From: Parcubacteria group bacterium Greene0714_7
GTDB lineage: Bacteria; Patescibacteriota; Minisyncoccia; Phycocordibacterales; Phycocordibacteraceae
Direction of reading: 5' to 3'
Assembly: GCA_007378985.1 (NCBI GenBank)
Contig: VMHB01000001.1
Span: 128,252-192,251 of the forward strand
Length of the DNA: 64,000 nucleotides
Shown here: positions 1 through 64,000 of the stretch, piece by piece
How positions within the stretch are numbered: position 1 is the first letter of the stretch
How the letters are laid out: every line of letters begins with the position of its first letter
The notes under the pieces: generated by a model
The model's database searches: none
Told to the model about the DNA's origin: nothing
Seen by the model: the letters and a program-made list of their open reading frames with translations, nothing else
Translations under genes and position numbers: made by a program

Positions 1-1155
1 AGAAAAGCAGCGGGTGAGGCAGCTCTCAAACTTGGCTATCCTGTGCTTGTACGCCCCTCGTATGTGCTCTCAGGCTCCGCCATGGCAATTGCGTCTGACG
101 AAGCATCGCTCATGCGATTTTTGGAGCGTGCAGTCGATGTGTCTTCTGAACACCCGATTGTTATTTCAAAATTTATTGAGAATGCACGAGAAATTGAAAT
201 AGACGGGGTCGCTTCAAAAGGAAAGCTGGAAATCTACGCCATAACTGAGCATGTTGAGAACGCAGGCACTCACTCGGGAGATGCAACCGTGGTTTTGCCT
301 CCGCAACGTACTTACCTTGAAACGATTCGTCGAGCGAAGCGCATTGCAAAAAAAGTAGTTAAAGAGTTAAAAATTACGGGCCCATTCAATATTCAGTTTT
401 TGGCGAAAGAAAATAAACTACAGGTTATTGAAACAAATGTGCGTGCATCGCGTAGTTTCCCATTCGTCTCAAAAGTCACTGGTTACAACTTCATTGAACT
501 CGCCACAAAGGCAATGCTAGGCAAAGACATTAGTGGACACTACCAAACACTTGAGCTTGATTATGTTGCAGTAAAATCACCGCAGTTTTCATATAGTCGC
601 ATTAAGGGTGCTGACCCGCTTGGGTATGTCGAGATGGCATCAACAGGTGAAGTGGCTGCGTTTGGTGATTCATATCCTGAGGCTCTCTTGAAGTCCATGA
701 TGGCCGCAGGTTTTCGAATTCCTACAAAAAATATTCTCCTTTCTTTAGGTGGCGAAGAGAACAAAGTAAAACTTCTTCCCGCGATAGAAAAACTTAAAGT
801 GTTAGGGTTTAACTTTTTTGCCACTGAACACACCGCAGAATTTTTGAAAACTCATGGCATCCCGGCACAGCTTGTGCATAAAATAAAAACTGGAAAGAAA
901 GAAAATGTCGGAACGCTCCTTGATTCAGGGAAGCTTGAGCTGATCATCAACCTCGCAAATCGAGGGCTCGTGAGAGAGGGTAATGGTAACGGCGGTCCAT
1001 CAGATGGTTTTATTATTCGTCGCAAGGCAGTTGATCTCAATATTCCTCTCATCACTAACCGTCAGCTTGCAGAGGCGTTCGCCATGGCTCTCTCAGAGGT
1101 AGGAAAGAAAGGCTTAGAGTCAAAATCATGGGATGCATATAAGAAAGATGCTTAA
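1..1155 (+). CDS. carB: carbamoyl-phosphate synthase large subunit, C-terminal part (5' truncated by window edge)
   Basis: Frame 1 is open from nt 1. The ATP-grasp motif LGYPVLVRPSYVLSGSAM is followed by an MGS-like C-terminal domain. The pyr genes lie downstream. Confidence 0.8.
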   Translation, partial: RKAAGEAALKLGYPVLVRPSYVLSGSAMAIASDEASLMRFLERAVDVSSEHPIVISKFIENAREIEIDGVASKGKLEIYAITEHVENAGTHSGDATVVLPPQRTYLETIRRAKRIAKKVVKELKITGPFNIQFLAKENKLQVIETNVRASRSFPFVSKVTGYNFIELATKAMLGKDISGHYQTLELDYVAVKSPQFSYSRIKGADPLGYVEMASTGEVAAFGDSYPEALLKSMMAAGFRIPTKNILLSLGGEENKVKLLPAIEKLKVLGFNFFATEHTAEFLKTHGIPAQLVHKIKTGKKENVGTLLDSGKLELIINLANRGLVREGNGNGGPSDGFIIRRKAVDLNIPLITNRQLAEAFAMALSEVGKKGLESKSWDAYKKDA

Positions 1156-1166
1156 ATGATAGGGAT

Positions 1167-1793
1167 ATGGATGACATCACTCACATACTAAAAGAAGCTG
1201 GAGCTATAACCGAAGGCCATTTTATTGGTACATCAGGAAAACATTTGTCGGTGTATATAAATAAAAATAAAATTCTCATACACGTTGCTCTGACTTCACG
1301 ACTTTGTGAGGTGCTTGCAAAAAAGGTTGTTGGTTGGAATCCGGATGTCATCGTCGCTCCTGCAACTGGTGGCATAGCGCTCTCGCAGTGGATGGCATTT
1401 CATATGAGTGCACTGTTAGGAAGAGAGGTGCTCAGTGCCTACACAGAATCAATTGACGGAGTCCAATCCATTACAAAGCGCGGATATGATGCGGTGGTTA
1501 AAGGTAAGAGGGTTGTGGTAATTGAGGATGTTGTTAACACTGGCAAATCAATTAACGAGGTTGTTCAGGCAGTACAGATGGTTGGGGGTGAAGTTGTGGG
1601 AGCCGTTGCTCTTATAAATAGAAATTCAACCGACACACTAATTCAAGAATTGCTTGGTGTTCCATTCCACTCGCTGTCACTTATGCCACTTGATGCTTAT
1701 GCGGAAAACGAGGTTCCTGAATCGTTGAAAAAAATCCCCATTAACATTGAGCTTGGTCACGGTGCAAAATATCTTAAAGAACACTCGGAGTAA
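1167..1793 (+). CDS. pyrE: orotate phosphoribosyltransferase
   Basis: PRTase fold motif VVVIEDVVNTGKS, about 208 aa, pyr operon context. Confidence 0.75.
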   Translation: MDDITHILKEAGAITEGHFIGTSGKHLSVYINKNKILIHVALTSRLCEVLAKKVVGWNPDVIVAPATGGIALSQWMAFHMSALLGREVLSAYTESIDGVQSITKRGYDAVVKGKRVVVIEDVVNTGKSINEVVQAVQMVGGEVVGAVALINRNSTDTLIQELLGVPFHSLSLMPLDAYAENEVPESLKKIPINIELGHGAKYLKEHSE

Positions 1794-1794
1794 T

Positions 1795-2877
1795 ATGACC
1801 ACTACGCCCTTTTATGATCCTACGAAGTCATACGATGAAAACTATACGGATGGTCCGTTTGGTGGATTTAAAAATGCGCCAGTCTATGAAGAAAAGGGCG
1901 AGCCGATGCATGATGTTTTTGGGCATAAGGTGTACACGCCCTTTGGTATTCCTGCGGGCCCACTTTTAAATAGTGCTTTCATGAAGGGTGCGTTTGATAC
2001 TGGTTTTGATATTGCGGTCTACAAAACAATACGAAGCGGTGCCTATCCCTGCCACCCATTTCCTAATGTGCTCGCTGTGCATCCAGGGGAGCGCCTCACA
2101 CTAGAGCGTGCCCAAGCAGAAGCCTTGGTGGCGGATGTTAACTACACCGAACCTATTTCTATCACCAACTCATTTGGTGTGCCGTCGAAAGAAACACAAG
2201 TTTGGCAGGATGATTTTAAGACAGCTATTGTCTACGAGAAAAAAGGCCAGCTCGCGGTGTTGAGCTTCATGGGTACCGTGAAAGCAGAGCAGACTCAGAA
2301 TGAGTTTATCGATGATTACATTCTTGCAGGATCTCTTGCAGCAAAAACAGGCGCAAAGGTTTTAGAGGTAAATTTGTCGTGCCCTAACATCGGCAATGAG
2401 GGTCTGGTTTGCTACAACTTGGATGTTACGGAAAAAGTATGTGAAGGACTTCGTGCAGTTATTGGCTCAACTCCTTTGATGCTCAAGGTTGGGTATTACA
2501 AAAACAATGAGGATGTTGTGCGCTTAGCTCAAATTGCTGAAAAATATGCAAACGGTGTTTCCGCTATCAACACAGTGCAGGCAACTATTGTGGATGAGAA
2601 AGGAGAGCAAGCGCTCCCAGGGCCAAATCGTTCACGCTCAGGTGTGTGTGGTGCATCCATAAAGTGGGCAGGGCTCGAAATGGTACAGCGTCTGAAAAGT
2701 GCGCGTGATGCTGGTGGACTCACATTTAAAATTTGTGGTGTTGGTGGCGTGATTACTCCCGCTGACTATGCTGAGTATCTCCGCGCTGGTGCTGACATTG
2801 TTATGAGTGCAACAGGCGCTATGTGGAATACAAATTTAGCAAAAGAAATTAAGGAGATCGAAGGGCTTTCTCAGTAA
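1795..2877 (+). CDS. pyrD: dihydroorotate dehydrogenase family protein (class 1-like)
   Basis: NLSCPN active-site Cys motif and a TIM-barrel glycine-rich C-terminus (ICGVGGV). The ATG at 1795 directly follows the pyrE stop. The ORF-track start at 1747 overlaps pyrE and is less likely. Confidence 0.65.
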   Translation: MTTTPFYDPTKSYDENYTDGPFGGFKNAPVYEEKGEPMHDVFGHKVYTPFGIPAGPLLNSAFMKGAFDTGFDIAVYKTIRSGAYPCHPFPNVLAVHPGERLTLERAQAEALVADVNYTEPISITNSFGVPSKETQVWQDDFKTAIVYEKKGQLAVLSFMGTVKAEQTQNEFIDDYILAGSLAAKTGAKVLEVNLSCPNIGNEGLVCYNLDVTEKVCEGLRAVIGSTPLMLKVGYYKNNEDVVRLAQIAEKYANGVSAINTVQATIVDEKGEQALPGPNRSRSGVCGASIKWAGLEMVQRLKSARDAGGLTFKICGVGGVITPADYAEYLRAGADIVMSATGAMWNTNLAKEIKEIEGLSQ

Positions 2878-2968
2878 GAGTAATGATGCATCCCAGCAAT
2901 ACATTCCACTCTTTAATGTCCGTACCATAGGCTTATTCGCACGAATAAGGGATATACTGGTATGTAGG

Positions 2969-3238
2969 ATGACTGATGGAAAGAAACTAGAGAAAATATT
3001 GAAAGCGCTAGCGAACCATCGTCGATTAGCGATACTGAAGTATCTTTTAGTTAAGAAATCAGGGACAGTGGGAGATGTTGCGGGAATAATTAAGCTTTCT
3101 TTCAAGTCTACTTCACGGCATTTGGCAATCTTGAGAGGAGGAGAAATTGTGGAGCGAGAGCAGGTTGGCGTTCTTGCTAATTACTCGCTCGCACAACCAG
3201 TAGATCCTATTGTCCGAACAGTTATTTCTCGGCTCTAG
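2969..3238 (+). CDS. ArsR-family winged-HTH transcriptional regulator (small, 89 aa)
   Basis: ArsR/SmtB-like HTH (HRRLAILKYL ... GTVGDVAGIIKLSFKSTSRHLAILRGGEIVE). It is flanked on both sides by the palindromic repeat family. Confidence 0.6.
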   Translation: MTDGKKLEKILKALANHRRLAILKYLLVKKSGTVGDVAGIIKLSFKSTSRHLAILRGGEIVEREQVGVLANYSLAQPVDPIVRTVISRL

Positions 3239-3274
3239 TTTTTTCTAAATCTTTATTCCTCCTGTAATTATTTC

Positions 3275-3310
3275 ATATATACCCCTTATTCGCACGAATA
3301 AGGGGTATAT
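3275..3310. repeat. perfect palindrome ATATATACCCCTTATTCG-CA-CGAATAAGGGGTATATAT (family 1, copy 2)
   Basis: Seen directly. Other copies are at 2931-2959 (right arm complete, left arm partial), 5427-5464 and 5876-5909. Confidence 0.85.
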
Positions 3311-3392
3311 ATACATATAGAAAATTTGAATGGTTAGGTGCGTATGGCTGGTAGTGTGCTGAATTGAAAATATGGAGGTATAATCTCTTCTA

Positions 3393-4292
3393 ATGCAACA
3401 CATACTCGAGACTCAGCAGTTTGACCGCGAAGCCTTGAATAGTCTTTTTCAGGTTGCGACTTCTCTTGAAGGGAAGCGCACAAAGGATCTTGATGGAAAG
3501 ATTATGGCGTCGTTGTTTTTTGCACCATCCACGCGCACCCGCTTGAGTTTTGAGTCAGCCATGTACAGGCTCGGGGGGCATGTCATCTCAATGGAGAATG
3601 CGAGTGAGTCATCCTCCTCAACGAAAGGAGAGACCATAGAAGACACTATCCGCATCGTAGACAATTACGCGGATGTCATTGTTCTTCGTCACCCAGAAGT
3701 AGGGATGCTCGCGAGGGCTGCTGCTGTTTCGGAAGTCTCTGTCATTAATGGTGGAGACGGCATTGGTCAGCATCCAACGCAGGCGTTTCTTGATTTGTAT
3801 ACTATTTTTCGTGAGATAGGTCGCACTGATGATTTTCACATTGCATTCGTTGGAAACCTTGCGTACTATCGTGCCGCTCGTTCTCTCGCGTATCTTCTTG
3901 GTAAATACAACAATGTAAAAATGACATTCGTGTCTGGCCCGGAGCTTGCTATGAAAGACGATGTGAAAGAGTATTTGAAAGAGAGAGGAGTTCAGTTTAC
4001 CGAAACAGATGATTTAGTAGGAGCAATGCGCGAAGCCGATGTGGTGTATCAAACGCGTATTGCGGAAGAATGGATTCCTGATCACGATCAGTATGAAAAG
4101 CTTCGTGGCAAGTATGTCATTGACCGCGCATTGGTTGACCAGATGAAAGAAGGCTCTATACTCATTCATCCACTTCCACGAGCGGGCGAAATTACTCCTG
4201 AAGTTGATGATTCACCGCACGCAGTCTACTTCAAGCAAGCAGAATATGGCGTTCTTGTGCGCATGGCACTTTTGAAACTGTTACTTGGCTAA
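3393..4292 (+). CDS. pyrB: aspartate carbamoyltransferase catalytic subunit
   Basis: STRTR, HPTQ and HPLP motifs, about 299 aa. Confidence 0.85.
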   Translation: MQHILETQQFDREALNSLFQVATSLEGKRTKDLDGKIMASLFFAPSTRTRLSFESAMYRLGGHVISMENASESSSSTKGETIEDTIRIVDNYADVIVLRHPEVGMLARAAAVSEVSVINGGDGIGQHPTQAFLDLYTIFREIGRTDDFHIAFVGNLAYYRAARSLAYLLGKYNNVKMTFVSGPELAMKDDVKEYLKERGVQFTETDDLVGAMREADVVYQTRIAEEWIPDHDQYEKLRGKYVIDRALVDQMKEGSILIHPLPRAGEITPEVDDSPHAVYFKQAEYGVLVRMALLKLLLG

Positions 4293-4294
4293 AC

Positions 4295-5365
4295 TCAGGA
4301 AATCTTCCACTGAATTTGGAGGCGTTTAGCAGGATCTTCGTTATAGCCAAATGGACGAATGGTTTCGCCATTTGAAATTTGAACCAATGAGTCAATAGTC
4401 CAAGGGTTTTTGGTAAGAGTGGTTGTTTCTTCGTTTGGTGGAAGGCCATAAAACTTGGCTCCGTTTAAAGACGTAAATGTTTCTAGGTTTTCAAGTTTTC
4501 CCATATCTTCAAACACTTGTGTGTAGAGTTCAATTGCTGAAGGAACGGTAAAGATACCTGCTGCGGGTGGAGTTTTTTCTTTGGCGGACACTAGATGTGG
4601 CGCTGAGTCGGTACCAAGGAAAAAATGCGAGTCACCCGATGTTACTGCTTCGCGGAGGGCTTTTTGGTTTTCTTCATTTTTTATGACTGGCATACAGTGA
4701 AGGTACGCAGGTTCCTCGCTATGCTCTACATCCTCTCGATTTTCCATGAGGTGATGGAGAGTCACTGTTGAGCCAAGGCGATTGCTATTTTCGTTTCGTA
4801 CAAAGTCCACGGCGTCTTTCGTTGTTGCGTGCTCTAAGACTATTTTTAACTCAGGGAAATTTTTGAGGAGTGCGGGGAGGGTGGTATCAAGAAATACTTT
4901 TTCACGATCAAATGGGTCAATGGTATTTCCACTCTCATCTTTCAGTGCTTCTCCGTGCATAAGTATAGGCATGCCAACTTTTTGCATTGCCTCAAGAACT
5001 TCATATACCTTTCTAATATCAGTAACGCCTTGTGCTGAATTTGTAGTTGCACCAGCGGGATAGGCTTTTACTGCGGAAGCGATGCCATTTGTGAAGCCGT
5101 CCGCAATTTCTTTAGCCGAAGAGTTATCAGTGAGGTAGTAGGTCATCAAGGGCGTGAATGTTGGATACGCTTTGAGTGCTTCAGTTATTCGTTCTCTGTA
5201 CGCTTGTAGTTCGAGAGTGGTGGTGACGGGGTTTGGTGAGAGGTTGGGCATCACAATCGCTCGTCCAAAAGCCCGTGCAGTGAATGGCAAAACTGCTTCA
5301 AGCATTGCACCGTCTCTAAGATGCACATGCCAATCGTCAGGTTTGCGGATGGTTATTGAGTCCAT
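4295..5365 (-). CDS. pyrC: dihydroorotase, class II (E. coli PyrC-like)
   Basis: N-terminal IRKPDDWHVHLRDG and AIVMPNL closely match class II PyrC. It is convergent with pyrB. Confidence 0.8.
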   Translation of the reverse strand: MDSITIRKPDDWHVHLRDGAMLEAVLPFTARAFGRAIVMPNLSPNPVTTTLELQAYRERITEALKAYPTFTPLMTYYLTDNSSAKEIADGFTNGIASAVKAYPAGATTNSAQGVTDIRKVYEVLEAMQKVGMPILMHGEALKDESGNTIDPFDREKVFLDTTLPALLKNFPELKIVLEHATTKDAVDFVRNENSNRLGSTVTLHHLMENREDVEHSEEPAYLHCMPVIKNEENQKALREAVTSGDSHFFLGTDSAPHLVSAKEKTPPAAGIFTVPSAIELYTQVFEDMGKLENLETFTSLNGAKFYGLPPNEETTTLTKNPWTIDSLVQISNGETIRPFGYNEDPAKRLQIQWKIS

Positions 5366-5426
5366 AGTCTTTGAGCATATTCTACCACCACGCTTACAAT
5401 GTTTATCGCCACCTTGTTTGTTTTTT

Positions 5427-5464
5427 CCTTATATCCCTTATTCGCACGAATAAGGGATATAAGG
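5427..5464. repeat. palindrome family 1, copy 3 (CCTTATATCCCTTATTCG-CA-CGAATAAGGGATATAAGG)
   Basis: Seen directly. The arms carry TCCC/GGGA instead of CCCC/GGGG and stay perfectly complementary. Confidence 0.85.
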
Positions 5465-5528
5465 TTATATAAAAACCTAACGAAGGAGTCGGAAGGGTAG
5501 TGTGTGCATGGTATTTTAAGTATAAGTT

Positions 5529-5852
5529 ATGAAACCTAAAAGTGTTAAAAAAGCAGTTGTGTTCAAAAAAGATGCCTTCCTGCGCGCGAGGGGTGGTTAC
5601 TCGCGACTTTTAGAGCTTTCATGTGAGCACTGTAAGGGTGTGTTGTGTTTGTACCAAAAAGACGGGCCGGGAATTTTGAAACGTCTATATACCGATAGGA
5701 TGATTCCAGAACCTACTCGAACCGCGAAGCAGTTAGTTTGTGAACACTGTGAAAGAGTTCTTGGTGCACTCATTACCTACAAGAAAGAAGATCGGCCAGC
5801 GTATCGGCTTTTTGTTGGCGCGGTCGCCAAGAAAATAGTTAAGTCGCAATAA
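5529..5852 (+). CDS. hypothetical protein with two CxxC pairs (zinc-ribbon-like)
   Basis: CEHCKG ... CEHCERV pairs, basic, 107 aa. Palindromic repeats flank it. Confidence 0.4.
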   Translation: MKPKSVKKAVVFKKDAFLRARGGYSRLLELSCEHCKGVLCLYQKDGPGILKRLYTDRMIPEPTRTAKQLVCEHCERVLGALITYKKEDRPAYRLFVGAVAKKIVKSQ

Positions 5853-5952
5853 CTCACGGAAAACCTTTTTTGAATATATACCCCTTATTCGCACGAATAA
5901 GGGGTATATGCGTGGGTTTGACTTTGGGTTAGTGGAGATTTAGACTCAAAAT

Positions 5953-6168
5953 ATGAGAAATGGAATGGAGTCTCGCGTTATCCGTAAAGAAGCAACTCGA
6001 ACAGGTACTGCCTATCAAGTATTGGTAGATGGTATTTGGCACCTATTTACACTTGGAAGCGACGGGGATACAAGACGAGTAACTGTGCTCGGTGGCGGAG
6101 CGAATGTGGCAAATTGGCCTTTGGCGGAGAGATTGGCGAAGGAAGACAAGGAAGCACTCACCCACTAG
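5953..6168 (+). CDS. hypothetical small protein
   Basis: ORF only. It lies between palindrome copy 4 and dnaX. Confidence 0.25.
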   Translation: MRNGMESRVIRKEATRTGTAYQVLVDGIWHLFTLGSDGDTRRVTVLGGGANVANWPLAERLAKEDKEALTH

Positions 6169-6223
6169 ATTGTTGTTTTTTATACAGGCCGTATCGTAAG
6201 GTTTTTTGTTATACTAGAAAGTA

Positions 6224-7261
6224 ATGTCCACTTCAGATCTTTCTTTGTACAGAAAATACCGTCCCCAGGTCTTTAAGGATGTGTTGGGGCAAGATCATGT
6301 GGTTAAAGTGCTTGAGGGAGCACTCAAAGAAAAGCATCCAGCCCATGCGTATCTGTTTATAGGCTCTCGAGGAACAGGTAAAACGTCTGTTGCCCGCATC
6401 CTTGCACGTGAGCTTGGCGCAAACGAGCGGGACATTTATGAAATGGATGCAGCGTCGAACACTGGCGTTGATAACATTCGCCAACTTCGTGAAGAGGCGT
6501 TTGTAATGCCGTTTGAGTCTCCTCGGAAGGTGTACATCATCGATGAAGTGCACATGCTTTCAAAAGGTGCTTTCAATGCGTTTTTGAAAATTCTTGAAGA
6601 GCCTCCTTCACATGTGGTGTTTATTCTTGCGACAACGGAATTAGAAAAAGTTCCTGAAACTATTCAGTCCCGTTGCCAAGTATTTACATTCAAAAAACCC
6701 AGCCAGAAAGTATTGGTGGAAATGGTAACGAGAGTAGCTAAAGCAGAAGGCTTCACGCTCGAGCCCGCAGCGGCAGAATTAATTTCACTTCTTGCAGACG
6801 GATCATTCCGTGATGCGCACGGCACCTTGCAGAAAATCATCGCATCTTCATCTGACAAAAAAGTAAGTGTCGAAGAAGCAGTGCTCGTTACGGGGGCGCC
6901 TCGCCTTGAGCTCGTGGAAAAAGTCATTACGGATTTAAGTGAAGGGAAGGCCGATGGAGCACTTCAGGCAGTAGGGGAGGCAACGAAGGCGAATGCTGAC
7001 ATGAATGTATTTGCCATGCTCCTTCTTCAACGTTTGCGCATTCTTCTTATGCTTCGCTACTCACCTGAATTTGGGAAAGAGCTTGCGGCCGATTTGGCCG
7101 ACACTGACCGTGCATTTCTTGAGGCACTTGCTAAAGACGCAAAATCAAAAATAAATTCAGAAACCCTCCGAAAATTCATCCTCGCCTCAATAGAAATCCC
7201 TCGCTCTCCCGTTCCGCAGTTGCCGTTAGAGCTTGCAATAATGGAATTGGCTCAAAGCTAG
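6224..7261 (+). CDS. dnaX: DNA polymerase III subunit gamma/tau, short form (345 aa)
   Basis: YRPQVFKDVLGQDHV, Walker A GSRGTGKTS, the SRC motif (TIQSRCQVF) and DEVHML. It lacks the tau C-terminal domains. Confidence 0.85.
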   Translation: MSTSDLSLYRKYRPQVFKDVLGQDHVVKVLEGALKEKHPAHAYLFIGSRGTGKTSVARILARELGANERDIYEMDAASNTGVDNIRQLREEAFVMPFESPRKVYIIDEVHMLSKGAFNAFLKILEEPPSHVVFILATTELEKVPETIQSRCQVFTFKKPSQKVLVEMVTRVAKAEGFTLEPAAAELISLLADGSFRDAHGTLQKIIASSSDKKVSVEEAVLVTGAPRLELVEKVITDLSEGKADGALQAVGEATKANADMNVFAMLLLQRLRILLMLRYSPEFGKELAADLADTDRAFLEALAKDAKSKINSETLRKFILASIEIPRSPVPQLPLELAIMELAQS

Positions 7262-7467
7262 GTGTCAGGTTCCAGGTTCCAGGTTTCAGGAAAACAAAAT
7301 TAAAACTGGGAATTTCATCCGGGAGTCACTGTAAGTGTTCATTACTATAGCCGTCTTATTGTGAAGTGCTCTATTATATATGGGGCATTTAGAAAGTCTT
7401 TTAAGTAACTAATGCGGAGAGGGTCGCATTTCAATCGACGACATGCGACACGATTTCGCTAAATCGT

Positions 7468-8058
7468 ATGAAAACAGCTATAAAATTATTGCCAATTGCG
7501 CTTCTCGTACTCCCTCTTTCTGTAGGTGCCGCTTCTTTATACGGAAACACAGAGGTTATGGTTACATCGGGTTCTGATATTTCAGTAGGTGCCGACGTAG
7601 ATCTTAAGGGTTCTGATGATATTAACGACGACGTTAAGGGTGATACAAAAGTTGAAATTTCTGACGACACTAAGGAATTGTCAGTTGAGGATGATGCTAG
7701 CGCAGAGTTCAAATTATTTGCAGATGATGTAGAAGCAAAGAATGAAAATGTTGAAGCCGTTGAAGTTAATGGAGACGGCAGTGTTGAGGTAGCGTACCAG
7801 CATCAGGCACGATTTTTGGGATTTATTCCAATGAAGGTTACATCTCATACGAAGGTGAAGAGTGACGCTGATGGCAATGTAACGGTAACAGTGAAGTTGC
7901 CATGGTGGAGCTTCCAAGCGAATGCTGAAATTAAAGCAAATGCTGGCGCTCAAGTTTCAAACGAAACCCGAGCACAAATAGTAAATGCCATCATTGCGTC
8001 CTTGAATGCCGAAGCTACTGCTTCAGCGCAAGTGGAGGCAAGCGCAAAAGCAAACTAG
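7468..8058 (+). CDS. secreted acidic hypothetical protein
   Basis: N-terminal signal peptide (LLPIALLVLPLSVGAAS) and Asp-rich repeats. A rho-independent terminator follows. Confidence 0.5.
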   Translation: MKTAIKLLPIALLVLPLSVGAASLYGNTEVMVTSGSDISVGADVDLKGSDDINDDVKGDTKVEISDDTKELSVEDDASAEFKLFADDVEAKNENVEAVEVNGDGSVEVAYQHQARFLGFIPMKVTSHTKVKSDADGNVTVTVKLPWWSFQANAEIKANAGAQVSNETRAQIVNAIIASLNAEATASAQVEASAKAN

Positions 8059-8070
8059 TCTTTCTTTTAA

Positions 8071-8103
8071 AAAACACCCCGCTTCCCGCAGGGTGTTTTT
8101 TGT
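8071..8103 (+). terminator. rho-independent terminator
   Basis: The AAAACACCC ... GGGTGTTTTTTGTT hairpin is followed by a T-run. Confidence 0.6.
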
Positions 8104-8167
8104 TAAAGAGGTTGAAGTTTAAAGCTAAAACCTATAAGCTATCACCTGTAACCTAGAAGTTAGGTAT

Positions 8168-8238
8168 TGGGGAATCGTCTAATGGTAGGACAGAGGCCTT
8201 TGAAGCCTTTAATTGGGGTTCGAATCCCTGTTCCCCAG
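8168..8238 (+). tRNA. tRNA-Gln (anticodon UUG)
   Basis: Manual fold. Acceptor TGGGGAA/TTCCCCA starts with U1-A72 like bacterial tRNA-Gln. The D-arm is GTCT/GGAC. The anticodon stem GAGGC/GCCTT carries loop CUUUGAA. The T-arm is TGGGG-TTCGAAT-CCCTG. The discriminator is G and no CCA is encoded. A hairpin plus T-run follows at 8253-8282. Confidence 0.7.
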
Positions 8239-8408
8239 CTAGAGAAAGTTGAATCCCGATGTGAAAACATCGGGATTTTTATTTTCTCTCTGTGGACAGG
8301 GATTCGAAAGACGGAGGCGCGAAGCCACATGTTTCATGTGTTGCCGAGTCGGGGTCGAGCGCACTTAGTATTTTACGAATTTGAGGAGTAAAATACTTAG
8401 TGACGGGT

Positions 8409-8430
8409 GACCGAATCCCTGTTCCCCAGC
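8409..8430 (+). repeat. direct copy of the tRNA-Gln 3' end (T-arm plus acceptor), copy 2
   Basis: GACCGAATCCCTGTTCCCCAGC matches 8217-8238. Further copies are at 8684-8705 and, truncated, at 12611-12623. A tRNA 5'-half-like fragment sits at 8477-8501 and an inverted T-arm fragment at 8294-8308. Confidence 0.7.
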
Positions 8431-8683
8431 AGTGCACACGAATGAACACTTTTTCATTCCCCTCGCTCGCTAGACAGTAGGACAGAGGCCTTTGAAGCCT
8501 TGAATTAGAGTTTTTTGCGAGCGAAGCGATCCATTACAAAAAAGCTCGAATTCACTTCGCGGATGTTGCGTATAGCAACACAAGAAGCTAATTGGGGTAA
8601 AAATTAGAGTTGGGCGATTAGAAAATCGTGCCGAGAGGCTTCGCAAGAAATTTCAGTCAAGAAATTTACTTGTGACCGAATCC

Positions 8684-8721
8684 CTGTTCCCCAGCCAGCT
8701 TGAGATAGGTTCAATGTCCAG
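8684..8721 (+). repeat. left direct repeat (tRNA-Gln 3' end plus CAGCTTGAGATAGGTT) bounding a 3.9-kb element
   Basis: Its partner at 12611-12638 (TTTCCCCAGC CAGCTTGAGCTAGGTT) has the same junction sequence after the tRNA-derived part. Confidence 0.6.
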
Positions 8722-8825
8722 AGAGCCTATCCAAGCACTATTCTGAAAAGGCATACCTGCTGAGAGCAGTATTCAAACAAAAAGCCACCCAATGGGTGGC
8801 TTTTTGTTTGCACTTTAATCTCGAG

Positions 8826-9059
8826 TTAACCGGGGTATTTCTCTGGATCCTTGCCATAGGTGTGTTCAGTTTGGATCGTTCCGTCACTCTTGTGGATTAT
8901 GACTTGTCCGAGGCCTGCAGATTGCGCGAGTCCTTTTGCAAGCTGCACAGCATCTGATTTGTCTTCAAGAATTTTCACAGCGCGGTCTGCGCCCCGTTCC
9001 TTCACCTTCCAATCGTCGCCGTTTGGTGTTACGTGATATATGCGTCTTGGCATATGCAT
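8826..9059 (-). CDS. DUF2188 domain protein
   Basis: YHVTPNGDDWKVKERGADRA ... IIHKSDGTIQTEHTYGKDP matches the DUF2188 pattern. It is the first gene inside the repeat-bounded element. Confidence 0.5.
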   Translation of the reverse strand: MHMPRRIYHVTPNGDDWKVKERGADRAVKILEDKSDAVQLAKGLAQSAGLGQVIIHKSDGTIQTEHTYGKDPEKYPG

Positions 9060-9191
9060 ATTTTAGATTTCGTTGATAATGGTGGTGTCGACCGTTGGGT
9101 AGGGGCCCCCACCCTTGACTGCCACATGGTACACATGATACAGTTCCCACCACGGGAGTCAACATGAAGGTACTGAAGATAACCCAGCATT

Positions 9192-9479
9192 ATGCAATTA
9201 GTTGGAAAAGAAATCTTAATTACCTTCAAAAATGAGCATCCCGATGCGCGTTCCCAGGTCGAAGCGTGGGAAGCCGAAGTGGAGAGTGCCGAATGGAAGA
9301 CTCCTCACGAGATCAAGAGGTCATATCAGAAGGTCAGTCTCCCCGGTAAACGGCAGGCCATATTCGATCTGTGCTGGAATAAATATCGGTTATGGGTGAA
9401 GGTCGCATACAACACCGGTATCGTAATTGTAAAAGCCATCGGAACCCATAAAGAATACGAAAAGTGGAACATTGAATAG
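9192..9479 (+). CDS. higB: type II toxin-antitoxin system HigB-family toxin (RelE/ParE superfamily)
   Basis: 95 aa. WNKYRLWVKVAYNTGIVIVKAIGTHKEYEKW matches the HigB_toxin signature. Confidence 0.65.
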   Translation: MQLVGKEILITFKNEHPDARSQVEAWEAEVESAEWKTPHEIKRSYQKVSLPGKRQAIFDLCWNKYRLWVKVAYNTGIVIVKAIGTHKEYEKWNIE

Positions 9480-9482
9480 TGT

Positions 9483-10700
9483 ATGAATGACATCAAAATC
9501 ATAAAAACGAAAGAAGATTGTAATCGAGCCCTACTACTCATTGAAGGGCTTGTTGATCGTGATCCAGAGGTTGGATCCGTGGATGCAGACCGCCTTACGC
9601 TTCTCACTGCGCTAGTTAAAGACTACGAATCAAAGAATTTTCCTGAACATCTTCCTGATCCTATTGAAGCAATCAGATTCCGCATGGAGCAAGCTGACCT
9701 TAAGCCTGCAGACCTCGTGCCTTACATAGGCACTGCTGCACGAGTGTCAGAAATTCTTTCAGGGAAACGGCAACTCACGTTGGATATGGTTAGAGCACTT
9801 TCTACAGGTCTTGGTATTCCGGCAAAAGTTCTCATACAAAAACCTTCACGTAATTTTGAATCCCAAAACTGGGACACAGCGCTTGTACGCACAATGGAGC
9901 GACGTGGTTATTTTGGCAAAAAGACTCTCAAGGAGCATGACAAATCAGAATTGGTTAGCGGATTTTTTGCGATGTTTGGTCATTTACAACCCACCGTTCT
10001 TTATCGAAAGACTAGTTTCCGTTCTGCTCCCCGCACTGATAATAGTGCCTTACTTGCTTGGGGAGTTCGCGTGCTTCAAAAAGCCGCAAAAATGAAAGTT
10101 GTCACTAAGTATAAAAAAGGAACAGTCAATTTATCTTTCATGAGTGCATTAATGCAATTGAGTGCAAAAGATAAAGGCCCACTTCTCGCTCGAGATCATC
10201 TCAAGAAACATGGCATCAAACTAATCATTGAGCCACATCTTCCTAAGACTCATCTAGATGGAGCAACTTTCTTTGCCGAAAAAGAGAATCCAGTTATCGG
10301 ACTGACTATTCGTCACGATCGTCCTGATAATTTCTGGTTTACCCTGATGCACGAACTTGGACACGTCGCATTACACCAAGATAACGACATCGAATCCTTC
10401 TACGACGAGGCACTTCAAGACAAGGATGGTGTAGAAATCGACTCCAAAGAAAAGGAAGCAGATACCCTCGCCGAAGAGTCTATCCTTCCAAAGAGTAAGT
10501 GGGAAACAAGCGCAGCAAAGACAACCCCGAATCAGTTTTCTACCGAAGACTTAGCGAATGAACTGGGTGTACAAATCGCCATCATTGCTGGCATGATCCG
10601 TTTTAAACATAAAAACTTCTATTACCTGAACAAAATAGTAAACGATAAAAGTCTGAGTGTCAGACAGTACTTTATGGAAGAGTTTGAAGAAAAAATATGA
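9483..10700 (+). CDS. HigA-like XRE-family HTH protein fused to an ImmA/IrrE (M78) zinc metallopeptidase domain
   Basis: The central HTH is AARVSEILSGKRQLTLDMVRALSTGLGIPAKVL. The C-terminal HEXXH is LMHELGHVALH. The start is 4 nt after the higB stop. The stop overlaps the next gene's start (ATGA). Confidence 0.65.
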   Translation: MNDIKIIKTKEDCNRALLLIEGLVDRDPEVGSVDADRLTLLTALVKDYESKNFPEHLPDPIEAIRFRMEQADLKPADLVPYIGTAARVSEILSGKRQLTLDMVRALSTGLGIPAKVLIQKPSRNFESQNWDTALVRTMERRGYFGKKTLKEHDKSELVSGFFAMFGHLQPTVLYRKTSFRSAPRTDNSALLAWGVRVLQKAAKMKVVTKYKKGTVNLSFMSALMQLSAKDKGPLLARDHLKKHGIKLIIEPHLPKTHLDGATFFAEKENPVIGLTIRHDRPDNFWFTLMHELGHVALHQDNDIESFYDEALQDKDGVEIDSKEKEADTLAEESILPKSKWETSAAKTTPNQFSTEDLANELGVQIAIIAGMIRFKHKNFYYLNKIVNDKSLSVRQYFMEEFEEKI

Positions 10701-11842
10701 CTAAAGTAGTCAAACCATACGTCCCTATATTGCGCTGGAGACCTGCTGAAATGGCGGCATTAGAAAGATTATTTCCAGATGATAGAGAAAATGTGACGCC
10801 ATTGATTGAGTTCATAATGCCTGGACCTTCGATTGATAAAGAAACCCGCAAAGTGACAAAAACACCTAGAGACAAGTTTCTAGAAATACTACCTAATGTC
10901 ACGAAAGACTTACTGAAATCTTGCGGGAAAACTCCAACGTTTATTGATGTCCATCTCCTCGATGGAGATATCCGAGCTTCTTCGCTTGAACAAATTCTCT
11001 CTTCATCGAGCGAACTGGATTTATTCTCTGTTCCAGTTACTTACATTATTCCAGTGACTAGTACGAGCGCAGACATGGAAACCCGCACGGTGGCAGTCAA
11101 TTATGCAAAGTCCAGTGGACATGGACTCTGTATTCGTATCGACAAATCTCACCTCAAGGAAGCAAAGTTCTCATCGCATATTACCGATTTTGTTAAGGCG
11201 AATAAATTGGATGTTGAGAACACTGACTTACTTGTCGATCTGCGCGTCATTGAAAAGGAAACTGATATAACAGAAATAGTAAGACAGCTTACACAACTTC
11301 CAGACCTGAAAAAGTGGCGTTCATTTATCGTGTCTGGTGGTGTTTTCCCGAAAGATTTAAGTGCATTCACAGCCGGTGAGGTACATCCTCTTGAACGACT
11401 GGATTGGAAGTTATGGAAAGCCGTTCGAGAAGCCGGATTGATTCGTATGCCGTTTTTTTCTGACTATACGATCCAGCATCCTTTTTACGAATATGTCGCC
11501 GCCATTGGGAGTGCCAGCATACGATACACAGCTGATGATAAGTGGTGGATTTTTAGAGGTAAGATTCCAGGTCTTATTAATAGGAAAACAAAAGAAAAAG
11601 GTCCAGGACGAGAACAATACATAGGACACGCTCAAACACTTATCAAACGAGATTTTTACAAGAAGAAAGAATATAGCTTTGGTGATGGGGAGATCGCCAG
11701 AATTGCTGCTCCCGGTAATGAAAAGCCGGGGAGTCCAACCACATGGCTCACCATTGGCATCAATCACCACCTCACGCTGGTTGCACGTCAGGCCTCCAAT
11801 CTTGCCGAGAAGATTGCAGAACCTTCCACACGTGTTTCTTAA
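10697..11842 (+). CDS. sce7725-like / beta-protein family protein (partner of sce7726-type proteins)
   Basis: The N-terminal YVPILRWRPAEMAALERL ... TPLIEF pattern matches what I recall of the beta-protein family. The start is translationally coupled to the upstream M78 gene. The 3' end overlaps the convergent gene by 71 nt. Confidence 0.4.
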   Translation: MTKVVKPYVPILRWRPAEMAALERLFPDDRENVTPLIEFIMPGPSIDKETRKVTKTPRDKFLEILPNVTKDLLKSCGKTPTFIDVHLLDGDIRASSLEQILSSSSELDLFSVPVTYIIPVTSTSADMETRTVAVNYAKSSGHGLCIRIDKSHLKEAKFSSHITDFVKANKLDVENTDLLVDLRVIEKETDITEIVRQLTQLPDLKKWRSFIVSGGVFPKDLSAFTAGEVHPLERLDWKLWKAVREAGLIRMPFFSDYTIQHPFYEYVAAIGSASIRYTADDKWWIFRGKIPGLINRKTKEKGPGREQYIGHAQTLIKRDFYKKKEYSFGDGEIARIAAPGNEKPGSPTTWLTIGINHHLTLVARQASNLAEKIAEPSTRVS

Positions 11843-12386
11843 GTGGTTTGAGTTCCATTGATTCAGCAAGTCGTTCGTAGACTAATTCGCGCGGTTTTGA
11901 GCGGACCCCATCCGCTTTACCGAGATTCTCTAGTTTATCGAGTGCTTCACCTCTCCATAGCATTCGAGCGATCGAGACATGATCCTGTTCCGGGTTATTT
12001 TTCGGTTTTCTGATCTTGTTAAAAAAGACTTGACCGTCCTCTCCTATATGTGCGGTATCAATGCCCCACCATTCAGGAATCATCTTAAATGCATCAACGA
12101 AATGTTTAGTGCCCACAATAAGTGTCACTTGATCAAAGATCGCATTATAAGCGTGTATTTGCTCGGGGAGTCTACTGAGTGTGTCGCGATCGCTTTTGAT
12201 TTCAAAGCCGCGCAAGACACCGTTTACAACGGCAACGTCAATTCTTACGGCTCCATGCCAGATTCCCAGCTCTGGAAGCACCCGATAATTCGGATAGTCT
12301 TTTGAGAGTCGATTTACGAGCGCCTCTCTTATTATGGTGTCGTTTGTTTGATTTTTTGTCCCAAGGGCAACACGACACAAATTCAT
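11772..12386 (-). CDS. sce7726-like small PD-(D/E)xK-fold protein
   Basis: RIDVAVVNGVLRGFEIKSDRDTLSRLPEQ carries the D ... E-x-K motif and length typical of the sce7726 family. It is convergent with and overlaps the sce7725-like gene. Confidence 0.45.
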   Translation of the reverse strand: MNLCRVALGTKNQTNDTIIREALVNRLSKDYPNYRVLPELGIWHGAVRIDVAVVNGVLRGFEIKSDRDTLSRLPEQIHAYNAIFDQVTLIVGTKHFVDAFKMIPEWWGIDTAHIGEDGQVFFNKIRKPKNNPEQDHVSIARMLWRGEALDKLENLGKADGVRSKPRELVYERLAESMELKPLKKHVWKVLQSSRQDWRPDVQPA

Positions 12387-12610
12387 ATCTACATTCTACA
12401 CTTATTAAATCGCATAAGAATAGAGCGGCACTGTGGATGCGATCCTTTTACGCTATGGCAACAATCTTGTCCTTAATTATAATGGCGTGACTTGAAACAC
12501 CTTATCAGTTTGCGTCTCTCCTGATTCGATCCTGAAACCTAGTTAGGTCCGAGGGAGTGGGTTGAACTAGAGTATTCAATAGAGAAAAAAGCTTCAAGCG
12601 TAAGACTCCT

Positions 12611-12638
12611 TGTTTCCCCAGCCAGCTTGAGCTAGGTT
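12611..12638 (+). repeat. right direct repeat (att-like) of the 3.9-kb element
   Basis: See 8684-8721. One mismatch lies in the 16-bp junction segment. Confidence 0.6.
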
Positions 12639-12695
12639 ATCCTGCACGAGTCGCGTCGCTCAATTTTTGGTTCCTGTTCTGATAGAATATATCCT

Positions 12696-13046
12696 ATGAA
12701 ATGTTGGGGGTGTAATGAAAATAAGATCCCTTTCTTTACGTGGCTTGCTGGAGACAATCTATGTAGGGGTTGTACACAAAACATAACCTCTCCTGAAGTA
12801 AATAAGAATTACGCAGAGAATGTCGCTCTCATACACAAGAAAAATGTGGCACAGAATGAGAAAGTTGCAAAGCAAGCTGAAACGATAAAGGAACACGGGA
12901 AAAACATTCTCAGTTTAATTTTCGGCGGCATCGCACTGTTGTGGTTTGTTGTAATGCTTCCCGCTCAGCTCGACTTTGCTGGAATTGTTGTTGGTTGGGT
13001 AATAATCGGAGTCATATACCTAGCATTTAAAAGATTTTCTCGCTGA
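12696..13046 (+). CDS. zinc-ribbon membrane protein
   Basis: N-terminal CWGC ... CRGC with two C-terminal TM helices. Confidence 0.4.
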   Translation: MKCWGCNENKIPFFTWLAGDNLCRGCTQNITSPEVNKNYAENVALIHKKNVAQNEKVAKQAETIKEHGKNILSLIFGGIALLWFVVMLPAQLDFAGIVVGWVIIGVIYLAFKRFSR

Positions 13047-13050
13047 AAAA

Positions 13051-13269
13051 ATGAAACCGTATAAAGATTTGGATAAGAATTCTAGAATTGAAGCATATGA
13101 ATACGACGACCATCACATAACTCTTCACTTTAAGAATGGTGGAGAGAGGAATTATACAGACAAGATTGTTACGTTTTTTGATCTTGGTTCACTTAAGGCA
13201 AGGGCAGATATTGGGCAAGGCTTAGATGAGTACGTAAAGGAAATTGAAGGTGGGGCTAGTAAAGAATGA
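13051..13269 (+). CDS. KTSC domain protein
   Basis: IEAYEYDDHHITLHFKNGGERNYTD ... matches the KTSC domain pattern, 72 aa. Confidence 0.4.
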   Translation: MKPYKDLDKNSRIEAYEYDDHHITLHFKNGGERNYTDKIVTFFDLGSLKARADIGQGLDEYVKEIEGGASKE

Positions 13270-13374
13270 ATTTTTCACGCGTTCAAGTCGCGTCGATTTA
13301 ATAAGATAAAATTCAACTTCGTACCAGACTCCCAGCAATGACATAAAACAGCAAACCCTAAAAAGAGGTAGAAT

Positions 13375-13728
13375 ATGCGTATGTCGGACCTTCAAAGGCT
13401 TACCGAGGAGATTATTGCGTTTCGTAATGCTCGCGATTGGAAGCAATTTCATAACTCTAAAGACTGCGCTATTTCTCTTTCTCTAGAAGCAGCAGAGCTG
13501 TTGGAGCATTTTCAGTGGAAGAACAAGGAAGAGGTAAAAAAATATATTGAAACCAATAAATCTGATATCGGTGAAGAATTGGCCGATGTTTTGTATTGGG
13601 TTTTACTTATGAGTCATGATTTGGACATTGATATTTTAAGTGCGCTTGGAAAGAAAATTAAAAAGAATGAAGAAAAATATCCAATAGAAAAAGCGAAAGG
13701 AGTACATACGAAATATACAAAATTATGA
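13375..13728 (+). CDS. MazG-like nucleoside triphosphate pyrophosphohydrolase (small all-alpha NTP-PPase)
   Basis: RDWKQFHNSKDCAISLSLEAAELLEHFQWK and EELADVLYWVLLMSHDLDID are MazG/dCTPase-like EExxE/D motifs. The stop overlaps the downstream start (ATGA). Confidence 0.6.
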   Translation: MRMSDLQRLTEEIIAFRNARDWKQFHNSKDCAISLSLEAAELLEHFQWKNKEEVKKYIETNKSDIGEELADVLYWVLLMSHDLDIDILSALGKKIKKNEEKYPIEKAKGVHTKYTKL

Positions 13729-16001
13729 TTGTATACGAAGCCACAGCTAAAAAATTCATTGAGGATGTGGATTCTAATCAGATTCTTTCTGAGATTGAGA
13801 AGGCCTTCCGTGAAAAGCTCGGTAGAGGCATACCTCCTGGAGAGGTCAGTGCATATGTAAACTCACTACCTCATATGGAGAGGGTGGTCCGGCGGGCCGG
13901 AGTTGCGGACGATTGTGGAATTCTAATTGAGTACAAAATACCCCTGACCAACTTTCGCATAGATTTTGTGATTTCAGGGACAGACGAAGAAGGGAATAAG
14001 AATTTTGTAATTGTCGAATTGAAGCAATGGCAGAAAGCAAGAATTGCGGAGGGGGATGGGCTCGTTGAGTCATTTACGGGAGGTGCTCAGAGAGTAGTTA
14101 CTCATCCGAGCTACCAGTCCTCCAGGTATAAGGACTTCATGGGTGACTTTAACGAAGCGATATATAGCGGCTCTGTTAAGGCGTATTCGTGTGCTTACCT
14201 TCACAACTACCCCACAAGCGAGCCCGAACCGTTGCTCGATCATAAGTACCACAACGTTATTGCTAATTCACCCATATATTTCCGAGATGACCAAGCAAAG
14301 CTTCAGGACTTTATTGCAAAGTATGTAAAGTATGGGAAAGGTATGGACGTGCTATACGAAATTAGCAACGGAACCATACGACCCTCTAAGCGACTCATAG
14401 ATCATGTCGCCAGTATGTTCAAGGGCAATCAAAACTATATTCTAATGGACGAACAGAAGGTTGCCTTTGAGACTGCTCGATCCGTAGCCAATAAAGGTGA
14501 AAAAGCGATAGTAATAATTAAGGGAGGGCCAGGGACGGGCAAATCTGTAATCTCTGTTAATTTGGTGAGCGCTTTACTGACAGACAAACTAAATGCGTTA
14601 TTTGTTGCCCCGAATTCATCATTTCGCGACGTGCTGGTCAAAAAATTAACTCTTGAGAATTCTGCTCAAAGAATCAAGAACATCTTTAAGGGGTCTGCTT
14701 CTTTTTATAATGCAGAGGAGAACGAGTTTGATGTCCTAATTGTTGACGAAGCCCATAGGCTGAAGAAAAAAGGAGCTTTTATGTATGAGGGTGTGAATCA
14801 GGTCGCTGACGTTATTAAAGCTGCCCGAACGTCGATTTTCTTTATAGATGATGATCAGGCAGTTAGACCTGATGATATTGGAACCGTGCACGAATTGAAA
14901 CGACTAGCTGAGCAACACGACGCAAAAATATATGAAATGGAGCTAACAGCGCAATTTAGATGTGCCGGAGCGGAGGGCTATATAAATTGGCTGAATGACA
15001 CATTGCACTTAAAGGAAACTGCCAATTACGATGGCTGGGACAATAAGAGCTTCGATTTTAAAATTTTCGATGACCCAAACAAGTTGCGCGAAGCCATTAG
15101 CGAGAAATCAAAAAAGGGTAACGTTGCCAGAATCCTTGCGGGATATGCATGGGAGTGGACTGCTGCAAATAAGGGTAATGCGGACGGCGAAGTCGAGGAT
15201 ATCGTAATTTCAGAATTCGACTTCAGGATGCCGTGGAATTCACGCAAGGTTGGAACAACTTGGGCGATCGATGAAAAAGGAATTGAACAGGCTGGCTGTA
15301 TTCACACTTCCCAAGGATTAGAGTTTGATTACGTTGGTGTAATAATTGGAGACGATTTAAATTTTGATACGGAGAGTAAACTTTTCTCTACAGACCACAA
15401 GAAATATAAGGATAAGACTGGAAAGAAAGGCATGAAAGAGAAGCCTGAAGAATTGAATAGACTAGTCAGGAATATATATAAAGTTTTGATGACTCGTGGG
15501 ATGAAGGGCTGCTATGTCTATTTTTCGGATAAGGGGCTAGAGCATTATTTTAAAGAGAGAGTACGACTTACTGAGAGTAATTCAAGGCCTGGTGTACCTG
15601 TAGTGTCACCAATTACTCGAGAAATGCTTCAAATACCTCTAGTCGGATCGGCACCTTGTGGAGCTCCGTTACTCGGCCAGGAGAATATTGAAGAATATAT
15701 ATCTGTCGAGAAATCAAAGATCAGATCAGGGTTTGAGTACTTTGTTCTCAGAGCTGAAGGCGACTCCATGAATCTTGCTGGCATAAACGACGGTGACCTT
15801 GTGTTGTGTCGTCAACAATTAAAAGCGGATACCGGTGATAGGGTCGTGGCTTTACTTGGGGACAATGTGACGATAAAGGAATACGGTCCCCGCAAGGACG
15901 GAGTGCGCCTTCTTTTGCCAAAAAGTTCAAATAAAGATCACACACCAATTACCCCAAGCGAAGGAGATAGTGTGCAAGGAATTGTGCAAGAGGTCTTATG
16001 A
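13725..16001 (+). CDS. three-domain protein: N-terminal PD-(D/E)xK nuclease-like, DUF2075/SF1-helicase-like ATPase, and C-terminal LexA/UmuD-type S24 autopeptidase
   Basis: The PD-(D/E)xK region is RIDFVISG ... FVIVELKQW (about 13956-14035). Walker A is GGPGTGKSV (about 14521) and Walker B is VLIVDEAH. The UvrD_C-like region is CIHTSQGLEFDYVGVI. The S24 tail has the Cys-Gly site APCG (15657-15662), the Ser motif GDSM (Ser at 15765) and the Lys motif VTIKEY. Confidence 0.7.
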   Translation: MIVYEATAKKFIEDVDSNQILSEIEKAFREKLGRGIPPGEVSAYVNSLPHMERVVRRAGVADDCGILIEYKIPLTNFRIDFVISGTDEEGNKNFVIVELKQWQKARIAEGDGLVESFTGGAQRVVTHPSYQSSRYKDFMGDFNEAIYSGSVKAYSCAYLHNYPTSEPEPLLDHKYHNVIANSPIYFRDDQAKLQDFIAKYVKYGKGMDVLYEISNGTIRPSKRLIDHVASMFKGNQNYILMDEQKVAFETARSVANKGEKAIVIIKGGPGTGKSVISVNLVSALLTDKLNALFVAPNSSFRDVLVKKLTLENSAQRIKNIFKGSASFYNAEENEFDVLIVDEAHRLKKKGAFMYEGVNQVADVIKAARTSIFFIDDDQAVRPDDIGTVHELKRLAEQHDAKIYEMELTAQFRCAGAEGYINWLNDTLHLKETANYDGWDNKSFDFKIFDDPNKLREAISEKSKKGNVARILAGYAWEWTAANKGNADGEVEDIVISEFDFRMPWNSRKVGTTWAIDEKGIEQAGCIHTSQGLEFDYVGVIIGDDLNFDTESKLFSTDHKKYKDKTGKKGMKEKPEELNRLVRNIYKVLMTRGMKGCYVYFSDKGLEHYFKERVRLTESNSRPGVPVVSPITREMLQIPLVGSAPCGAPLLGQENIEEYISVEKSKIRSGFEYFVLRAEGDSMNLAGINDGDLVLCRQQLKADTGDRVVALLGDNVTIKEYGPRKDGVRLLLPKSSNKDHTPITPSEGDSVQGIVQEVL

Positions 16002-16387
16002 AAATAATACAAGACGACGTATTAAGTTATAGAGAAATGTGTAATTCTGAAAACCAGGAAGTTATGCAACGTGGTATGAATTTTCGTATGAACCCTTCGT
16101 ACTCAGTTATTTTGATGTCACAGAGAGCAAATGCACCATATTCAGACAAGGTTCATGGTGATGGGGTTACAATCGAGTACGAAGGACATGATATTTCAAA
16201 AGCTTATAGTAAAAATCCAAAAGTAGAAGATCAGCCAGAAAAACTTTCAAGCGGTAAGCTAACACAGAATGGTTTCTTTATTAAGGCTGTGAATGATTTC
16301 AAAATGAAAGGGGGAATACCAGAACTAGTAAAAGTATATGAAAAGTGTTTCCTGGAGTCTGGTCTTTTAAAGGGTACTTTGATTTAG
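15998..16387 (+). CDS. hypothetical protein, possibly the N-terminal part of the downstream HNH nuclease (frameshift)
   Basis: 129-aa ORF ending 43 nt inside the next ORF, which is in the -1 frame. The start overlaps the upstream stop (ATGA). Confidence 0.35.
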   Translation: MKIIQDDVLSYREMCNSENQEVMQRGMNFRMNPSYSVILMSQRANAPYSDKVHGDGVTIEYEGHDISKAYSKNPKVEDQPEKLSSGKLTQNGFFIKAVNDFKMKGGIPELVKVYEKCFLESGLLKGTLI

Positions 16388-16692
16388 TTGATTATAAAGT
16401 TGTTCACGATCAATATCGAAATGTATTTCGATACATTCTACAACTATCTGATCGCTCAGAAAGTTCGAATGTAGAAAAAAAGAAGTTGGAGCATAGCAGG
16501 TTGATTCCTTCAGAGGTTAAAAGAGAGGTTTGGAAAAGAGATGGGGGGGAATGTGTTATTTGTGGCGATAATAAAAATCTTCACTTTGATCATGATTTAC
16601 CATTTTCTAGAGGTGGAACTAGTTTATCGACAAAGAATGTTCGCCTGCTTTGTATGAAACACAATCTTCAGAAATCAGATAAAATTGAGTAG
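16345..16692 (+). CDS. HNH endonuclease domain protein
   Basis: CVICGDNKNLHFDHDLPFSRGG ... NVRLLCMKHN is an HNH motif with Zn-binding Cys/His. The true start is uncertain and a frameshift from 15998-16387 is possible. Confidence 0.55.
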   Translation: MFPGVWSFKGYFDLVDYKVVHDQYRNVFRYILQLSDRSESSNVEKKKLEHSRLIPSEVKREVWKRDGGECVICGDNKNLHFDHDLPFSRGGTSLSTKNVRLLCMKHNLQKSDKIE

Positions 16693-16778
16693 TAAATTTA
16701 TATTTGAAGATGTATTGGATGATCCCCGCAGACCTTGATACTAAAATGCGTAAAAATCACAGAAAGTCATAAATTCCC

Positions 16779-16838
16779 ATGCCCCTCATCTCCAAAACAA
16801 CCTTCCTTGAATTCCTGATGTGCCCCAAGAATGAGTGA
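16779..16838 (+). pseudogene. duplicated 5' fragment of the DUF2779 gene (homologous to the start of 28251-29756)
   Basis: ATGCCCCTCATCTCCAAAACAACCTTCCTTGAATTCCTGATGTGCCCCAAGAA encodes MPLISKTTFLEFLMCPKNE-stop. This matches MSTLISKTTFLEFLMCPKN at 28251 closely at nucleotide level. Confidence 0.6.
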
Positions 16839-16848
16839 GAGAAAGTAT

Positions 16849-16884
16849 CCACACCAAGGCGAACGAACGTTCGCCTTGGTGTGG
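16849..16884. repeat. 36-bp perfect palindrome CCACACCAAGGCGAACG|AACGTTCGCCTTGGTGTGG followed by TATAATTTTTT
   Basis: Seen directly. It lies between the DUF2779 gene fragment and the RhuM/Fic start, and could be a terminator, an operator or an insertion boundary. Confidence 0.6.
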
Positions 16885-16900
16885 TATAATTTTTTAAAGT

Positions 16901-17881
16901 ATGAAAAAGAAACCAGTAAAAAATAACGTAGTTATCTATCAAGCAAAAAACGGCGCTATTGAGCTTCGTGGGGATTTTGAGCATGAGAGTATTTGGGCAA
17001 CACAGGCTGAAATAGCTCGACTATTTGATGTGACTCCTCAAAATATTACTTTACACCTTGGAGGTATTTTTAAGGAAAAAGAGCTTGATCAAAAGGCAAC
17101 TTGTAAGGATTTCTTACAAGTTCAAACAGAGGGAGATAGGCAGGTAAAGAGAAACGTTAAGCTCTATAATCTTGATGTCATTATTGCTGTTGGTTACCGA
17201 ATTAATTCGGTAATAGGTACGAATTTTCGCATATGGGCAACCAAGACGCTCCGTGAGCACATAACCAAAGGCTACACAATAAACCGTAAGCAAATCGGCA
17301 AGAATTACGATTCTTTTATGAAAACGGTTTCGGACATTCAGGCACTGTTGCCCGAACACGTAACGCTCGACCCTAAAGCGATACTCGAACTTGTAAAAGA
17401 GTTCTCAAGTACGTGGGTGTCACTTGATGCCTATGACAAAGGAACGCTCAAGGCTGTTGGATCAACTAAAAAATCAATTACACTCACCGGTATTGAATTG
17501 ACTGAAGCGATTTTGAGTTTCCGTTCCGAGTTGTTGAACAAAGGTGAGGCAACAGAGATATTTGCACAAGAAAGATCTGAGGGAAGTGTTGAAGGAATAG
17601 TAGGGAACGTCATGCAATCATTCGGTGGCAAACCCCTCTATGTGTCTCTCGAAGAGAAAGCGGCACACCTCTTGTACTTTATGGTGAAGAATCATCCGTT
17701 TGTTGATGGCAACAAACGCTCAGGTGCATTTGCGTTCATTTGGTTTTTACGTAAAGCAAAAGTTAAAACAATGCGGAATATAAACCAGGGAGCGTTGACT
17801 GCGCTTACTCTTTTGATTGCAGAAAGCGATCCCGATAAGAAAGACCACATGGTTGCGTTGGTTACAGAGATTCTGAAGTAG
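16901..17881 (+). CDS. RhuM-family N-terminal domain fused to Fic/Doc (death-on-curing-type) domain protein
   Basis: The RhuM-like N-terminus is VVIYQ ... IELRGDFEHESIWATQAEIARLF ... NLDVIIAVGYRINS ... FRIWATKTL. The C-terminal Fic motif is HPFVDGNKRSGA. Confidence 0.65.
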   Translation: MKKKPVKNNVVIYQAKNGAIELRGDFEHESIWATQAEIARLFDVTPQNITLHLGGIFKEKELDQKATCKDFLQVQTEGDRQVKRNVKLYNLDVIIAVGYRINSVIGTNFRIWATKTLREHITKGYTINRKQIGKNYDSFMKTVSDIQALLPEHVTLDPKAILELVKEFSSTWVSLDAYDKGTLKAVGSTKKSITLTGIELTEAILSFRSELLNKGEATEIFAQERSEGSVEGIVGNVMQSFGGKPLYVSLEEKAAHLLYFMVKNHPFVDGNKRSGAFAFIWFLRKAKVKTMRNINQGALTALTLLIAESDPDKKDHMVALVTEILK

Positions 17882-18185
17882 TTTTTCCTAACAGTGAGCG
17901 CACCCCGGTGAGTATCAAAGTTAAGCCCAGAAAACTCTTGTGGGGCTTGATGGAGAAATTTACGGAACCGAAGATGTTAGTCAAGTAGAGTTCAATGTAC
18001 AAGGATCCTTTTATATTTTGAACAATTTTTAATGACTGAGTTCTAGAAAAAGTTACAGACGACGTAGAGCGAGGGAAATGAAACGTACTCATTTCATTTT
18101 CGAGCCGAGGAGGGGGGGTATGCTCGAAAACCACGGGGCTTGCTCCTGCGTACCTTTACAGACTTTTCTAGGATTCGAAACTGTT

Positions 18186-18845
18186 CTACTGATGACGGGT
18201 AGTGATACGAAAAGCTACAAAGACAATAAATGAACCAACAAGAATACCTGCAACATTTAAAAGAAAAATAAGCGCTGATTCATAAAAAAGATTTACATCA
18301 AAACGTCCGAGAGCGATAGCGCTCGCGATCAGGGGTGGCATGAGGGAGACAGCGATGCCGATACCAGTAAGAGCATTTCCCACTTTAACGCGCATCTGGC
18401 CGTATGATGCTATCGCTCCTGCTATGAGCGCGATTGCGAGGTCATAAAAGGGGTGTGCAATAAAGGAGATATATGTACCATTTATCGTAAACGGCGGAAG
18501 AAAGTGTGCAAAAATGCTCGCGACTACAGTTGCTACAAGCATGGCCAATACCAATACTCCAAAGGAGCGTAAGGCAATCTGCATGTCCTTTGTGGCGAAA
18601 CCTAAAGCTAACGCAAGGATGGGGGAGGCGAGCGGTGCGACAATCATGGCACCAATAAGAACGGGGATGCTGTCGAGTGCAATGCCACAAAGCGCGAACA
18701 GTGCCGCACCGACTGTGAGAAGATAGAAATCCCGATCAGGGGTCGCATTGTCTATAACATTCAAAACAGCGCTACGCCTCTCTTCATCTGTGTAGGGTCG
18801 TGACTGGAAGAGAGAGTTCATATCTAACAAACACTCTAACATCAA
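18186..18845 (-). CDS. DUF389 family membrane protein
   Basis: Polytopic TM protein with the glycine-rich helices typical of DUF389/TIGR00341. Confidence 0.5.
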   Translation of the reverse strand: MMLECLLDMNSLFQSRPYTDEERRSAVLNVIDNATPDRDFYLLTVGAALFALCGIALDSIPVLIGAMIVAPLASPILALALGFATKDMQIALRSFGVLVLAMLVATVVASIFAHFLPPFTINGTYISFIAHPFYDLAIALIAGAIASYGQMRVKVGNALTGIGIAVSLMPPLIASAIALGRFDVNLFYESALIFLLNVAGILVGSFIVFVAFRITTRHQ

Positions 18846-18867
18846 AAAATACTGTTAGACTGAATGA

Positions 18868-20367
18868 ATGAAACTTTTCAAATTCCTTTCTCTTATAGGA
18901 GCGGTTTTATTCCTTGTGCCATGCGTGGTAATTGCAGTTGATATGACTGCCCCTGTGGCACCCGAAATGCCGGCGGGTCCTTCAATTTCCAGCGTCTCCG
19001 TTACAGACATTACCAATACGAGCGCACGAATTGATATTAATTCTGATGAGGTAGTGCAAGGATACGTCGAGTACGGCACGAGCAGAGAGTACGGCATGTC
19101 GACACCACTTACGAGCGAGTTTAGTACGTCACCTTCTTTTTTGCTGGAAAATCTTTCTCCTGAGACGCTCTATCATTACCGAGTCATTGTCATGGATTCA
19201 AGTGGCACGGCGACAATAACGGGCGACGAGACCTTTACCACGCTCGCGACTCCCGAACCGGAACCTGAACCGGAACAATCACCAACACAAACTGCGACTA
19301 CAACGACACCGACAAGCGACACAAATACGGCCACATCAACCTCAACTACCACCGCTACCACGACCCCGCCTGCCCCGGCGCTCGCAGTCTCGAATACGGA
19401 GACCGCATCGGTGAGCACTTCGACCGTACGCATTACCTGGCAGACCAATAAGAATGCCGATGGTCAGGTGCAATATGGCACGACCAGTGCATATGGATCA
19501 CTGTCACTGCTTGGCACGATCTCCACCTCGCACTCGATATCGCTGTCGAGTCTTACGCCAAATACGAAGTATTATTATCGTGCCATTTCCAAAACTTCTT
19601 CTGGCGAGACAGCGTATAGCCAACCCCAAACATTCACGACTCTTGTCTATGTGCCACCCACTCCTTCAACCGCCACTTCCACTTCTACATCGGGTGCGCC
19701 TGTACAAACCGCTACCACAAGTCCAGTAACTGTAGCTTCTTCAACTCCGCCCGTTTCAAATAGTTCTACTGTCATTGGATCAGTAACCAAACCCGGAGGG
19801 CTACCGGTCGCGCCCACGCGACCGCTACTGGTGCGTGTTGAAGTAGGTGACAGAAAGGTTGCTTTTGCATGGAAAAAAGATGTAGGAGTAAAAAACGCCA
19901 CTATACATACGCTCATTGTGAAAAAGGAAGGGACTTCGTATGTCACTTCACGCGTTGATGGGGCAGTCATCTACGATGGCCCATCGACATCTTTTACTGA
20001 TACGAATGTTGAGAATGGAAAGGAATACCACTACGCTCTCTATTCATATGGTATGTATGGCAGGTTCACTGCCCCGTTTCGTTTCAAAGTGATACCTCGT
20101 GCCGAAGAAAAAGCCAATTTCACTCCTGAAGTTGAAACATTGCCTACTCCCGCGCTTACCCGTGATCTCTTCCAAGGAAAGCAGGGCGAAGACGTCAAAG
20201 CTCTGCAAACATACCTCGCGTATGAAGGGTACTATCCTGAAGCACTCATAACGGGTTATTTTGGTATTCTCACGAAGAATGCGGTTACTCGATATCAGAA
20301 ATTGAATGACATCATACCAATGGCAGGATATGTTGGTCCAATTACTAGGGAAGCTCTCGGTAGATAA
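18868..20367 (+). CDS. secreted cell-surface protein with fibronectin type III-like domains, Thr/Pro-rich linkers and a C-terminal peptidoglycan-binding domain
   Basis: Signal peptide and FN3-like repeats (GTSREYGMSTPL, YYYRAISKTSSGET). The C-terminal PG_binding_1-like segment is GEDVKALQTYLAYEGYYPEALITGYFGILTKNAVTRYQ. Confidence 0.6.
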   Translation: MKLFKFLSLIGAVLFLVPCVVIAVDMTAPVAPEMPAGPSISSVSVTDITNTSARIDINSDEVVQGYVEYGTSREYGMSTPLTSEFSTSPSFLLENLSPETLYHYRVIVMDSSGTATITGDETFTTLATPEPEPEPEQSPTQTATTTTPTSDTNTATSTSTTTATTTPPAPALAVSNTETASVSTSTVRITWQTNKNADGQVQYGTTSAYGSLSLLGTISTSHSISLSSLTPNTKYYYRAISKTSSGETAYSQPQTFTTLVYVPPTPSTATSTSTSGAPVQTATTSPVTVASSTPPVSNSSTVIGSVTKPGGLPVAPTRPLLVRVEVGDRKVAFAWKKDVGVKNATIHTLIVKKEGTSYVTSRVDGAVIYDGPSTSFTDTNVENGKEYHYALYSYGMYGRFTAPFRFKVIPRAEEKANFTPEVETLPTPALTRDLFQGKQGEDVKALQTYLAYEGYYPEALITGYFGILTKNAVTRYQKLNDIIPMAGYVGPITREALGR

Positions 20368-20453
20368 CGTTACTTTCTGAGTTTTTCTTTTACCTGAACA
20401 TTTCAGATACAAAAATGTACAGGTAGCGTAACGTATATTTTTATTGCTACAAT

Positions 20454-23400
20454 TTGTCGGTGCAGATGTTTCGGCAGACATTTGGTTTTTTACTTATTGT
20501 GCTCATTTTTTTAAGCGCACCTTTTTCAGCGTTTGCAGCAACTATCTACGCTAATAGTTCTACTGGGAATGATTCAACTGGTGACGGAACCTCAGGGTTA
20601 CCGTATGCAACTTTTCATAAAGCCTACACATCAGCGAGTGCAAATGACACAATCGATCTTACGGGCACCTTTACGTGGACAGATGCAGCAGAAACCGGAG
20701 ACAGCGCAACGACGGGCTACACCATCGGAAAGAATCTCACTATCCAAGGTCAGGGAAGTAGTGCGACATACATCCAAGCAGCGAGTGCTTCAACGACTGC
20801 CGACCGGCGTGTGTTCACTATCTCTTCTGGAGTCGTTGTAACGATGGCCGAAGTGAACATTCGACATGGACGTATTACCTCGACAAGTTACTATGGTGGC
20901 GGCATCGCCAACAGCGGTACACTCTCCATCACCGACAGCGAAATAAACAACAATACCGCAGGTGGCGGAGGTGGCGGTATAGATAACGTAGGTACGACGA
21001 CTGCACAACGCATTTCCGTGTACAACAACACGACTACCTACATGGGTGGCGGTCTTCTCAACGACTACTACATCGGCACGGGTGGCTACTTTGTCGTTGA
21101 GAACTCGACTATCTATGGCAACCGACAGACTTCGACCAGCGGATACCTCAATGGCGGTGGCGTGCATGTGCGTGGCGGTAGTATGTCGCTTACCAACAAC
21201 ACCATCACAGGCAACATCGCCAAAGGTGGAGGTGGTCTCGGAATGGAAACAACTGGCTCGGTGTATTTGATGAACAACATCATTGCGGGCAACACATCTC
21301 AGACATACGGCTCAACATATAATGACCTAAAGAAAGACTCAGGCACTATCGTTGATAATGGGTACAACATTATTGGTCAGCCAGGTGGCTACTCGCTCGC
21401 TGCAACTGGCGATTGGAGCGATACGAATGTTGATGGTACCTACAGTCTCTATACTGTCGGCACGACAGGCTCGCTCAATCTCGACACTGGAGCGAGCATC
21501 AATGACAATGCAACTTCAACGCCTACTTGGGCGGTTCTTGCAAGCTCAATTGCTATCAACAACGGCTCGACCGGAAGCAATGGGGCGACATCGACGGTGC
21601 CAACTCTGGACCAGCGTGGCGCTAGCCGTAGCGGTACGACCGATATCGGTTCGTTCGAATATAACGGTTCCGGGCTCACTATTTCTGCTCCCTCGACGCA
21701 AGCGAGCGCAGTGTCGTTCAGTGCAGTCGAATACTACAAGATGACGATCTCGTGGACCAACGGCAGTGGTTCGCGTCGCACTGTTTTCATGAAAGCCGCT
21801 TCGAGTGGCACGGCCTCTCCGGTCGACGGCACAAGCTATACTGCCTCGTCGGTTTTCGGCTCCGGTACGCAGATAGGTTCTTCCGGATGGTATGCAGTTT
21901 ATGAGGGACTCAACTCAAGTGTTACTGTGACCGGATTGTCGGAAGGCGTCACCTACAGCGTGCAGGTGTTTGAGTACAATGGGATTACATCGGGGGCGGC
22001 AACATATCAGACGGCGAGCGCATCGAATAATCCAAATACGCAGGCGTCGCATACGAAGACCACGCTCTACATCAATGCCTCCACGGGAAATGATTCGACG
22101 GGCGATGGCTCGTCCGGTTCGCCGTACGCTACCTTTCATAAAGGATATACGACGGCATCCGAAGGCGATACGCTGAATTTGACCGGCACGTTCACCTGGA
22201 CAGATGCAGCAGAAACCGGAGACAGCGCAACGACGGGTTATTCGATCGCAAAAGAACTCATTATTCAAGGGCAAAGCGCTACCTCTACTATTTTCCAGTC
22301 CGCAACCGCTTCGACGACTGCCGACCGGCGTGTGTTTACGACCAGTTCCGGAAAGACCATTGCGTTCAACGACGTAACTATTCGGCACGGCCGTATCACG
22401 AGTTCGTCCTCGAAAGGTGGAGGTATCTACAGCCAGGGAACGACGACGGTGACCCGTGCGACTATTACGGACAACTACGTGAACGGTTATGGGGGCGGTA
22501 TCGCTCAGGAAGATACGACGAATGGCGGTTCACTCACACTTACCTCGAGCACGGTGGCAAACAACACGGGAGTTTCGCAAGGTGGCGGCGTCTGGAACGG
22601 AACGAGCTCGACAGGCACCGTGGACATCGTGAACTCAACCATTGCATTCAATGTTCAGCAGGCTTCGATTGCGACCGTGGGTGGTGGTGGCGTCGCATAC
22701 CGAAGTGGCAGTGGCACCATTACGAACAGCACCATTGTCTACAACAACATTCAAAACGGTGGAACCGCAAACGGTGCGGGGGTTTGGTTTAGCCCCGACA
22801 CATCCCATACGATAGAGCTCAAAAACAATATCATTGCAAATAACTACAAATCCGGTGCAGCACTTTCGGGTTCATATTACGATATCTATAAAGGAAGTAG
22901 TGGCACCTATACAGACAACGGTGCGAACATCATTGGTAAGTATACGAGCTCGAACCTGACCGTCGCATCGAGCACGTTGATAGATTTGCAGGGGACGACC
23001 GGTACGGGTGATGGCACTTTCACACGTTCAAGCGATGGTGGAAGCGGTTCTTTGTATCTCGACACCGCACTTGCCGATAACGGTGTCCTAAAGACACAGA
23101 CGATTGCTCTCACAAACGCATCAAGTATCGCAATCGGCAACGGTTATAGCGGGACGAATGGTTCCATCTCCGTCCCTTCGGTTGATCAGCGTGGCGGTGC
23201 TCGTGTTGGGACACTCGACATTGGTGCATATGAATACGGCGCGACGGTTGATACGACCGCACCGACCGTTTCGCTTACCGCTCCCTCGGCGAGTGCGACC
23301 GTCTCTGGTGAATCCGTTTCTCTTACGGCGACCGCTTCCGATGGCATAGGTGTCGCAGGTGTTTCGTTCTACGTGGACGGCGTACTTCAGGGAGCGGAAG

Positions 23401-24698
23401 ACACAACTTCTTCTTATGGTATTACGTGGGATTCAACCGCAACCTCAACCGGCTCGCACAGTGCCTTTGCTGTCGCACGTGACACATCTAGTAATTATGC
23501 AACATCATCGAGCGTCTCATTCACCGTGGACAATACAGATCCTGTCATTTCATCGGTCGCAACCACAACGACGACGACGACGGCAACCATTTCGTGGACG
23601 ACCGATGAAGTGGCTTCGACGAAAGTGAATTTCGGTATCACGTCGAATTATGGAACATCGACCGCCGAGGCAGACACCTCGCCACGCGCAACGAGTCATT
23701 CGGTCACGATCACCGGTCTCAAAGCCTGTGCACGCTATTACTACAATGAGGAAAGTACTGATGCTGCTTCGAACACCGCAACATCAACCGCAGCGACATT
23801 CCGCACAACCGGATGCACGGGAAGCGCTTCCGTATCCTCAACGGGGGAGGGCACCATCACGACCGCCGCAGGCGGTACGCTTGTCGAAGGGAGGCTGACG
23901 CTCTCGGTACCAACCTCGTTCACCTCGACATCAAGTTCGGCGACGTTCCAGGCACACCTTCTCGACGGCAGTACTTTCTTTTCAAGCGCAGGAAGTCCTT
24001 CGGGGAAAAGTCGCGCAGGCAGTACGGTTTACAATCTCATTGCGCTCACGGACGCAACAACAACACTCTCGACATTTTCATCCTCACTTACCGTCACACT
24101 TTCCTACACTGCCGATGACGTTACCGGCCTCGACGAGTCCACGCTCCAAATATACCGCTACGATAGTTCAAGTTGGAGTGCGCTTTCGAGTTGTTCTGTT
24201 GATACTTCAGGAAAAACAGTTACCTGTACCACCACAGGCTTCTCTGATTTCGCTATTTTTGGTGACGAGTCTTCCTCAAGTTCGTCTTCAAGCACGACGG
24301 TCGGCGGTGGGGTGATTGGTGGCCCTCTTGGGCTCGGCTATCAAAAGACCTCAGAGGAGGCAACACCAAAAAAAGTTAAAGCGATCACAGATAATTCAGA
24401 CTTTTTTGCCACTACAGCCAAATATAGGTTTACGAGAACACTCCGCGCACGATCAAATGGTGAGGATGTGCAAGAACTTCAAAAATTTCTTAATGCAAAC
24501 GGCTTTACGGTTGCCACTAAAGGCCCAGGTTCGCCTGGAAATGAGTCAGACTACTTTGGCCCCCTGACGTACAATGCTTTAGTTAAATTTCAGGAAGCGC
24601 ACAGAGACGAAATTCTTACACCAGCAGGTTTGAAAAAAGGCACGGGAATTTTCGGTGCTTTCACTAGGGGTTTTGTAAACTTGCTAGTCTCTCACTAG
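20454..24698 (+). CDS. giant (1414 aa) secreted surface protein: duplicated right-handed beta-helix module, Ig/FN3-like domains, C-terminal peptidoglycan-binding domain
   Basis: Signal peptide. Parallel beta-helix repeats (NNTAGGGGGGI, GGGVHVRGGSMSLTNNTITGN). The roughly 500-aa N-terminal module is duplicated, with an identical 41-mer at 20677-20717 and 22198-22238. The C-terminus is GEDVQELQKFLNANGF ... FGPLTYNALVKFQ. Confidence 0.65.
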   Translation: MSVQMFRQTFGFLLIVLIFLSAPFSAFAATIYANSSTGNDSTGDGTSGLPYATFHKAYTSASANDTIDLTGTFTWTDAAETGDSATTGYTIGKNLTIQGQGSSATYIQAASASTTADRRVFTISSGVVVTMAEVNIRHGRITSTSYYGGGIANSGTLSITDSEINNNTAGGGGGGIDNVGTTTAQRISVYNNTTTYMGGGLLNDYYIGTGGYFVVENSTIYGNRQTSTSGYLNGGGVHVRGGSMSLTNNTITGNIAKGGGGLGMETTGSVYLMNNIIAGNTSQTYGSTYNDLKKDSGTIVDNGYNIIGQPGGYSLAATGDWSDTNVDGTYSLYTVGTTGSLNLDTGASINDNATSTPTWAVLASSIAINNGSTGSNGATSTVPTLDQRGASRSGTTDIGSFEYNGSGLTISAPSTQASAVSFSAVEYYKMTISWTNGSGSRRTVFMKAASSGTASPVDGTSYTASSVFGSGTQIGSSGWYAVYEGLNSSVTVTGLSEGVTYSVQVFEYNGITSGAATYQTASASNNPNTQASHTKTTLYINASTGNDSTGDGSSGSPYATFHKGYTTASEGDTLNLTGTFTWTDAAETGDSATTGYSIAKELIIQGQSATSTIFQSATASTTADRRVFTTSSGKTIAFNDVTIRHGRITSSSSKGGGIYSQGTTTVTRATITDNYVNGYGGGIAQEDTTNGGSLTLTSSTVANNTGVSQGGGVWNGTSSTGTVDIVNSTIAFNVQQASIATVGGGGVAYRSGSGTITNSTIVYNNIQNGGTANGAGVWFSPDTSHTIELKNNIIANNYKSGAALSGSYYDIYKGSSGTYTDNGANIIGKYTSSNLTVASSTLIDLQGTTGTGDGTFTRSSDGGSGSLYLDTALADNGVLKTQTIALTNASSIAIGNGYSGTNGSISVPSVDQRGGARVGTLDIGAYEYGATVDTTAPTVSLTAPSASATVSGESVSLTATASDGIGVAGVSFYVDGVLQGAEDTTSSYGITWDSTATSTGSHSAFAVARDTSSNYATSSSVSFTVDNTDPVISSVATTTTTTTATISWTTDEVASTKVNFGITSNYGTSTAEADTSPRATSHSVTITGLKACARYYYNEESTDAASNTATSTAATFRTTGCTGSASVSSTGEGTITTAAGGTLVEGRLTLSVPTSFTSTSSSATFQAHLLDGSTFFSSAGSPSGKSRAGSTVYNLIALTDATTTLSTFSSSLTVTLSYTADDVTGLDESTLQIYRYDSSSWSALSSCSVDTSGKTVTCTTTGFSDFAIFGDESSSSSSSSTTVGGGVIGGPLGLGYQKTSEEATPKKVKAITDNSDFFATTAKYRFTRTLRARSNGEDVQELQKFLNANGFTVATKGPGSPGNESDYFGPLTYNALVKFQEAHRDEILTPAGLKKGTGIFGAFTRGFVNLLVSH

Positions 24699-24836
24699 AG
24701 CGTATTTGGCTTGCCCTCCCTGTCTGCGACCTGGTTGATCTTGAATCAAGCAGGTGTTCGTGTCTGATTCAAAATGAAATAAATGTTAAGGAAATGGGGT
24801 CGAAAATGACGTCAGTCACCATTTCTCCATTTCTGT

Positions 24837-25313
24837 TTAACCCCGCCTTGCTGCATCAATAGTAGCGACATCGATTTTTTGCATTGTCATCATTGCGTCG
24901 AAGGCACGCTTTGCTTCAGCGCCACCGACTGCCAAAGCTTCAGTGAGGGTGCGTGGTGTTATTTGCCACGATACTCCCCATCGGTCTTTGCACCATCCAC
25001 ACTCACTCTCTTTGCCACCATTCCCCACAATTGCATTCCAGTAGCGATCTGTTTCTTCCTGAGTGTCTGTTGCTATCTGAAAAGAGAATGCCTCGCTTTG
25101 CTTAAACACAGGGCCACCGTTTAAGCCAATACAAGGGATTCCGCAAACAGTGAACTCTACGGTGAGCACATCGCCCGCCTTACCACTTGGAAAATCACTA
25201 GGTGCACGAAAGACAGCCGTTGCCTTACTGTTGGGGAAAGTAGCTGCATAAAAGTTCGCTGCGGTTTCTGCGTCCGTATCAAACCAGAGACAAATGGTGT
25301 TCTTTGATGTCAT
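24837..25313 (-). CDS. VOC-family (glyoxalase/PhnB-like) protein
   Basis: ICLWFDTDAETAANFY ... CGWCKDRWGVSWQI resembles PhnB/3-demethylubiquinone methyltransferase-like VOC proteins. Confidence 0.5.
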   Translation of the reverse strand: MTSKNTICLWFDTDAETAANFYAATFPNSKATAVFRAPSDFPSGKAGDVLTVEFTVCGIPCIGLNGGPVFKQSEAFSFQIATDTQEETDRYWNAIVGNGGKESECGWCKDRWGVSWQITPRTLTEALAVGGAEAKRAFDAMMTMQKIDVATIDAARRG

Positions 25314-25451
25314 AGTTGTATACAGTATATCTTTTTTTAGACGCTGAGCGTTTCTAATAGACTGGCGAACCTCATTCTTTGACAGCTACTAGTTTCATGT
25401 TATAAAGTGAGTTACTGGTTAGATTTTTGAATATCTCTGGCTGTAGTTTTT

Positions 25452-25979
25452 ATGTCGAAACTAATAATAAGTATAGGCCTTCCTGGGTCTGGTAAGACCT
25501 GCATTCTAAAGTCTTTTGCGGAAAGATATGGCTATGAATATACCGGTGTTGATCAGGTTAAAGAGAGTTATGGTTTAAGTCGAAACAATACAGCAACAGA
25601 GAGGGAGTGGGACGATATGCGTCAACAGATAGTCGAAAGTGCCAAGAACAATAAAACACTGGTCGTGGATGTGAGTTTTTTGATGGCAACTTCTCTTCGA
25701 CAAAGATTCATTGCATTTGCTCGTGAGAATGGTGTTACAAAAATTCAAGGGTTGTTTGTAGACACACCCGCAGAGCTTGCCTGGAAGCGTGCCGAATCAC
25801 GAAAGGTGAGAATAAGTCGGGCTGCTTTTGACAATAAGCTCACTATTCTAAAGAGTTTACCGCCAGACATTAACGACGGTTTTGATTCGTTATTTACAAC
25901 TGATGAGTGCGGGAAGTTGGTTAGATCTGAGATGGCGTATCGCCCTAGAGAATTTCAGCGAGAAAAACTTGTAGCATAG
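25452..25979 (+). CDS. P-loop NTPase / kinase-like protein
   Basis: Walker A IGLPGSGKT, 175 aa. Confidence 0.5.
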   Translation: MSKLIISIGLPGSGKTCILKSFAERYGYEYTGVDQVKESYGLSRNNTATEREWDDMRQQIVESAKNNKTLVVDVSFLMATSLRQRFIAFARENGVTKIQGLFVDTPAELAWKRAESRKVRISRAAFDNKLTILKSLPPDINDGFDSLFTTDECGKLVRSEMAYRPREFQREKLVA

Positions 25980-26162
25980 TTGTATTTATTTGATATTTGT
26001 TCATTTGAGGGTCGAACGCGAGAGGCAAATCTCTATTCCAAAAATAGTAGTTTTTATATACAAAATCAAAAATGAAATAAATGTTGTTTTTGAATGTATT
26101 AGTATTGGCAAGAGGAAAGTATCTTCTTGCACCATGGTTATTACTTACTAAATGATACAATA

Positions 26163-26723
26163 ATGAAAAATAAGTTAGCGCATATATCAAAGAAGTCTCG
26201 AATGATTGCGGCGACAGCTTTTGTTCTCGGGCTGGCAGTAGTTGGAGGAAACCTTGCGTACGCAGATACCCTGTCAGCAAGCGATAAAAATAATCCAATG
26301 AGCTCTCTCGTGTCTGCTATTGCAACCAAGTTTAATTTGAACTCGGCAGATGTGCAGGCTGTTGTTGACGAGGTCATGAAGACAGAGCGCGCTGGGCATA
26401 TGGCCGAGATGCAGGCAAATCAGGCAACCAGACTTGCTAAAGCAGTGACCGACGGAAAGCTTACACAAGCGCAAGCTAATCTTATTACTGCGAAGTTAGC
26501 TGAAATGAAAGCTTCGATGGAAGCAAATAGAACAGCTAACCAAAATCTCACGGAAGCAGAGCGAAAGACTAAGATGCAAGCTGAACATGAAAGTCTCAAG
26601 GCATGGGCAACGGCAAATAATATTCCAATGAACTTTCTTGCACAATTCGGAGGCAAGGGACATGGGTTTGATGGAGGCAAGGGCCCTCATGGAAACGGTG
26701 GTGCACCACGGCAAGGTAATTAA
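26163..26723 (+). CDS. secreted hypothetical protein
   Basis: Signal peptide (MIAATAFVLGLAVVGGNLAYA), coiled-coil-like and glycine-rich C-terminus. An alternative start is at 26127. Confidence 0.4.
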   Translation: MKNKLAHISKKSRMIAATAFVLGLAVVGGNLAYADTLSASDKNNPMSSLVSAIATKFNLNSADVQAVVDEVMKTERAGHMAEMQANQATRLAKAVTDGKLTQAQANLITAKLAEMKASMEANRTANQNLTEAERKTKMQAEHESLKAWATANNIPMNFLAQFGGKGHGFDGGKGPHGNGGAPRQGN

Positions 26724-26839
26724 ATACTTTCTCTAAGTAAACAGACGTTTCCATCAAAACAGCCCATTAAGGGCTGTTTTGATTTGAAATAATGCTGACT
26801 CGGCTAGTGTAGTAGTAAGAATAGTTATAGATTGAATAC

Positions 26840-27418
26840 ATGGATGAACACGCACCTCAATCAGACGAACAGATAGCGGGGCGTATTCAGAAAGGAGAAA
26901 AGGAACAGTTCGGGGTCCTTATGGAGCGGTACGATAAGAAATTATCGCGCTACGGAAGAAGGTTTCTGTGGGATAAAGATAGTATCGAAGATATTGTGCA
27001 AGACGTCTTCATAAGCACCTTTAAAAATATCAACAACTTCGACACCTCTCTCAAATTTTCTTCATGGATTTATCGCATCGCACACAATGCCTTCGTGAAT
27101 GGTTTGAAGAAACAGCAGAAAAATTCACTTCCTAACTTTGATTTTGATGTTTTTGTTTCGCATGTTGCGTATGAGGATCCTGCGGTAGAAGAGCGCGAGT
27201 ATGAAGAGATGCAGAAACTCATTGCAGGAGGACTTGATCAGTTGAAACCTAAGTATAAGGAAGCCATTATTCTCCACTACCTGGAAGACTTTAGTTACAA
27301 AGAAATATCAGACATTCTTCAAATACCCACGGGAACAGTAGGAGTGAGGGTAAAGAGGGGAAGGGAGGCTCTCAAGAAAGTATACGAAAAAATGAACATA
27401 CAAACACACCATGACTAA
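26840..27418 (+). CDS. RNA polymerase sigma-70 family ECF sigma factor
   Basis: Region 2 (DIVQDVFISTFKNINNFD ... WIYRIAHN) and region 4 HTH (ISDILQIPTGTVGVRVKRGREAL). Confidence 0.75.
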   Translation: MDEHAPQSDEQIAGRIQKGEKEQFGVLMERYDKKLSRYGRRFLWDKDSIEDIVQDVFISTFKNINNFDTSLKFSSWIYRIAHNAFVNGLKKQQKNSLPNFDFDVFVSHVAYEDPAVEEREYEEMQKLIAGGLDQLKPKYKEAIILHYLEDFSYKEISDILQIPTGTVGVRVKRGREALKKVYEKMNIQTHHD

Positions 27419-28157
27419 CAACCAACCACAAAAGAATAAAATCACCGATATTCTCGAGAGGATTAAGAAGAATGAGTTGGTGCAAAAGCCGAAAATTTAT
27501 TTTCGCCTGAAACTTGTGGCGCTCATTGTGTTACTTGTCGTAGTTACGGTGGTGAGTATTCTTCTTTCAAGTTTTATTTTGTTCAGTTTGAATGTAAGCG
27601 GACACGCCTCACTTATATATTTTGGAATGACAGGATGGCAGGCATTTCTTATCTTTTTTCCTTGGGAGCTTGCACTTTTTGAAATCATACTACTCGTACT
27701 TCTTGAGTATCTCTTGCGTTCGTTTCGCTTTGGTTACAAAATCCCTATTCTCTATTTATTTCTCGGTGTTATGGCACTCATGATAGTAAGTGGCGCGGTG
27801 GTTGAACAAACGCCACTTCACTCACGGATTCTTGAGCGGGCCGACCAAGAGCACCTTCCTCCACCTTTGGGGGTGTTGTATGAAAACACTCGAAGACCAC
27901 CCGCGCGTGATTCGGGAATCTTCCGAGGCACCATTGAGACGATTGAGGACTCACTGCTTATTGTTAGTCTTGATAATCCAAGAGGAAAGGGAACGACGAC
28001 TCCAGTTGCGGTGCGTATCCCTCAGGGTCAAGCTTTAGAAGAACTCATCGTAGGTGACAGGGTGTTCATTAGAGGTCGCCTCGAGGAGGAATCTATCAAG
28101 GCTATTCAGATTAAAAAGGCCTATGGTCACCTGCCTCCGCCTCCGCATATGAGGTAG
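27411..28157 (+). CDS. membrane protein, putative anti-sigma factor
   Basis: Its start overlaps the sigma factor stop. It has several TM helices and a C-terminal soluble domain. Assignment is by context only. Confidence 0.4.
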   Translation: MTNNQPQKNKITDILERIKKNELVQKPKIYFRLKLVALIVLLVVVTVVSILLSSFILFSLNVSGHASLIYFGMTGWQAFLIFFPWELALFEIILLVLLEYLLRSFRFGYKIPILYLFLGVMALMIVSGAVVEQTPLHSRILERADQEHLPPPLGVLYENTRRPPARDSGIFRGTIETIEDSLLIVSLDNPRGKGTTTPVAVRIPQGQALEELIVGDRVFIRGRLEEESIKAIQIKKAYGHLPPPPHMR

Positions 28158-28250
28158 GAAACACTGAACATATGCGAGTCGAACTTTCACTTCTCAGTTA
28201 ACGTATACTGCATTAGATGGCTCAGTAACTGAAAGGTAAAGGCACACGCT

Positions 28251-29756
28251 ATGTCTACACTCATCTCCAAAACAACGTTTCTTGAATTTTTGATGTGCCC
28301 AAAGAACATCTGGCTCAAGCTCCATAGGCCTGAGCTTATGAAGCTGTTTTTGCTCTCAGCGTTTGAACTTCAGTTGGCTGAACAGGGAAACGAAGTTGAA
28401 GCGTATGCTCGGAATCTTTTTCCTGGGGGCGTGCTTGTCACGGAAACGGGGGATGAAGCGGTCAGAGAGACGGAGAGGTTTATGCTTTCAGAAGTACCTG
28501 CAATATTTCAAGCAACATTTGTAGTTGATGGGTTTATTGCAAAAAATGATGTGCTCGCGTACGACAAAAAGAATGCGTGCTTCGATTTGTATGAAATAAA
28601 AGGCACAAACTCAATTAAGGAGGAAGGGAAGACTCGTGATCATATAGACGACCTCACTTTTCAAGCATCTGTTTTGAGACGTGCGAACGTTCAGACAGGT
28701 AAGTATTTTATTATTCATCTCAACAAAGAGTATGTGCGGATGGGTGACCTTGTCCCAGAGGAGTTGTTTAGAGTAGAAGACATGACTGAGAAGGTTGTTG
28801 CACGCCTGCCTCAGGTGGAAGAGCAGATGGAATCGGCTCGGTATCACTTAACACAAGAAGAAGAGCCCATTAAAGGGTGTGATTGTATTTTTTCAGGACG
28901 AAGTGCGCACTGTTCAACATTCAAACATTCTAATCCACAGGTTCCTGAGTATTCTATTCACGACTTGGCACGCATTGGAAGTAGTAAGAAGAAGCTTGCA
29001 ACGCTGGTGGAGCGAGAAGTGTTTAGTTTAGATGATGTTCCTGCGGATGTAGATTTGAGTGATATTCAATTGAATCAGCTTCTCGTGTATAGAAATCAGA
29101 AACCTATTATTGACCTTGATGCTATTCGCGCGGAGATAGAGGCACTCATATTTCCTCTGTATTTCTTAGACTACGAAACTTTTGCGCCAGCCATACCTAT
29201 GTTTTCCGGCTACAGTCCGTACAAGCGAATTCCGTTTCAATTTTCACTTCATATTTTGGATACTCCTGCCGGTGAACTTCGGCATGTGGAGTATCTGCAC
29301 GAAGAGCGCTCTGACCCTTCCGAGAAAGTAGCTGAAATGTTGGCGGAACATATTCTTCCGATTGGTAGTGTAATTTCATGGAATAAAAGCTTTGAGCAGG
29401 GAGTGAATAGGGAACTAGCTCTTAGGCAACCTGATGAGCGTATTGCCTTGGAGCGTATAAATACACAGATGTACGATCTTCGAGATGTATTTCAAAAGCA
29501 GTATTATGTGCATCCAGATTTTCGTGGAAAAACTTCTATTAAGAAAGTACTCCCTGCGCTCGTGGAAGGAGTTCGTCACGCTGATCTAGATATTTCAGAA
29601 GGTGGTGCAGCATCAGATGCGTGGTGGCAAATGATTTCTCCCACCATCACAGCGCCAGAACGCACAAAGATTGCTACAGACTTGAGAACCTACTGCGAGC
29701 TTGATACCTACGCCATGTACCAGATTTGGAAGCACCTCAAGGATATGGTGGGTTAA
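28251..29756 (+). CDS. DUF2779 domain protein (RecB/Cas4-like nuclease fold)
   Basis: The N-terminal ISKTTFLEFLMCPKNIWL is the hallmark start of DUF2779 proteins, 501 aa. Confidence 0.55.
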   Translation: MSTLISKTTFLEFLMCPKNIWLKLHRPELMKLFLLSAFELQLAEQGNEVEAYARNLFPGGVLVTETGDEAVRETERFMLSEVPAIFQATFVVDGFIAKNDVLAYDKKNACFDLYEIKGTNSIKEEGKTRDHIDDLTFQASVLRRANVQTGKYFIIHLNKEYVRMGDLVPEELFRVEDMTEKVVARLPQVEEQMESARYHLTQEEEPIKGCDCIFSGRSAHCSTFKHSNPQVPEYSIHDLARIGSSKKKLATLVEREVFSLDDVPADVDLSDIQLNQLLVYRNQKPIIDLDAIRAEIEALIFPLYFLDYETFAPAIPMFSGYSPYKRIPFQFSLHILDTPAGELRHVEYLHEERSDPSEKVAEMLAEHILPIGSVISWNKSFEQGVNRELALRQPDERIALERINTQMYDLRDVFQKQYYVHPDFRGKTSIKKVLPALVEGVRHADLDISEGGAASDAWWQMISPTITAPERTKIATDLRTYCELDTYAMYQIWKHLKDMVG

Positions 29757-29767
29757 AATTTGTAAAA

Positions 29768-32395
29768 ATGATTAGTAATCAAGACAAAAAATATTGGAGT
29801 GTATCGCCAGATTCGGTAGCCGATTTGTTAGACTCCTCTTTATTGGAAGGATTATCAGCCGAAGAGGCCACTTCACGGCTATCTGTATACGGACCAAATT
29901 CACTCAAAACTTCCGAGGGGACGGGGAAGTTGAAAATGCTTTTAGACCAACTTAAGAGCCCACTCATTTTTATACTTATTGCGGCAGGTATCGTTACACT
30001 CCTACTTTCTCATTACCGCGATGCTGTTTTCATTTTTATTGCCGTGATAGTTAATTCTGCATTAGGTTTCTGGCAGGAGAATAAGGCTGAAAAGGCACTT
30101 GCAGAGCTTAAGACTTATATTAAACAGCGAGCGAGAGTGATTCGAGACGGGCATGAACGAGAAATTGATGCCGAAGAAATTGTTCCTGGCGACATTGTGC
30201 GCTTTGCACAGGGCGACCGTGTGTCAGCAGATGCGCGAGTGATATTTGCGAACGACTTTCAGGTAGAAGAGTCAATTTTGACCGGTGAATCTCTTCCTGT
30301 TGAAAAGTCGATGAATGCAATTTCCGAAGTCGCATCCATAGCCGATCAGTCTTCTATGATCTTTGCGGGGACTCTTGTGACACAAGGGGTGTGTACAGCT
30401 ATTGTTTGTCGCACTTCCTCTCGTACTGAGTTGGGAAAAATTGCGTCTCTTATTACCTCGTCCCAAGATGAAAAGACACCACTCCAGAGGGCCATCGCGA
30501 CATTTAGTATTTATCTCAGCGTTATACTCACACTCTTAACTGTTGCTGTTTTTGTAATTGGAATTTTTTCAGGCACACCACTACTTGAAATGTTCCTTAC
30601 CTCAGTGGCTATTGCCGTATCTGCAATTCCCGAAGGGTTACCTATCGCAATGACGGTCATTCTTGCGGTTGGTGTTGAGCGTATGGCAAAACGAAAAGGT
30701 GTTGTTCGGAAGCTTGTTGCTGCCGAAGCACTGGGAAGCACGACGCTCATTCTTACCGATAAGACTGGGACTCTAACCATGGCAAAGATGCGCCTATCTG
30801 AAATTATTCCATTCAACTTGAGCGCTGATGATCTACTTGCTCGTGCTTTATTAAATGCTGATGTTTTAGTTGAGAATCCGGAGGATAGCCCTGAATCGTG
30901 GAGAATGAATGGCAGAATTATGGAAACTGCTCTCGTTCGCTCGGCGGCATTGCGAGGACTCCCCTCTGAGAAACTTTTTGTAAAATCCAACATACTTCAG
31001 ATGATGCCCTTCAATGCGGCACAGAAATTTTCAGCATCACTCATCGCAGATGCAGGTAAGTATTTTATTGTTGTGGTTGGCGCTCCGGACATTTTGCTCG
31101 CCCATGCCCCTCTTACTCCTACAAAAAAACAGAAGGTGTTGGATCAGATTAATGATCTTGCCTTCTCTGGTGAGCGAGTATTAGGTGTTGCAACAAAAGA
31201 AATTCAGAGTGTTGAGAATTATTCCTTAGCTAAGGACCTCACACTCTCGAAGCTGTCATTCGACGGGCTCATAACTTTTAGAGATCCTGTTCGTCCCGGA
31301 GTGCGACGGGCCATTGAGCGTATTCAACGCGCAGGCATTAGGACCATTATTATGACCGGTGATCATCGAGGCACCGCACTTGCGGTTGCCAAAGAGCTCG
31401 GCATGGTTGCAGATGAAACAGGAATTCTTGATGCTACTGAGATTGCATCGCTGTCGGATGAGGCACTTCGAGAACGGCTCGTTGATATTGCTGTGATATC
31501 GAGAGTTACACCGCTCGACAAATTGCGCATCGTTGAGTCATTCCAGCGATCGGGAGAGATAGTTGCTATGACTGGTGATGGGGTGAATGATGCACCAAGC
31601 ATTAAGCAAGCTGATGTGGGTATTGCCATGGGGTCAGGCACTGAAGTGTCGCGTACTGTGGCCGATTTGGTACTTCTTGACGACAATTTTGAAACTATCG
31701 TTGCAGCTATTGAAGAGGGGAGGCAGATACTTGGAAACATACGCAAAGTGCTTGTGTATCTGCTTTCGAATGTGGCAGACGGCCTGATATTGATTGGTGG
31801 CTCGCTTGCGATGGGAGTTCCACTTCCTCTAAATGCACTCCAGATTTTGTGGGTTAATTTCTTTTCCGATAGCTTTCCTGCTGTCGCGTTTGCCTTTGAG
31901 AAGGACTCTGACGCTCTCTCCCATAAACCAGGTGGTAAAAAAATAATTCTTTTTAATCCGCTTATGAAGTTTCTCATTGTTGTTATTGGAACATTGACGA
32001 GCGCCCTCTTACTCGTCTTGTATCTCACTCTTCTTGGACTTGGTTATGACCTTGCTCTTGTTCAAACCTTTATATTTGCTGCATTCGGTACCTACACACT
32101 TCTTTTTGCGTTTTCGGTGAGGAGTCTTGAGAAGAGCATATTTTCATATCCTTTGTTCTCGAATCCATATCTTACTGGGGGCATACTTGCAGGACTCGGC
32201 CTTATGGTTGCAGCCGTATATCTTCCGGTATTTCAGAAGTTGTTTGGCACGGTACCTTTACCGTTTTATTGGGTGGTTGGAGTATTACTTGTCGGTGTAT
32301 TCAATATTGTCTTAATAGAAATAGCGAAGCAGTTTTTCAAGTATGGGTCTTTTCGATCCGCGCAACATATGGAAGGGGTCGCTAGGTCGGCATGA
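29768..32395 (+). CDS. cation-transporting P-type ATPase (P2-type, Ca2+/Mg2+-like)
   Basis: DKTGTLT phosphorylation site, TGDGVNDAPS hinge and 10 TM segments. The alternative start at 29726 overlaps the upstream gene. Confidence 0.85.
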   Translation: MISNQDKKYWSVSPDSVADLLDSSLLEGLSAEEATSRLSVYGPNSLKTSEGTGKLKMLLDQLKSPLIFILIAAGIVTLLLSHYRDAVFIFIAVIVNSALGFWQENKAEKALAELKTYIKQRARVIRDGHEREIDAEEIVPGDIVRFAQGDRVSADARVIFANDFQVEESILTGESLPVEKSMNAISEVASIADQSSMIFAGTLVTQGVCTAIVCRTSSRTELGKIASLITSSQDEKTPLQRAIATFSIYLSVILTLLTVAVFVIGIFSGTPLLEMFLTSVAIAVSAIPEGLPIAMTVILAVGVERMAKRKGVVRKLVAAEALGSTTLILTDKTGTLTMAKMRLSEIIPFNLSADDLLARALLNADVLVENPEDSPESWRMNGRIMETALVRSAALRGLPSEKLFVKSNILQMMPFNAAQKFSASLIADAGKYFIVVVGAPDILLAHAPLTPTKKQKVLDQINDLAFSGERVLGVATKEIQSVENYSLAKDLTLSKLSFDGLITFRDPVRPGVRRAIERIQRAGIRTIIMTGDHRGTALAVAKELGMVADETGILDATEIASLSDEALRERLVDIAVISRVTPLDKLRIVESFQRSGEIVAMTGDGVNDAPSIKQADVGIAMGSGTEVSRTVADLVLLDDNFETIVAAIEEGRQILGNIRKVLVYLLSNVADGLILIGGSLAMGVPLPLNALQILWVNFFSDSFPAVAFAFEKDSDALSHKPGGKKIILFNPLMKFLIVVIGTLTSALLLVLYLTLLGLGYDLALVQTFIFAAFGTYTLLFAFSVRSLEKSIFSYPLFSNPYLTGGILAGLGLMVAAVYLPVFQKLFGTVPLPFYWVVGVLLVGVFNIVLIEIAKQFFKYGSFRSAQHMEGVARSA

Positions 32396-32439
32396 TGGGT
32401 GTAAAGTCCTCTTTACATAGCATAGGCTGATAGGTACAA

Positions 32440-32670
32440 TTGAATTATCAATTACATATGGAGGAAAAGATAAAAAATGAGGTGAGTACATACAGAGCAG
32501 AGATGGGCATGACGCAGGAGGATCTTGCTTCTAAGGTGAATGTGAGTCGGCAGACCATCATTGCTTTGGAGAAAGGGAACTATACGCCATCTATTTTATT
32601 AGCTTTAAAAATCGCTGGTTTCTTTAAGATACCTGTCGAAAAAATATTCAAAATATCCCATGAAAAATAA
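32440..32670 (+). CDS. XRE-family HTH transcriptional regulator
   Basis: MGMTQEDLASKVNVSRQTIIALEKGNYTPS. Confidence 0.7.
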   Translation: MNYQLHMEEKIKNEVSTYRAEMGMTQEDLASKVNVSRQTIIALEKGNYTPSILLALKIAGFFKIPVEKIFKISHEK

Positions 32671-33022
32671 TCTAAAAGAAATCATTATTACCGTAGCCTT
32701 GATTGTAATTGCAGTTTTGCTACTTAATCCGTTCCATTTCTGGATGCCAGACATGATGGTGATGGGCATGCTTGCAATAACATTAGGGCTTTTCGGGATG
32801 TTTGCCAGCTTCATTCTTCGAGAGAGCGTGGTTGACGAGCGTGATGGTCAGCACCGTACTCTTGCTGGAAGAAATGCATTTCTTGCAGGGTCAGGTGTAC
32901 TTACCCTTGGCATAGTGATTCAAGGCTATACGCATGCAGTAGATCCGTGGCTGGTCGTTGCTCTTATTGCAATGGTGGTAGTCAAAATTGGAACTCGCAC
33001 CTGGAGTGATACAAACCTCTAG
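32660..33022 (+). CDS. small membrane protein coupled to the XRE regulator
   Basis: Three TM helices. Its start overlaps the regulator stop. Confidence 0.45.
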   Translation: MKNNLKEIIITVALIVIAVLLLNPFHFWMPDMMVMGMLAITLGLFGMFASFILRESVVDERDGQHRTLAGRNAFLAGSGVLTLGIVIQGYTHAVDPWLVVALIAMVVVKIGTRTWSDTNL

Positions 33023-33135
33023 AAGAGACATCCTTACGTTTTCCCCAAAAACAGATGTAAAGTCAGCTTTACATCTGTTTTTCTTTTATTTATAGTAGTA
33101 GGTGCAGGGTTAATTAATAAATATCACTATTTTTT

Positions 33136-34056
33136 ATGAATAAAAACACAGGGATTATTGTTGGAGTTATAGCGTTATTGGTGATCGCTGGAGGGGCGTA
33201 TGCGTTTCTGAATAGTAAGGATGATGCAATGATGAAGAAAGAAAAAATGGAGCAGCAAGCTATGGAGGTTCAAAAGATGGCCGAAGAAAAAGCAGTGATG
33301 GAGAAAAAAGAAGTGGTGGTGATTCTCAATGCGCAGAATGGCTCAAACCAAAGTGGAAAGGCGACATTGCTTGACGTACAGGGGAAAACCAAGGTAACGA
33401 TTGCCGTTGCTTCTGGGACAACAAGTGGTCCACAGCCGGCCCATATTCACATCGGCGCATGTCCAAATCCTGACGCAGTGAAGTACCCGCTGACAAAAGT
33501 CGTGAACGGAACATCAGAAACGATACTTAATGTTTCTTTGTCGCAGCTTGCCAGCGAATTACCGCTTGCAGTTAATATTCACAAATCGGCTGCTGAAGCT
33601 AAGACATACACTTCATGTGGCGATATTGTAGTAGGGGCCATGATGGAGAAAGAAGCAATGATGAAAACTGATGGCGCTACAACCGACAGTATGATGAAAA
33701 AAGATGAGGCAGGTATGATGGACAAGAGTGAGACTATGGTGAAGGCTGGCTCATATGAGACATATGCGCCAGAAAAAATAGCTCTTGCTTCTGCGACTCA
33801 TGATGTGGTGTTGTTTTTCCGAGCAAGTTGGTGTCCCACCTGTAGGGCGGTAGACACAGATATAAAAGCAAATCTCAATAATATTCCTCCCTCTCTTGCT
33901 ATTCTTGATGTAAATTACGACGATTCAACGGCACTTAAACAAAAGTATGGTGTGACATACCAGCATACGTTTGTACAGGTTGATAAAAATGGAAACCTCA
34001 TCAAAAAGTGGAGTGGTAGTCCAACACTCATCGCGTTAGTTGCAGAAGTAAAATAA
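33136..34056 (+). CDS. secreted Met-rich protein with CHRD-like domain and C-terminal thioredoxin fold (WCPTC)
   Basis: Signal peptide, Met/Lys-rich segments and the AHIHIGAC motif (CHRD-like). The thioredoxin motif is FRASWCPTCRA. Confidence 0.5.
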   Translation: MNKNTGIIVGVIALLVIAGGAYAFLNSKDDAMMKKEKMEQQAMEVQKMAEEKAVMEKKEVVVILNAQNGSNQSGKATLLDVQGKTKVTIAVASGTTSGPQPAHIHIGACPNPDAVKYPLTKVVNGTSETILNVSLSQLASELPLAVNIHKSAAEAKTYTSCGDIVVGAMMEKEAMMKTDGATTDSMMKKDEAGMMDKSETMVKAGSYETYAPEKIALASATHDVVLFFRASWCPTCRAVDTDIKANLNNIPPSLAILDVNYDDSTALKQKYGVTYQHTFVQVDKNGNLIKKWSGSPTLIALVAEVK

Positions 34057-34057
34057 C

Positions 34058-35812
34058 ATGGTACTCCTCCTCATTTCATTTGTTGCGGGTGTTTTGACAG
34101 TTCTTGCGCCGTGCATTCTGCCACTTCTTCCTGTAATCATTGGTGGCTCTCTTTCGAATGGGGCAAATAGAGGAGATGGTGCAGGGTTCAACAAAAAGAA
34201 AGCTTTTACTATTATTATATCTCTTGGTGTATCAGTAATCGCGTTTACGTTGCTCCTTAAAGCAAGTACGCTTTTTATTGATATTCCCGAGTATGTGTGG
34301 AAGTGGATATCGGGAGGCATTATTATTTTTCTTGGTCTCGTCACTCTCTTTCCGTCACTATGGGAAAATCAATTTATTGCACGACTGAGTACAAAATCCA
34401 ATATCCTTCTAGGTAAAGGTAGTAAGAAAAATAGTTTCTGGGGCGATGTCATTGTTGGTTCTGCACTTGGTCCCGTATTCTCAACCTGTAGTCCAACGTA
34501 TTTCATAGTACTTGCCACCGTCTTGCCTGTGCGTCCTGCACTCGGAGTTCTCTATTTACTCGCCTACACTATCGGTCTTTGTCTCGCACTACTCATTGTG
34601 TCAATTGTTGGTCAAAAAATAATGAATGCACTCGGTGTTGCCGCAAATCCTAAAGGCTGGTTCAAGCGAATACTTGGAATTATTTTCCTTATCGTAGGTA
34701 TCGCTATTATTGGTGGACTCGACAAGAAGACTCAATTATTTCTTCTCGATGCAGGGTTCTTTGATGTTACAAAAATTGAACAGAAGCTTTTGGAAAAAAA
34801 TACCACCCAAACGGTGGACGCGAAAGCAGAAGAGGTTTCTGTGAAAAAAGATTCGACTCCATACCTCGGCGTGGGGCAGAAGCAAGTAATATATAAAAAA
34901 GTCCCCGAGCTCAGTTCTATTAATGGGTATGTTAATACTGAGGGAAAACCAATCACTCTTGAATCACTCAAGGGAAAAGTAGTGCTTCTTGATATATGGA
35001 CATACAGCTGTATCAATTGCCAACGCACCATACCCTACATAAACGAATGGTATAAAAAATATAAAGATCAGGGATTTGAGGTGGTAGGACTTCACACGCC
35101 TGAGTTTGCATTTGAAAAGGTGCAGACTAATGTTGAGAAAGCGGTACAGGGATTTAATATCAAATATCCCGTTGTTCTCGACAATGACTACTCAACATGG
35201 AACGCGCTTGGCAATCAATTTTGGCCGCGTAAATACTTGATTGATATTGATGGATATATTATTTATGACCATATCGGCGAGGGTGCCTACGAAGAAACGG
35301 AAAAAGCAATTCAGAATGCCCTCAAAGAACGCGCCCTGCGTATGGGTATGGAAGATACAGTATCTACAGACATAATAAAACCTTCAGTGATTGTAACTGT
35401 TGATTCAAGTAGAGTGAGGAGTCCTGAAGTATATTTTGGATCATCACGAAACGAGTATCTTGCAAACGGGAAGGTTGGACAGGTTGGCGAACAGACACTG
35501 AGTGTTCCTTCAGCCATATCCTTCAATAAACTGTACCTTGGTGGCACGTGGAGTATGACTCCCGAATATGCAGAAAATAAAAGCGCAGGGAGTATTGTTT
35601 TTAGCTATGAATCAAAAAATGTCTACATGACAGCTGGCTCAGTTAGAGGGATTGAGGTTGAGATATATAAGGATGATGTGTTTATCAAGAATGTGATGAT
35701 TAAGGACGAAACTCTATACCAACTCATCCAAGATTCAGACTATGGAAAGCATGTGCTTCGTATCGTCATACCAAAAGCCGGTTTGCAAGCATTTACATTT
35801 ACATTCGGGTAG
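34058..35812 (+). CDS. DipZ-like protein: CcdA/DsbD transmembrane domain fused to TlpA-like thioredoxin domain
   Basis: The N-terminal CcdA-like TM has paired Cys (VLAPCILPLLP). The central redoxin motif is WTYSCINCQ. It starts 1 nt after the upstream stop. Confidence 0.65.
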   Translation: MVLLLISFVAGVLTVLAPCILPLLPVIIGGSLSNGANRGDGAGFNKKKAFTIIISLGVSVIAFTLLLKASTLFIDIPEYVWKWISGGIIIFLGLVTLFPSLWENQFIARLSTKSNILLGKGSKKNSFWGDVIVGSALGPVFSTCSPTYFIVLATVLPVRPALGVLYLLAYTIGLCLALLIVSIVGQKIMNALGVAANPKGWFKRILGIIFLIVGIAIIGGLDKKTQLFLLDAGFFDVTKIEQKLLEKNTTQTVDAKAEEVSVKKDSTPYLGVGQKQVIYKKVPELSSINGYVNTEGKPITLESLKGKVVLLDIWTYSCINCQRTIPYINEWYKKYKDQGFEVVGLHTPEFAFEKVQTNVEKAVQGFNIKYPVVLDNDYSTWNALGNQFWPRKYLIDIDGYIIYDHIGEGAYEETEKAIQNALKERALRMGMEDTVSTDIIKPSVIVTVDSSRVRSPEVYFGSSRNEYLANGKVGQVGEQTLSVPSAISFNKLYLGGTWSMTPEYAENKSAGSIVFSYESKNVYMTAGSVRGIEVEIYKDDVFIKNVMIKDETLYQLIQDSDYGKHVLRIVIPKAGLQAFTFTFG

Positions 35813-35868
35813 GGAGCCTATATAAATGTTCGGACTCAAGGGAAAGAATGAGGTACAATGACGCATAG

Positions 35869-36300
35869 ATGGAAACCTATAGCTGGTACACACAGCTTGT
35901 TAAGCCGACATGGGCTCCACCAAGCTGGCTTTTTGGACCAGTGTGGACAGTGTTTTATGCAATCATTGCGGTTACGTATGGAACCGTATTTTACAAAGCT
36001 TTCACTAAAGAGATTCCATGGGTCGTGGCGCTTCCGTTTGCTCTTAATCTTATTTTCAATTTTGCATTTACACCAATACAGTTTGGGTTGAAAAATAATT
36101 TACTTGCCTCGATAGATATTCTTCTTGTCGTTGGTACGCTTATCTGGGCGCTCTGGGCGCTTTATTCTTTTGGTCTCACAGAGCACATTGAAACTGGAGC
36201 TCCCACATACGCGTGGATCATCTACGCCAACATCCCGTATCTTGTGTGGGGAATATTTGCCACGGTATTGCAATTAACTATTACATTTTTGAATAGGTAA
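35869..36300 (+). CDS. tspO: TspO/MBR family tryptophan-rich sensory protein
   Basis: WYTQLVKPTWAPPSWLFGPVWTVFYA signature. Confidence 0.7.
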   Translation: METYSWYTQLVKPTWAPPSWLFGPVWTVFYAIIAVTYGTVFYKAFTKEIPWVVALPFALNLIFNFAFTPIQFGLKNNLLASIDILLVVGTLIWALWALYSFGLTEHIETGAPTYAWIIYANIPYLVWGIFATVLQLTITFLNR

Positions 36301-36329
36301 TGTATACAAAAAAGAGATTGTAAAACAAA

Positions 36330-37454
36330 ATGAACACACCTCGGTATGAATACAGTCGCTCGACAATAGAAAAAACAATTAACCTACTCCTCAGTTTGTC
36401 GTCGCCATACGGACTCCAAGTTCGGTATGCGATAAAAGCGAATCCCCATCCTGAAATTATTACAATGATGGATGATAGGGGAATCTATTTTGATGCGAGC
36501 TCAAGCTATGAAGCGGAAGAATTGCTGAATCAAGGGATTCTAGGAAACAAAATTTCTCTTTCCTCACAGCAGTCACCGCACAATCTTGAAGTACTACTTG
36601 GCAGAGGTGTGCTCTTCACTGCAACATCTATGAATCAGTTGAAGCTTTTTTTGAATTGCGCTCATCATCCCAATACTCTCAGTGTACGAATTAACCCAGC
36701 GTTTGGCGCTGGTCATAATAATAGAACGAGCACTGGAGGCACGAGTGCGAGCTTTGGTATCTGGCATGAGTATATAGATGAAGTCCTTGCGCTTGCTAAG
36801 ACCGAACAGGTAACCATCAACAGATTAGATATTCATATTGGTTCAGGAACGGACCCTGCGTTATGGGGAGAGGTAATGGAGCGATCCCTCAGTGTTGTAG
36901 AAAAGTTGCCCGATGTCACCGTGCTTGATATCGGAGGGGGATATAAGGTGCATCGTTATGGCGATGAGAAAGAGGCTGACATGGTAGAAATTACAACCAC
37001 ATTTAGTAAACAGCTCCAGTTATTTTTTGAAAAAACAGGGCGGAAAATTTCTCTAGAGATTGAACCAGGCACCTATCTTATTGCGCACGCAGGAACTCTT
37101 GTTGCGTCTGTAGATGACATTGTCGATACGGGGAGTGGTGAGTATACATTTCTTCGACTAAATACTGGAATGAATGATTTTCTACGGGCTACACTCTATG
37201 GTGCGCGTCATTCAATTGAAGTTATGAATAGAAGTAGTGCCACAAAAGAATATGTGGTGGTAGGGCATAATTGTGAGTCTGGCGACATTCTCTCTCCAGG
37301 CAACGGTAACCCAGAAGAGATTGAGACTCGAACACTAAAAGAAGCAGAGATTGGTGATGAGGTACGGATATATGACACAGGTGCATACTGTGCCAGCATG
37401 CGCGCAAAAGGCTATAACTCATTTCCTGATGCGATTGAGGTGATGGTGGATTAG
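36330..37454 (+). CDS. PLP-dependent Orn/DAP/Arg decarboxylase family 2 protein (diaminopimelate decarboxylase-like)
   Basis: RYAIKANPHPEIITMM ... IYFDASSSYEAEELL and EPG..L motifs. Confidence 0.6.
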   Translation: MNTPRYEYSRSTIEKTINLLLSLSSPYGLQVRYAIKANPHPEIITMMDDRGIYFDASSSYEAEELLNQGILGNKISLSSQQSPHNLEVLLGRGVLFTATSMNQLKLFLNCAHHPNTLSVRINPAFGAGHNNRTSTGGTSASFGIWHEYIDEVLALAKTEQVTINRLDIHIGSGTDPALWGEVMERSLSVVEKLPDVTVLDIGGGYKVHRYGDEKEADMVEITTTFSKQLQLFFEKTGRKISLEIEPGTYLIAHAGTLVASVDDIVDTGSGEYTFLRLNTGMNDFLRATLYGARHSIEVMNRSSATKEYVVVGHNCESGDILSPGNGNPEEIETRTLKEAEIGDEVRIYDTGAYCASMRAKGYNSFPDAIEVMVD

Positions 37455-37467
37455 TTGAGAAAATCTT

Positions 37468-37995
37468 ATGGTGCAGAATTTAGGAAAAAGAATAGTGATT
37501 GTTGGCGTGAGCGCTTCGGGGAAGTCGGTGTTCGCAAGAAAGTTGGCTCAGAAAATAAATCTTCCACTCATCTTTGTGGATGCCATCATGTGGCAGACCG
37601 GTTGGAGCTATATTGGGGACGTAGAAACTGCTAAAAAACTTGATGAGGTTAGCTCTGCGTCAGAGTGGATTATTGAAGGTTACATAGTGAAGGAGGCTCG
37701 TTCTTTTGTTTTCGAGCGTGCCGACTCAATAATTTATTTGGACTATCACCCTCTCATTGCGTCACTTCGCTACATACAAAGGTGGTGGATGCATCGGAAA
37801 AATTCTCGCCCAGAGCTTGCAGGGAGTCCTGAGAAATTTAGTTGGAAGTTTCTCAAATTGGTCTGGACAAAGGGGGAGGCGGTATCACTTAATAGATTTC
37901 TTGCACAATTAAAAGATAAAAACAAAATAATTAAACTCCACTCTCCAAAGGAAGCAAAACATTTTTTATCTCATGCACGCATTACGGAAGTATGA
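37468..37995 (+). CDS. P-loop kinase-like ATPase
   Basis: Walker A GVSASGKSV, 175 aa. Confidence 0.5.
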   Translation: MVQNLGKRIVIVGVSASGKSVFARKLAQKINLPLIFVDAIMWQTGWSYIGDVETAKKLDEVSSASEWIIEGYIVKEARSFVFERADSIIYLDYHPLIASLRYIQRWWMHRKNSRPELAGSPEKFSWKFLKLVWTKGEAVSLNRFLAQLKDKNKIIKLHSPKEAKHFLSHARITEV

Positions 37996-38294
37996 AAACC
38001 AAGGTATATAGAGTAAAAAGTAAGGTGTGGCTGTACCCCGGAATGGCGGGGTGGCACTTTGTCTCTATAGATAAAAAACAATCAGAGGAAATTAAAAAGA
38101 AATTTGGCGGTATGAAAAGGGGATGGGGTTCACTGCCTGCTGTGGTGACTCTTGGCAAAACTGTCTGGAAGACCTCAATTTTTCCTGATACAAAAGCGGG
38201 GGCGTACCTACTTCCACTTAAGGCTGAAGTACGGAAAAAGGAAGGAGTGTATGCAGATGAATCAGTTTCTTTTTCTATAGAAATCCGAGGATGA
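37992..38294 (+). CDS. DUF1905 domain protein
   Basis: Length 100 aa and the WHFVSI / GSLPAVVTLGKTVWKTSIFP pattern. Confidence 0.4.
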   Translation: MKTKVYRVKSKVWLYPGMAGWHFVSIDKKQSEEIKKKFGGMKRGWGSLPAVVTLGKTVWKTSIFPDTKAGAYLLPLKAEVRKKEGVYADESVSFSIEIRG

Positions 38295-38315
38295 CTGAAG
38301 TACTTGCTTGAGCCC

Positions 38316-38681
38316 CTATTTCAATTCTTCAGTTTCTAGGATGAGACCCTCTTTTTCTGCGTATTTCTTTCCCGTCTTTCTTTTTTCCCTGGCAACTATA
38401 GTGTTTATGGCCCCGAGTATGCCAATAGATGTCGATGTCCAAAAAAGTGACATGACGGTAGCAGAGAGTCCCAAAGCGGGCGCACTAACGATAGCCGTAG
38501 CGAGAGCTGCAAACAGAGCAATGAATTGCGCTATCACCAACAGCACAGCTGCTTTTTCACGTGCCTCAGCCTCTCCAAGGAGTTTGCCTAATTTACGCTC
38601 TTTCATAGCTTTCAAAACAGCTATTGCTTGCTCGCCTTCGGCGGTTGGGGGATGTATTGGAGATGTTTCAGTCATTTTCAC
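38316..38681 (-). CDS. small membrane protein
   Basis: Two clear TM helices and a charged N-terminus. It is preferred over the low-complexity overlapping plus-strand ORF. Confidence 0.4.
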   Translation of the reverse strand: MKMTETSPIHPPTAEGEQAIAVLKAMKERKLGKLLGEAEAREKAAVLLVIAQFIALFAALATAIVSAPALGLSATVMSLFWTSTSIGILGAINTIVAREKRKTGKKYAEKEGLILETEELK

Positions 38682-38844
38682 ATGATATCACATAAAATCT
38701 ATATTGTCAAGTTTCCATGCGGAGACTATTGGAGAGTATGACTGTCAGCCATGGACTGTTGATGAGTCAAAATTTACACTGCCACCGAGCGTTACATTTA
38801 CAGAAGTCGGAGCTTAGAGATGACTATAGTAGAATACGTGGAGC

Positions 38845-39552
38845 ATGTTACTGCATCATGAATGGCATTCAAAAGGTGCGGGTGCAAAGTTAAATTGGCT
38901 TCGTGCGTCAGTTTTGGGAGCAAACGACGGCATTGTTTCGGTGGCTTCGATAGTTGCGGGAGTTGCTGGGGCTTCTGATTCATCGGGATTCATTTTGACT
39001 GCGGGAACGGCAGGACTAGTTGCAGGTGCACTTTCAATGGCTGTTGGAGAATATATTTCAGTCAGTACTCAAAGGGATACGGAGCGGGCACTACTCCAAA
39101 AAGAAAAATTTGAATTAGAAACGATGCCCGAGCAAGAATTTGAAGAGCTTGTTTCAATGTATGAAGCAAAAGGTGTGACGAGCCAAACGGCACGCATCGT
39201 TGCAAAAGAATTGACTGACCACGGTGCATTTGCAGCTCACATAGACGTGGAATTGGGTATTGATCCAAATAATTTGACGAACCCTGTGTCAGCGGCATTG
39301 GCTTCTGCCGGATCTTTTTTTCTGGGAGCACTCATTCCTCTTATTGTTGTTGTGTTTCCACCTGCGTCACTTCGTATGCCTGTAATGCTTTTTGCTGTCG
39401 TTGTTGCACTGGCAGGCACAGGCATGCTCAGTGCATATGCAGGAGGGGCAAATAAAACGAAGGCAACGCTGCGTGTAATGTTTGGTGGCATACTCGCCAT
39501 GGCAATAACCTTCGGTGTTGGAAAAATAATTGGAATCGTTGGCGGAATATAA
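38845..39552 (+). CDS. VIT1/CCC1 family Fe/Mn transporter
   Basis: LNWLRASVLGANDGIVSVASIVAGVAGA and the glycine-rich C-terminal TM bundle. Confidence 0.65.
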   Translation: MLLHHEWHSKGAGAKLNWLRASVLGANDGIVSVASIVAGVAGASDSSGFILTAGTAGLVAGALSMAVGEYISVSTQRDTERALLQKEKFELETMPEQEFEELVSMYEAKGVTSQTARIVAKELTDHGAFAAHIDVELGIDPNNLTNPVSAALASAGSFFLGALIPLIVVVFPPASLRMPVMLFAVVVALAGTGMLSAYAGGANKTKATLRVMFGGILAMAITFGVGKIIGIVGGI

Positions 39553-39564
39553 ATCTAAAAATTT

Positions 39565-40308
39565 TTAGAGACTGAGGGCGGTAAGAAGTTCTTTTAATTC
39601 AGCACCAGCAATGGGTCGGTGAGCCCCTGGCTTTAATTCACCGAGCTTTATATTCATCATGCGCACTCGCTCCAAGGTTTCAATGTTCACCCCGCACGCA
39701 ACGCACATTCTGCGGATTTGGTGTTTCTTTCCTTCAGTTAAGGTAATAGTAAATCCAAAATCATCTTCGATTTCAATAGTGCAGGGCTTTGTTACATAGC
39801 CTTCAATATCGACACCTGCCTCCATTCGTTTTTTAAAATTCTTCGGTATTTCATCGGTTGTGGTGACTCTGTATTCTTTTTCGTGCTCGTATTCGGGATT
39901 GAGAAGTTTGTCGGTAACACGCCTGTCGTCGGTAAGAATAATGAGCCCTGTTGATTTTTTATCGAGCCTGCCCACAGGGAACACTCCTTTGAGTGAGACG
40001 GCCATTAAAATATCTTTCTCGCCCTCCTGCGGGGAATGAGTAACAACGCCTTCGGGCTTATTGTATGCATAGTAGCGATACTCTTTTCGCGCGCCTTTTA
40101 CTTCTACAATATCTTTTTCTTCAACCTTATCTCCAAGAACTGCCTGCCTACCATTAATGAACACCAATCCTTGTGTTATGAGAACATCGGCATCTTTGCG
40201 TGTTGCATAGCCCTTATGGGCAAGGTATTTATTAATCCGAAGCGGCGATTTAGCGAAATCGTGTCGCGTACCGTCCATTAAAACGCGACGCTGTGGTATT
40301 TTACCCAT
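39565..40308 (-). CDS. pseudouridine synthase, RsuA/RluB family
   Basis: S4 domain (RINKYLAHKGYATRKDADVLI) and catalytic GRLDKKSTGLIILTDD. Confidence 0.75.
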   Translation of the reverse strand: MGKIPQRRVLMDGTRHDFAKSPLRINKYLAHKGYATRKDADVLITQGLVFINGRQAVLGDKVEEKDIVEVKGARKEYRYYAYNKPEGVVTHSPQEGEKDILMAVSLKGVFPVGRLDKKSTGLIILTDDRRVTDKLLNPEYEHEKEYRVTTTDEIPKNFKKRMEAGVDIEGYVTKPCTIEIEDDFGFTITLTEGKKHQIRRMCVACGVNIETLERVRMMNIKLGELKPGAHRPIAGAELKELLTALSL

Positions 40309-40358
40309 TTGTGCGCAGTATATAATAAAGAGAGAGTTACTAATAACTTTATACTTTT

Positions 40359-40763
40359 ATGAACGGATATGTTGCAAATATTGAAAAGGAGTCATTAGAA
40401 AACGAAAATTTTCGCACGGTCTTGTATACGGATGATCGCTTGCAGTTGGTGGTGATGAATTTGAAGCCTAATGAAGACATTGGAGAAGAGACACATACAC
40501 TCGATCAATTTATACGAGTAGAAAAAGGAGAAGGGAAGTCAGTCTTGGATGGTGAAGCACGCACCCTCGCTGATGGGTTTGCCGTAATTATCCCAGCCGG
40601 CACTCGTCATAACATTGTAAATACGTCTTCAGTGAATCCTTTGAAACTCTACACACTCTATGCTCCGCCAAATCACAAAAGAGGTACAGTTCATAAAACA
40701 AAGGCTGATGCTCTCGCCGACAAAGGCGAACACTTCGAATCCGCACCTCAAGAATTTGATTAG
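40359..40763 (+). CDS. cupin domain protein
   Basis: HTLDQFIRVEKGEG ... IIPAGTRHNIVN cupin motifs. Confidence 0.55.
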   Translation: MNGYVANIEKESLENENFRTVLYTDDRLQLVVMNLKPNEDIGEETHTLDQFIRVEKGEGKSVLDGEARTLADGFAVIIPAGTRHNIVNTSSVNPLKLYTLYAPPNHKRGTVHKTKADALADKGEHFESAPQEFD

Positions 40764-41338
40764 TATTTGGTGGGTGTGAATTCCCACGCACGTTTTAGTG
40801 CGGGATGTTCCCTTGTCTGAAGTATTTTAATTCCTTCAAAAACTCCAAAAAGAGCAAGTGCATATGAAATATCTCCGAGGAGCATATTTCGGAGGAACGG
40901 GAGTCCAAGTGTATAGCAGTACATAAGCCCTGAAATGCTTTTTTCATACCACGGAGAAAAGAGCCATACAGAAAAATTAGTTACAAGAAAGAAAAATAAT
41001 GATGCACTCAGGAGTACAAAACTAGTGGGAAGTATTTTGGGATATTTTCGCGCAATTATACCGAGGATACTAATGAGCATAAAGGATGCATATACGCCTA
41101 TTAGTATTCTCCAATCATAAAATCCAATAATCGCGTCGGTAATGAGCATGGTAATTATTGGAATGAGGATTGCAGAGAGACGCCCTACATATTTGCTTGC
41201 CGTAAGTGTTACTGCGGTTATTGGTGTCGCATTGGGGATGTGGGGAATTAAACGGCCAACAATACCCACTCCCACAAGACTTACTATGCTAAGGAGTTTG
41301 TTTGGCATATTTATTCTTTTGAAGTTGCAAAGAACCAT
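40760..41338 (-). CDS. DUF6580/ECF-S-component-like membrane transporter (putative cobalamin uptake)
   Basis: RLIPHIPNATPITAVTL pattern, 5-6 TM helices. It is adjacent to DUF4430 and B12 genes. Confidence 0.4.
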   Translation of the reverse strand: MVLCNFKRINMPNKLLSIVSLVGVGIVGRLIPHIPNATPITAVTLTASKYVGRLSAILIPIITMLITDAIIGFYDWRILIGVYASFMLISILGIIARKYPKILPTSFVLLSASLFFFLVTNFSVWLFSPWYEKSISGLMYCYTLGLPFLRNMLLGDISYALALFGVFEGIKILQTREHPALKRAWEFTPTKY

Positions 41339-41736
41339 TCAATGGAGTCTTCAGTCTTGAGTATGTACTGATCTGCTCCAATTTGAGGCATTACTCCGTT
41401 TACTTTGTATTGCCAGTATTTTTTATCTGCGCCATTTTTATGAGTGCCCATTCCTTCGACTAAAACACCAAGACCTTCGTAAGTTTTTGTGGAGAGGGTA
41501 AGTTGTGGATCTTTCTTGTTTAATTTTTCCAATACTGTGAGCACTGTCTCGCCCTCGGCGATGATTACTTGTTTTGCCTCATAGACATCTTGAATGGAGA
41601 GCGAGATTGTTGTAGTTTTTGTCTCCGAAACTTGAGTAGGTGAGGGTTTTGTTTCGTTAATTAAAAACGATACTCCTCCGATGAGAGCGAGAGCAAAAAC
41701 TATAAGGATGGAAACTTTAAGAAAATCTTTTTTCAT
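41311..41736 (-). CDS. DUF4430 domain protein (transcobalamin-like, secreted)
   Basis: Signal peptide and GETVLTVLEKL ... YWQYKVNG pattern. Confidence 0.5.
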   Translation of the reverse strand: MKKDFLKVSILIVFALALIGGVSFLINETKPSPTQVSETKTTTISLSIQDVYEAKQVIIAEGETVLTVLEKLNKKDPQLTLSTKTYEGLGVLVEGMGTHKNGADKKYWQYKVNGVMPQIGADQYILKTEDSIEWFFATSKE

Positions 41737-41757
41737 ATGGCTCGTAATTTGGATTAG

Positions 41758-42288
41758 TTAATATGACGGCGATGATTCCTGGGCTCTCGCTTCTGCTGCG
41801 GCATATCTGGCAAGTGCATAGAGAAAACTTGAAAGGCGATTAAGATATGCCGTGGATGTGGATGAAATAGTGTGAGTAGTGCTCACACTAATGACGACGC
41901 GCTCGGTTCTGCGTGATACAGCGCGAGCGTAATCTAAGAGTCCCGAAAGCTCTGTGGCACCTGGAATGATGAATGCGTGAGGGTTCTCTATTAGCTTTTC
42001 AATTGAATCCACAGCGTTTTCAAGTGTATCAACATGTTCTTGTGTGAGTACTTTTTCTGCTCCAGCAAGTTCCGCTTGAATGATGAAGAGCGATTCTTGG
42101 GATCTCTCTATACTGTTCTGCAATTGAAAGAGGCTGTATGAAACTAATCGTGCTCTGCACATTCCTAAGAGGGAATTTAATTCATCAAGTGCTCCCAGTG
42201 CGTCGTATATAGGACTATTCTTTGGTAGTCGGTCTTTGGTGCCGAAGAGTCCTGAAGTTCCGTCGTCTCCTTTTCGAGTATAGAGCAT
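41758..42288 (-). CDS. ATP:cob(I)alamin adenosyltransferase, PduO-type
   Basis: N-terminal YTRKGDDGTSGL ... KNSPIYDALGALDELNS signature. Confidence 0.75.
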   Translation of the reverse strand: MLYTRKGDDGTSGLFGTKDRLPKNSPIYDALGALDELNSLLGMCRARLVSYSLFQLQNSIERSQESLFIIQAELAGAEKVLTQEHVDTLENAVDSIEKLIENPHAFIIPGATELSGLLDYARAVSRRTERVVISVSTTHTISSTSTAYLNRLSSFLYALARYAAAEARAQESSPSY

Positions 42289-42294
42289 GTGTTT

Positions 42295-44136
42295 TTATGG
42301 AAGAAATAATGACGCGACTTTACTTAGAACGGATACCAAATATCTGCCGATAGCATCGAGTGGCGAGCTAGAAGTGATTTCTCTGGTTGGTTGATTACTA
42401 AATGTAATAATTGGAACTCCTGTCAGTTTTGGTTCCCTATCAGGTGGTGTATTGGTAACTGTAGAAATGGAAGCGCTACTGCTCTGAGTGCTTATGCCAG
42501 CAACAATGCCTACGGCCGCTGATGCGGTATGGGCTGAAGTGGAGGGTGTATTTTGGGACAATTCTAGAGTGACTTCTGTGGAAACTTGTTTGGGAAATGT
42601 TTGCAGTATTGTGTTCCATGATTTTCCTTGAAGTGCTGGCACGGCATAGGCGGTTGCCCAGATACGATTTTCGATAGTTGCTTCAATGGGTCCAAACCCT
42701 CCATCGGACGCTTGTAAGAGCGCCATGCATGACAATGGTGTAGACCCTCCCCACACCGCCCACGCAGAGGGAGATCCTCCAAGAGCTGTGATTGCCTGTA
42801 GTGCCCAGCTGGTTGAATAGCTATTCCCAAAACACCCGTTACTATCTTGGCGTGACACAAGATAGCTTCGTGCTTTTAGAATTGCTTCAGGAACGCCTTC
42901 GACATCAGACAGAGGTGCGAGTGCCTGAATTGCCGCGCTCGTGAGGTCAACACTTCCCCATGAACCATTTTGATCCTGGTTTGAAAGAATAAATGTTACT
43001 TCTTTTACAATAATTTCATCCCCTTTTGTATACCCCGCATGCATAAGAGGGAAGAGTGAGAAGATGTCATCATTAACTAGGTTAGGATCGCCAATCTGTA
43101 CGCCATCAAATTCAGAAATTATTTTTTGAATTGCGTCGCTATGTGCGTATGGATCTATACCGAGCGCCTCCAGAACCATGGCATGGCGCTCATAGTCAGT
43201 TACATTTGTTAGTTCATTTTGTCGCAAGAGGTGAGGCAAAAGAGCGTTTAGTGATGCTTGAGCTTTGTTGGTGCTACTAAGTGCAAGTGCAACCCAATCA
43301 TTTTGCATTGCGCTACCAAACGAACCATCGCTCCGTTGATGTTGGAGTAAAAATGCTAATGCCGCATCCGCATCTCCTTTTGAAGGCAACACACTGCCCC
43401 CACTTCCACTGCCTGATGTTGATGGAGCGGGTGTTGGAGTTTCAAGTGCAGTGCTTGGTGTTGGAGTGAGTGTTATGTGTTCGGTTGGTAAGAAGTTAGT
43501 TAGAGTGGCATATATCGCAAGCGAGTCAGTTGTTGTTGCAGTGAACATTGCGACTCCCTCCTCGTTTGGCGTAACGCTGTACGGGCCTACGTAGACGGTG
43601 CTATCTGATGCAGGGAGCCAAATCGGATTAAAGTTTGAGTCAAAAGAAAATTTTGAAACGGTTATTGCTGTTGGAGTATTTACCTCCGGTGATGCATTTG
43701 AAATACTTATTTTAAGTGGAAAAGTGCCAATAGAAAGGAGAAGTGTTTCGTTAGCGACTAGTTGATGTTTATTAAGAGCTACTGGTCCGAGCTCTAAGTT
43801 TGCAAACCATGTCCAGTAGTTGCCGAGTGATGAATCATTACTAATGCCGCTCATAGAATCGAGGAATGCGTCCTCGCCGTACCATGTCCATACAGTGGTA
43901 AGTCCTGATTGTTCGAGTGCGCAAAAGCCGTTTACTGTTTGTATCGTGCTTGCGGGGAAAGTAGTACACGCAGAAATAGTAATCGTACCGTTAAAGAGTG
44001 TTGCAGACGCCGTTTCTACGCGCAGTGTTATTGGTACTGGATCAGGTGCTGGTGTTGGAGTGCTTCCCTCGTCAGCAAGAAGTGGAGAAGGTACGAATGC
44101 CAATAGTAAGGAAAGGGTAAGAAAGATTTTTTTCAT
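42295..44136 (-). CDS. secreted prenyltransferase/squalene-oxidase-repeat surface protein (cobalamin-uptake-associated)
   Basis: Signal peptide and repeated QxxxGxW-like terpenoid-cyclase repeats (QDSNGCFG, QDQNGSWG, QRSDGSFG). Confidence 0.5.
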   Translation of the reverse strand: MKKIFLTLSLLLAFVPSPLLADEGSTPTPAPDPVPITLRVETASATLFNGTITISACTTFPASTIQTVNGFCALEQSGLTTVWTWYGEDAFLDSMSGISNDSSLGNYWTWFANLELGPVALNKHQLVANETLLLSIGTFPLKISISNASPEVNTPTAITVSKFSFDSNFNPIWLPASDSTVYVGPYSVTPNEEGVAMFTATTTDSLAIYATLTNFLPTEHITLTPTPSTALETPTPAPSTSGSGSGGSVLPSKGDADAALAFLLQHQRSDGSFGSAMQNDWVALALSSTNKAQASLNALLPHLLRQNELTNVTDYERHAMVLEALGIDPYAHSDAIQKIISEFDGVQIGDPNLVNDDIFSLFPLMHAGYTKGDEIIVKEVTFILSNQDQNGSWGSVDLTSAAIQALAPLSDVEGVPEAILKARSYLVSRQDSNGCFGNSYSTSWALQAITALGGSPSAWAVWGGSTPLSCMALLQASDGGFGPIEATIENRIWATAYAVPALQGKSWNTILQTFPKQVSTEVTLELSQNTPSTSAHTASAAVGIVAGISTQSSSASISTVTNTPPDREPKLTGVPIITFSNQPTREITSSSPLDAIGRYLVSVLSKVASLFLP

Positions 44137-44171
44137 AGTATGTTTGCATGTGTAATCATTGAGGTTTTGGT

Positions 44172-46499
44172 TTATGGTGTTGAAATAGTTTCTACCGCAA
44201 CAAACTCGTCTATTTCACAGGTTCCCCCAACACAGGCCAGCTCTTTTTTCTGTTCTGTTTCGTCCACGTGCTCGTAGGTGACAAGTTTTGAATAGTCTAC
44301 TCTCGGGAACTTCGCGGTCATTTCTTCGTATCGCTCTTTATCTATCGCTTCGTATGGTGCGAGTTGATATACATGGTCGAATCGTGGCAAGAAAGAAAGT
44401 CCGCCAATAATTTCCCAATTTTTTTGTATCCAGTCCACCACGGCAATCCATTCATTTTCACCAACAGAGATGGTGGCGGATGGATTGTGTTCCGTGTAAT
44501 TGAGTTTTACCAGTTTCCAATATTCTAGTTGTTGTAGAGCTGAGAAGTCATCTTTAAATACTGACCCTTTTGGTGACTCCACAGGAAACTCTAAAACATA
44601 GGTGCTTGCACTTTCTTTACTTTGTCCAACCTCAGGATAATAGGGAACACCTTGATCTTTGAGCATCTTAAAAAGAGAATCGGTAGCAGAGATACGCACA
44701 CGCCGTATGTAGTACTTTGAATGGCGCGGATGGATACCTGATGAGCAGTTGAATGTTTGCGAAACTGTACCTGATGGTTTGACCGCAGTAACTGAGAGAG
44801 ATTGTTTGATTCCAAATCTTTTTGCATACACAGCGTTTGTTTTTACTGCCACATCGCGCATGGCACGCAAGGTCTCAGGTTTCCGCGCGACCTCGCTGTC
44901 CCATTGACCTGTGACAGATACACCAAGAAGCCGTTCATCTTCACAGTGTTTCGTCCATTCCTTTGAGATGTAGTTAAACTTTGTGAGCGTTGACTGGTAA
45001 GTGCCAATAAGAGAAGCGATCCGCGCCTTTCGTAGTAAGGTTTCGTCGGTATCGTCAGCGCGCGCTATGATTTCTGACAGGTTGCAGAATTCTTTTGATT
45101 GCAGGATGATTTCGCCACAGGGGTTGGTACCGATGGAACCTTGTACCACTCCATTTTCACCAATGAACCCCACTTTTTTAAAATATGATTCCCTGCGTTT
45201 TGGCAGTGTATTTCCAAGAGCCCCTCTATTGAAGATACCGCGCTCTCCAGAACCTGACTTCATAAGCGCTACCCACTCCTCCATAAGCTCAGTGTTTGAA
45301 GGTTTCGCTTCGTACACGGCTGAGTTGTTTGCTACTGAGCGATAGGGTTCGGTAAGAAAAAATTGTCCTTTTTTTGCGTCACGCAAATCTGTATCATCAA
45401 GATCAGAAAGACTAATCATCGCCGTTCTGCGTACACCGCCCGACACAACACACTCACCTATTTTGCAGATGATGTCGTGTGCATCAATGGCGCGCAAACG
45501 TCGTCCTTGCCTGCGAAGAATTTTTTCACGTGCGAATGCAAGAAGTGAACGCAAGGGCTCGGGACCTGATGCTTTCCCGCCCATGGTTTTTAAGCGTTCA
45601 CCTGCTGGACGGATGTTGGAATAATCAAACTCAACATCACCGCCTGCATACCAAGTCTTTAGTCCCAGTGTCAGCGCATCGCACCAGCCTTCTTTTGAAT
45701 CAAGAACTATGTGTGTTGGTATTTTTTTATTTGTTTGTTTTTGAATTTGAGGCAGTTGTTCTATGTTTTGGCTTTCGACTGAAAATCCAACGCCACACCC
45801 CTGCATAGAGAGGTACATAATTTCTGCAAAGTCTTCAATTTTTGTTGGGGCGGTAAATGTGCAGTTGTACGCGCACGTGTTGCACCTCCGCGCTGGCTCT
45901 CCTGAAAATTGCATGAGTCGCATGGAAGGCATAACTTCTTGTCGAAGAATTGCCTCGCGCACTTCGGCGTATTCTTCACTCCCAAGTTTTGCTCCGAGGT
46001 TTTCTTTCATGAACGCTACATAACGGTCAACGGTTTCTATCCATGTCTCGCGACGGTTTTCTGATTCAATCCAGCGCGCGTAAGTTCGAAGGTATACAAA
46101 TTCTCCCAAGGGATTTCCTTTAAAATATTTTTTACTCTCTTCGGCAAGCTTTCTCACATGTTCAGGCACTTCACCCTGCACAGTGCGTAGGCGAGTGCGT
46201 TCAGCCCTATATAAAATGTAGGCTTTAGCAGTTGCGGGAAAGTTCTGTACCATAAGTATTTTTTCAACTTCGTCTTGTACACCCTCTACTGTTGGTACAA
46301 ACTTCGCATCGCTGGACTTTTTTGCATACAGACTTCTTTCTACTTCTTCAGCAATATTCGCGCATACACCGTCAGTAAATTCTCCCGCTGCTCGCATCGC
46401 TCTCTCTACGGCAACTGTAATTTTTTTAATGGAAAAAGGTACTCGTGTCCCATTTCGTTTAATAATGTGCGTTAGTAATGTGGATTGTTGTGATGACAT
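44172..46499 (-). CDS. nrdJ: adenosylcobalamin-dependent ribonucleotide reductase, class II
   Basis: N-terminal ATP-cone (IIKRNGTRVPFSIKKI) and NPCGEI active-site motif, 775 aa. B12 genes lie immediately upstream. Confidence 0.75.
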   Translation of the reverse strand: MSSQQSTLLTHIIKRNGTRVPFSIKKITVAVERAMRAAGEFTDGVCANIAEEVERSLYAKKSSDAKFVPTVEGVQDEVEKILMVQNFPATAKAYILYRAERTRLRTVQGEVPEHVRKLAEESKKYFKGNPLGEFVYLRTYARWIESENRRETWIETVDRYVAFMKENLGAKLGSEEYAEVREAILRQEVMPSMRLMQFSGEPARRCNTCAYNCTFTAPTKIEDFAEIMYLSMQGCGVGFSVESQNIEQLPQIQKQTNKKIPTHIVLDSKEGWCDALTLGLKTWYAGGDVEFDYSNIRPAGERLKTMGGKASGPEPLRSLLAFAREKILRRQGRRLRAIDAHDIICKIGECVVSGGVRRTAMISLSDLDDTDLRDAKKGQFFLTEPYRSVANNSAVYEAKPSNTELMEEWVALMKSGSGERGIFNRGALGNTLPKRRESYFKKVGFIGENGVVQGSIGTNPCGEIILQSKEFCNLSEIIARADDTDETLLRKARIASLIGTYQSTLTKFNYISKEWTKHCEDERLLGVSVTGQWDSEVARKPETLRAMRDVAVKTNAVYAKRFGIKQSLSVTAVKPSGTVSQTFNCSSGIHPRHSKYYIRRVRISATDSLFKMLKDQGVPYYPEVGQSKESASTYVLEFPVESPKGSVFKDDFSALQQLEYWKLVKLNYTEHNPSATISVGENEWIAVVDWIQKNWEIIGGLSFLPRFDHVYQLAPYEAIDKERYEEMTAKFPRVDYSKLVTYEHVDETEQKKELACVGGTCEIDEFVAVETISTP

Positions 46500-46558
46500 A
46501 ATGGGTGGAGATGATATATTGATAAGGGTCTATGAATTTAACATATAGATAGAGGTCT

Positions 46559-46924
46559 ATGGGTAAAAAACAGTTGGGGATAAAAAGTTCAAAAACAAAA
46601 ACAGCAAAGAGTAAAGTGGCTCTCACATACAAACGGCCCGCATGGGTAAAAAGTGGTGAAGAAGAGCTCTGCCCTGACTGCTTTAAAGTGGTAGGAGATA
46701 AGAGTCGATATACCCTTGTGTGTTTACTTGGGAAAACCAAAACAGGTATGACCGTTGGAGAGCTTACTGACCAGATGCAGTTGCGTCAGCCGACGATATC
46801 GCACCATTTGAATGTACTTCGCTCAGTTGATGCGGTGGAGAGCGAGGACCGTGGTCGCGAGAGGGTGTACACCCTCAACAGGAGTGCGCATTGTTTTGAA
46901 GACTGCCAAATACCTTTTAAGTAA
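46559..46924 (+). CDS. ArsR/SmtB-family metalloregulator
   Basis: HTH segment VGELTDQMQLRQPTISHHLNVLRSVDAV and an N-terminal CPDC pair. Confidence 0.65.
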   Translation: MGKKQLGIKSSKTKTAKSKVALTYKRPAWVKSGEEELCPDCFKVVGDKSRYTLVCLLGKTKTGMTVGELTDQMQLRQPTISHHLNVLRSVDAVESEDRGRERVYTLNRSAHCFEDCQIPFK

Positions 46925-46941
46925 TAATGTAATAAGTTTCT

Positions 46942-48165
46942 ATGTTTGAACCACTCTCGTATGTTTGGCAATACTTAGTGCAAGGTTTCGGACTTTTTAT
47001 TGCATATGTATTTGCAGGAATACTTTTATATCTTCTCTTAAGGCGTCTACACTCATGGAAGATAACAGTCGCGCTTTTGGTGATGTTTTTAGGCGTTTCC
47101 GTTTTCTTTTATGTTCCAAACGGTTTACCTCGCGCGTTTGAATATCCTTTCTTTCTTAAAACCTACGGGCCTTCAGCAGGACCGGTGTTGCCGTTCGCGA
47201 ATGTTTGGGAATTTTTAAAGAATTTTAATAATTTTGAACGAGTCGGAGATATTGCACGCAATCCTTTAGATATTCCACCCCCGATAGAGCGCTCCGAAGC
47301 AGAAGTAGTAAAAATAGAGTTAGTTACTAAAGAGGTTATTGCTGAGATGGCACCTGGTGTGACTTTCAACTATTGGACATTTAATGGGACGGTACCGGGG
47401 CCATTCTTGCGAGTGAAAGAAGGAGATATGGTTGAGCTGACGCTTAAAAACGACCGGACGAGCCTCCATGCGCACAACATTGACCTCCATGCCGTTAACG
47501 GTCCTGGCGGCGGAGCTTCGGCGACTAATGTGAATCCGGGGGAATCGAAGACATTCCGCTTCAAGGCCATGAACCCAGGCATCTACGTATATCACTGCGC
47601 CCACGGAAATGTACCGAGCCACATGACACATGGTCTGTATGGACTCATTCTTGTTGAACCAAAAGGAGGGCTACCAAAAGTTGATAAAGAATTTTATGTG
47701 ATGCAATCAGAGTTTTACAGTGCGGGTGCTCTGGGTAGACAGGGGTTGCAGCTGTTTGACGCACAGGCGATGCTCGATGGGAAACCGCAATACATTGTCT
47801 TCAATGGGCGCACAGGGGCTCTGGCAGAAAATATGAATGCAGAGGTCGGAGAAACGGTGCGTATATACGTTGGGAATGGGGGTGTTAATCTCATTTCAAG
47901 CTTCCATGTTATTGGAGAGATTTTTGATCGCGTTTATCGTGAAGGAGATTTAGTGAGCTCCCCTGCGAAAAGTGTTCAAACAACACTCGTTCCAGCAGGA
48001 GGTGCGGCAATGGTTGAGTTTAAAGTTGATTACCCTGGAAATTATGTGCTCGTTGATCATGCGTTGTCGCGAGTCGATCGAGGTGTATGGGGAGTGCTTC
48101 ATGTCACAGGTAAAGCGGACTCAACAGTATTTGATGGAGTAATAGAGAGCGGTGGAGGGCATTAG
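46942..48165 (+). CDS. nirK: copper-containing nitrite reductase
   Basis: HNIDLHAVNGPGGGA (type 2 Cu His) and YVYHCAHGNVPSHMTHGLYG (type 1 Cu Cys/His/Met). An N-terminal TM anchor is present. Confidence 0.75.
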   Translation: MFEPLSYVWQYLVQGFGLFIAYVFAGILLYLLLRRLHSWKITVALLVMFLGVSVFFYVPNGLPRAFEYPFFLKTYGPSAGPVLPFANVWEFLKNFNNFERVGDIARNPLDIPPPIERSEAEVVKIELVTKEVIAEMAPGVTFNYWTFNGTVPGPFLRVKEGDMVELTLKNDRTSLHAHNIDLHAVNGPGGGASATNVNPGESKTFRFKAMNPGIYVYHCAHGNVPSHMTHGLYGLILVEPKGGLPKVDKEFYVMQSEFYSAGALGRQGLQLFDAQAMLDGKPQYIVFNGRTGALAENMNAEVGETVRIYVGNGGVNLISSFHVIGEIFDRVYREGDLVSSPAKSVQTTLVPAGGAAMVEFKVDYPGNYVLVDHALSRVDRGVWGVLHVTGKADSTVFDGVIESGGGH

Positions 48166-48297
48166 ATATTCGGAGCCTTGGGTATGCCGTACCTTGTGCC
48201 TATAGACAGTAACAGGATTATCTGGGACAATAGAGGGGTCTAAGGGACTAAAGAAACAAGGTCGGATTTCTCAACAAAAAACAAAAAAAACAAAAAC

Positions 48298-48495
48298 ATG
48301 ACAGGAACAATAAAAACCCTGACGGATAGAGGATTCGGATTCATCTCACGCGAAGGCGAGACGAAGGATCTTTTCTTTCATTCAAAGGATCTCGTTGGTG
48401 TCACTTTTGATGAACTTAAGGCAGGCGATGTCGTCTCCTTTGAGGTTCAGCAAGGTGAAAAGGGACCAAGCGCAGTGAACGTATCTCGCGCATAA
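48298..48495 (+). CDS. cspA: cold-shock protein
   Basis: GTIKTLTDRGFGFISREGETKDLFFH RNP motifs, 65 aa. Confidence 0.85.
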   Translation: MTGTIKTLTDRGFGFISREGETKDLFFHSKDLVGVTFDELKAGDVVSFEVQQGEKGPSAVNVSRA

Positions 48496-48514
48496 TCCAC
48501 TCACTAGAGAAAAG

Positions 48515-48548
48515 AAAATACCGCCTTCAGGGCGGTATTTTCTTTTAC
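48515..48548 (+). terminator. rho-independent terminator
   Basis: The AATACCGCC-TTCAG-GGCGGTATT hairpin is followed by TTTCTTTT. Confidence 0.65.
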
Positions 48549-48606
48549 CTACTCCACGAGGCAGTTGTTTGATTTTTTGAAAAATTAATGTTATAATTAT
48601 AGAATA

Positions 48607-49116
48607 ATGAAAGATTTCAAAAAAGGAGGTGGTTTTGGTGGAGGAAGAAGCGGTGGTGGGTTTAAAAAACCTAGCTTTGGCCGTGGCGCTCCTCAGGGCG
48701 GTGGAAGTTTTCGAGGTGGCCCAAAGCGAGACTTCTCGGCACCTTTAGAAATGCATCAAGCAACATGTGTGGATTGTGGAAAAATGTGTGAGGTACCATT
48801 TCGCCCAAATGGAAAGAAGCCAGTATTTTGCAGAGATTGTTTTGCAAGCAAGCGAGAAGATTCATCGCGTTCTTTTTCACACGCTCCTTCAAATGCACGA
48901 CCAGCTTTTCGCTCTAATTCTTCTGAGGGTGGTGAGAGACAGGGAAATGATCTGAAAAACCAAGTTGAGCTGTTACACTCTAAGGTGGACAAGCTGACGC
49001 GAATGATTGAGGCACTTGGTGCCACTCCATCTGAGGATAAAACTGTTAGACCTTCAGGGAAAGCGTTAGTAAAACCGTCTGTTCGAAAAGCTAGTCCAAA
49101 GGTTTCGAAGAAATAA
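48607..49116 (+). CDS. CxxC-x17-CxxC domain protein with Gly/Arg-rich N-terminus
   Basis: CVDC, then 17 residues, then CRDC exactly. The GGGFGGGRSGGGF repeats resemble RGG boxes. Confidence 0.6.
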   Translation: MKDFKKGGGFGGGRSGGGFKKPSFGRGAPQGGGSFRGGPKRDFSAPLEMHQATCVDCGKMCEVPFRPNGKKPVFCRDCFASKREDSSRSFSHAPSNARPAFRSNSSEGGERQGNDLKNQVELLHSKVDKLTRMIEALGATPSEDKTVRPSGKALVKPSVRKASPKVSKK

Positions 49117-49182
49117 CTTCGAAAAATTTGCCATAGCGCACCAGTATTTCAGTATCCACTAAAAGCTTTTTAAATACACATT

Positions 49183-50640
49183 ATGGCAACAGCTCGTGGA
49201 GAAGTAATAGTTCGATTTGAAAAAGTCTCACACGACTTTACTATTCGAAAACCCATTTTGCGTGAGGTGGATTTTTCTATACGGAAAGGAACAAAGATTA
49301 CTCTCATGGGTCAAAATGGTGCGGGCAAAAGTACTATTTTTGGTTTGATTACTAAGACACATGAACCTGAAGATGGTCAGATTCATTTTCAGCATGGCCT
49401 CACTATTGCACTCGGTAGACAAGTGATTCCTCGAGACCAGATGGATCTTACAGTGCGTGAATTTTTCCAAAAGGTCTTTCCTCATAAGGTATATGATATT
49501 GATCCTCGTATTGACGCAGTTTTGGAAGTGGTGAACTTAGTTGCTCCCTATGAAAAGGTGATACGAACGTTTTCAGGTGGACAGCAAGCACGACTTCTTT
49601 TGGCATCCGCACTTATTCAGAATCCTGACTTGTTGCTTTTGGATGAGCCGACGAACAATCTCGACAAGGAAGGAATTGCGCATCTTACGAAGTTCCTCAT
49701 TGAGTATAAAAAGACCGTCGTTGTTATTTCACACGATGCAGAATTTTTGAATTCGTTTACACAAGGAGTGTTGTATTTGGACATCCATACACACACCATT
49801 GAGCAGTATGTGGGTAATTATTCTGACGTGGTTGCAGAAATTTCTGTGCGTATAGAAAAAGAAAATCGTAAGAATGCTCAGCTCGCTAAAGAAATACAAG
49901 AGAATAAAGACAAGGCGAACTTTTTTGCTAACAAAGGTGGGCAAATGCGTATGGTTGCAAAGAGAATGCGCGCAAAGGCTGATGAGCTTGAGGAGGCAAA
50001 AGTTGAAGTGCGTAAAGAAGATAAAGCTATTCGTTCATTTCGTATTCCATTCCAGCAGGGACTTATTGGAGAGATTGTGACTATTTCTTCGCTTACGGTG
50101 GTGAAAAAACATAAACCAACAGAGCGTAAAGTTAAGGTGGCGCTCCGAAAGAATGAGCATCTTCTGCTCGCTGGTCCAAATGGTATTGGTAAGAGTACTC
50201 TTTTGCAATCGCTTGCCGATGGAACAGCAAAGGGTGCTGATATTATGTCGGGGGTACGCATAGGATATTATCGTCAGGATTTTTCAAATCTTGATTTTGA
50301 TAGCACTGTGTATGAAGAATTGGCATCAGTACTCAGTACCCGCATTGAAGAAGATGTACGTAAGGTTGCTGCTGGATTTTTATTGAGTGGTGAAATTTTT
50401 CACTCAAAAATAGGTACACTTTCTGAAGGTCAAAAAGGTTTAGTGGCTTTCGCTCGCTTAGTATTGTTAAAACCAGGACTTTTGATTTTGGATGAGCCAA
50501 CCAACCACATAAACTTTCGTCACTTGCCCCTCATTGCGGAAGCTTTGAGCGCGTATGAAGGACCAATGATTCTCGTTTCTCACGTGCCAGACTTTGTCGC
50601 ACAAATTCGTATTGACGAAATTTTGGACTTGAACAGTTAG
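49183..50640 (+). CDS. ABC-F family ATPase (two fused ABC domains)
   Basis: Two Walker A sites (GQNGAGKST, GPNGIGKST) and two signature/Walker B sets. There is no TM domain. Confidence 0.8.
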   Translation: MATARGEVIVRFEKVSHDFTIRKPILREVDFSIRKGTKITLMGQNGAGKSTIFGLITKTHEPEDGQIHFQHGLTIALGRQVIPRDQMDLTVREFFQKVFPHKVYDIDPRIDAVLEVVNLVAPYEKVIRTFSGGQQARLLLASALIQNPDLLLLDEPTNNLDKEGIAHLTKFLIEYKKTVVVISHDAEFLNSFTQGVLYLDIHTHTIEQYVGNYSDVVAEISVRIEKENRKNAQLAKEIQENKDKANFFANKGGQMRMVAKRMRAKADELEEAKVEVRKEDKAIRSFRIPFQQGLIGEIVTISSLTVVKKHKPTERKVKVALRKNEHLLLAGPNGIGKSTLLQSLADGTAKGADIMSGVRIGYYRQDFSNLDFDSTVYEELASVLSTRIEEDVRKVAAGFLLSGEIFHSKIGTLSEGQKGLVAFARLVLLKPGLLILDEPTNHINFRHLPLIAEALSAYEGPMILVSHVPDFVAQIRIDEILDLNS

Positions 50641-50693
50641 AGGAAAGAATGTGCTAAACCCGGGTTTGGCACATTTGATATAGAAAAAATAGA

Positions 50694-52031
50694 ATGAGTG
50701 CAAAAACCAAAGTACCGGCAGTAACCCCTACAGCAAAAGAAGTTGTGTGGGATGTGGTGGTCATTGGGGGTGGCCCTGCAGGCATGATGGCTGCAGGAAG
50801 GGCTGGTGAGAGAAGGAAGCGTGTTTTGTTGCTTGAAAAAAATTCTAAAGTTGGAAAGAAACTTCTCATTACGGGCGGTGGTAGGTGTAATGTTACGAAC
50901 AACAAGCCTGATGTCCGCACGATGCTTGCGAAGTATACAAAGAGCGACCAGTTTCTTTTTTCAGCCTTTTCACAGTTTGCCGTAGCGGAAACTATTCGTT
51001 TTTTTAGCGATAGGGGAATGGAAATGAATGAGGAGCCAGAAGGAAGAATGTTTCCTGTTACAAATAAAGCGGAGACGGTATGGAATGTTCTTACTGAGTA
51101 TATGAAAGCAGGGCGAGTGAAGGTGCAGACGAAGGCTAATGTATCAGGAATTACCTTTAATAAGTTTTTACATAGAGTGATTATTACGTTGACGGATGGA
51201 TCTACTATTTCCGCTCGTTCGTGTATTCTGGCGACGGGTGGAACATCCCATCCAGAAACAGGTTCCACAGGCGAAGGGTTTGGGTGGCTGGAGTCACTTG
51301 GTCACGAGGTAATAAAGAATGATGCGGCATTGGTGCCTATTGCCTTGAAAGATAGTTGGATACACAGCGTTGCCGGTGTAGTGCTTAAAGATATTAAACT
51401 TACGATTTTTAAAAATGACATAAAACAGCAAGTGTACAAAGGGAAATTACTTTTTACGCATGTTGGCATTAGTGGTCCAACGGTTTTGAATATGAGTAGG
51501 GAAGTCGGCGAACTTTTAACTTCTTCCGAGGGGGATGAGTACTTGAAAGGGAATGCGGTATCGAAAGTACCAAAGAAGAGTGATGTCACTATTATGCTTG
51601 ATATGTTTCCGATGTTTGACCACGGAGTATTGCGAGAAAAACTACAAACAGTACTAACTACTGAGAGTAATAAAAAAATAAAAAATTCACTCTCTTCTTT
51701 TTTGCCCCCCTTGCTCGTTGCCCCTCTTTTAGAACTTGCGCAGGTGGACGGTGAAACCTTCAATCACTCTGTGCGCTCTTTTGAGCGCACAGCACTCGTC
51801 TCTATTCTAAAGGCGGTTCCTCTTCATGTTTCAAAGCTTTTGGGTAAAAATAAAGCAGTTGTTTCATCAGGAGGTGTGACGCTCCGCGAAGTGAATTTTA
51901 AAACTATGCAGTCGCGTATTGTGCCAGAAATCTATCTTGTAGGAGATGTGTTGAATATCAATAGGCCATCAGGCGGATACAGCTTACAACTGTGTTGGAC
52001 TACTGGATATATTGCAGGAAACAGTTGTTGA
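50694..52031 (+). CDS. HI0933/BaiN-family FAD-dependent flavoprotein
   Basis: VVVIGGGPAGMMAA ... LLLEKNSKVGKKLLITGGGRCNVTN. Confidence 0.7.
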   Translation: MSAKTKVPAVTPTAKEVVWDVVVIGGGPAGMMAAGRAGERRKRVLLLEKNSKVGKKLLITGGGRCNVTNNKPDVRTMLAKYTKSDQFLFSAFSQFAVAETIRFFSDRGMEMNEEPEGRMFPVTNKAETVWNVLTEYMKAGRVKVQTKANVSGITFNKFLHRVIITLTDGSTISARSCILATGGTSHPETGSTGEGFGWLESLGHEVIKNDAALVPIALKDSWIHSVAGVVLKDIKLTIFKNDIKQQVYKGKLLFTHVGISGPTVLNMSREVGELLTSSEGDEYLKGNAVSKVPKKSDVTIMLDMFPMFDHGVLREKLQTVLTTESNKKIKNSLSSFLPPLLVAPLLELAQVDGETFNHSVRSFERTALVSILKAVPLHVSKLLGKNKAVVSSGGVTLREVNFKTMQSRIVPEIYLVGDVLNINRPSGGYSLQLCWTTGYIAGNSC

Positions 52032-52132
52032 GTATTAAGTTCGGTATACCCCGTGAGATACGTCATTTAAAAATGATGTAGGTATTCGACAGAAAGGCAC
52101 GGTCGACCAGCATAGGTGAGTGGAACAATTAC

Positions 52133-52160
52133 TATCTCATGGGGTATACCCCATGAGATA
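52133..52160. repeat. 28-bp perfect palindrome TATCTCATGGGGTA|TACCCCATGAGATA (family 2), with half-site copies at 52043-52060 (inverted) and 52198-52214
   Basis: Seen directly. A T-run follows the central palindrome. Confidence 0.8.
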
Positions 52161-52191
52161 GGAGTTATTTTTACTACGCGCTTTTTTCTAG

Positions 52192-52794
52192 GTGTTTTAT
52201 CTCACGGGGTATACTGATTTTGTGAAAGAAACTATAGCAATTATTGCTGCATTGTTAGCGATTGTAGGGAACGCGCCCTATCTCATTGATATTTTGAAGG
52301 GGCGGGTAAAACCTCATGCATATACATGGTTTGTTTGGAGTATTGTTTCAGCAATTATCCTTTTTGGACAATTGAGCAAAGGTGCGGGAGTGGGGGCGAT
52401 CCCAACTGCTGCATCTGAGATTTTTACCATTATAATTTTTTTGTTCTCATTAAAATTTGGATTCAAAGGAATTACCAAAATAGATACTTTCTTCTTATGT
52501 CTTGCGTTACTCGGTCTCATTCCGTGGCTCTTGACTAAAGATCCAACAGTTTCGGTGATTATTGCAGTCTTAATAGATGTCATTGCTTTTGTACCAACCA
52601 TCAGAAAAACGTGGCTAGAACCAAAGACGGAAACCTCGATTCTTTTTGGAATGAATGTAGTGCGACACACTCTCGCACTCTTTTCTTTGCAGGCATATAA
52701 TATTGCAACAACCTTGCACTCTATCGTTATGATTACCGCAAACTCACTTATGACAGTATTGATTCTTCAAAAAAAGAAAAGAAAGTATACATAA
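52192..52794 (+). CDS. membrane protein
   Basis: 6 TM helices. The annotated start overlaps palindromic repeat C, so the true start is probably downstream. Confidence 0.4.
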   Translation: MFYLTGYTDFVKETIAIIAALLAIVGNAPYLIDILKGRVKPHAYTWFVWSIVSAIILFGQLSKGAGVGAIPTAASEIFTIIIFLFSLKFGFKGITKIDTFFLCLALLGLIPWLLTKDPTVSVIIAVLIDVIAFVPTIRKTWLEPKTETSILFGMNVVRHTLALFSLQAYNIATTLHSIVMITANSLMTVLILQKKKRKYT

Positions 52795-52800
52795 AAATAT

Positions 52801-53724
52801 ATGATAAAGATAAAAACACTCCTCTCTATTTTTTGTGTTCTCGCAATTGTGTTGGCGGGTATATTTTTTGTGTTTCGCAACACCTCTATTATTGAGCCTG
52901 TCATAAACGAACAATCAACCTCTCTGGCGTCGGTTTTGCCGAGCGTTATCATAGCGCTGACCAATACTGACCGAGTGAAAAATGGTTCCCCGCTTCTTCT
53001 TGAAAATCCACTTCTCACTAAGGCGGCACAGATGAAAGCTGACGACATGCTCGCGCGTCAGTATTATTCGCACACAACACCTGAAGGACATACCCCGCTT
53101 TATTTTTTGGATGCCGTTGGTTATAAATATTTAAATGCAGGAGAAAATCTTGATTTAACCTATGAGAGTACCGCAGATGATGTGCATACTGCATGGCTTA
53201 ATTCGCCCGCGCATCGTGCAAATCTTTTGTTACCGCAATACACTGAGATAGGGGTGGGGGTCGCTGAAGGAGAATACCGAGGTGAACATGTTACTTTTGT
53301 TGTGGAAATTATGACGACGCCGATGCCGTTAGTTAGCACTCTACCTCTGTGCTGTGAATCAGTTGAAGTAATCAAAAAACCTACGGTTAAAGCCAAAGCG
53401 CCAGTTGCATCTCCACAATTCATCCCTGTTATACCCGTTTCTTCACCAGCGTCAGTACAAACATCCTCTGAGACATTCATTTCTACTACCACATCAGCAC
53501 TTCCGCCAGTATTAGAGACAGTGCTATCTCAAGTTGCTTCAAGCTCCCTGCCATTGCCTACGCTTATTTTGTCAGCTTCAAGCACCCAAAGTGCCACTCA
53601 GCTTCTCGAACTATTTAAAAACACAAAAGTTTCTTTTATTGATTCAGTCCGCTCCTTCGTATCTAGTTTACAGAGAGTAACAAAAGAGCTCGTTATCCGT
53701 CTTGGAGAGAGTGTCCCGTTTTAA
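52801..53724 (+). CDS. CAP (SCP/PR-1-like) domain secreted protein
   Basis: N-terminal TM/signal. YYSHTTPEG ... GENL ... WLNSPAHRANLL CAP motifs. Confidence 0.6.
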   Translation: MIKIKTLLSIFCVLAIVLAGIFFVFRNTSIIEPVINEQSTSLASVLPSVIIALTNTDRVKNGSPLLLENPLLTKAAQMKADDMLARQYYSHTTPEGHTPLYFLDAVGYKYLNAGENLDLTYESTADDVHTAWLNSPAHRANLLLPQYTEIGVGVAEGEYRGEHVTFVVEIMTTPMPLVSTLPLCCESVEVIKKPTVKAKAPVASPQFIPVIPVSSPASVQTSSETFISTTTSALPPVLETVLSQVASSSLPLPTLILSASSTQSATQLLELFKNTKVSFIDSVRSFVSSLQRVTKELVIRLGESVPF

Positions 53725-53746
53725 TGTAAAATAACATTTAGTCGGT

Positions 53747-54400
53747 ATGGACAAAAAACTCGTTATTTTGATCAGCATAGCTGTTGTCGCGGTTACTATT
53801 TTTGTAGGGCTTGTATGGTATGGGGGACAAAAAACTCTCCCTATTACAGAAATACCTCTCGACAGCCCCATACTGGACGATGGCACACAATTTCATAGCT
53901 ATGGCGCTGTAACAATAAGGTTGGGTGAGCAGATAGTCTTCAAAGACCTGAGTGTAAAAGTTATTTCACTTGAAGAAGATAGTCGCTGTCCGACAGGTGT
54001 AGAGTGTATTCAAGCGGGGACAGTGCGTGTGAAAATTGAGATAGTCTCAGGGTTGGGAACAAGCACTCCTATAATAGGTTTAGGAAAATCAATCACAACT
54101 GAGGCAGAAGTCATTACCTTTACTGCAACAACGCCTTATCCAGCACGGGATGTTTCTATAGTCCCAAATGAGTATCAGTTTATTTTCACTGTCACAAAAC
54201 GCACCGCCCTAGGTTGTTTTATTGGAGGATGTTCTAGTCAAATTTGCAGTGACCAGCCTGACGTAGTGTCTTCTTGTGAATATCGCTCTGAGTATGCATG
54301 CTATCAAAAAGCTACCTGTGAAAAGCAGGTGAGTGGGAAATGCGGTTGGACAGAAACCCCCGCGTTCAAAGCATGCCTTCTTAATCCTCCTTCGCTTTAA
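53747..54400 (+). CDS. secreted Cys-rich hypothetical protein
   Basis: Signal anchor and multiple Cys in the C-terminal part. Confidence 0.4.
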   Translation: MDKKLVILISIAVVAVTIFVGLVWYGGQKTLPITEIPLDSPILDDGTQFHSYGAVTIRLGEQIVFKDLSVKVISLEEDSRCPTGVECIQAGTVRVKIEIVSGLGTSTPIIGLGKSITTEAEVITFTATTPYPARDVSIVPNEYQFIFTVTKRTALGCFIGGCSSQICSDQPDVVSSCEYRSEYACYQKATCEKQVSGKCGWTETPAFKACLLNPPSL

Positions 54401-55239
54401 TGCATCCGCCATACACATATGTGGCAGTCGGAGAACGATACAAAGTCCTCGAGAAGAAAGTCGGCGATACGCCGCTTCAGGTACTTGAGGAATTGCGAAG
54501 CAATAATGAATGGCTTCAGGGTATCTCGCTCACATACGCAGGCAGGCTTGACCCGATGGCAGAAGGGAAGCTTCTCATTCTCATAGGAAATGAATGCAAA
54601 AAGAGAGAACGGTACAACGGACTAGATAAAGAATATGAATTTGAAGTATTGCTTGGTTTTTCGAGTGATACGGGAGATGTGCTTGGGGTGGCTGAAGCGA
54701 GTGGGGAAAGGTATGCAGAACCTTCAGGAAAAGAGTTAGAAAAAGTTGTGCGCTCATTCATAGGCACTCATGAGATTAACTACCCAGCGTTTTCTTCAAA
54801 GACTATTAACGGTACACCTCTTTTTCAGCATGCACTTCAAGGCACTCTTCCAAATGATATGCCAACGACTACGATACACATATATAGAATGGAGTACCTC
54901 GGGGCAGAGATAGTAGAGACAAAAGAGTTAGTAGGGAGGGTTGTTAACAAAATAAATACACTTCAAGCTCCGGCAGATTCAGGAAAAATAGGAGCAGATT
55001 TCAGAAAAAAAGAAATTATAGAAAGGTGGCACTCTTTTAAAAATGTACAAAACAAAGAGTACACGCTCCTTAAGTTTAAGGCGGTTGTGTCTTCCGGCAC
55101 ATATATTCGTGTCCTCGCACCCTTAATTGCTGAAAGACTAGGAGTATCAGGATTGGCCTACTCTATACATCGAACAAAAATTGGTCGCTACCAAACCCTG
55201 ACAGGACATTTCGGTTTTTGGAGAAAAACCTTTACTTGA
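54400..55239 (+). CDS. truB: tRNA pseudouridine(55) synthase
   Basis: GRLDPMAEGKLLILIG catalytic motif. Confidence 0.7.
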   Translation: MHPPYTYVAVGERYKVLEKKVGDTPLQVLEELRSNNEWLQGISLTYAGRLDPMAEGKLLILIGNECKKRERYNGLDKEYEFEVLLGFSSDTGDVLGVAEASGERYAEPSGKELEKVVRSFIGTHEINYPAFSSKTINGTPLFQHALQGTLPNDMPTTTIHIYRMEYLGAEIVETKELVGRVVNKINTLQAPADSGKIGADFRKKEIIERWHSFKNVQNKEYTLLKFKAVVSSGTYIRVLAPLIAERLGVSGLAYSIHRTKIGRYQTLTGHFGFWRKTFT

Positions 55240-55298
55240 AAATGAAGTTTTTGTACGGGCATTTTCATTGTGCGCTATAGTAGGAAATAGAGACCAGT

Positions 55299-56399
55299 AT
55301 GGAAAAGAAATCTCCGAACGAGTTTATGACAAAAAAGAAGGTGTCACTTAGAGCCACTGTGGGTATATGCGTAGGATCTCTTCTACTTTTGTATCTTGTG
55401 GGTCATATAAATATTTTTGAGACAACATATTCTGTTGCAGAGGCTGAGGTGAGTGTGAAGACACCTGCTCCGAGGGCACCAGAAAAATTAGACAAGCTTG
55501 CCTACGATACACGACTCGTAAAAAATGCTAACTATGCAAGTACGACTTTAGCAAAGCGCACAGCCTCCTCCAGCCCACTCATGTGGCCAGCAAAGACTGT
55601 GTATCCAAACGCTGGGGCGATATTGCCCTTTAAACGCATTGTCGCCTATTATGGAAATTTTTATTCAAAAGGTATGGGAGTACTTGGTGAGTACCCAGCT
55701 CCTGAAATGATTAGAAAATTGAAAGCAGAGGTTGCTGTATGGAATGCAGCCGACCCGCACACACCTGTTATTCCTGCTATCAACTACATTCTCATCACAG
55801 CACAAGAGAGTGCAGGTAAGGATGGAAAGTACCGTCTTCGTATGCCGGACACTCAAGTTGACCGCGCAATTGAGCTTGCAAAAGAAGTGAATGGAATAGT
55901 TATTTTGGATGTTCAGGTAGGCTTGAGTAATCTTTCTACAGAGCTCCCTGTGTATGAAAAGTATTTCAAGATGCCACAGGTGCACCTTGGAATTGATCCA
56001 GAATTTGCGATGCCGAGCGGAGTGCGCCCTGGCCGAGTCATTGGTTCGTTTGATGCGTCCGATATTAATTATGCAGTGAACTATCTTTCAAAACTCGTCA
56101 AAGACAATAATCTTCCGCCGAAAGTTCTCGTTGTGCATCGCTTCACTGAAAATATGGTTACTAACTATAAGCAGATTAAACCTACCCCTGAGGTGCAGAT
56201 AATTATGGACATGGATGGATGGGGTTTTGGTGCAAAGAAAATCAATACTTACAATACTGTTGTGGCCTCAGAACCAGTACAATTTACTGGGTTTAAACTT
56301 TTTTATAAGAATGACTTAAAGCCTCCTTCTACTCGTTTACTCACACCAGCTGAAATACTCTCTCTCACTCCTCAGCCGTTGTTTATTCAGTACCAGTAG
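55299..56399 (+). CDS. membrane-anchored hypothetical protein
   Basis: N-terminal TM helix, 366 aa, no recognised motif. Confidence 0.4.
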   Translation: MEKKSPNEFMTKKKVSLRATVGICVGSLLLLYLVGHINIFETTYSVAEAEVSVKTPAPRAPEKLDKLAYDTRLVKNANYASTTLAKRTASSSPLMWPAKTVYPNAGAILPFKRIVAYYGNFYSKGMGVLGEYPAPEMIRKLKAEVAVWNAADPHTPVIPAINYILITAQESAGKDGKYRLRMPDTQVDRAIELAKEVNGIVILDVQVGLSNLSTELPVYEKYFKMPQVHLGIDPEFAMPSGVRPGRVIGSFDASDINYAVNYLSKLVKDNNLPPKVLVVHRFTENMVTNYKQIKPTPEVQIIMDMDGWGFGAKKINTYNTVVASEPVQFTGFKLFYKNDLKPPSTRLLTPAEILSLTPQPLFIQYQ

Positions 56400-56564
56400 T
56401 TTTTTAGTCTAGAATGAACATGGAGTAGGTGTGTGTAATAAAAACACATCTGCACCGTCATATTTCTAGAGCGGTTTTAAAAGACTCACGAGTAATTGTA
56501 ATTATGCGATAACTCGAGATATATATGTGTCCTTTATTACTATTTATATATTTATAATAAAATT

Positions 56565-57131
56565 ATGACTAAGAAAAATATACTCATCGCAGTTGTTGTT
56601 ATTGCCATTCTTGCGTTTGGCACTTGGTATCTGGTCTCTAAAAATGCAAACCCTGTCTCGACGACAGGGACAGATATAACTACCGGTATCCCCGACACAT
56701 CTGGTACTACAAATCCGGGTACTGTCGTAACACCCACAAAGGGAACGGGTGCGCTTAAGACCGCATTTACTCAAGGTGGAAATTACATCTGCACACTTAA
56801 TGCGCTTGCAGATGATAACGGAAAGACTGCGGGAACAGTGTATGCATCTGCCGGAAAGACACGAACAGATTTTCGTGCAGAGAGTGCGGGTGGAGTAGTA
56901 ACAGAACTTCATATCATCCGAGACGGAGCATCGGCATACACGTGGATATCAGGTCAGACAACGGGAACCAAGACCGCAATCACTACTGCAAGTCCGTTTG
57001 TTCCTCGTCAGCCCTCGGGAGCCGGTATTGCTATAACTGATGAATCCTCGGTTGACTGGGATTGTCACCCTTGGTTCACTGACAAAGCGCAGTTTGTTCC
57101 TCCATCAAACATTACCTTTATTCAAGGATAA
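56565..57131 (+). CDS. secreted Thr/Gly-rich hypothetical protein
   Basis: Signal anchor. A terminator hairpin (AAACCTCTCA-CTT-TGAGAGGTTT plus T-run) follows at 57168-57196. Confidence 0.45.
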   Translation: MTKKNILIAVVVIAILAFGTWYLVSKNANPVSTTGTDITTGIPDTSGTTNPGTVVTPTKGTGALKTAFTQGGNYICTLNALADDNGKTAGTVYASAGKTRTDFRAESAGGVVTELHIIRDGASAYTWISGQTTGTKTAITTASPFVPRQPSGAGIAITDESSVDWDCHPWFTDKAQFVPPSNITFIQG

Positions 57132-57514
57132 AGACCTGTAGAGGAAGTTCGATTTCTTTAATTAACATAAAAACCTCTCACTTTGAGAGGTTTTTATGTA
57201 CCCGCTCTCGCTACCTTCATTATTTGTGGGGTACAGGGGCTTAGCGTATATTCTATTAAACATATGAGCCAAGAAGGAAACAGGAATCGTTTTAAGGTGG
57301 GAGGTAAGCATCGGGGTAATGGGCAGGAAGGCTCAAAAGATAAGGTAAGGAAATGGTGTAGTGGCTGTGAGCAAAAAAAGAAGGTGTTTCCAAAAAATAC
57401 ACTTTGCCCTGATTGCGGAGCAGTGCTTTCAAGCACATAACGTCAATCCACAGTAGGCTATTTGTGCCCCGTGCTATTATCTACAGCCCAACTTTTAAAT
57501 TAAAGGAATAATCC

Positions 57515-58351
57515 ATGTTACCTACAGCCGTTATCGCGTTCAGAGAGTTTTTTGAAGCCTTCCTTATTGTTGGTGTATTTTTAGGTGTCTCTAAAGCCCT
57601 TGGACTAAAGAGGGAAGTAGAAATTGCACTGGCAGCGTCCCTTGGAATACTTATGTCGCTAGTGCTCGTTGGGGGCACATATTTCTTTAGTGGCCAGTTA
57701 GGTAATTTTCTCACCGAGAGGACTGTTGAGCTCTTGGAAGGTTATGTAATGGTTTTCTCAGGACTTTTCCTAGTGTATGTCATCTTCTCTCTCCACTCTG
57801 TTATGAGTGCGAGTCGCAAAGACATGATGGGTAAAGCAGAGGCGCGTTTTAAGGAAAATGTTTTTGATATCTCATTATTTTTTACTATCGTTTTTCTTGT
57901 TATACGCGAAGGGTTTGAGATTGCACTTTTCACTGCGAGTATTGCGCTCTTGACGACATTCATTCAAAACTTCTTGGGGTTGCTCCTAGGTCTTACTGGA
58001 GCAAGTGTCCTCGGTATCTCTACCTTTTTTGCCTACACCCGTTTTCCTATAAGGAAAATATTTAAGATAACGGAATATATGGTTATTCTTTTGGGTGCGT
58101 CGTTAACACAAAACGGCATCACTAAGCTTTTTGAAAACTACTTCAACATACATCTATCTAACATAGTACCCATTAATCTCTTTTTTCTTCCAGACGCAGG
58201 GAGTGTGGGAGGGCATTTGATTCGAAGTCTTATAGGTATTGAGCAGGAATTCAGTCTTGTTCGTTTGGGTATTATGCTTGTATATATTGCCCTTATATAT
58301 GTACTCTTCATGCGTACACGAACAAAAAAAACTCTCATCACAAAAGAGTAG
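57515..58351 (+). CDS. FTR1-family iron permease
   Basis: Two RExxE motifs (REFFE, REGFE) in TM helices. Confidence 0.65.
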   Translation: MLPTAVIAFREFFEAFLIVGVFLGVSKALGLKREVEIALAASLGILMSLVLVGGTYFFSGQLGNFLTERTVELLEGYVMVFSGLFLVYVIFSLHSVMSASRKDMMGKAEARFKENVFDISLFFTIVFLVIREGFEIALFTASIALLTTFIQNFLGLLLGLTGASVLGISTFFAYTRFPIRKIFKITEYMVILLGASLTQNGITKLFENYFNIHLSNIVPINLFFLPDAGSVGGHLIRSLIGIEQEFSLVRLGIMLVYIALIYVLFMRTRTKKTLITKE

Positions 58352-58416
58352 TCTGTATTACCTAGCATATTTGCCGCTCTAGTTCCGCTGGCTTAACTTC
58401 TGATACCCTGTGCAGT

Positions 58417-59073
58417 ATGAGCTTTTCTGTTGAAGAACATGCAGATGCTGAACTTGAAAAAAGTGGTGCGCTGACCACAGCACGCATTCAGTCTCTAGGC
58501 GACAACATTTTTGCATTTGCGATGACCATATTGGTGTTGAATTTTCTTCTTCCAGAACTTGGACGAGAGGTGAGCTTAGGGCAAGTGCTGTCAGGACTGT
58601 CATTTAGTTTTCTCACCTATGTGATGAGTTTTATTGTACTCGGCGTTATGTGGGTGAGTCAGCAAAACCAGTATCACTTCATAGAACGCACCGATCGCTT
58701 CTTTCTTTGGATAAATATTTTCTTCTTAATGTTTGTCGTGTTTATACCATTTTCAACCAACATGCTTGGGCTCTATTACGATTCTGCCCTTGCGGTTCTT
58801 ATATACGGTCTTAATTTACTCATTTGTGGTGCACTTCTTTACATGCATTGGTCATATGCCACACATGCGCACCGTCTCGTTGCACCAAATTTAAGCGATC
58901 GCGTCATTAAGGTTATTTCATTTCGTTTTATTTTCATTATTCTTTGGGTATCGGTTGCTGTTCTTGTGTCTTTTCTTTCAATTCCCGCTGCATTTTTCCT
59001 TTTTGTTCCGGGCATGATTTTAGGGATGATGCCTACCCTGATGGATCGGCTCGCGCACCGCTTTTTTTCGTAG
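58417..59073 (+). CDS. DUF1211 (TMEM175-like) membrane protein
   Basis: RIQSLGDNIFAFAMTILVLNF matches the TMEM175/DUF1211 signature. Confidence 0.5.
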   Translation: MSFSVEEHADAELEKSGALTTARIQSLGDNIFAFAMTILVLNFLLPELGREVSLGQVLSGLSFSFLTYVMSFIVLGVMWVSQQNQYHFIERTDRFFLWINIFFLMFVVFIPFSTNMLGLYYDSALAVLIYGLNLLICGALLYMHWSYATHAHRLVAPNLSDRVIKVISFRFIFIILWVSVAVLVSFLSIPAAFFLFVPGMILGMMPTLMDRLAHRFFS

Positions 59074-59444
59074 CCGACACGTTTTGCTGTTTTGGTATAT
59101 ACTGGCATTAGTAGTGTCTCCCATCAGTATTGATATGAAAAAACAACCAGCAAAGCCCGTTCGTGTAAAACCACCATATGCTCCAAAGCTTACAAAGAGC
59201 GCAATTTTGGTGTGCACTTGTGGTGTCCGTTATATAAAAACTCGTGTTGACCAAATGGTATGCATTACCTGCTTAGTGCAGGAGCGCGACTTACAGAAAT
59301 AGGGCAGGCACACCGTTTGCATGAATCCCGTTAGAGGTGTAAACGTTATGAAAAACATACCGTACAATAGAATTATGCTTTTAGTTGTACCTTTACCCGC
59401 TCTACATAATATACGGATGCCCGCGGCATCCTACCTCTAACGGG

Positions 59445-60005
59445 ATGAAAAATGCACTGGTACTCCATGGCACGAATGATTCCTCGAAAGGAAATTGGTT
59501 CCAATGGTTACGGAAAGAACTTGAAGAAAAGGACTGGAAGGTGTGGGTTCCTGATTTACCACAAGCCGATGCTCCCAATATAGAGAGGTATCAGAATTTT
59601 ATTTTCTCTTCCGATTGGAAATTTAATAATGAATCCGTCATTGTTGGTCATTCATCAGGCGCAGTAGCGATCTTAGGGCTTCTACAAATGCTGCCTGAAG
59701 ATGTTGTTATTGACACTGCAGTCTTTGTTGGTGCATTCAGAAATGATCTTGGTCGCGATGATTTGAGGGGACTTTTTGAAGAGCCATTTAATTTTGCAAA
59801 AATACGCGCTTCGGCGAAGCGTTTTGTTTTTCTTCACTCTGATAATGATCCCTATTGCCCTCTTGAAGGGGCTGAGTATCTTTCAGGGGAATTAGGAGGG
59901 AAGCTCATTGTTGTTCCGGGAGCATCGCACTTTAGTCTTGGTGCAGGAGGTGACTCATATGAAAAGTTGCCCGCTTTGTTAGATATTCTCAATGACAAAA
60001 AGTAA
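59445..60005 (+). CDS. alpha/beta hydrolase (RBBP9/YdeN-like serine hydrolase)
   Basis: VIVGHSSGAV nucleophile elbow. The ORF-track start at 59385 is probably too early. Confidence 0.5.
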   Translation: MKNALVLHGTNDSSKGNWFQWLRKELEEKDWKVWVPDLPQADAPNIERYQNFIFSSDWKFNNESVIVGHSSGAVAILGLLQMLPEDVVIDTAVFVGAFRNDLGRDDLRGLFEEPFNFAKIRASAKRFVFLHSDNDPYCPLEGAEYLSGELGGKLIVVPGASHFSLGAGGDSYEKLPALLDILNDKK

Positions 60006-60399
60006 ATTAGGGATGGTATTCGGTGTGTTTGATGGACTTCATGAAGGACATCAGTTTTTTTTGAATTCAACATCCGAGCAGTGCGAGAAACTTATTGTGG
60101 TTGTTGCTCAAGATGACGCTTCGTTTGCATTAAAGGGTAGAAAACCGAAGCACTCTTTTGAAGAGCGTGTGCGAGCACTTCGGTCATTAAATTCTTCGTG
60201 GATAGTGGTAGCAGGTGACTCTATGCAAGGAGAGTGGAGTGCATTAAAAACCTACACACCAGACATGGTGTTTTTAGGACATGATCAGAGGGCGATTGCT
60301 GATGCTCTAGGGGAGATAGGAATACAGTTTTCGTTCATAGAAGCTCATCGACCTTTTGAGTTTAAGTCGAGCTTACTGCATCACTTTAAGGCAAAATAA
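59992..60399 (+). CDS. cytidylyl/adenylyltransferase-like (HxGH) nucleotidyltransferase
   Basis: GVFDGLHEGH motif, 135 aa. Confidence 0.5.
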   Translation: MTKSKLGMVFGVFDGLHEGHQFFLNSTSEQCEKLIVVVAQDDASFALKGRKPKHSFEERVRALRSLNSSWIVVAGDSMQGEWSALKTYTPDMVFLGHDQRAIADALGEIGIQFSFIEAHRPFEFKSSLLHHFKAK

Positions 60400-60814
60400 G
60401 GTACAAGAGGTGCTTGACATATTACCTAATAAGCGTACTATTGCATCTAACGGCGATATTGCCCCGAGAACTTTAATTCTCACTGCACTGTGGTCGTATA
60501 ATCATCCATTTTTGCCCTATGGGCGTGTAATGGTTCAGGTCGAATTTATCAACAATGTTTATTGTAAAAAATGTCTATTTTCAAAGGAGAGGCTAGATCA
60601 ATCAGTAGAGTAGATGGAGAAAATGAGAGAAAGTGTGAAGGTTGTGGTGCTATGTTAACGCTCGGACGAAGAACTTGCCAGAAATGCGGTATGTGGAATT
60701 AAATTAGTAAACCGTAAAGGTAAATAAATACAGTAAGCCCCGATGGGGACGACATAGAAAGAATAAACTGCTCATGGCAGTTTTTTTATTATCTACCCTT
60801 GCTATAGTGTTTGT

Positions 60815-61777
60815 ATGGCTATCCACGATACCTTACGTACGATTATGCAAGACGGTAAGGGTGTACTTGCAGTGGATCAAGATGCACCCACACTCCAAAA
60901 ATATTTTTCTATTTTTAATATTCCAAACACAGAGGACTCGCGCCAAAAATATTTTGAACTTTTGTTTGGAACACCGGGAATAGAAAAATTATTATCCGCA
61001 GTTATTGTGCCTGAAGAAAGGGTAAAGCAAAGCTCACGGAGTGGAGTTCCATTTTCTGATCTGATTGCTTCTAAAAATATTCTGGTGGGTGTGCATATTG
61101 ATGAAACTGTTTCTGGTGATCTATCGGCACGCCTACAAGAATATAAATCACTAGCCGTTGTCTGTGCAAAAAAAACTGCACTCGTTGAAGTTACAGATAC
61201 TCCTAGAGCGGAAGAGTTTCGTGTCTACACACAAAATCTTGCTGAGTTTGCACTCATCTGCCAAAAGAAAGATGTCGTGCCGATTGTTGGGCTAGAATTA
61301 GTACACGAGGGTCCACATACAACAGAACAAGCCGAAGCAACTCTTGTTGAAAAACTTACCATTCTTTGTGATTCCTTAGCTTCGCGTGGAGTAGATTACA
61401 AGGGATTAATTATTGAGGTGAGTATGGCATCCTCTGGGAGTGAAAATCCATTACCTGCAGAGCCTAAGGAAGTTGCTGAAAGGACGATGCGTGCACTTTC
61501 CAGCTTGATTCCAGGGTCTATTGGGGGAGTTTTATTTTTTTCTGACGGAGAAACCCCTGAAATGGCAACCGCTAATTTAAACGCCATCGCTCGCCTAGAG
61601 CCTTTCCCTTGGCCTGTTGCGTTTTGTTTTTCTCGCGCGCTTCAAGAGCCAGTTCTTCGTGTATGGCAGGGCAGTGACGAGCATGTGGTGGAAGCGCAGG
61701 CAGCGTTTTATGAACGCCTCCTATTAAATGTACGAGCAGATGCCGGGGGATATGGTCAAGGAATGGAATCTCGTTGA
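60815..61777 (+). CDS. fba: fructose-bisphosphate aldolase, class I
   Basis: GKGVLAVDQDAPT ... NTEDSRQKYFELLF matches the class I FBA N-terminus. Confidence 0.65.
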   Translation: MAIHDTLRTIMQDGKGVLAVDQDAPTLQKYFSIFNIPNTEDSRQKYFELLFGTPGIEKLLSAVIVPEERVKQSSRSGVPFSDLIASKNILVGVHIDETVSGDLSARLQEYKSLAVVCAKKTALVEVTDTPRAEEFRVYTQNLAEFALICQKKDVVPIVGLELVHEGPHTTEQAEATLVEKLTILCDSLASRGVDYKGLIIEVSMASSGSENPLPAEPKEVAERTMRALSSLIPGSIGGVLFFSDGETPEMATANLNAIARLEPFPWPVAFCFSRALQEPVLRVWQGSDEHVVEAQAAFYERLLLNVRADAGGYGQGMESR

Positions 61778-62133
61778 GTTTTGTGTTGTATTTTGTTTTT
61801 GAGGCTTAGCTAGTTTTCTTTAAACAGGAATCGATACTTTTGTATGTCCCACAAAACGGCTCTTATGCGTACTTTTGGGACGACGCCCCACCAAAAAGTT
61901 TGACACCGGCAGTCTTTGTTTCTTTTTGATTTTTTAATTGATATCCACACGATTTTTTTGAGACTCCGATGTCCACAGACATGTAGAATGCTCTATACCT
62001 CCTGTCATTCCTGTTGTAATCTGTACATCCGACTTACATTTTGATTTACCGATTCTTGCGAAAAATAATTCTTGCAAAATCGTAGAAAAATTATTAAATT
62101 ATTCCGTTTTCGGACGGGCACCATCTCTCGACC

Positions 62134-64000
62134 ATGACTAGTACGCAGAAAACAAAGAAACGAAATGGCACCATCGTTGATTTTAATCAGGGGAAAATTG
62201 TTTCTGCAGTTTCCAAAGCATTTTTTGAGGTTCTTCAAGATACTCATGCTGATGAGTCACAGGCAATAGGTGAGGCGGTGGCGAGTGCGGTCAGACTTCG
62301 CTATGCGGGCACGGCGTCTATTCCTTCGGTTGAGGAAATTCAAGACCTTGTTGAGCATTCATTGATGGAGCGGTCATATTTTGATGTTGCAAAGGCATAC
62401 ATAATTTATCGCTATGAACACGCGAAGATTCGGGAAGAAAAACAAGAAGAAGTTGTAAAGAAAATTGAAGAGCGAGGACTTTTGATTCTCAAGCGAAATG
62501 GTGAGCGCGAAATATTTTCAATCGATAAAATTAGAAAGACTATTGAGTTTTCGGTGCTTCCAGAAAATGCACGAGGTGTTGATATCGACGGTTTTATTTC
62601 TCAGGTACAACGCGAAGTGTATGACGGCATTTCAACAAAAGAAATTGAGCGCACACTTATTATGGTTGCGCGCTCAATGATTGAGCGAGATCCTGCATAC
62701 AACCAACTCGGAGCCCAGCTCATGCTGAACTCTCTCTACAATGAAGTGCTTCACACGGACGCCATCTCGATAGTGTCGAGTGATTTCGACAGCATCTATC
62801 GTGCAGCGTTTGTAAAAAATGTGAAGACAGCGGTTGAATTAAAACAACTTGATGAAAGAATACTTTCATTTGATCTTTCAAAAATTGCAGCAGCACTTCG
62901 ACCTGAGCGCGATCGCTTATTGAAGTACATTGGCGTTGCAACGTTGTCTGATAGATATCTTATTCATAGTCGAGAAAACAAACAGCCGCTAGAAACTCCA
63001 CAAATGCTCTACATGCGCGTTGCAATGGGAGTTGCTTTGAATGAGAAAGAAAATCGTGAGGCATGGGCAATTCGTTTTTATGAAATGCTCTCGACTCTTC
63101 GTTTTGTTCCTTCTACGCCGACATTGTTCCACTCCGGTATGCCACGAGCGCAACTTTCTTCTTGTTACTTGAACACTGTCGATGACGATTTGGATCAGAT
63201 ATTTAAGGTCTATGGAGACAATGCACAAATGTCCAAGTGGGCAGGAGGTATTGGCACTGACTGGACGAACCTTCGTGCAACTGGAGCATATATAAAGAAG
63301 GCAGGCATTACTTCGCAGGGCGTTGTTCCATTTTTGAAGATTGCCAACGACGTTACCGTGGCTATAAACCGCTCTGGTAGGCGTCGTGGGGCTACGGCTG
63401 TATATCTTGAAACGTGGCACTACGACATTGAAGATTTCTTGGAGCTTCGTAAAAACACAGGAGATGAAAGGCGTCGTACTCACGACATGAATACCGCCAA
63501 TTGGATTCCGGACTTGTTTATGAAGCGTGTGCGTGAAGACGGTTCATGGACACTCTTTTCTCCCGATGAGACACCTGACCTCCACCATATCTATGGAAAG
63601 AAATTTGAAGAAGCATACGCACGCTATGAAAAGCTTGCTGACGAAGGGAAAATAAAACTCTTTAAGCGCATGAAGGCGGGGGATTTATGGAAGAAAATGC
63701 TCGCCATGCTTTACGAGACAGGGCATCCATGGATCACTTTCAAAGACCCATCAAACATTCGTTCTCCTCAGGATCATGTGGGTGTCATTCATAACTCAAA
63801 CCTTTGTACTGAAATTACACTGAACAACTCCAAAGATGAGACTGCTGTTTGTAACCTAGGTTGGGTGAACTTTGCAATGCATGTGACCAACGGAATGTTT
63901 GATCGCGAAAAAGCAAGAGAAACTGTAACAGTAGGTATGCGCATGCTTGATAACGTTATCGACCTTAACTTCTACCCAACAATTGAAGGAAGAAATTCAA
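62134..64000 (+). CDS. ribonucleotide reductase large subunit (class I NrdA/NrdE-like or class II), 3' truncated by window edge
   Basis: ATP-cone (KRNGTIVDFNQGKIVSAV), the PSTPTLFHSG motif and NLCTEI plus CNLGWVN active-site loops. No stop is reached before the window ends. Confidence 0.7.
   Translation, partial: MTSTQKTKKRNGTIVDFNQGKIVSAVSKAFFEVLQDTHADESQAIGEAVASAVRLRYAGTASIPSVEEIQDLVEHSLMERSYFDVAKAYIIYRYEHAKIREEKQEEVVKKIEERGLLILKRNGEREIFSIDKIRKTIEFSVLPENARGVDIDGFISQVQREVYDGISTKEIERTLIMVARSMIERDPAYNQLGAQLMLNSLYNEVLHTDAISIVSSDFDSIYRAAFVKNVKTAVELKQLDERILSFDLSKIAAALRPERDRLLKYIGVATLSDRYLIHSRENKQPLETPQMLYMRVAMGVALNEKENREAWAIRFYEMLSTLRFVPSTPTLFHSGMPRAQLSSCYLNTVDDDLDQIFKVYGDNAQMSKWAGGIGTDWTNLRATGAYIKKAGITSQGVVPFLKIANDVTVAINRSGRRRGATAVYLETWHYDIEDFLELRKNTGDERRRTHDMNTANWIPDLFMKRVREDGSWTLFSPDETPDLHHIYGKKFEEAYARYEKLADEGKIKLFKRMKAGDLWKKMLAMLYETGHPWITFKDPSNIRSPQDHVGVIHNSNLCTEITLNNSKDETAVCNLGWVNFAMHVTNGMFDREKARETVTVGMRMLDNVIDLNFYPTIEGRNS

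Follow-up and report, generated by a model that had tools for sequence, protein, structure and literature searches.

Autorepressors of the ArsR/SmtB family, represented by SmtB, CzrA, and CadC and also by NolR, HlyU, and PagR, act at 12-2-12 operators, inverted repeats with a 2-bp center and TATTC/GAATA-like half-sites located at the promoter of the regulator's own gene, and SmtB-type operators can bind two dimers. Near-invariant inverted repeats that persist together with their regulator over large distances, with few copies per genome, are also known from HrcA-CIRCE, NrdR boxes, and LexA boxes, and CIRCE acts also as an RNA hairpin when transcribed. Two further systems are built on palindromes: REPtrons, in which short extragenic palindromes show arm covariation and a 3′/convergent bias and the cognate gene is flanked by the repeats, and bidirectional intrinsic terminators, which are long GC-containing hairpins in short gaps, often just past stop codons. 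The locus described here, in a 64-kb stretch of Parcubacteria DNA (the window), encodes a small protein of the same family and fold as SmtB, CzrA, and CadC, surrounded by palindromes with the center and half-sites of 12-2-12 operators, one of them at the putative promoter of the protein's own gene. It departs from the ArsR/SmtB autorepressors in several ways: the protein is minimal (86-89 aa) and lacks residues for sensing metals or thiols; each palindrome arm reaches 15-18 bp, often with perfect symmetry; the gene has a second site at its 3′ end; further sites are scattered without a resistance gene or any other coherent regulon; and the core is kept across several Patescibacteria classes. 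HrcA-CIRCE differs in its unrelated protein family, 9-nt spacer, and heat-shock regulon, whereas the spacer here is 2 bp and no regulon is visible.

The window contains exactly four occurrences of the core CTTATTCGCACGAATAAG, against a shuffle expectation of 0.08, and none of 100 shuffles reached eight strand-matches. All four copies are clustered inside 3 kb around the gene for the 89-aa ArsR/SmtB-type protein: between pyrD and that gene, between that gene and pyrB, between pyrC and a 107-aa open reading frame (ORF), and 3′ of the ORF (Table 1). These are the places near pyrBC where the original prediction, made from the letters of the window, had put them. No further core match was found in the window even when three mismatches were allowed, and a search for additional ATTCGNNCGAAT sites at one mismatch gave nothing beyond one chance-level match. 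The claim that every intergenic gap holds a copy stands for gaps of useful size, but the 2-nt pyrB/pyrC gap has none. Likewise, the perfect twofold symmetry attributed to every copy is found in copies 2, 3, and 4, which are palindromes of 34-38 bp whose outer arms vary as described (CCCC/GGGG versus TCCC/GGGA), but not in copy 1, where the left flank, 'catagg', is not complementary and the left arm is absent. The same armless form of copy 1 is found in the orthologous loci of two relatives, L115 and L116. The center of all four window copies is an asymmetric CA on the + strand.

Table 1. Genes, palindromes, and putative promoter elements around the ArsR-like gene, in window coordinates
Feature	Positions	Strand	Description
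pyrD (dihydroorotate dehydrogenase)	1747..2877	+	Upstream neighbor of the module; start codon uncertain
Copy 1 (core 2932-2949)	2932..2956	.	CTTATTCG-CA-CGAATAAG (8-2-8) plus right arm GGATATA only
Putative −10 of ArsR-like gene	2953..2958	+	TATACT, by consensus only; ends 10 nt before ATG
ArsR/SmtB-family winged-helix regulator	2969..3238	+	89 aa; recognition helix LSFKSTSRHL
Copy 2 (core 3285-3302)	3275..3312	.	Perfect 18-2-18, ATATATACCCCTTATTCG CA CGAATAAGGGGTATATAT
Putative pyrB −10	3379..3384	+	TATAAT; ends 8 nt before ATG at 3393
pyrB (aspartate carbamoyltransferase)	3393..4292	+	Downstream neighbor of copy 2
pyrC (dihydroorotase)	4295..5365	-	Divergent from 107-aa ORF across copy 3
Putative pyrC extended −10	5379..5384	-	TGGTAGAAT; ends 13 nt before ATG at 5365
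Copy 3 (core 5437-5454)	5427..5464	.	Perfect 18-2-18, CCTTATATCCCTTATTCG CA CGAATAAGGGATATAAGG; divergent pyrC/107-aa ORF region
Putative extended −10 of 107-aa ORF	5509..5517	+	TGGTATTTT; ends 11 nt before ATG at 5529
107-aa ORF	5529..5852	+	CxxC...CxxC zinc-ribbon-like; between copies 3 and 4; no family match above threshold; called as gene in source contig too
Copy 4 (core 5884-5901)	5876..5909	.	Perfect 16-2-16, ATATACCCCTTATTCG CA CGAATAAGGGGTATAT
Promoter-like element	5918..5946	+	TTGACT-17-TAGACT; ends 6 nt before ATG at 5953 (71-aa ORF, then dnaX)

Copy 1 lies 54 nt past the pyrD stop codon, with its center ~28 nt ahead of the start codon of the ArsR-like gene, and its right arm is overlapped by the putative −10 of that gene, the position of which would make the ArsR-like mRNA near-leaderless. 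In L115, GGGATATACTGGTATGTAG is found at an equal distance from the ATG, though the core there is 20 nt further from the −10, so operator-promoter geometry is not strictly kept. Copy 2 is 36 nt past the stop codon of the ArsR-like gene and is centered ~85 nt upstream of the putative pyrB −10, which is kept in L115 without the adjacent GGAGG; the putative pyrC extended −10 is kept there as well. Copy 3 is upstream of both putative −10 elements that flank it and is thus probably untranscribed. Copy 4 follows the stop codon of the 107-aa ORF by 23 nt, and the −10 at 5941-5946 lies ~50 nt downstream of its center. Only one of the four window sites overlaps a putative promoter, an observation that does not favor operators.

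The protein was recognized by Pfam HTH_5 (PF01022; 27.9 bits, cut-off 22) and by the metalloregulator ArsR-SmtB profile NF033788 of NCBIfam (55.7 bits, cut-off 55), confirming it as a small ArsR-like regulator. Its AlphaFold2 model (pLDDT 94.1) has the winged-helix order α1-α2-α3-αR-β1-β2-α5, with helices at residues 3-14, 17-29, 34-41, 45-57, and 80-88 and strands at 61-66 and 69-74, and Foldseek aligned it to CadC, HlyU, CzrA, and NolR with TM scores of 0.81-0.85. These four and PagR, the closest solved relatives, are all double-stranded DNA (dsDNA)-binding dimers. We detected 583 homologs of ~86 aa, and all of those with a named source are from Patescibacteria; LSFKSTS(R/K)HL, the recognition helix, hardly varies among 120 homologs. 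The window protein contains no Cys, no α3 or α5 metal ligands, and no His/Asp/Glu cluster in α5, and no conserved Cys was seen in 28 aligned homologs. An inducer site of the α3 CxC, α5 D/H/H/E, or BigR/SqrR/HlyU-type Cys pair kind, which marks the metal- and thiol-sensing subgroups and not the whole ArsR/SmtB family, is not present in the regulator. The lack of a recognizable ligand or metal site weighs against operators.

To place the window in context, sites and proteins were searched separately. In a DNA-first search of 185,579 species genomes, the exact 18-mer was detected in 114 stretches; complementary arms accompanied 102 of 126 exact sites, nearly all of them in Patescibacteria metagenome-assembled genomes (MAGs), and the 24 armless sites were mostly from other phyla, with ~17 expected by chance. 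Some 58 Patescibacteria assemblies, drawn from several classes, contain the 18-mer, with 1-9 copies per assembly, not hundreds; near-complete genomes and contigs of 0.33-0.95 Mb carry 1-4 exact cores. A homolog of the regulator is encoded in 24 of the 114 8-kb loci, usually less than 120 nt from the site, where ~1 was expected. In the protein-first sample of 102 distinct homologous ArsR-like genes, an ATTYR-NN-YRAAT palindrome was found within 160 nt upstream of 86 of 99 homologs, downstream of 86 of 98, and on both sides of 77 of 95, whereas chance would give ~0.015 such flanking cores per set. The upstream palindromes abut or overlap TATAAT-like −10 boxes near the start codon, which, as far as sequence can indicate, is the classic autorepressor layout. 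The 3′ palindrome often overlaps the stop codon of the regulator gene, and the next gene is convergent in 27 of 95 cases; a 3′ palindrome as frequent as the upstream one is not needed by a simple promoter-operator model. Flanking genes are heterogeneous across Patescibacteria, the only enriched family is ArsR itself, and the genes around the sites do not form a coherent set of targets. Candidate regulator-operator pairs span Saccharibacteria, Doudnabacteria, and many Paceibacteria/Parcubacteria lineages, and neither Rfam nor the literature open to search yielded a description of the element. The predicted module of gene plus flanking palindromes is therefore widespread in Patescibacteria and not pyrimidine-specific.

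Core geometry is strongly constrained. Over 269 sites ATTCG-NN-CGAAT is invariant with constant spacing, and the center is a YR step in 244 (91%; CA/TG 150, CG 54, TA 40); GC or AT centers, which would make equally good palindromes and loops, were never seen among them. The inverted repeat thus has the fixed 2-bp center and conserved half-sites of a 12-2-12-type operator, with the binding motif consensus CTWATTCG-YR-CGAATWAG. Asymmetric combinations of half-sites (CTAATTCG..CGAATAAG) are common, so pairing within the core is not required. In diverged paralogs, where the recognition helix is altered, the bracketing palindromes are altered too but keep their design: SIQSTSRHL with CTTATTTAGCTAAATAAG (L056), NFKTISAHT with three sites of AATGTTCT-TA-AGAACATT (L025), and NFKTISEHT with ACATTCTG-CAGAATGT on either side (L019). 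The invariant spacing and YR center suit recognition by a protein dimer. Among the original proposals, that of operators for the embedded winged-helix protein is the one supported by the gene-palindrome linkage, at ~85% of 102 loci, by the conservation of helix and core together, and by the pairing of altered helices and altered palindromes.

We consider it probable, on comparative and structural-model grounds, that the palindromes are dsDNA operators of the homodimeric ArsR/SmtB-type protein encoded among them, and the best reading of the regulator is a predicted autoregulated ArsR-type dimer without a known sensor site. What is observed is the sites with their statistics, the linkage of gene and palindrome, the conservation of the helix jointly with the core, and the family and fold of the protein; that the protein binds, in which direction it regulates, where the promoters lie, and what the arms do are predictions. 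The recognition helix of each subunit would read one half-site, CTWATTCGY, with the 8-2-8 spacing of the two half-sites fixed and the pyrimidine-purine center between them flexible. Because copy 1 overlaps the putative promoter of the regulator, the protein would be an autorepressor. Copies 2-4 occupy the next three gaps, at 23-36 nt from the stop codon before them and with the next putative −10 ~50-85 nt downstream (two divergent ones for copy 3), where bound protein might block read-through from one unit to the next, loop to copy 1, or modulate neighboring promoters. Since copy 3 is between divergent putative promoters and copy 1 is upstream of a −10, both would act as DNA and not RNA. The basic unit would be palindrome, regulator gene, palindrome, with a few dispersed sites, and in this lineage the unit happens to occupy the pyr cluster. 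The outer arms, which in many lineages form a second, weaker half-site (CTATTCT beside CTTATTCG), probably widen the protein footprint to a dimer of dimers, and two dimers on an SmtB-type operator would fit the four half-site-like repeats. Unusual for such a system are the second, 3′ palindrome even in convergent gaps, the long, perfectly symmetric arms with their compensated variation, and the missing coherent regulon.

The arms bear on a second explanation, that structure comes first. Arm covariation is real: the score of 0.351 exceeds those of shuffles (0.142) and slid controls (0.152 or less), and within genomes 38 arm changes are compensated and ~34 single. Compensated variation is not predicted by a dimer reading two independent half-sites. 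The original prediction took covariation to imply selection for a hairpin, but comparison with orthologs, in which arm variants are swapped between copies 2 and 3 and the center is flipped, points at least as much to recombination or template-switching. We think that perfect arm symmetry is most likely maintained by such exchange within and between palindromes. If structure did come first, the elements would work as hairpins or cruciforms with the ArsR-like protein as the dedicated factor for the conserved apex and autoregulation as a side effect, and they would serve as RNA 3′-end stabilizers or processing sites or as protein-dependent bidirectional insulators or roadblock terminators. We regard this as unlikely. 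Consistent with it, the perfect 16-18-bp arms would fold as single strands with energies between −24 and −27 kcal/mol (z = −5.5 to −7.9; copy 2, −24.2 kcal/mol, z = −6.4), sites 6-100 nt after stop codons outnumber those before start codons (109 versus 76), convergent gaps are enriched ~2-fold, the regulator 3′ end has a site in 88% of loci with convergent gaps included, and some 'ctattct'-class copies are flanked by A-/T-runs like bidirectional terminators. However, no general T-run enrichment follows the element, canonical terminators exist separately in the window, and, of the four copies, the third is probably untranscribed and the first is one arm short. Moreover, perfect arms are found in only 18-28% of protein-selected sites, upstream and downstream alike, and asymmetric cores that leave an A-A mismatch recur. 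The YR-restricted center and a loop size that never varies, a sense-strand bias in G-U versus A-C mismatches (26 versus 15) that is not significant, and a center orientation without strand preference (23 versus 14) also argue against this explanation, as does the duplex DNA binding of all solved relatives of the protein.

Known bidirectional terminators differ from the window copies, which have no A-/T-runs and a sequence-conserved apex, and ordinary terminators are found elsewhere in the genome. A consensus scan for intrinsic terminators gave none at the four sites, as originally predicted from the missing T-run, and TTTT follows the element in 6-19% of cases against a background of 13%. Exact-core sites in convergent and divergent gaps number 22 and 8, and sites away from the regulator 20 and 8, with a null of ~1:1; the dispersed sites are thus, if anything, convergent-enriched and divergent-depleted, the opposite of typical operators. 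A tentative and rather unlikely reading is a Patescibacteria-wide boundary system in which palindromes capable of forming cruciforms or hairpins, bound by their dedicated winged-helix protein without a sensor, mark and insulate transcription units, with a self-bracketed regulator gene and palindrome-mediated recombination that keeps the symmetry and exchanges elements between copies. Its elements would act as roadblock terminators or loop anchors and form a class of extragenic palindromes with a protein partner, distinct from ordinary operators and REPs.

We judge it very unlikely that the unit is a selfish, REPtron-like mobile module that spreads its palindromes and was merely inserted into the pyr cluster. 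In its favor, the gene has its own repeats on both sides in 81% of loci, its neighbors are almost never conserved (the 95 downstream fall into 81 clusters), paralogs have their own palindrome type and dispersed copies and occur in tandem in one locus (L136), in close relatives arm variants and center orientation have switched between copies, and public assemblies break at copies. Against mobility, the protein, at 86-89 aa, consists of a DNA-binding domain with no catalytic one, exact cores are as few as given above, no match was found in 2.9 million viral contigs, no target-site duplications were seen, and all three comparable copies are at unchanged positions in relatives whose regulator is 89-91% identical. 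The core is kept across classes while protein identity falls to 40-60%, indicating long vertical co-inheritance under selection. REPtrons have copy numbers two orders of magnitude higher, an HUH/Y1 transposase instead of a winged-helix binder, a GTAG head that is missing here, and species-specific REPs instead of a class-spanning core. The REP/MITE family that had been among the predicted candidates was not borne out: REP/RAYT was rejected with four copies in 64 kb, at most nine per assembly (exact cores only), and no HUH/Y1 transposase, and MITE with a simple 32-38-bp palindrome, no internal sequence, no duplicated flanks, and identical positions in L115 and L116.

A pyrimidine-specific attenuator, PyrR-type RNA site, or dedicated pyr operator is hardly credible and largely refuted: all four window copies are in the pyr cluster and the arrangement is kept in the two relatives, but this context is peculiar to the lineage, pyr genes adjoin only 3 of ~95 regulator loci, and elsewhere the palindrome is found beside aaRS, glmS, ddl, sodA, rpmB, and tmk, among others, without an excess of pyr neighbors. 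The unusual pyr regulon once suggested for the locus is thus not supported, and the attenuator hairpins fail, also with no T-runs at the window copies and copy 3 between divergent putative promoters. No Rfam family, the PyrR site included, matched at gathering or relaxed thresholds; hits at E ≤ 5 were generic hairpins, almost all miRNA precursors.

For the window, the result corrects the tempting interpretation of pyrimidine-specific control. The absence of a sensor site, the sites at 3′ ends and in convergent gaps, and the perfect, covarying arms point tentatively to the delimitation of transcription units more than to signal-responsive repression. Genomes of Patescibacteria (the candidate phyla radiation) are tiny and encode very few transcription factors, and to our knowledge essentially nothing is known of gene regulation in these bacteria. 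A precisely defined motif in a stereotyped self-bracketing architecture provides a directly testable entry point, and the motif can be used for regulon prediction in thousands of MAGs.

The 18-bp core CTTATTCGCACGAATAAG occurs four times in the window, starting at 2932, 3285, 5437 and 5884, where 0.08 matches are expected by chance on average (dinucleotide-preserving shuffles). No further match was found in the 64 kb even with three mismatches allowed, and a relaxed search of the window for ATTCGNNCGAAT gave no credible extra site. The asymmetric centre reads CA on the plus strand in all four copies. The original prediction described every copy as a perfect palindrome, which holds for copies 2 to 4, whose arms (the complementary flanks outside the 8-2-8 core) are TATACCCC/GGGGTATA or TATATCCC/GGGATATA; copy 1 consists of the core and a right arm, GGATATA, and its left flank, 'catagg', is unpaired. 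The same organism has a public short-read assembly, L197, whose contigs end exactly inside copies 2 and 4; palindromes of this kind therefore fragment assemblies, and their copy numbers in metagenome-assembled genomes (MAGs) are probably underestimates.

Features of the pyr cluster and its palindromes, in window coordinates
Feature	Position	Strand	Description
carB C-terminus	43-1155		
pyrE	1167-1793		
pyrD	1747-2877		followed by copy 1
ArsR/HTH_5 gene	2969-3238		89 aa; between copies 1 and 2
Copy 2	3275-3312		perfect 18-2-18 palindrome
Putative -10-like box	3379-3384		TATAAT; ends 6-13 nt before start codon
pyrB	3393-4292		after copy 2
pyrC	4295-5365	-	copy 3 lies between it and the 107-aa ORF
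Putative -10-like box	5379-5384	-	TGGTAGAAT; ends 6-13 nt before start codon
Copy 3	5427-5464		perfect 18-2-18 palindrome
Putative -10-like box	5509-5517		TGGTATTTT; ends 6-13 nt before start codon
107-aa ORF	5529-5852		CxxC...CxxC; between copies 3 and 4
Copy 4	5876-5909		perfect 16-2-16 palindrome
Putative -10-like box	5918-5946		TTGACT-17-TAGACT, of which the -10-like TAGACT ends 6-13 nt before start codon
71-aa ORF, dnaX, tRNA-Gln			in this order after copy 4

Copy 1 is the sole window copy that overlaps a putative promoter (TATACT, 2953-2958). The centre of copy 2 lies ~85 nt upstream of the putative pyrB -10-like box, that of copy 3 ~60-65 nt from each of two divergent putative boxes, and that of copy 4 ~50 nt upstream of its own. 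All of these putative -10-like boxes are within 13 nt of their start codons, and the mRNAs, here and in many Patescibacteria regulator loci, appear to be largely leaderless or near-leaderless. Matches in a consensus promoter scan were no commoner than in shuffles, and the promoter positions therefore rest on our reading of consensus-like boxes that are kept in L115, a close relative with an orthologous pyr locus. Compared with window 2932-2968, L115 (4594-4650) and, similarly, the second such relative, L116, carry a 20-nt insertion that duplicates the GGGATATA arm; it falls between the copy-1 core and a -10-like TATACT box and places the operator two helical turns upstream. No family was found in PHROGs or NCBIfam for the 107-aa and 71-aa ORFs.

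The 89-aa protein encoded between copies 1 and 2 passes Pfam HTH_5 and an NCBIfam ArsR/SmtB subfamily model. Its predicted fold, a1-a2-a3-aR-b1-b2-a5 (pLDDT 94), superposes on CadC, HlyU, CzrA, NolR and PagR with TM scores of 0.81-0.85. Cysteine is absent from the protein, as are the alpha3 and alpha5 ligand sets; judged from its sequence, it is thus an ArsR-type DNA binder without a recognizable sensor. We detected 583 homologs of ~86 aa, those shown being mostly 50-60% identical, and all source-named homologs are from Patescibacteria. Among the 120 best homologs the recognition helix, LSFKSTS(R/K)HL, hardly varies.

A scan of 185,579 species, each represented by one genome, found the exact 18-mer in 114 stretches from 69 assemblies. 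Of 126 sites, 102 have flanks that are complementary at six or more of the 10 positions beyond the core. These armed sites come almost all from Patescibacteria MAGs (Saccharibacteria, Doudnabacteria, Lipton-, Colwell-, Jorgensen-, Nealson-, Zambryski-, Harrison-, Staskawicz-, Nomura- and Sungii-bacteria), with a small number from MAGs that carry other labels. The 24 armless matches are mostly from other phyla and agree with the ~17 that an 18-mer should have by chance over both strands of 596 Gb. Arm sequences differ by lineage (ctattct|agaatag, tataccc|gggtata, tacaccc|gggtgta, gagtg|cactc, ccattgt|acaatgg and others) and stay complementary in every case.

A homolog of the regulator is encoded in 24 of the 114 8-kb loci selected by DNA, usually within 120 nt of the site; a single-copy gene of a ~1-Mb genome should turn up in about one of the 114. 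A protein-selected set of 80 metagenome loci was pooled with the earlier loci to give 102 distinct homologous genes. The core ATTYR-NN-YRAAT lies within 160 nt upstream of the homolog in 86 of 99 cases, within ~160 nt downstream in 86 of 98 and on both sides in 77 of 95; chance would give ~10^-4 per flank. Cores on both flanks so far above chance define a stereotyped unit, palindrome–regulator gene–palindrome, which copies 1 and 2 of the window display. In the regulator loci, the upstream site touches or overlaps TATAAT-like boxes a few nucleotides before the start codon, and the downstream site often overlaps the regulator stop codon (…ATT CTC TAA TTCG…). In 27 of 95 loci a convergent gene comes next after the 3′ site, so this site is not simply the operator of the neighboring gene. 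When the genes next to the sites were profiled with Pfam, HTH_5 was the sole recurrent family (9 of 54 genes on the 5′ side and 8 of 89 on the 3′), and no pathway theme emerged among these 54 and 89 neighbors, HTH_5 alone being enriched; the others are unrelated housekeeping genes, including aaRS, glmS, ddl, sodA, ppdK, tmk, rpmB and tsaD. One of the few recurrent non-regulator neighbors is rpmB (ribosomal protein L28), with the palindrome just 3′ of it in three genomes (loci L005, L034 and L036).

Some genomes encode several ArsR-like paralogs, with three in one locus (L136), and in locus L019 (4453-4846) a standard regulator gene stands beside a diverged paralog. Diverged paralogs are flanked by palindromes of the same design and other sequence: CTTATTTAGCTAAATAAG on both sides of the L056 paralog (SIQSTSRHL), AATGTTCT-TA-AGAACATT at three places, dispersed copies included, for that of L025 (NFKTISAHT), and ACATTCTG-CAGAATGT on both sides of that of L019 (NFKTISEHT). 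The 5-2-5 heart, ATTCG-NN-CGAAT, is the same in all 269 distinct sites, as is its spacing. In 244 of them the center is a pyrimidine-purine step (CA/TG 150, CG 54, TA 40), and in none is it GC or AT, though either would suit a palindrome or a loop just as well. All four bases occur at core position 3, often symmetrically (T/A, A/T, C/G, G/C), and asymmetric pairs, for example CTAATTCG..CGAATAAG, are frequent. Together with the conserved helix, these properties suit a model in which each of two identical subunits would read CTWATTCGY on the duplex better than they suit a hairpin.

The arms covary. Across 137 sites, 84% of cells are paired under the two-fold structure, as against 71% in shuffles, and double changes number 343, as against 130; the covariation score is 0.351, as against 0.142 in shuffles (0/500) and at most 0.152 in slid controls. 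Deviations from a genome's own arm consensus comprise 38 compensated and ~34 single changes, the latter counted after setting aside three armless sites of the copy-1 type. In the protein-selected sample, arm complementarity did not differ between upstream and downstream sites (p = 0.28), and only 18-28% of sites had perfect arms, so the long perfect form of the window is the extreme of a graded series. The arm in many lineages repeats the half-site with an 8-bp shift (CTATTCT-CTTATTCG; CTTATTCG-CTTATTCG in L096; ACATTCT-C-ACATTCT in the L019 paralog). With two repeats per side, a whole site could hold two dimers, which would account for the arms in part; SmtB-type proteins place two dimers on 12-2-12 sites. 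The paralog sites of L025 combine a different core with the arms that are usual in that genome (CTATTCT), and the arms are thus constrained in sequence within a genome, not just in pairing.

Between the window and L115, whose regulators are 91% identical, the symmetric arm variants of copies 2 and 3 are swapped and both centers flipped, with gene order the same: copy 2 reads ACCCC..CA..GGGGT in the window against ATCCC..TG..GGGAT in L115, and copy 3 reads ATCCC..CA..GGGAT against ACCCC..TG..GGGGT. Eight point changes are an unlikely route to this state; a simpler one, we infer, would be exchange between the two palindromes in inverted register, for example by two successive inversions through the outer and the inner arm pairs, or by gene conversion. 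The original prediction took compensatory covariation of the arms to imply selection. The arms do covary, and the swap means that the covariation in the window may stem from recombination or template-switching among self-complementary copies rather than from selection on pairing alone.

ALTERNATIVES tested were intrinsic terminators, RNA elements, REP/MITE sequences, a pyr-specific device and looping. The reading that we favor, with moderate confidence and from comparative sequence evidence, is that the palindromes would serve as operators for an ArsR-type autoregulator that lacks a sensor, is bracketed by its own sites and is shared across Patescibacteria. Sites follow a stop codon more often than they precede a start (109 vs. 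76), and convergent gaps outnumber divergent ones among exact-core sites (22 vs. 8) and away from the regulator (20 vs. 8), the null being ~1:1 in both cases. The operator model leaves unexplained this post-stop and convergent bias, the arm covariation, the 3′ site and the promoter-distant copies 2 to 4. A primary role that is structural or boundary-forming, with the palindromes acting as protein-bound insulators, roadblocks or 3′-end hairpins, is a less likely reading, to which we still give appreciable weight.

For looping, the spacing of the sites flanking the regulator (286-473 bp) gave no 10-10.5 bp phasing signal, and a weak one at 11.5-11.75 bp has an uncorrected p of ~0.007 and suffers from confounding by relatedness. 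A pyr-specific regulon, as proposed at the outset, was abandoned: there is no pyr enrichment, and the module sits in the pyr cluster only in the window lineage (the window, L115 and L116). The suggestion of a REP/MITE-like family failed on copy number, the measure put forward with it: an assembly carries 1-9 exact cores, and a contig of 0.33-0.95 Mb carries 1-4. A transposase and target duplications are also absent, orthologous positions are stable, and the core has no match in viral contigs. An RNA element was rejected because Rfam is empty at the sites and strand biases are absent. Searches of the whole window at the gathering threshold and of 2800-6300 at E ≤ 5 returned only tRNA-Gln and sub-threshold generic hairpins, almost all miRNA precursors; G-T (G-U) versus A-C arm mismatches on the sense strand number 26 versus 15, which is not significant, and the orientation of asymmetric centers relative to gene direction (23 vs. 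14) shows no bias. Copy 3 is probably not transcribed. Intrinsic terminators were rejected because a consensus scan found neither a terminator nor a T-run at the four window sites and two versions of a test found no general T-run enrichment after the element. An integron attC-like site (conservation here is central rather than terminal, and a non-exhaustive look at the window showed no integrase) and a DNA-uptake sequence (dropped on copy number) were also rejected.

The window holds other repeats. Canonical bidirectional terminators (A-run, G+C stem, T-run) lie at 8069-8101, 8772-8812, 26753-26783, 33047-33082, 48510-48546 and 57165-57199, which shows that ordinary terminators exist in this genome apart from the palindromes around the regulator gene. 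A second palindrome cluster (52043-52214), possibly the site array of another regulator, has a full palindrome, TATCTCATGGGGTATACCCCATGAGATA, at 52130-52163, flanked by half copies at 52043-52060 and 52197-52214; TATCTCATGGGGTATACCCCATGAGATA contains the GGGGTATA motif in opposite order. A perfect 17-2-17 palindrome, CCACACCAAGGCGAACG-AA-CGTTCGCCTTGGTGTGG (16849-16884), separates an HNH-like ORF (16345-16692) from a 326-aa ORF (16901-17881), within which lies a 10-0-10 palindrome, TTACCGAATTAATTCGGTAA (17194-17213). After the tRNA-Gln gene (8168-8239) come partial copies of its 3′ part (8407-8430, 8477-8512 and 8672-8695; whole region 8168-8695) that look like scars of integrative elements. 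A 208-nt direct repeat of 72% identity (20545-20752 and 22066-22273, 1521 nt apart) probably marks tandem paralogous genes, and a 47-nt inverted repeat of 85% identity joins 7420-7466 and 40246-40292, 32.8 kb apart.

No description of the motif or the module was found in Rfam or the searchable literature (also ATTCGCACGAAT), which is not proof of novelty. The analysis yields a defined motif and a protein to test, of moderate general interest and of higher interest for candidate-phyla-radiation biology.

Follow-up and report, generated by a model that had tools for sequence, protein, structure and literature searches.

Copies of the tRNA-Gln 3' end in a Parcubacteria island close a covarying structured element, a candidate attachment module of non-autonomous insertion units

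The window, that is, the whole stretch of 64,000 nucleotides analysed here, holds a single tRNA gene according to ARAGORN, a tRNA-Gln(UUG) on the forward strand, and an identical tRNA-Gln occupies the same position in L001, L003, L006 and L008. The features found behind it are collected in Table 1. The last 19 nt of this tRNA (8221-8239), running from the T-loop to the 3' end, constitute a repeated core: the 19-mer CGAATCCCTGTTCCCCAGC occurs exactly in the tRNA itself, at 8412-8430 and at 8677-8695, where 0.01 matches are expected by chance and none of 100 shuffles contained three copies. The copies of the tRNA 3' end noticed in an earlier, sequence-only reading of this DNA are therefore real, however, their length had been given as 22 nt at three sites. 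The 22-mer (GACCGAATCCC...) is indeed present at 8409-8430, and again at 8674-8695, about 10 nt away from the position first proposed (8684-8705), but it is common to these two copies only; the tRNA reads GTTCGAATCCC instead and shares just 19 nt with them, so that the true tRNA-derived block is 19 nt long.

Other repeats described in that reading were recovered with minor shifts of their borders. The middle of the tRNA is copied at 8477-8512 (92% over 36 nt), where a 5'-half-like copy had been placed at 8477-8501; an inverted T-arm copy, earlier given as 8294-8308, covers 8296-8308 (13 nt, 100% complementary to 8219-8231); the hairpin with a 15-bp stem at 8362-8402 has arms of 15 nt (8362-8376/8388-8402) that are 93% complementary; and the truncated tRNA end, expected near 12611-12623, maps to 12614-12622. 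The junction common to the last two tRNA-end copies is part of a 25-nt direct repeat, TTCCCCAGCCAGCTTGAG[A/C]TAGGTT, found at 8687-8711 and 12614-12638 with one mismatch, and this repeat brackets a segment of 3.9 kb.

Table 1. Features at and behind the tRNA-Gln gene, in window coordinates.
Feature	Position	Strand	Evidence or remark
tRNA-Gln(UUG), island anchor	8168..8239	+	ARAGORN; Rfam tRNA, 61.5 bits
Intrinsic terminator hairpin with T-run, left part of unit 1	8251..8286	+	Terminator scan
Structured element copy 1, three-way junction	8297..8421	+	Covariance model R1, 64.3 bits, E 5e-18
tRNA-end copy 1, 19 nt exact	8412..8430	+	End of unit 1 (8240-8430)
Left part of unit 2, decayed tRNA-Gln pieces	8431..8611	+	Repeat family D3
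Structured element copy 2, degenerate	8612..8686	+	R1, 36.4 bits, E 4e-9
tRNA-end copy 2 (19 nt, 8677-8695) and 16-nt flank CAGCTTGAGATAGGTT	8677..8711	+	
Cargo of the 3.9-kb segment	8826..12386	both	Pfam, PADLOC
DUF2188/PDC-S16	8826-9059	-	
Predicted PD-Lambda-2 A, HigB-like	9192-9479	+	PADLOC, E 8e-34
Predicted PD-Lambda-2 B, HTH and M78 peptidase	9483-10700	+	PADLOC, E 2e-133
Predicted PD-Lambda-2 C, Beta protein	10697-11842	+	PADLOC, E 2e-43
P4 cII-like gene	11772-12386	-	
Probable decayed structured element, truncated tRNA-end copy (12614-12622) and flank	12553..12638	+	Repeat family D4
Further island cargo	12696..17881	+	Pfam, PADLOC
Putative relic of oldest unit, GAGGGTCGAACGCGAG...CAAATCTCTATTCCAAAAA	26005..26045	+	Sequence homology to L006

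The tRNA-Gln(UUG) is the anchor of an accessory and defence island of some 18 kb whose content is hypervariable, as seen from four relatives. The upstream genes and the tRNA-Gln are the same in all of these, whereas the gene sets behind the tRNA differ and comprise restriction-modification, HEPN or GmrSD genes or no island at all, which supports the insertion hotspot proposed earlier. The 3.9-kb segment, proposed as a repeat-bounded element, is a discrete cargo module with a predicted PD-Lambda-2 defence system; the module recurs in L188-L193, and elsewhere it adjoins a large serine recombinase. Further cargo includes ORFs of 116 and 72 aa, a MazG-like and an HNH gene, an SLFN/DUF2075 helicase fused to an S24 peptidase, and a RhuM/Fic gene (PDC-S23), which in L003 borders the variable region on its right as a conserved neighbour, whereas L006 and L008 have it in fragments. 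The relic near 26.0 kb is homologous to an element with its tRNA-end copy lying 84 nt behind the tRNA in L006, and 26028-28158 of the window aligns with 11089-13228 of L006 at 81% (blastn), so that the island is much larger than was supposed at first.

The repeats behind the tRNA belong to units, and the tRNA-end copies act like junction repeats. Compared with L008 and L003, which lack it and carry AGTGCACAC directly 3' of the tRNA, unit 1 is inserted precisely. Its structured element is a three-way junction in which helix P1 (CAGGGAUUCG with CGAAUCCCUG) uses the first 10 nt of tRNA-end copy 1 as its 3' strand, P2 (GAC/GUC) closes hairpin 1 and P3 (GGUCG/UGACC) closes hairpin 2, the 15-bp hairpin mentioned above; the minimum-energy fold shows the same junction (-57.2 kcal/mol, z -5.15). 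The notion of scrambled fragments left by sequential integrations falls short for this stretch, where a single conserved, covarying element (8297-8421) is made up of the inverted T-arm copy together with the hairpin and the second copy of the tRNA end. That tRNA-end copies are the ends of structured units, not loose scars, is the main new point of this study.

Unit 2 is more decayed. Its left part, 98% identical to L008 10887-11079, holds pieces of tRNA-Gln in tRNA order (positions 18-42 at 8477-8501 and TAATTGGGGT at 8590-8599) separated by an 88-nt insert, a layout like that of the T-loop-interrupted pseudo-tRNA of L111. Its element has lost P2 and hairpin 1, and its hairpin 2 is of the AAAUUUC/GAAAUUU type also found in L006 and L083. 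The flank after tRNA-end copy 2 is homologous to the L008 sequence following the last tRNA fragment there, and tRNA-end copy 2 with this flank contains the left copy of the 25-nt repeat. The right copy follows the third, probable element; local alignment of the third copy to copy 2 gives a score of 58, where the background does not exceed 34, with most of the score coming from the 25-mer, and the region of about 12553-12613, too decayed, gave no R1 match at E<=10.

Elements of this kind, about 100 nt long and with the tRNA-end copy as their tail, are found behind many tRNA genes of Patescibacteria, to which all named hosts belong; Parcubacteria and Saccharibacteria share them. A pattern scan of metagenomes gave 76 loci and the covariance model R1 gave 92 sites; the loci, about 80 in all and both metagenomic and genomic, have the element behind nine isoacceptor types of tRNA with seven to eight amino-acid specificities. 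The search pattern fixed GGGGTCG and GTGACCGAATCCCTG for all loci except the synteny-derived ones, which biases both how broad the family looks and how invariant P3 and the P1 3' strand appear. R1 had no match in 625 kb of unrelated genomic loci or in viral loci. The unit, comprising a hairpin terminator, the three-way-junction element and the tRNA-end copy, measures about 190-265 bp, and more than 30 independent short units share this one compact architecture. Several units occur in tandem or separated by cargo in L101, L106, L170 and L146; at most loci a unit lies among housekeeping genes without cargo.

The fold is supported by covariation. In P1, an anti-T-arm strand pairs with the copied T-loop/T-stem strand. 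Paired cells reach 89.7% as compared to 71.3% in shuffles, and the covariation score is 0.412, a value attained by none of 500 shuffles, as compared to 0.108 in shuffles and 0.04-0.07 in slid controls. P2, P3 and hairpin 2 were recovered independently by RNAalifold, and in matches free of the search pattern (L118, L140 and L170) P1 and P3 co-vary with the neighbouring tRNA. No tRNA is the source of the core sequences GGAG, CGAG, GGGGUCG and GUGAC or of the two hairpins.

The tail is copied from the tRNA at hand. In 30 of 36 non-redundant tRNA-element pairs, 9 nt or more of the own tRNA's 3' end are copied exactly (median 14 nt), as against 24 of 1200 mismatched control pairs, and such copying spans Gln, Ser, Asn, Arg, His, Met, Glu and Gly tRNAs; the tail copies the upstream tRNA, sometimes beyond an intervening older tail. 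At some loci, such as L120, the duplication passes the tRNA end and takes in the terminator, which could reflect tandem duplication or homologous recombination and not site-specific insertion. Together with the ordered pieces of unit 2, a tandem pseudo-tRNA-Gln beside an intact copy in L111 and a 20-nt duplicate of the tRNA 5' end in L003 and L008, this terminator-bearing duplication would fit an origin without any mobile element, in which unequal crossing-over and replication slippage gave rise to tandem duplicates of tRNA-Gln that then decayed, and likeness elsewhere arose by parallel decay. We regard this as very improbable: the distribution of the element across different tRNAs already contradicts it, since the non-tRNA cores and both hairpins are common to Parcubacteria and Saccharibacteria and to tRNAs of eight amino-acid specificities, and units at Ser, Arg, Met and Glu tRNAs have a P1 of the CCCUG type, for which the T-arm of their own tRNA gives no match.

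Orthologous units in the window, L048 and L056 have identical cores and differ in loops or by compensatory changes only, those in the terminator stem included, while the flanking coding DNA is 76-81% identical. This argues for orthologous copies being kept under selection for a function in place, which need not be recombination specifically. Such maintenance, and the strong covariation, would equally be expected of a resident non-coding RNA, acting in cis or in trans and transcribed either from a promoter of its own or by read-through from that of the tRNA; with its tRNA-like tail and T-stem-like P1 it would have a role in the host, for example as a mimic, decoy or regulator for a factor binding tRNA 3' ends, with the neighbouring island a separate matter. 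On the tRNA-sense strand G.U pairs outnumber A.C pairs by 77:46 (151:46 with the conserved P3 G.U pair included), P1 has tandem G.A variants, and the element is always found close downstream of a tRNA on the same strand, all of which favour an RNA; the housekeeping context without cargo is as compatible with a resident RNA gene as with a recombination platform. However, the element is usually separated from the tRNA by an intrinsic terminator, and promoter prediction gave none in the window; only 36 of 55 tRNAs in these loci carry the element, in a sample biased toward carriers; and copying from whichever tRNA lies upstream, the arrays, the cargo between copies and the presence or absence among close relatives are left unexplained. 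We therefore consider the RNA reading rather unlikely, although it is the most serious of the alternatives.

The absence of an integrase, noted in the earlier reading, holds for the main ORFs of 8.8-18.8 kb, in which Pfam and PADLOC detected no integrase or recombinase domain; ten further ORFs of recombinase size elsewhere in the window contain no recombinase domain either, and no recombinase gene adjoins the element at any of the about 80 loci. That the island is immobilised or mobilised in trans remains an inference from this absence, and mobilisation in trans is an assumption, as no recombinase partner has been identified.

Tyrosine integrases targeting tRNA genes leave direct repeats from the T-loop to the tRNA 3' end, and the repeats found here have this classical footprint. 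The units could then be the usual scars that prophages or islands with an integrase leave behind, the element being a conserved attP arm with binding sites for the integrase and accessory proteins and the short units being leftovers of internal deletion. The replacement terminator brought by each unit, often a property of such attP regions, and the serine recombinase beside the PD-Lambda-2 module in other genomes would agree with this. Still, large serine recombinases exchange at a 2-bp core without producing 11-25-nt repeats, no integrase adjoins any of the about 80 loci and the 2.9 million viral contigs of IMG/VR hold no match. Random deletions should have left ragged remnants in place of equally compact units, covariation that includes G.U pairs points to a folded single strand and not to duplex protein-binding sites, and compensatory substitutions are not expected in neutral scars, which makes this explanation quite improbable.

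A conserved scaffold followed by a variable tail matching the local tRNA end also recalls a guide RNA, which would steer an RNA-guided recombinase or nuclease, encoded at an unlinked site, to the ends of tRNA genes, much as TnpB omega-RNAs, IS110 bridge RNAs and the homing crRNA of type V-K CRISPR-associated transposons guide their enzymes. Type V-K homing crRNAs and omega-RNAs are guide modules at transposon ends that may match tRNA genes; likewise, the scaffold and target-matching sequence here lie at the insert end distal to the tRNA gene, P1 and the target tRNA co-vary, the folded strand is the tRNA-sense strand and the unit encodes no protein. Unlike such modules, the units are only about 190 bp, no Cas12k, TnsB, TnsC, TniQ, TnpB, IscB, other Cas12 or IS110-type gene lies near any copy, and the element matched no Rfam family, omega-RNA and related families included. 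The terminator upstream of the element also speaks against a guide, and duplication by insertion explains the tail more simply, so that we rate this possibility slightly lower still.

The reading that we favour, with somewhat less than even confidence, is that of non-autonomous insertion units whose folded element serves as an attachment module used in trans. New DNA would enter at the 3' end of the tRNA gene and duplicate its last 11-21 nt (19 nt in the window), older insertions would be pushed outward by newer ones and the hairpin terminator of the unit would again end tRNA transcription. P1 rebuilds a T-stem-like helix, with P2 bearing hairpin 1 and P3 hairpin 2, and the element, read either as a folded DNA strand or as a transcript, may act in cis as an attachment site recognised by a recombinase encoded elsewhere, its function resembling that of an integron attC/attI platform or a CIME. 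The analysis shows the repeats, the covarying fold, its link to tRNA 3' ends and their duplication, the presence/absence polymorphism, the variable cargo and the lack of a linked recombinase; we infer the recombination role of the fold, the enzyme in trans and the order of events. Neither a free or circular unit nor a site in the excised state was seen, which counts against insertion units.

These units resemble known systems in part. Tycheposons accrete at tRNA genes and leave partial tRNAs scattered through islands (10.1101/2020.12.28.424599). As in classical tRNA islands and the Prochlorococcus tycheposon islands, the tRNA here stands at a fixed edge with partial 3'-end direct repeats, newer insertions appear to push older ones outward and the accessory and defence cargo is hypervariable among close relatives; unlike there, neither a tyrosine recombinase nor a replication module lies within the units or close to them, and the partial tRNAs are fused to a covarying structured element not described there.

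Integron cassette arrays and CALINs, the latter being clusters of attC sites without an integrase, are similar in that short site-like elements are arrayed, conserved in structure rather than sequence, with empty and gene-bearing units and many arrays lacking an adjoining integrase; a folded single-strand site, our working hypothesis, would parallel attC. However, the elements contain no R''/R' cores (RYYYAAC / GTTRRRY), have tRNA 3' ends as their anchor in place of an attI beside intI, enclose cargo in both orientations with its own terminators and have strongly conserved internal cores. The CIMEs of streptococci are att-flanked segments at a conserved gene end, without recombination genes of their own and accreting in tandem, much as the att-like repeats bound segments here, but for CIMEs a cognate ICE or integrase using the same att site is known, whereas no such partner was found here and the att-like region bears a structured motif. 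As for the cargo, all three components of the predicted PD-Lambda-2 system match PADLOC models; differences from the known system are the presence of a P4 cII-like gene and DUF2188 beside it and its setting in a Parcubacteria tRNA island.

The tRNA-Gln gene of the window lies behind dnaX and a gene for a 196-aa secreted protein, and the protein encoded immediately upstream of it matches the NCBI entry Greene07147_152 at 100% identity. Homologues of the 196-aa protein were used to retrieve relatives' contigs (L-numbers denote comparison loci, i.e. contigs of relatives or metagenomic and genomic loci), of which L001 is the same strain (99.7% identity over 18 kb), while L003, L006 and L008 share 86%, 71% and 69% identity in the upstream protein. 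In the latter three, the pyrimidine-biosynthesis genes, dnaX, the 196-aa gene and an identical tRNA-Gln are kept in place, and the content behind the tRNA varies: L003 has an AAA_21 gene, an EcoRI-type methylase, GmrSD/HNH and DUF2779; L008 has trypsin-like and HEPN genes, two methylases, DUF6997 and DUF2779; L006 has essentially no island. With the same upstream genes and tRNA followed by different content in the window and its relatives, the tRNA 3' end is an insertion hotspot, as the sequence-only reading had proposed. In L006, genes for a 202-aa protein, a sigma-70 factor and a 248-aa protein directly follow the tRNA region; their orthologues in the window come after a decayed version of the sequence found just behind the tRNA in L006, which puts about 17.8 kb between the tRNA and the oldest junction relic. 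Some rearrangement is also seen, as the 3-dmu and AAA_33 genes are displaced in the window relative to L006.

The last 19 nt of the tRNA, from T-loop to 3' end (CGAATCCCTGTTCCCCAGC), recur exactly twice in the window, against 0.01 matches in shuffles. A 22-mer had been reported as recurring here; the repeats are real, but the second was placed about 10 nt off and the tRNA itself lacks the full 22-mer. Both extra copies are preceded by GTGAC, a prefix that is not tRNA-like, so that the 22-mer is common to those two only. The other pieces described earlier, namely an inverted T-arm copy, a hairpin, a 5'-half-like fragment (a copy of the tRNA middle) and a direct repeat bounding a 3.9-kb segment, were all recovered. 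As in tRNA-linked genomic islands, the tRNA stands at one edge and its 3' part is directly repeated at the junctions. The string GGAUUCGA had raised the possibility of a tmRNA or two-piece tmRNA, and none was found by ARAGORN or Rfam.

Coordinates of the features behind tRNA-Gln in the window and in comparison loci
Feature	Sequence	Positions	Remarks
tRNA-Gln(UUG)	window	8168-8239	single tRNA in the 64 kb (ARAGORN; Rfam 61.5 bits)
Unit 1	window	8240-8430	191 bp
Intrinsic terminator	window	8251-8286
Inverted T-arm copy	window	8296-8308
Three-way-junction stretch	window	8297-8421	R1 match, 64.3 bits
Hairpin 2	window	8362-8402	15-nt arms
Exact copies of CGAATCCCTGTTCCCCAGC	window	8412-8430; 8677-8695
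Stretch within unit 2 region	window	8431-8611	88-nt insert separates tRNA-like pieces 18-42 and 43-52; three degenerate copies of AATTGGGGTT/AATTAGAGTT; 98% identical to L008
Copy of tRNA middle	window	8477-8512
TAATTGGGGT of unit 2	window	8590-8599
Degenerate second element	window	8612-8686	R1 match, 36.4 bits
Direct repeat, 25 nt	window	8687-8711; 12614-12638	bounds the 3.9-kb segment
Right border	window	~12553-12638	resembles decayed element, truncated tRNA end and 16-nt flank; R1 does not detect it
Remaining island genes	window	12.7-17.9 kb	MazG-like; SLFN/DUF2075 helicase-S24 peptidase fusion; HNH gene; RhuM/Fic (PDC-S23)
MazG-like gene and 758-aa fusion	window	13375-16001	pyrophosphohydrolase gene overlaps start of fusion (LexA-type S24 peptidase)
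129-aa and 115-aa ORFs	window	15998-16692	overlapping; second has HNH motif; same arrangement in L001
499-aa and 1414-aa proteins	window	18868-24698	G+C 0.49-0.55 vs ~0.43-0.47 in core flanks
3-dmu/AAA_33 pair and DUF2779	window	24837-29756	positions relative to tRNA differ among window, L006, L003 and L008
Decayed junction copy	window	~26005-26045
Orthologues of L006 202-aa, sigma-70 and 248-aa genes	window	26.1-28.2 kb
Region with duplicate of tRNA-Gln 5' end	L003	10745-10960	duplicate of 20 nt, TGGGGAATCGTCTAATGGTA, ~94 bp upstream of functional tRNA
Region with duplicate of tRNA-Gln 5' end	L008	10738-10950	as in L003
Interrupted tRNA-Gln-like pseudogene	L111 (reverse strand)	4387-4537 (oriented)	T-loop interrupted by interior of structured element
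Intact tRNA-Gln(CUG)	L111 (reverse strand)	4551-4624 (oriented)	13 nt after the pseudogene
Neighbouring tRNA genes	L140	3272-3474; 3640-3830	each with own element ending in own tRNA 3' end
Variant element copies	L188	12900-13230	far end of PD-Lambda-2/methylase island; weak R1 matches (28, 22 bits); no recognisable tRNA-end tail; no tRNA in 15 kb
Large serine recombinase beside PD-Lambda-2 module	L188	4313-5359
Large serine recombinase beside PD-Lambda-2 module	L190	350-1681
Large serine recombinase beside PD-Lambda-2 module	L191	10371-11315

Compared with the intergenic sequences of L008 and L003, unit 1 is a precise insertion: AGTGCACAC, which lies directly behind the tRNA in these relatives, comes after the second core copy in the window. 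The unit comprises an intrinsic terminator, a three-way-junction stretch and the 19-nt tRNA-end copy. The three-way junction is the minimum-energy structure (-57.2 kcal/mol, z = -5.15). In its helix P1, CAGGGAUUCG (the inverted T-arm copy) is paired with CGAAUCCCUG, with which the tRNA-end copy begins; hairpin 1 is closed by the 3-bp helix P2, and hairpin 2 by P3 (GGUCG/UGACC, one G.U pair). The conserved cores of the units are GGAUUCGAA, GGGGUCG and GUGACCGAAUCC. In unit 2, TAATTGGGGT is followed by the element and then by CGAATCCC, a layout identical to that of the interrupted pseudogene in L111. Given the interrupted T-loop of that pseudogene and the matching layout, P1 is a T-stem, and the element resembles a T-arm whose loop has taken up about 90 nt. 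The earlier view of the fragments as simple integration leftovers was right about the repeated junctions but too simple, as these junctions are a conserved family of structured units. A group I/II or T-loop intron, prompted by L111 and unit 2, found support neither in Rfam nor in the literature, and the consensus cores of the kink-turn, the hammerhead and other known ribozymes are absent.

In L003 and L008, the functional tRNA-Gln is bracketed by an imperfect inverted repeat of about 33 nt (TGTCAGCGCTCC.TCGGAAATGAAAAAGTGTTC / GAACACTTTTTCATTCCCCTCA.TCGCTAGACA), and fragments further downstream cover tRNA positions 18-42, 43-52 and 56-72. Together with the 5'-end duplicate, these make it look as if a tRNA-carrying segment had entered an older tRNA-Gln gene at its D-loop, duplicating GTA.

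Unguided RNAalifold recovered P2, P3 and hairpin 2, with compensatory changes in 12 of the 18 predicted pairs. A covariance model of the element (R1), built here from 28 short forms, gave 92 sites in the collected loci. In their alignment 89.7% of cells are paired against 71.3% in shuffles, and the covariation score is 0.412 against 0.108 when shuffled (0/500 reach 0.412) and 0.04-0.07 for slid partners, figures that lean toward the model because the alignment was fitted to it. The middle P2 pair occurs there as GC (27), CG (17), AU (11) and UA (9). Matches that were not forced by the search pattern are informative. In L118, where the upstream tRNA ends in ...CGATTCTCTCCACCCGCA, P1 is GAGGGAGUCG/CGAUUCUCUC, with a swap from C-G to G-C and two G.U pairs, and G-C replaces G.U in P3; in L170, P3 is GGUAG/GUUACC, with a swap from C-G to A-U. 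On the tRNA-sense strand, G.U pairs exceed A.C pairs by 77:46 (151:46 with the conserved P3 pair counted), so this is the strand that folds, whether as RNA or as single-stranded DNA. A resident non-coding RNA associated with tRNA ends comes second in our ranking and is considered unlikely; no promoter is predicted for the element in the window, where a terminator stands upstream of it.

In the window, L048 and L056, the orthologous units share the same cores, and all their differences either fall in loops or are compensatory pairs in the terminator and in hairpins 1 and 2, whereas identity in the coding DNA around them is no higher than 76-81%. Judged from these comparisons the structure is under selection, since a neutral scar would not behave so. 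Plain duplication of a tRNA pseudogene is placed last and is very improbable.

The same architecture is found behind tRNA-Gln in L006, L048, L056 and L083 and in two contigs of Saccharibacteria, in one case behind tRNA-Gln(CUG). The gapped pattern GGGGTCG N25-55 GTGACCGAATCCCTG picked up 76 loci from metagenomes and none from viral contigs, and two patterns run against viral contigs found nothing real. R1 had no match in 16 viral loci, nor in a negative control of 625 kb of unrelated genomes sharing a 17-mer by chance, which came from a 17-mer scan of genome contigs where about 82 of 88 loci were chance matches in unrelated phyla. Every named host of the element belongs to the Patescibacteria, a host range that, like the breadth of the family, is bounded by the fixed sequence pattern used to collect all but the synteny-derived loci. 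No Rfam 15 family, among them tmRNA, group I/II introns, ribozymes and motifs of omega-RNA type, matches the element, including in a 161-nt search at E <= 10; the tRNA itself gives the sole match, and the best scores for 8285-8445 of the window and 2440-2620 of L113 were at E ~1 or worse, far below gathering scores. No literature text was found on the core strings or related topics. Element copies in L135 and L159 have 70-75% G+C, unusually high for Patescibacteria.

Where sequence suffices, the element lies 80-150 nt behind a tRNA gene of the same strand (tRNA 3' end to GGGGTCG core), the tRNAs being Gln(UUG/CUG), Ser(GCU/CGA/GGA), Asn, Arg, His, Met, Glu and Gly. Of 36 non-redundant pairs, 30 show behind the element a perfect copy, 9 nt or longer (median 14 nt), of sequence from the last 16 nt of the pair's own tRNA; the same is seen in 24 of 1200 mismatched control pairs. 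When the tRNA T-stem is CCCUG, this copy is continuous with the P1 3' strand; with other T-stems an extra 17-54 nt intervene, often CCTGCC...GGCAGG, perhaps a tail left by a previous tRNA-Gln host, after which the end copy of the new tRNA comes next. Units also occur in tandem or with intervening genes (L101, L106, L170, L146/L128/L155, L048), and some copies of the element are remote from all tRNA genes, with cargo and a decayed tRNA-end copy in front of them. Within the same loci, only some tRNAs carry a unit.

The absence of an integrase from the island, noted earlier, holds: Pfam and PADLOC detected no recombinase domain in the island ORFs, and ten further recombinase-sized ORFs of the window were negative. 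The island hence lacks the internal integrase of an integrase-mediated tRNA-linked genomic island. On clustering the 1310 ORFs of the loci, no family recurred beside the element except syntenic housekeeping neighbours. Among the 25 commonest Pfam families listed for 140 non-redundant neighbours within 5 kb, no recombinase family had at least two matches, the commonest being NUDIX, AAA, ABC and methylases; isolated integrases may fall below such a listing. Seeds of large serine recombinases had no homologue in element-carrying loci, and the Resolvase and Recombinase (and Zn ribbon) gene that defines a large-serine-recombinase element is absent from these loci and from the window island. That the element forms the arms of classical integrase att sites, third in our ranking, is improbable.

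Other known systems also differ. Integron/CALIN attC sites have R''/R' cores (RYYYAAC...GTTRRRY), which are absent from the units, and integrons carry intI and attI beside the array, whereas dnaX and the secreted-protein gene occupy that position here. MITEs have terminal inverted repeats, which the P1 strands resemble, and a flanking short target-site duplication, but the bases flanking these strands are not duplicated; what is duplicated is the tRNA end, on one side of the element only. The omega-RNA of IS200/IS605, the bridge RNA of IS110 and the homing guide of CASTs are expected to adjoin TnpB/IscB, an IS110-type recombinase and Cas12k-Tns, and none of these families was found among the neighbours of the element; a guide-RNA-like module, ranked fourth, is more improbable still.

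The data establish the fold, its linkage to tRNA genes and the duplication of the tRNA end. As to the function of the structured element, we infer, as the likeliest single reading if still short of probable, that these are non-autonomous insertion units whose fold is an attachment module used in trans. With considerable doubt, one may further envisage a tRNA-anchored cassette-capture system in Patescibacteria, in which the element with its tRNA-end copy would programme an unlinked recombinase. The three-way junction would be read as a folded DNA strand or a guide-like transcript, and the recombinase would add gene cassettes immediately behind tRNA genes, stack them and swap them. If true, such a system would be functionally equivalent to integrons or to recombination by bridge RNA, and its nucleic-acid component would be one not described before. 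The growth of islands at tRNA genes is well known; here the junctions bear a strongly covarying, unannotated structured element with no adjoining recombinase, and it recurs behind many tRNA genes across a whole superphylum of tiny-genome bacteria. As a recombination module, it would explain how defence genes are gained and shuffled without integrases in the islands, and could expose a new structure-dependent or RNA-guided mechanism of site-specific insertion; as a host RNA, it would be a new widespread class of non-coding RNA tied to tRNA 3' ends. On either reading, R1 is a concrete tool for genome-wide surveys.

Turning to the cargo, the 3.9-kb segment holds DUF2188/PDC-S16, three predicted genes of the PD-Lambda-2 defence system (for a HigB-like protein, an HTH and M78 peptidase protein, and a Beta protein) and a gene for a P4 cII-like protein. 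The three neighbouring genes match PD-Lambda-2 A, B and C in PADLOC, and their order is kept in L188-L193. Homologues of the Beta protein with 70-80% identity occur in other Patescibacteria and in one Sideroxydans assembly. The same 4-5-gene module has a large serine recombinase as neighbour in L188, L190 and L191, lies directly behind tRNA-Ser(CGA) in L191 and is inverted inside another island with tRNA-Gln and element in L192. Because it recurs in other genomes at differing sites, the module is a discrete, mobile cargo, present in the window without a recombinase. Identity between the Beta protein and its Sideroxydans (Betaproteobacteria) homologue is about 78%, which suggests that the module has been transferred across phyla. 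The 116-aa ORF after the right-hand repeat and the 117-aa ORF of L188 are not related; this rules out synteny with L188 running past the repeat and places the end of the module near 12.4-12.6 kb.

In the remainder of the island, the MazG-like gene and the 758-aa fusion, which has weak PADLOC matches to AbiO and Nhi, form a candidate two-gene defence module. Helicase genes related to the 758-aa protein recur in six element-carrying loci. The overlapping 129-aa and 115-aa ORFs could be two genes or a single one with a frameshift. The 499-aa protein (fibronectin-III/peptidoglycan-binding) and the 1414-aa protein sit between RhuM/Fic and core genes in relatives, and their stretch in the window may be a further foreign segment.

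What the first reader, a model, noticed from the sequence alone, without database searches (positions are those of the whole stretch)
9192..12386. HigB toxin + HTH-ImmA/IrrE metallopeptidase fusion, translationally coupled to a convergent, 3'-overlapping sce7725-like/sce7726-like gene pair
The 405-aa protein pairs a HigA-like XRE HTH with a COG2856/M78 HEXXH peptidase (LMHELGH). That architecture is used by ImmR/ImmA-type and DdrO/IrrE-type stress-sensing switches. Its stop overlaps (ATGA at 10697-10700) the start of a 381-aa protein with the beta-protein/sce7725-like N-terminal signature. The 204-aa convergent partner has a PD-(D/E)xK-like IDVAVV ... FEIKSD motif (sce7726-like), and the two ORFs overlap by 71 nt at their 3' ends (11772-11842). 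As far as I know the sce7725/sce7726 cassette is a conserved two-gene system of unknown function. Here it is embedded with a TA module and a protease-coupled regulator inside a repeat-bounded tRNA island, which fits a regulated defence or abortive-infection role.
Basis: partly seen in the sequence, partly recalled or inferred. Interest (0 to 1): 0.75.

Follow-up and report, generated by a model that had tools for sequence, protein, structure and literature searches.

The report
PD-lambda-2-type phage-defence cassette with extra nuclease
This is a copy, in a tiny-genome Parcubacteria bacterium, of an already described anti-phage system (PD-lambda-2), and here and in all its close relatives it carries a fourth, tail-to-tail overlapping nuclease-like gene that ties it to the gop-beta-cII system of satellite phage P4.

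Summary
There are four ORFs: a HigB-like gene (9192-9479), a HigA-HTH/M78-peptidase fusion (9483-10700), a Beta-family protein (10697-11842, ATGA stop/start overlap) and a convergent sce7726-family gene (11772-12386, 71-nt 3' overlap).

It is not an uncharacterised cassette. Genes 1-3 match the PADLOC models of PD-lambda-2 A, B and C over their full length (B: E=1.6e-133). PD-lambda-2 is an abortive-infection defence validated in E. coli. Genes 3-4 are homologues of P4 beta and cII, part of the validated gop-beta-cII system. The third protein is Pfam Beta_protein, not NCBIfam sce7725.

New here:
- In 46 of 46 related loci that have beta, the convergent nuclease-fold gene is also present. The overlap is 26-137 nt and always 2 mod 3.
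- The beta/sce7726 pair also occurs alone in prophages (75/80 sce7726-anchored loci have it).
- The HigB/HTH-M78 pair also occurs with other partners.

So PD-lambda-2 and gop-beta-cII look like two elaborations of one beta-cII core. The fourth protein has a PD-(D/E)xK fold with invariant D50/E62/K64. Beta is a TIM-barrel-like protein with no assignable activity.

The mechanism is inferred, not shown. Verdict: new member of a known kind, moderate interest.

The parts
8168..8239 (+). tRNA-Gln (UUG), the integration target at the head of the island
   Evidence: ARAGORN
8672..8711 (.). Left att-like repeat: a partial copy of the tRNA-Gln 3' end (8672-8695) plus 16 nt. A further partial copy lies at 8407-8430
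   Evidence: the repeat finder families D3 and D7
8826..9059 (-). DUF2188 gene (PADLOC candidate PDC-S16). It lies inside the repeat-bounded segment but is not conserved with the cassette elsewhere
   Evidence: Pfam E=1.9e-18; PADLOC PDC-S16 E=4.5e-19; no homologue in 79 related loci
9115..9144 (+). Promoter-like site (TTGACT-18-TACAGT with TG) upstream of gene A. Consensus match only
   Evidence: the number of such sites in the region does not exceed shuffles
9192..9479 (+). Gene A: HigB-fold (RelE-like) protein, 95 aa; PD-lambda-2_A
   Evidence: Pfam HigB_toxin E=1.6e-21; PADLOC PD-Lambda-2_A E=7.7e-34, full length; family profile matches E. coli HigB 5ifg_A/5ycl_B at E=2e-10, with the invariant G84 T85 H86 E88 Y89 (GTHxEY) block of the family on E. 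coli HigB's THKEY and invariant R66 on an E. coli Arg
9483..10700 (+). Gene B: HigA antitoxin domain with HTH (residues 1-118) fused to an ImmA/IrrE M78 zinc peptidase (residues about 241-368), 405 aa; PD-lambda-2_B
   Evidence: PADLOC PD-Lambda-2_B E=1.6e-133, residues 1-400 of 405; Peptidase_M78 E=3.4e-11; N-terminus matches whole E. coli HigA 5ifg_B at E=1.9e-13
10350..10364 (+). HEXXH zinc-binding/catalytic motif (H290 E291 L G H294) of the M78 domain
   Evidence: Invariant in 23 homologues (alignment A1)
10697..10700 (+). ATGA: stop codon of B overlapping the start codon of C
   Evidence: Sequence; B-C spacing is -4 to +4 nt in 36 of 49 related loci
10697..11842 (+). Gene C: Beta-family protein (homologue of P4 beta), 381 aa, predicted TIM-barrel-like fold; PD-lambda-2_C
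11772..11842 (.). 71-nt convergent 3' overlap of C and D. The conserved cores abut (C ends at Q365, nt 11791; D ends at R198, nt 11793). Each gene's variable tail is read antisense to the other's conserved end
   Evidence: tails have pLDDT <50
11772..12386 (-). Gene D: sce7726-family protein (homologue of P4 cII), 204 aa, PD-(D/E)xK nuclease fold
12195..12239 (-). Predicted nuclease active-site motif D50 ... E62-x-K64
   Evidence: Invariant in 40 close and 13 distant homologues, including P4 cII
12614..12638 (.). Right att-like repeat (TTCCCCAGCCAGCTTGAGCTAGGTT), 96% identical to 8687-8711
   Evidence: the repeat finder family D7

Best explanation
The locus is a PD-lambda-2-type anti-phage (abortive-infection) cassette carried in a small defence island at tRNA-Gln of a Parcubacteria genome. 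It is in its natural four-gene form. A is a HigB-fold protein. B is a HigA-HTH domain fused to an M78 zinc peptidase. C is a P4-beta-like TIM-barrel protein. D is a convergent, 3'-overlapping P4-cII-like PD-(D/E)xK nuclease.

Proposed working:
(1) Shown for the E. coli homologue, inferred here: B is harmful on its own and A neutralises it. A and B therefore form a mutually restraining pair, probably through the HigB:HigA interface retained in B's N-terminus. B's HTH probably autorepresses the tightly packed A-B-C operon.
(2) Inferred: infection disturbs the A:B balance or directly activates the M78 peptidase, as in ImmA/ImmR, IrrE/DdrO, CapP/CapH and RmrA switches.
(3) Shown in E. coli that C is needed for defence but not for neutralising B. 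Inferred that the output runs through the beta-cII pair, which is the evolutionarily constant core, and that the D nuclease is the likely executioner, held or directed by beta.
(4) Inferred: convergent transcription across the shared 3' ends gives antagonistic control of C and D expression.
For: Identity: full-length PADLOC matches to PD-Lambda-2 A, B and C (E=7.7e-34, 1.6e-133 and 1.8e-43) and to 'cll' for D. Pfam and NCBIfam agree.

Experimental basis in homologues: PD-lambda-2 gives abortive-infection defence against lambda-vir; B alone is toxic, A rescues, and C is required for defence (PMC9519451). gop-beta-cII protects against lambda and P1 (PMC9122126).

One unit: ATGA coupling of B and C. 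Of 64 related loci with enough downstream sequence, 46 are A-B-C plus convergent D, none has C without D, and all loci with B scoring 367 bits or more have both. Similarity scores of B, C and D co-vary across 49 loci (B-D Spearman 0.65).

Core pair: in sce7726-anchored viral contigs 75/80 have a convergent beta gene. 69/75 of the overlaps are in the same phase, 2 mod 3. The same arrangement is found in E. coli, B. cereus, Rhodococcus and Sinorhizobium plasmids. P4 has the same convergent order.

Active sites look intact: HEXXH is invariant in B. D50/E62/K64 are invariant in D, which has a PD-(D/E)xK fold. The GTHxEY block is invariant in A.

Context: neighbours are defence-type genes, namely DUF2188/PDC-S16, MazG-like, an Schlafen-type helicase fused to an S24 peptidase with AbiO/Nhi-like hits, and RhuM-Fic.
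Against: No experiment exists for this locus or for any four-gene version.

The E. coli clone that conferred defence spanned only about 396 nt beyond the stop of C. That is too short for a complete convergent D of about 600 nt. So D, if present in ECOR42 at all (not checked), was not needed for defence against lambda-vir.

A-B pairs also occur without C-D (18/64 loci, next to Mrr-like or NucS-like nucleases or alone). C-D pairs mostly occur without A-B (52/75 have no co-oriented upstream ORF). The two halves can therefore work independently.

The trigger, the protease substrate and the toxic step are all unknown.

No conserved hairpin or terminator was detected in the overlap, and the promoter and terminator matches do not exceed shuffles.
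Confidence: 0.7

Rival explanations
1. Two independent modules happen to sit side by side. One is a HigB / HTH-M78 toxin-antitoxin pair of the RosmerTA kind, which works alone. The other is a separate two-gene beta/sce7726 module. Their adjacency reflects defence-island clustering, not one machine.
For: Both halves occur separately. 18 of 64 A-B loci lack C-D. 52 of 75 prophage C-D pairs have no co-oriented upstream ORF. HTH-ImmA antitoxins pair promiscuously with many partners (PMC10440598).
Against: B and C share an ATGA stop/start overlap, and spacing is -4 to +4 nt in most relatives. Among close B homologues the association is 46/46. Divergence of B, C and D is correlated. In E. coli, C is required for PD-lambda-2 defence. 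Other M78 proteins recur upstream of beta/sce7726 in different forms: GNAT+M78 in E. coli L169, split HTH+M78 in Agrobacterium L168, and a stand-alone M78 in L093.
Confidence: 0.15
2. The cassette is mainly an addiction or stabilisation module. It keeps the tRNA-Gln island, or plasmids and prophages elsewhere, from being lost by post-segregational killing. Phage defence is at most a side effect.
For: It has HigBA ancestry. Homologues sit on plasmids, prophages and att-bounded islands. In P4, gop is reported toxic without beta, as quoted from Ghisotti 1990 in PMC9122126.
Against: Both characterised relatives were recovered or validated as anti-phage systems. The neighbours here are defence genes. 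An active-site-intact protease and nuclease are more than plasmid addiction requires.
Confidence: 0.1
3. B is an ImmR/ImmA-like or DdrO/IrrE-like stress switch. Its job would be to control mobility or induction of the element, or a DNA-damage regulon, with beta and sce7726 as cargo or repair genes.
For: B has an HTH plus M78 architecture. D's best structural match, 3dnx, is an uncharacterised PD-(D/E)xK protein, and NucS-type repair nucleases are among the hits.
Against: There is no integrase, excisionase or replication gene between the repeats at 8687 and 12638. The HTH domain is specifically HigA-type and is paired with a HigB. Homologues are validated defence systems.
Confidence: 0.04

Closest known systems
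PD-lambda-2 of E. coli ECOR42 (Vassallo et al. 2022, PMC9519451)
   Same: Same three co-oriented genes in the same order: a HigB-like protein, a HigA-HTH/M78 fusion and a Beta-family protein. All three match the PADLOC models over full length.
   Different: PD-lambda-2 is defined and was tested as a three-gene system; the tested clone ended about 396 nt after gene C. Here, and in 46/46 relatives that have C, a convergent sce7726/cII nuclease-fold gene overlaps the end of C. The host is a Parcubacteria (CPR) bacterium rather than E. coli. Whether ECOR42 has gene D could not be checked.
gop-beta-cII of satellite phage P4 (Ghisotti et al. 1990; Rousset et al. 2022, PMC9122126)
   Same: Homologous beta and cII genes in the same convergent arrangement. 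P4 cII scores 151 bits on sce7726_fam. My beta and cII profiles built from relatives of this locus find the P4 proteins at E=7e-20 and 2e-30.
   Different: P4 has gop upstream of beta instead of HigB plus HTH-M78; there is no gop homologue in the window. P4 beta and cII do not overlap: they are separated by a 27-nt spacer that is overlapped by the annotated terminator (1720-1749). P4 cII has a 60-aa C-terminal extension and lacks the RxxWR end motif.
Stand-alone beta/sce7726 pairs in prophages and plasmids (RefSeq 'beta family protein' plus 'sce7726 family protein')
   Same: Same convergent pair with a 3' overlap in the same phase. Overlaps are 41 nt in E. coli, 32 in B. cereus and 35 in Rhodococcus. 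75/80 viral contigs have the pair.
   Different: These have no A-B module upstream, and their function is untested.
NCBIfam sce7725/sce7726 two-gene cassette
   Same: Gene D is a clear sce7726_fam member.
   Different: Gene C is not a sce7725_fam member (no hit at E<=1). An E. coli beta protein shares only a 35-residue N-terminal stretch with that model, at 12 bits.
RosmerTA (RmrT/RmrA) and other HTH-ImmA antitoxin systems (PMC10440598)
   Same: An HTH fused to an ImmA/IrrE-type peptidase is paired with a small toxin-like partner, and the context is defence.
   Different: Only the peptidase core of B matches RmrA models, and weakly (E=4e-8, residues 239-347). Toxicity is reported reversed in PD-lambda-2 (B toxic, A protective). 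There are two extra genes, C and D.
ImmR/ImmA, DdrO/IrrE and CapH/CapP protease-repressor switches
   Same: An M78 HEXXH peptidase is coupled to an XRE-type HTH. B hits the PADLOC capP model at E=4e-10.
   Different: HTH and peptidase are one polypeptide here, and the HTH domain is a complete HigA with a cognate HigB. No cleavage has been shown.
E. coli K-12 HigB-HigA type II toxin-antitoxin pair (PDB 5ifg, 5ycl)
   Same: A aligns with HigB over its full length, and B residues 7-118 align with nearly all of HigA.
   Different: B carries a 285-residue peptidase extension. In the PD-lambda-2 homologue the HigB-like protein acts as the neutraliser.

Membership tests
PD-lambda-2 defence system (PADLOC/DefenseFinder definition) | PD-Lambda-2_A protein (HigB-like) | tested here: met
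   PDLC03981 E=7.7e-34, residues 1-93 on profile 1-93/94
PD-lambda-2 defence system (PADLOC/DefenseFinder definition) | PD-Lambda-2_B protein (HigA-HTH fused to an M78 peptidase) | tested here: met
   PDLC03982 E=1.6e-133, residues 1-400 on profile 1-399/402
PD-lambda-2 defence system (PADLOC/DefenseFinder definition) | PD-Lambda-2_C protein (Beta family) | tested here: met
   PDLC03983 E=1.8e-43 and PDLC03984 E=2.1e-40, near full length
PD-lambda-2 defence system (PADLOC/DefenseFinder definition) | Three genes adjacent, co-oriented, in the order A-B-C | tested here: met
   9192-9479, 9483-10700 and 10697-11842, all on the + strand
PD-lambda-2 defence system (PADLOC/DefenseFinder definition) | Abortive-infection protection against phage; B toxic and neutralised by A | not testable with these tools
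   Known only for the E. coli ECOR42 system (PMC9519451)
gop-beta-cII system of P4 (Rst_gop_beta_cll) | beta protein | tested here: met
   Pfam Beta_protein E=1.1e-63; PADLOC 'beta' E=6.8e-10
gop-beta-cII system of P4 (Rst_gop_beta_cll) | cII protein, convergent to beta | tested here: met
   PADLOC 'cll' E=3.8e-23; same orientation as in P4
gop-beta-cII system of P4 (Rst_gop_beta_cll) | gop protein upstream of beta | tested here: not met
   phmmer of P4 gop against all window ORFs: no hit at E<=10. The upstream genes are HigB-like and HTH-M78 instead
NCBIfam sce7725/sce7726 cassette | sce7726_fam member (NF033832) | tested here: met
   155.2 bits against a cut-off of 70
NCBIfam sce7725/sce7726 cassette | sce7725_fam member (NF033831) as partner | tested here: not met
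   No hit for the 381-aa protein at E<=1
HigB-HigA type II toxin-antitoxin | HigB-fold toxin and HigA antitoxin encoded in tandem | tested here: met
   Pfam HigB_toxin; profiles match E. coli HigB at E=2e-10 and HigA at E=1.9e-13
HigB-HigA type II toxin-antitoxin | HigB is the toxin (ribosome-dependent mRNase) and HigA the antitoxin | not testable with these tools
   In PD-lambda-2 the opposite toxicity was reported. The GTHxEY block (G84 T85 H86 E88 Y89) is conserved in A
ImmA/IrrE (M78) protease-repressor switches | M78 domain with an intact HEXXH | tested here: met
   Peptidase_M78 E=3.4e-11; H290, E291 and H294 invariant
ImmA/IrrE (M78) protease-repressor switches | Signal-dependent cleavage of a cognate HTH repressor | not testable with these tools
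   HTH and peptidase are fused here; no cleavage data exist
RosmerTA | Full-length RmrA-type antitoxin | tested here: not met
   The RmrA models match only residues about 239-352 of B, at E=4e-8 or weaker. NCBIfam spr1629 gives 27.9 bits against a cut-off of 335
PD-(D/E)xK nuclease superfamily (gene D) | Restriction-endonuclease-like fold | tested here: met
PD-(D/E)xK nuclease superfamily (gene D) | D ... (D/E)-x-K catalytic motif | tested here: met
   D50, E62 and K64 invariant, including in P4 cII
tRNA/DNA-guanine transglycosylase-like TIM barrels (considered for gene C) | Specific structural similarity beyond the generic barrel | tested here: inconclusive

The most novel reading that the evidence does not exclude
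The convergently overlapping beta (TIM-barrel) / cII (PD-(D/E)xK nuclease) pair would be an ancient, self-sufficient two-gene immune core. The catalogued PD-lambda-2 and gop-beta-cII systems would then be two regulatory elaborations of that same core. The sce7726 nuclease would be an unrecognised working component, the likely effector, of PD-lambda-2-type systems. Its expression would be set against that of beta by obligatory antisense transcription across the shared 3' ends.
Probability: 0.45. Interest if true: 0.55.

Novelty: new member of a known kind. Interest (0 to 1): 0.4.

Why it matters
PD-lambda-2 and gop-beta-cII are both validated defences with no known mechanism, and the catalogues list them as unrelated systems. 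This locus and its relatives show that they share one constant two-gene core: beta plus a nuclease-fold cII/sce7726 protein. The upstream modules are interchangeable (HigB+HTH-M78, gop, GNAT+M78, or none).

This points experiments at a concrete candidate effector, the D50/E62/K64 nuclease, and a concrete regulator, the M78 peptidase. It also suggests that detection rules for PD-lambda-2 should include the fourth gene. Finally, it documents the system in CPR bacteria and across many phyla at 50-82% identity, which implies frequent horizontal transfer.

Tried and rejected
(1) sce7725 membership of gene C: rejected (NCBIfam).

(3) Sequence search of solved structures for C and D: nothing below E=0.88.

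(4) A conserved hairpin or bidirectional terminator in the C/D overlap: mean folding z = -0.42 against 0.0 for control coding windows in 50 loci. The terminator-like and promoter-like matches in the window do not exceed shuffles. Not supported.

(5) DUF2188 as a fifth component: no homologue in 79 related loci.

(6) Dual coding constraint in the overlap: rejected. The conserved cores abut at nt 11791/11793, and only the variable, low-confidence tails are read antisense to the partner.

(7) Locating the E. coli ECOR42 prototype, to see whether it has gene D. The accession is not in the collections. Distant blastn from related loci found only other variants: GNAT+M78+beta+sce7726, and HigB+HTH+134-aa in a lambdoid prophage.

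(8) The 1990 P4 paper (Ghisotti et al.) is not held. My recollection is that read-through from cII impairs beta expression; this rests on memory only.

(9) Literature search for a PD-lambda-2 mechanism: only catalogue-type mentions.
Full report
OBSERVATION

The six-frame ORF list reproduces the four genes at the stated coordinates:
- A: 9192-9479 (+), 95 aa
- B: 9483-10700 (+), 405 aa
- C: 10697-11842 (+), 381 aa
- D: 11772-12386 (-), 204 aa

The stop of B and the start of C share ATGA at 10697-10700. A and B are 3 nt apart. C and D converge and share 71 nt, 11772-11842. The quoted motifs are in the translations: LMHELGH in B, and IDVAVV and FEIKSD in D.

tRNA-Gln lies at 8168-8239. It is followed by partial copies of its 3' end at 8407-8430 and 8672-8695. 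A 25-nt direct repeat (8687-8711 / 12614-12638) brackets a segment that holds a DUF2188 gene plus A-D and no integrase. The best homologue of B is 100% identical and comes from a 291,945-nt contig of 'Parcubacteria group bacterium Greene0714_7'.

FAMILY PLACEMENT

- A is Pfam HigB_toxin (E=1.6e-21). A profile of its relatives aligns end to end with E. coli HigB (5ifg_A, E=2e-10). The family's invariant G84 T85 H86 E88 Y89 (GTHxEY) block lies on E. coli HigB's THKEY, and invariant R66 aligns with an E. coli Arg.
- B has an M78 peptidase domain (E=3.4e-11) with invariant H290/E291/H294. Its first 118 residues match the whole E. coli HigA antitoxin (5ifg_B, E=1.9e-13).
- C matches Pfam Beta_protein over the entire profile (E=1.1e-63). 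It does not match NCBIfam sce7725_fam (no hit at E<=1).
- D is an NCBIfam sce7726_fam member (155 bits, cut-off 70).

The decisive result is the PADLOC scan. A, B and C match PD-Lambda-2_A, _B and _C over their full lengths (E=7.7e-34, 1.6e-133, 1.8e-43). C and D also match the 'beta' and 'cll' models of the P4 gop-beta-cII system (E=6.8e-10, 3.8e-23).

WHAT IS KNOWN ABOUT THESE SYSTEMS

PD-lambda-2 was recovered from E. coli ECOR42 in a functional selection. It is described as a HigB-like protein, a HigA-like HTH fused to a peptidase, and a protein 'related to a P4 phage antitoxin'. It acts by abortive infection. [quoted passage not shown]

In P4 (NC_001609) the genes are gop (+), beta (+) and cII (-). 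RefSeq already labels them 'beta family protein' and 'sce7726 family protein'. The three-gene locus protects against lambda and P1 (PMC9122126). I found no mechanistic paper on either system.

So the cassette is not of unknown function.

COMPARATIVE ANATOMY

Scan anchored on B (79 species genomes):
- 64 loci had at least 1.9 kb downstream of B.
- 46 of these are A-B-C plus a convergent, overlapping D. None has C without D.
- The 18 without C-D are the more distant B homologues.
- Every locus whose B scores 367 bits or more has both C and D.
- They come from CPR groups, Acidobacteria, Planctomycetes, Chloroflexi, Bacteroidetes, Nitrospirae, Gammaproteobacteria and others. Identities to the window's B reach 82%, which implies horizontal transfer.
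- Similarity scores of B, C and D co-vary (Spearman 0.53-0.65 for B-C and B-D).
- B-C spacing is -4 to +4 nt in 36 of 49 loci.
- The C/D overlap ranges from 26 to 137 nt, with a mode of 50, and is always 2 mod 3.

The same phase is seen in annotated beta/sce7726 pairs on E. coli, B. cereus, Rhodococcus and Sinorhizobium plasmids, with overlaps of 41, 32, 35 and 47 nt.

Scan anchored on D in viral contigs:
- 75 of 80 loci have the convergent beta gene, and 69 of the 75 overlaps are in that phase.
- 52 of 75 have no co-oriented ORF upstream of beta.
- A few have a stand-alone or HTH-fused M78 peptidase upstream.
- None has a detectable gop or HigB.

Other combinations:
- A-B pairs occur alone or next to Mrr-like or NucS-like nucleases.
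- E. coli chromosomes carry GNAT + M78 + beta + sce7726.
- An Agrobacterium plasmid has a split HTH + M78 upstream of the pair.

The picture is a constant beta-cII core with exchangeable upstream modules. M78 peptidases are the most recurrent of these.

THE OVERLAP

The overlap is ancestral and real, but it is not doubly constrained. The conserved part of C ends at Q365 (nt 11791) and the conserved part of D ends at R198 (nt 11793). Each protein's variable tail has low model confidence: C 375-381 and D 196-204 have pLDDT <50, within the variable stretches C 366-381 and D 199-204. Each tail is read antisense to the other's conserved end.

P4 is the exception. It has a 27-nt spacer overlapped by the annotated cII terminator, and its cII has a longer C-terminus that lacks the RxxWR motif.

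I found no conserved hairpin in the overlap. Transcripts from the two sides probably run into each other. This is inference.

STRUCTURES

The sce7726 family has about 2,900 representatives at E<=1e-10 among 1.84 billion 50%-identity cluster representatives.

MOST LIKELY MECHANISM

Steps marked 'shown' are shown only for homologues.

1. A and B restrain each other through the retained HigB:HigA interface. The HTH probably autorepresses the operon. Shown: B is toxic and A rescues. The rest is inferred.
2. Infection shifts this balance or activates the M78 peptidase, as in ImmA/ImmR, IrrE/DdrO, CapP/CapH and RmrA switches. Inferred. The HTH-ImmA logic is reviewed in PMC10440598.
3. The output needs beta (shown). 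I propose it runs through the D nuclease as executioner, giving abortive infection. The role of D is inferred from strict co-occurrence and an intact active site.
4. Convergent transcription adds antagonistic control of C and D. This is inferred. The P4 precedent is recalled from memory, because the 1990 paper is not held.

The main caveat concerns the E. coli clone. It ended about 396 nt past gene C, too short for a whole D. So D, if present in ECOR42, was dispensable for lambda-vir defence. I could not retrieve that contig.

RIVALS

- Two independent neighbouring modules. This is plausible because both halves occur alone, but it is disfavoured by the coupling, the 46/46 association and the requirement for C.
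- An addiction module.
- A mobility or stress switch. There are no mobility genes between the repeats.

NOVELTY AND VERDICT

The locus is a new member of a known kind, PD-lambda-2, in a Parcubacteria genome.

The worthwhile by-product is comparative. PD-lambda-2-type loci carry a fourth, nuclease-fold gene. PD-lambda-2 and gop-beta-cII share one beta-cII core that also circulates alone. This gives both uncharacterised systems a testable effector and regulator.

Interest is moderate (0.4).

Noticed in passing
window 8168-8711 and 12614-12638: tRNA-Gln is followed by at least three partial copies of its own 3' part (8407-8430, 8477-8512, 8672-8695) and by a matching 25-nt repeat 3.9 kb downstream. 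These look like scars of repeated integrations at one tRNA site. No integrase lies between the repeats.
   Followed up: partly
window 13375-16001: A MazG-like pyrophosphatase gene (13375-13728) has a 4-nt overlap with a 758-aa protein (13725-16001). That protein combines a Schlafen-group-3-type helicase domain with a C-terminal LexA-like S24 peptidase, and has weak AbiO/Nhi hits in PADLOC. It is a possible separate two-gene defence system with a self-cleaving switch.
   Followed up: partly
window 8826-9059 (-): A DUF2188 protein matches the PADLOC candidate family PDC-S16 (E=4.5e-19). It sits inside the repeat-bounded segment but is absent from 79 related loci.
   Followed up: yes
window 16901-17881: A RhuM-family/Fic-domain protein lies at the far end of the same island. 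A 129-aa ORF (15998-16387) with no family hit overlaps the stop of the helicase-S24 gene.
   Followed up: no
window 16785-16831 and 28260-28306: A 47-nt direct repeat (89% identical). The second copy lies at the 5' end of a DUF2779 gene (28251-29756). The first may be a fragment of a second copy of that gene.
   Followed up: no
window 18868-24698: Two adjacent large genes (499 and 1414 aa) encode proteins with fn3/purple-acid-phosphatase-N, Big_7 and peptidoglycan-binding domains. They contain internal 208-nt and 59-nt repeats spaced 1521 nt apart. The region is GC-richer (0.51-0.55) than the window average (about 0.43).
   Followed up: no
L086 (Acinetobacter pittii pNDM-AP_882, NZ_CP014478.1 66.7-80.1 kb): A hypothetical gene + ImmA/IrrE gene + beta + sce7726 cassette appears to be split inside the beta gene by the IS30-flanked blaNDM-1/ble segment. 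The same layout recurs in A. nosocomialis and A. baumannii plasmids in the hit list.
   Followed up: partly
L169 (E. coli 2014C-3075 chromosome, NZ_CP027447.1 about 4.158-4.161 Mb): A further variant of the cassette: GNAT acetyltransferase + HTH-less M78 peptidase + beta + convergent sce7726. The annotated overlap is 18 nt, a different phase from all the others. It lies next to a phosphorothioation-dependent restriction gene and a relaxase.
   Followed up: partly
L054 7321-8334 and L057 1907-2917 (Marinobacter MAGs); L053 7496-8593: Homologous HigB + HTH-M78 pairs are followed by an Mrr_cat-type nuclease gene (E about 1e-23), or in L053 a weakly NucS-like one, instead of beta/sce7726. The A-B module therefore seems to be a portable front end for different nucleases.
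   Followed up: partly
L170 (E. coli YZ_2_2 lambdoid prophage, between the repressor and N genes): HigB + a 218-aa HTH protein + a 134-aa protein occupy the rexAB-like position of a lambdoid prophage. This is a shorter relative of the A-B module without a peptidase.
   Followed up: no
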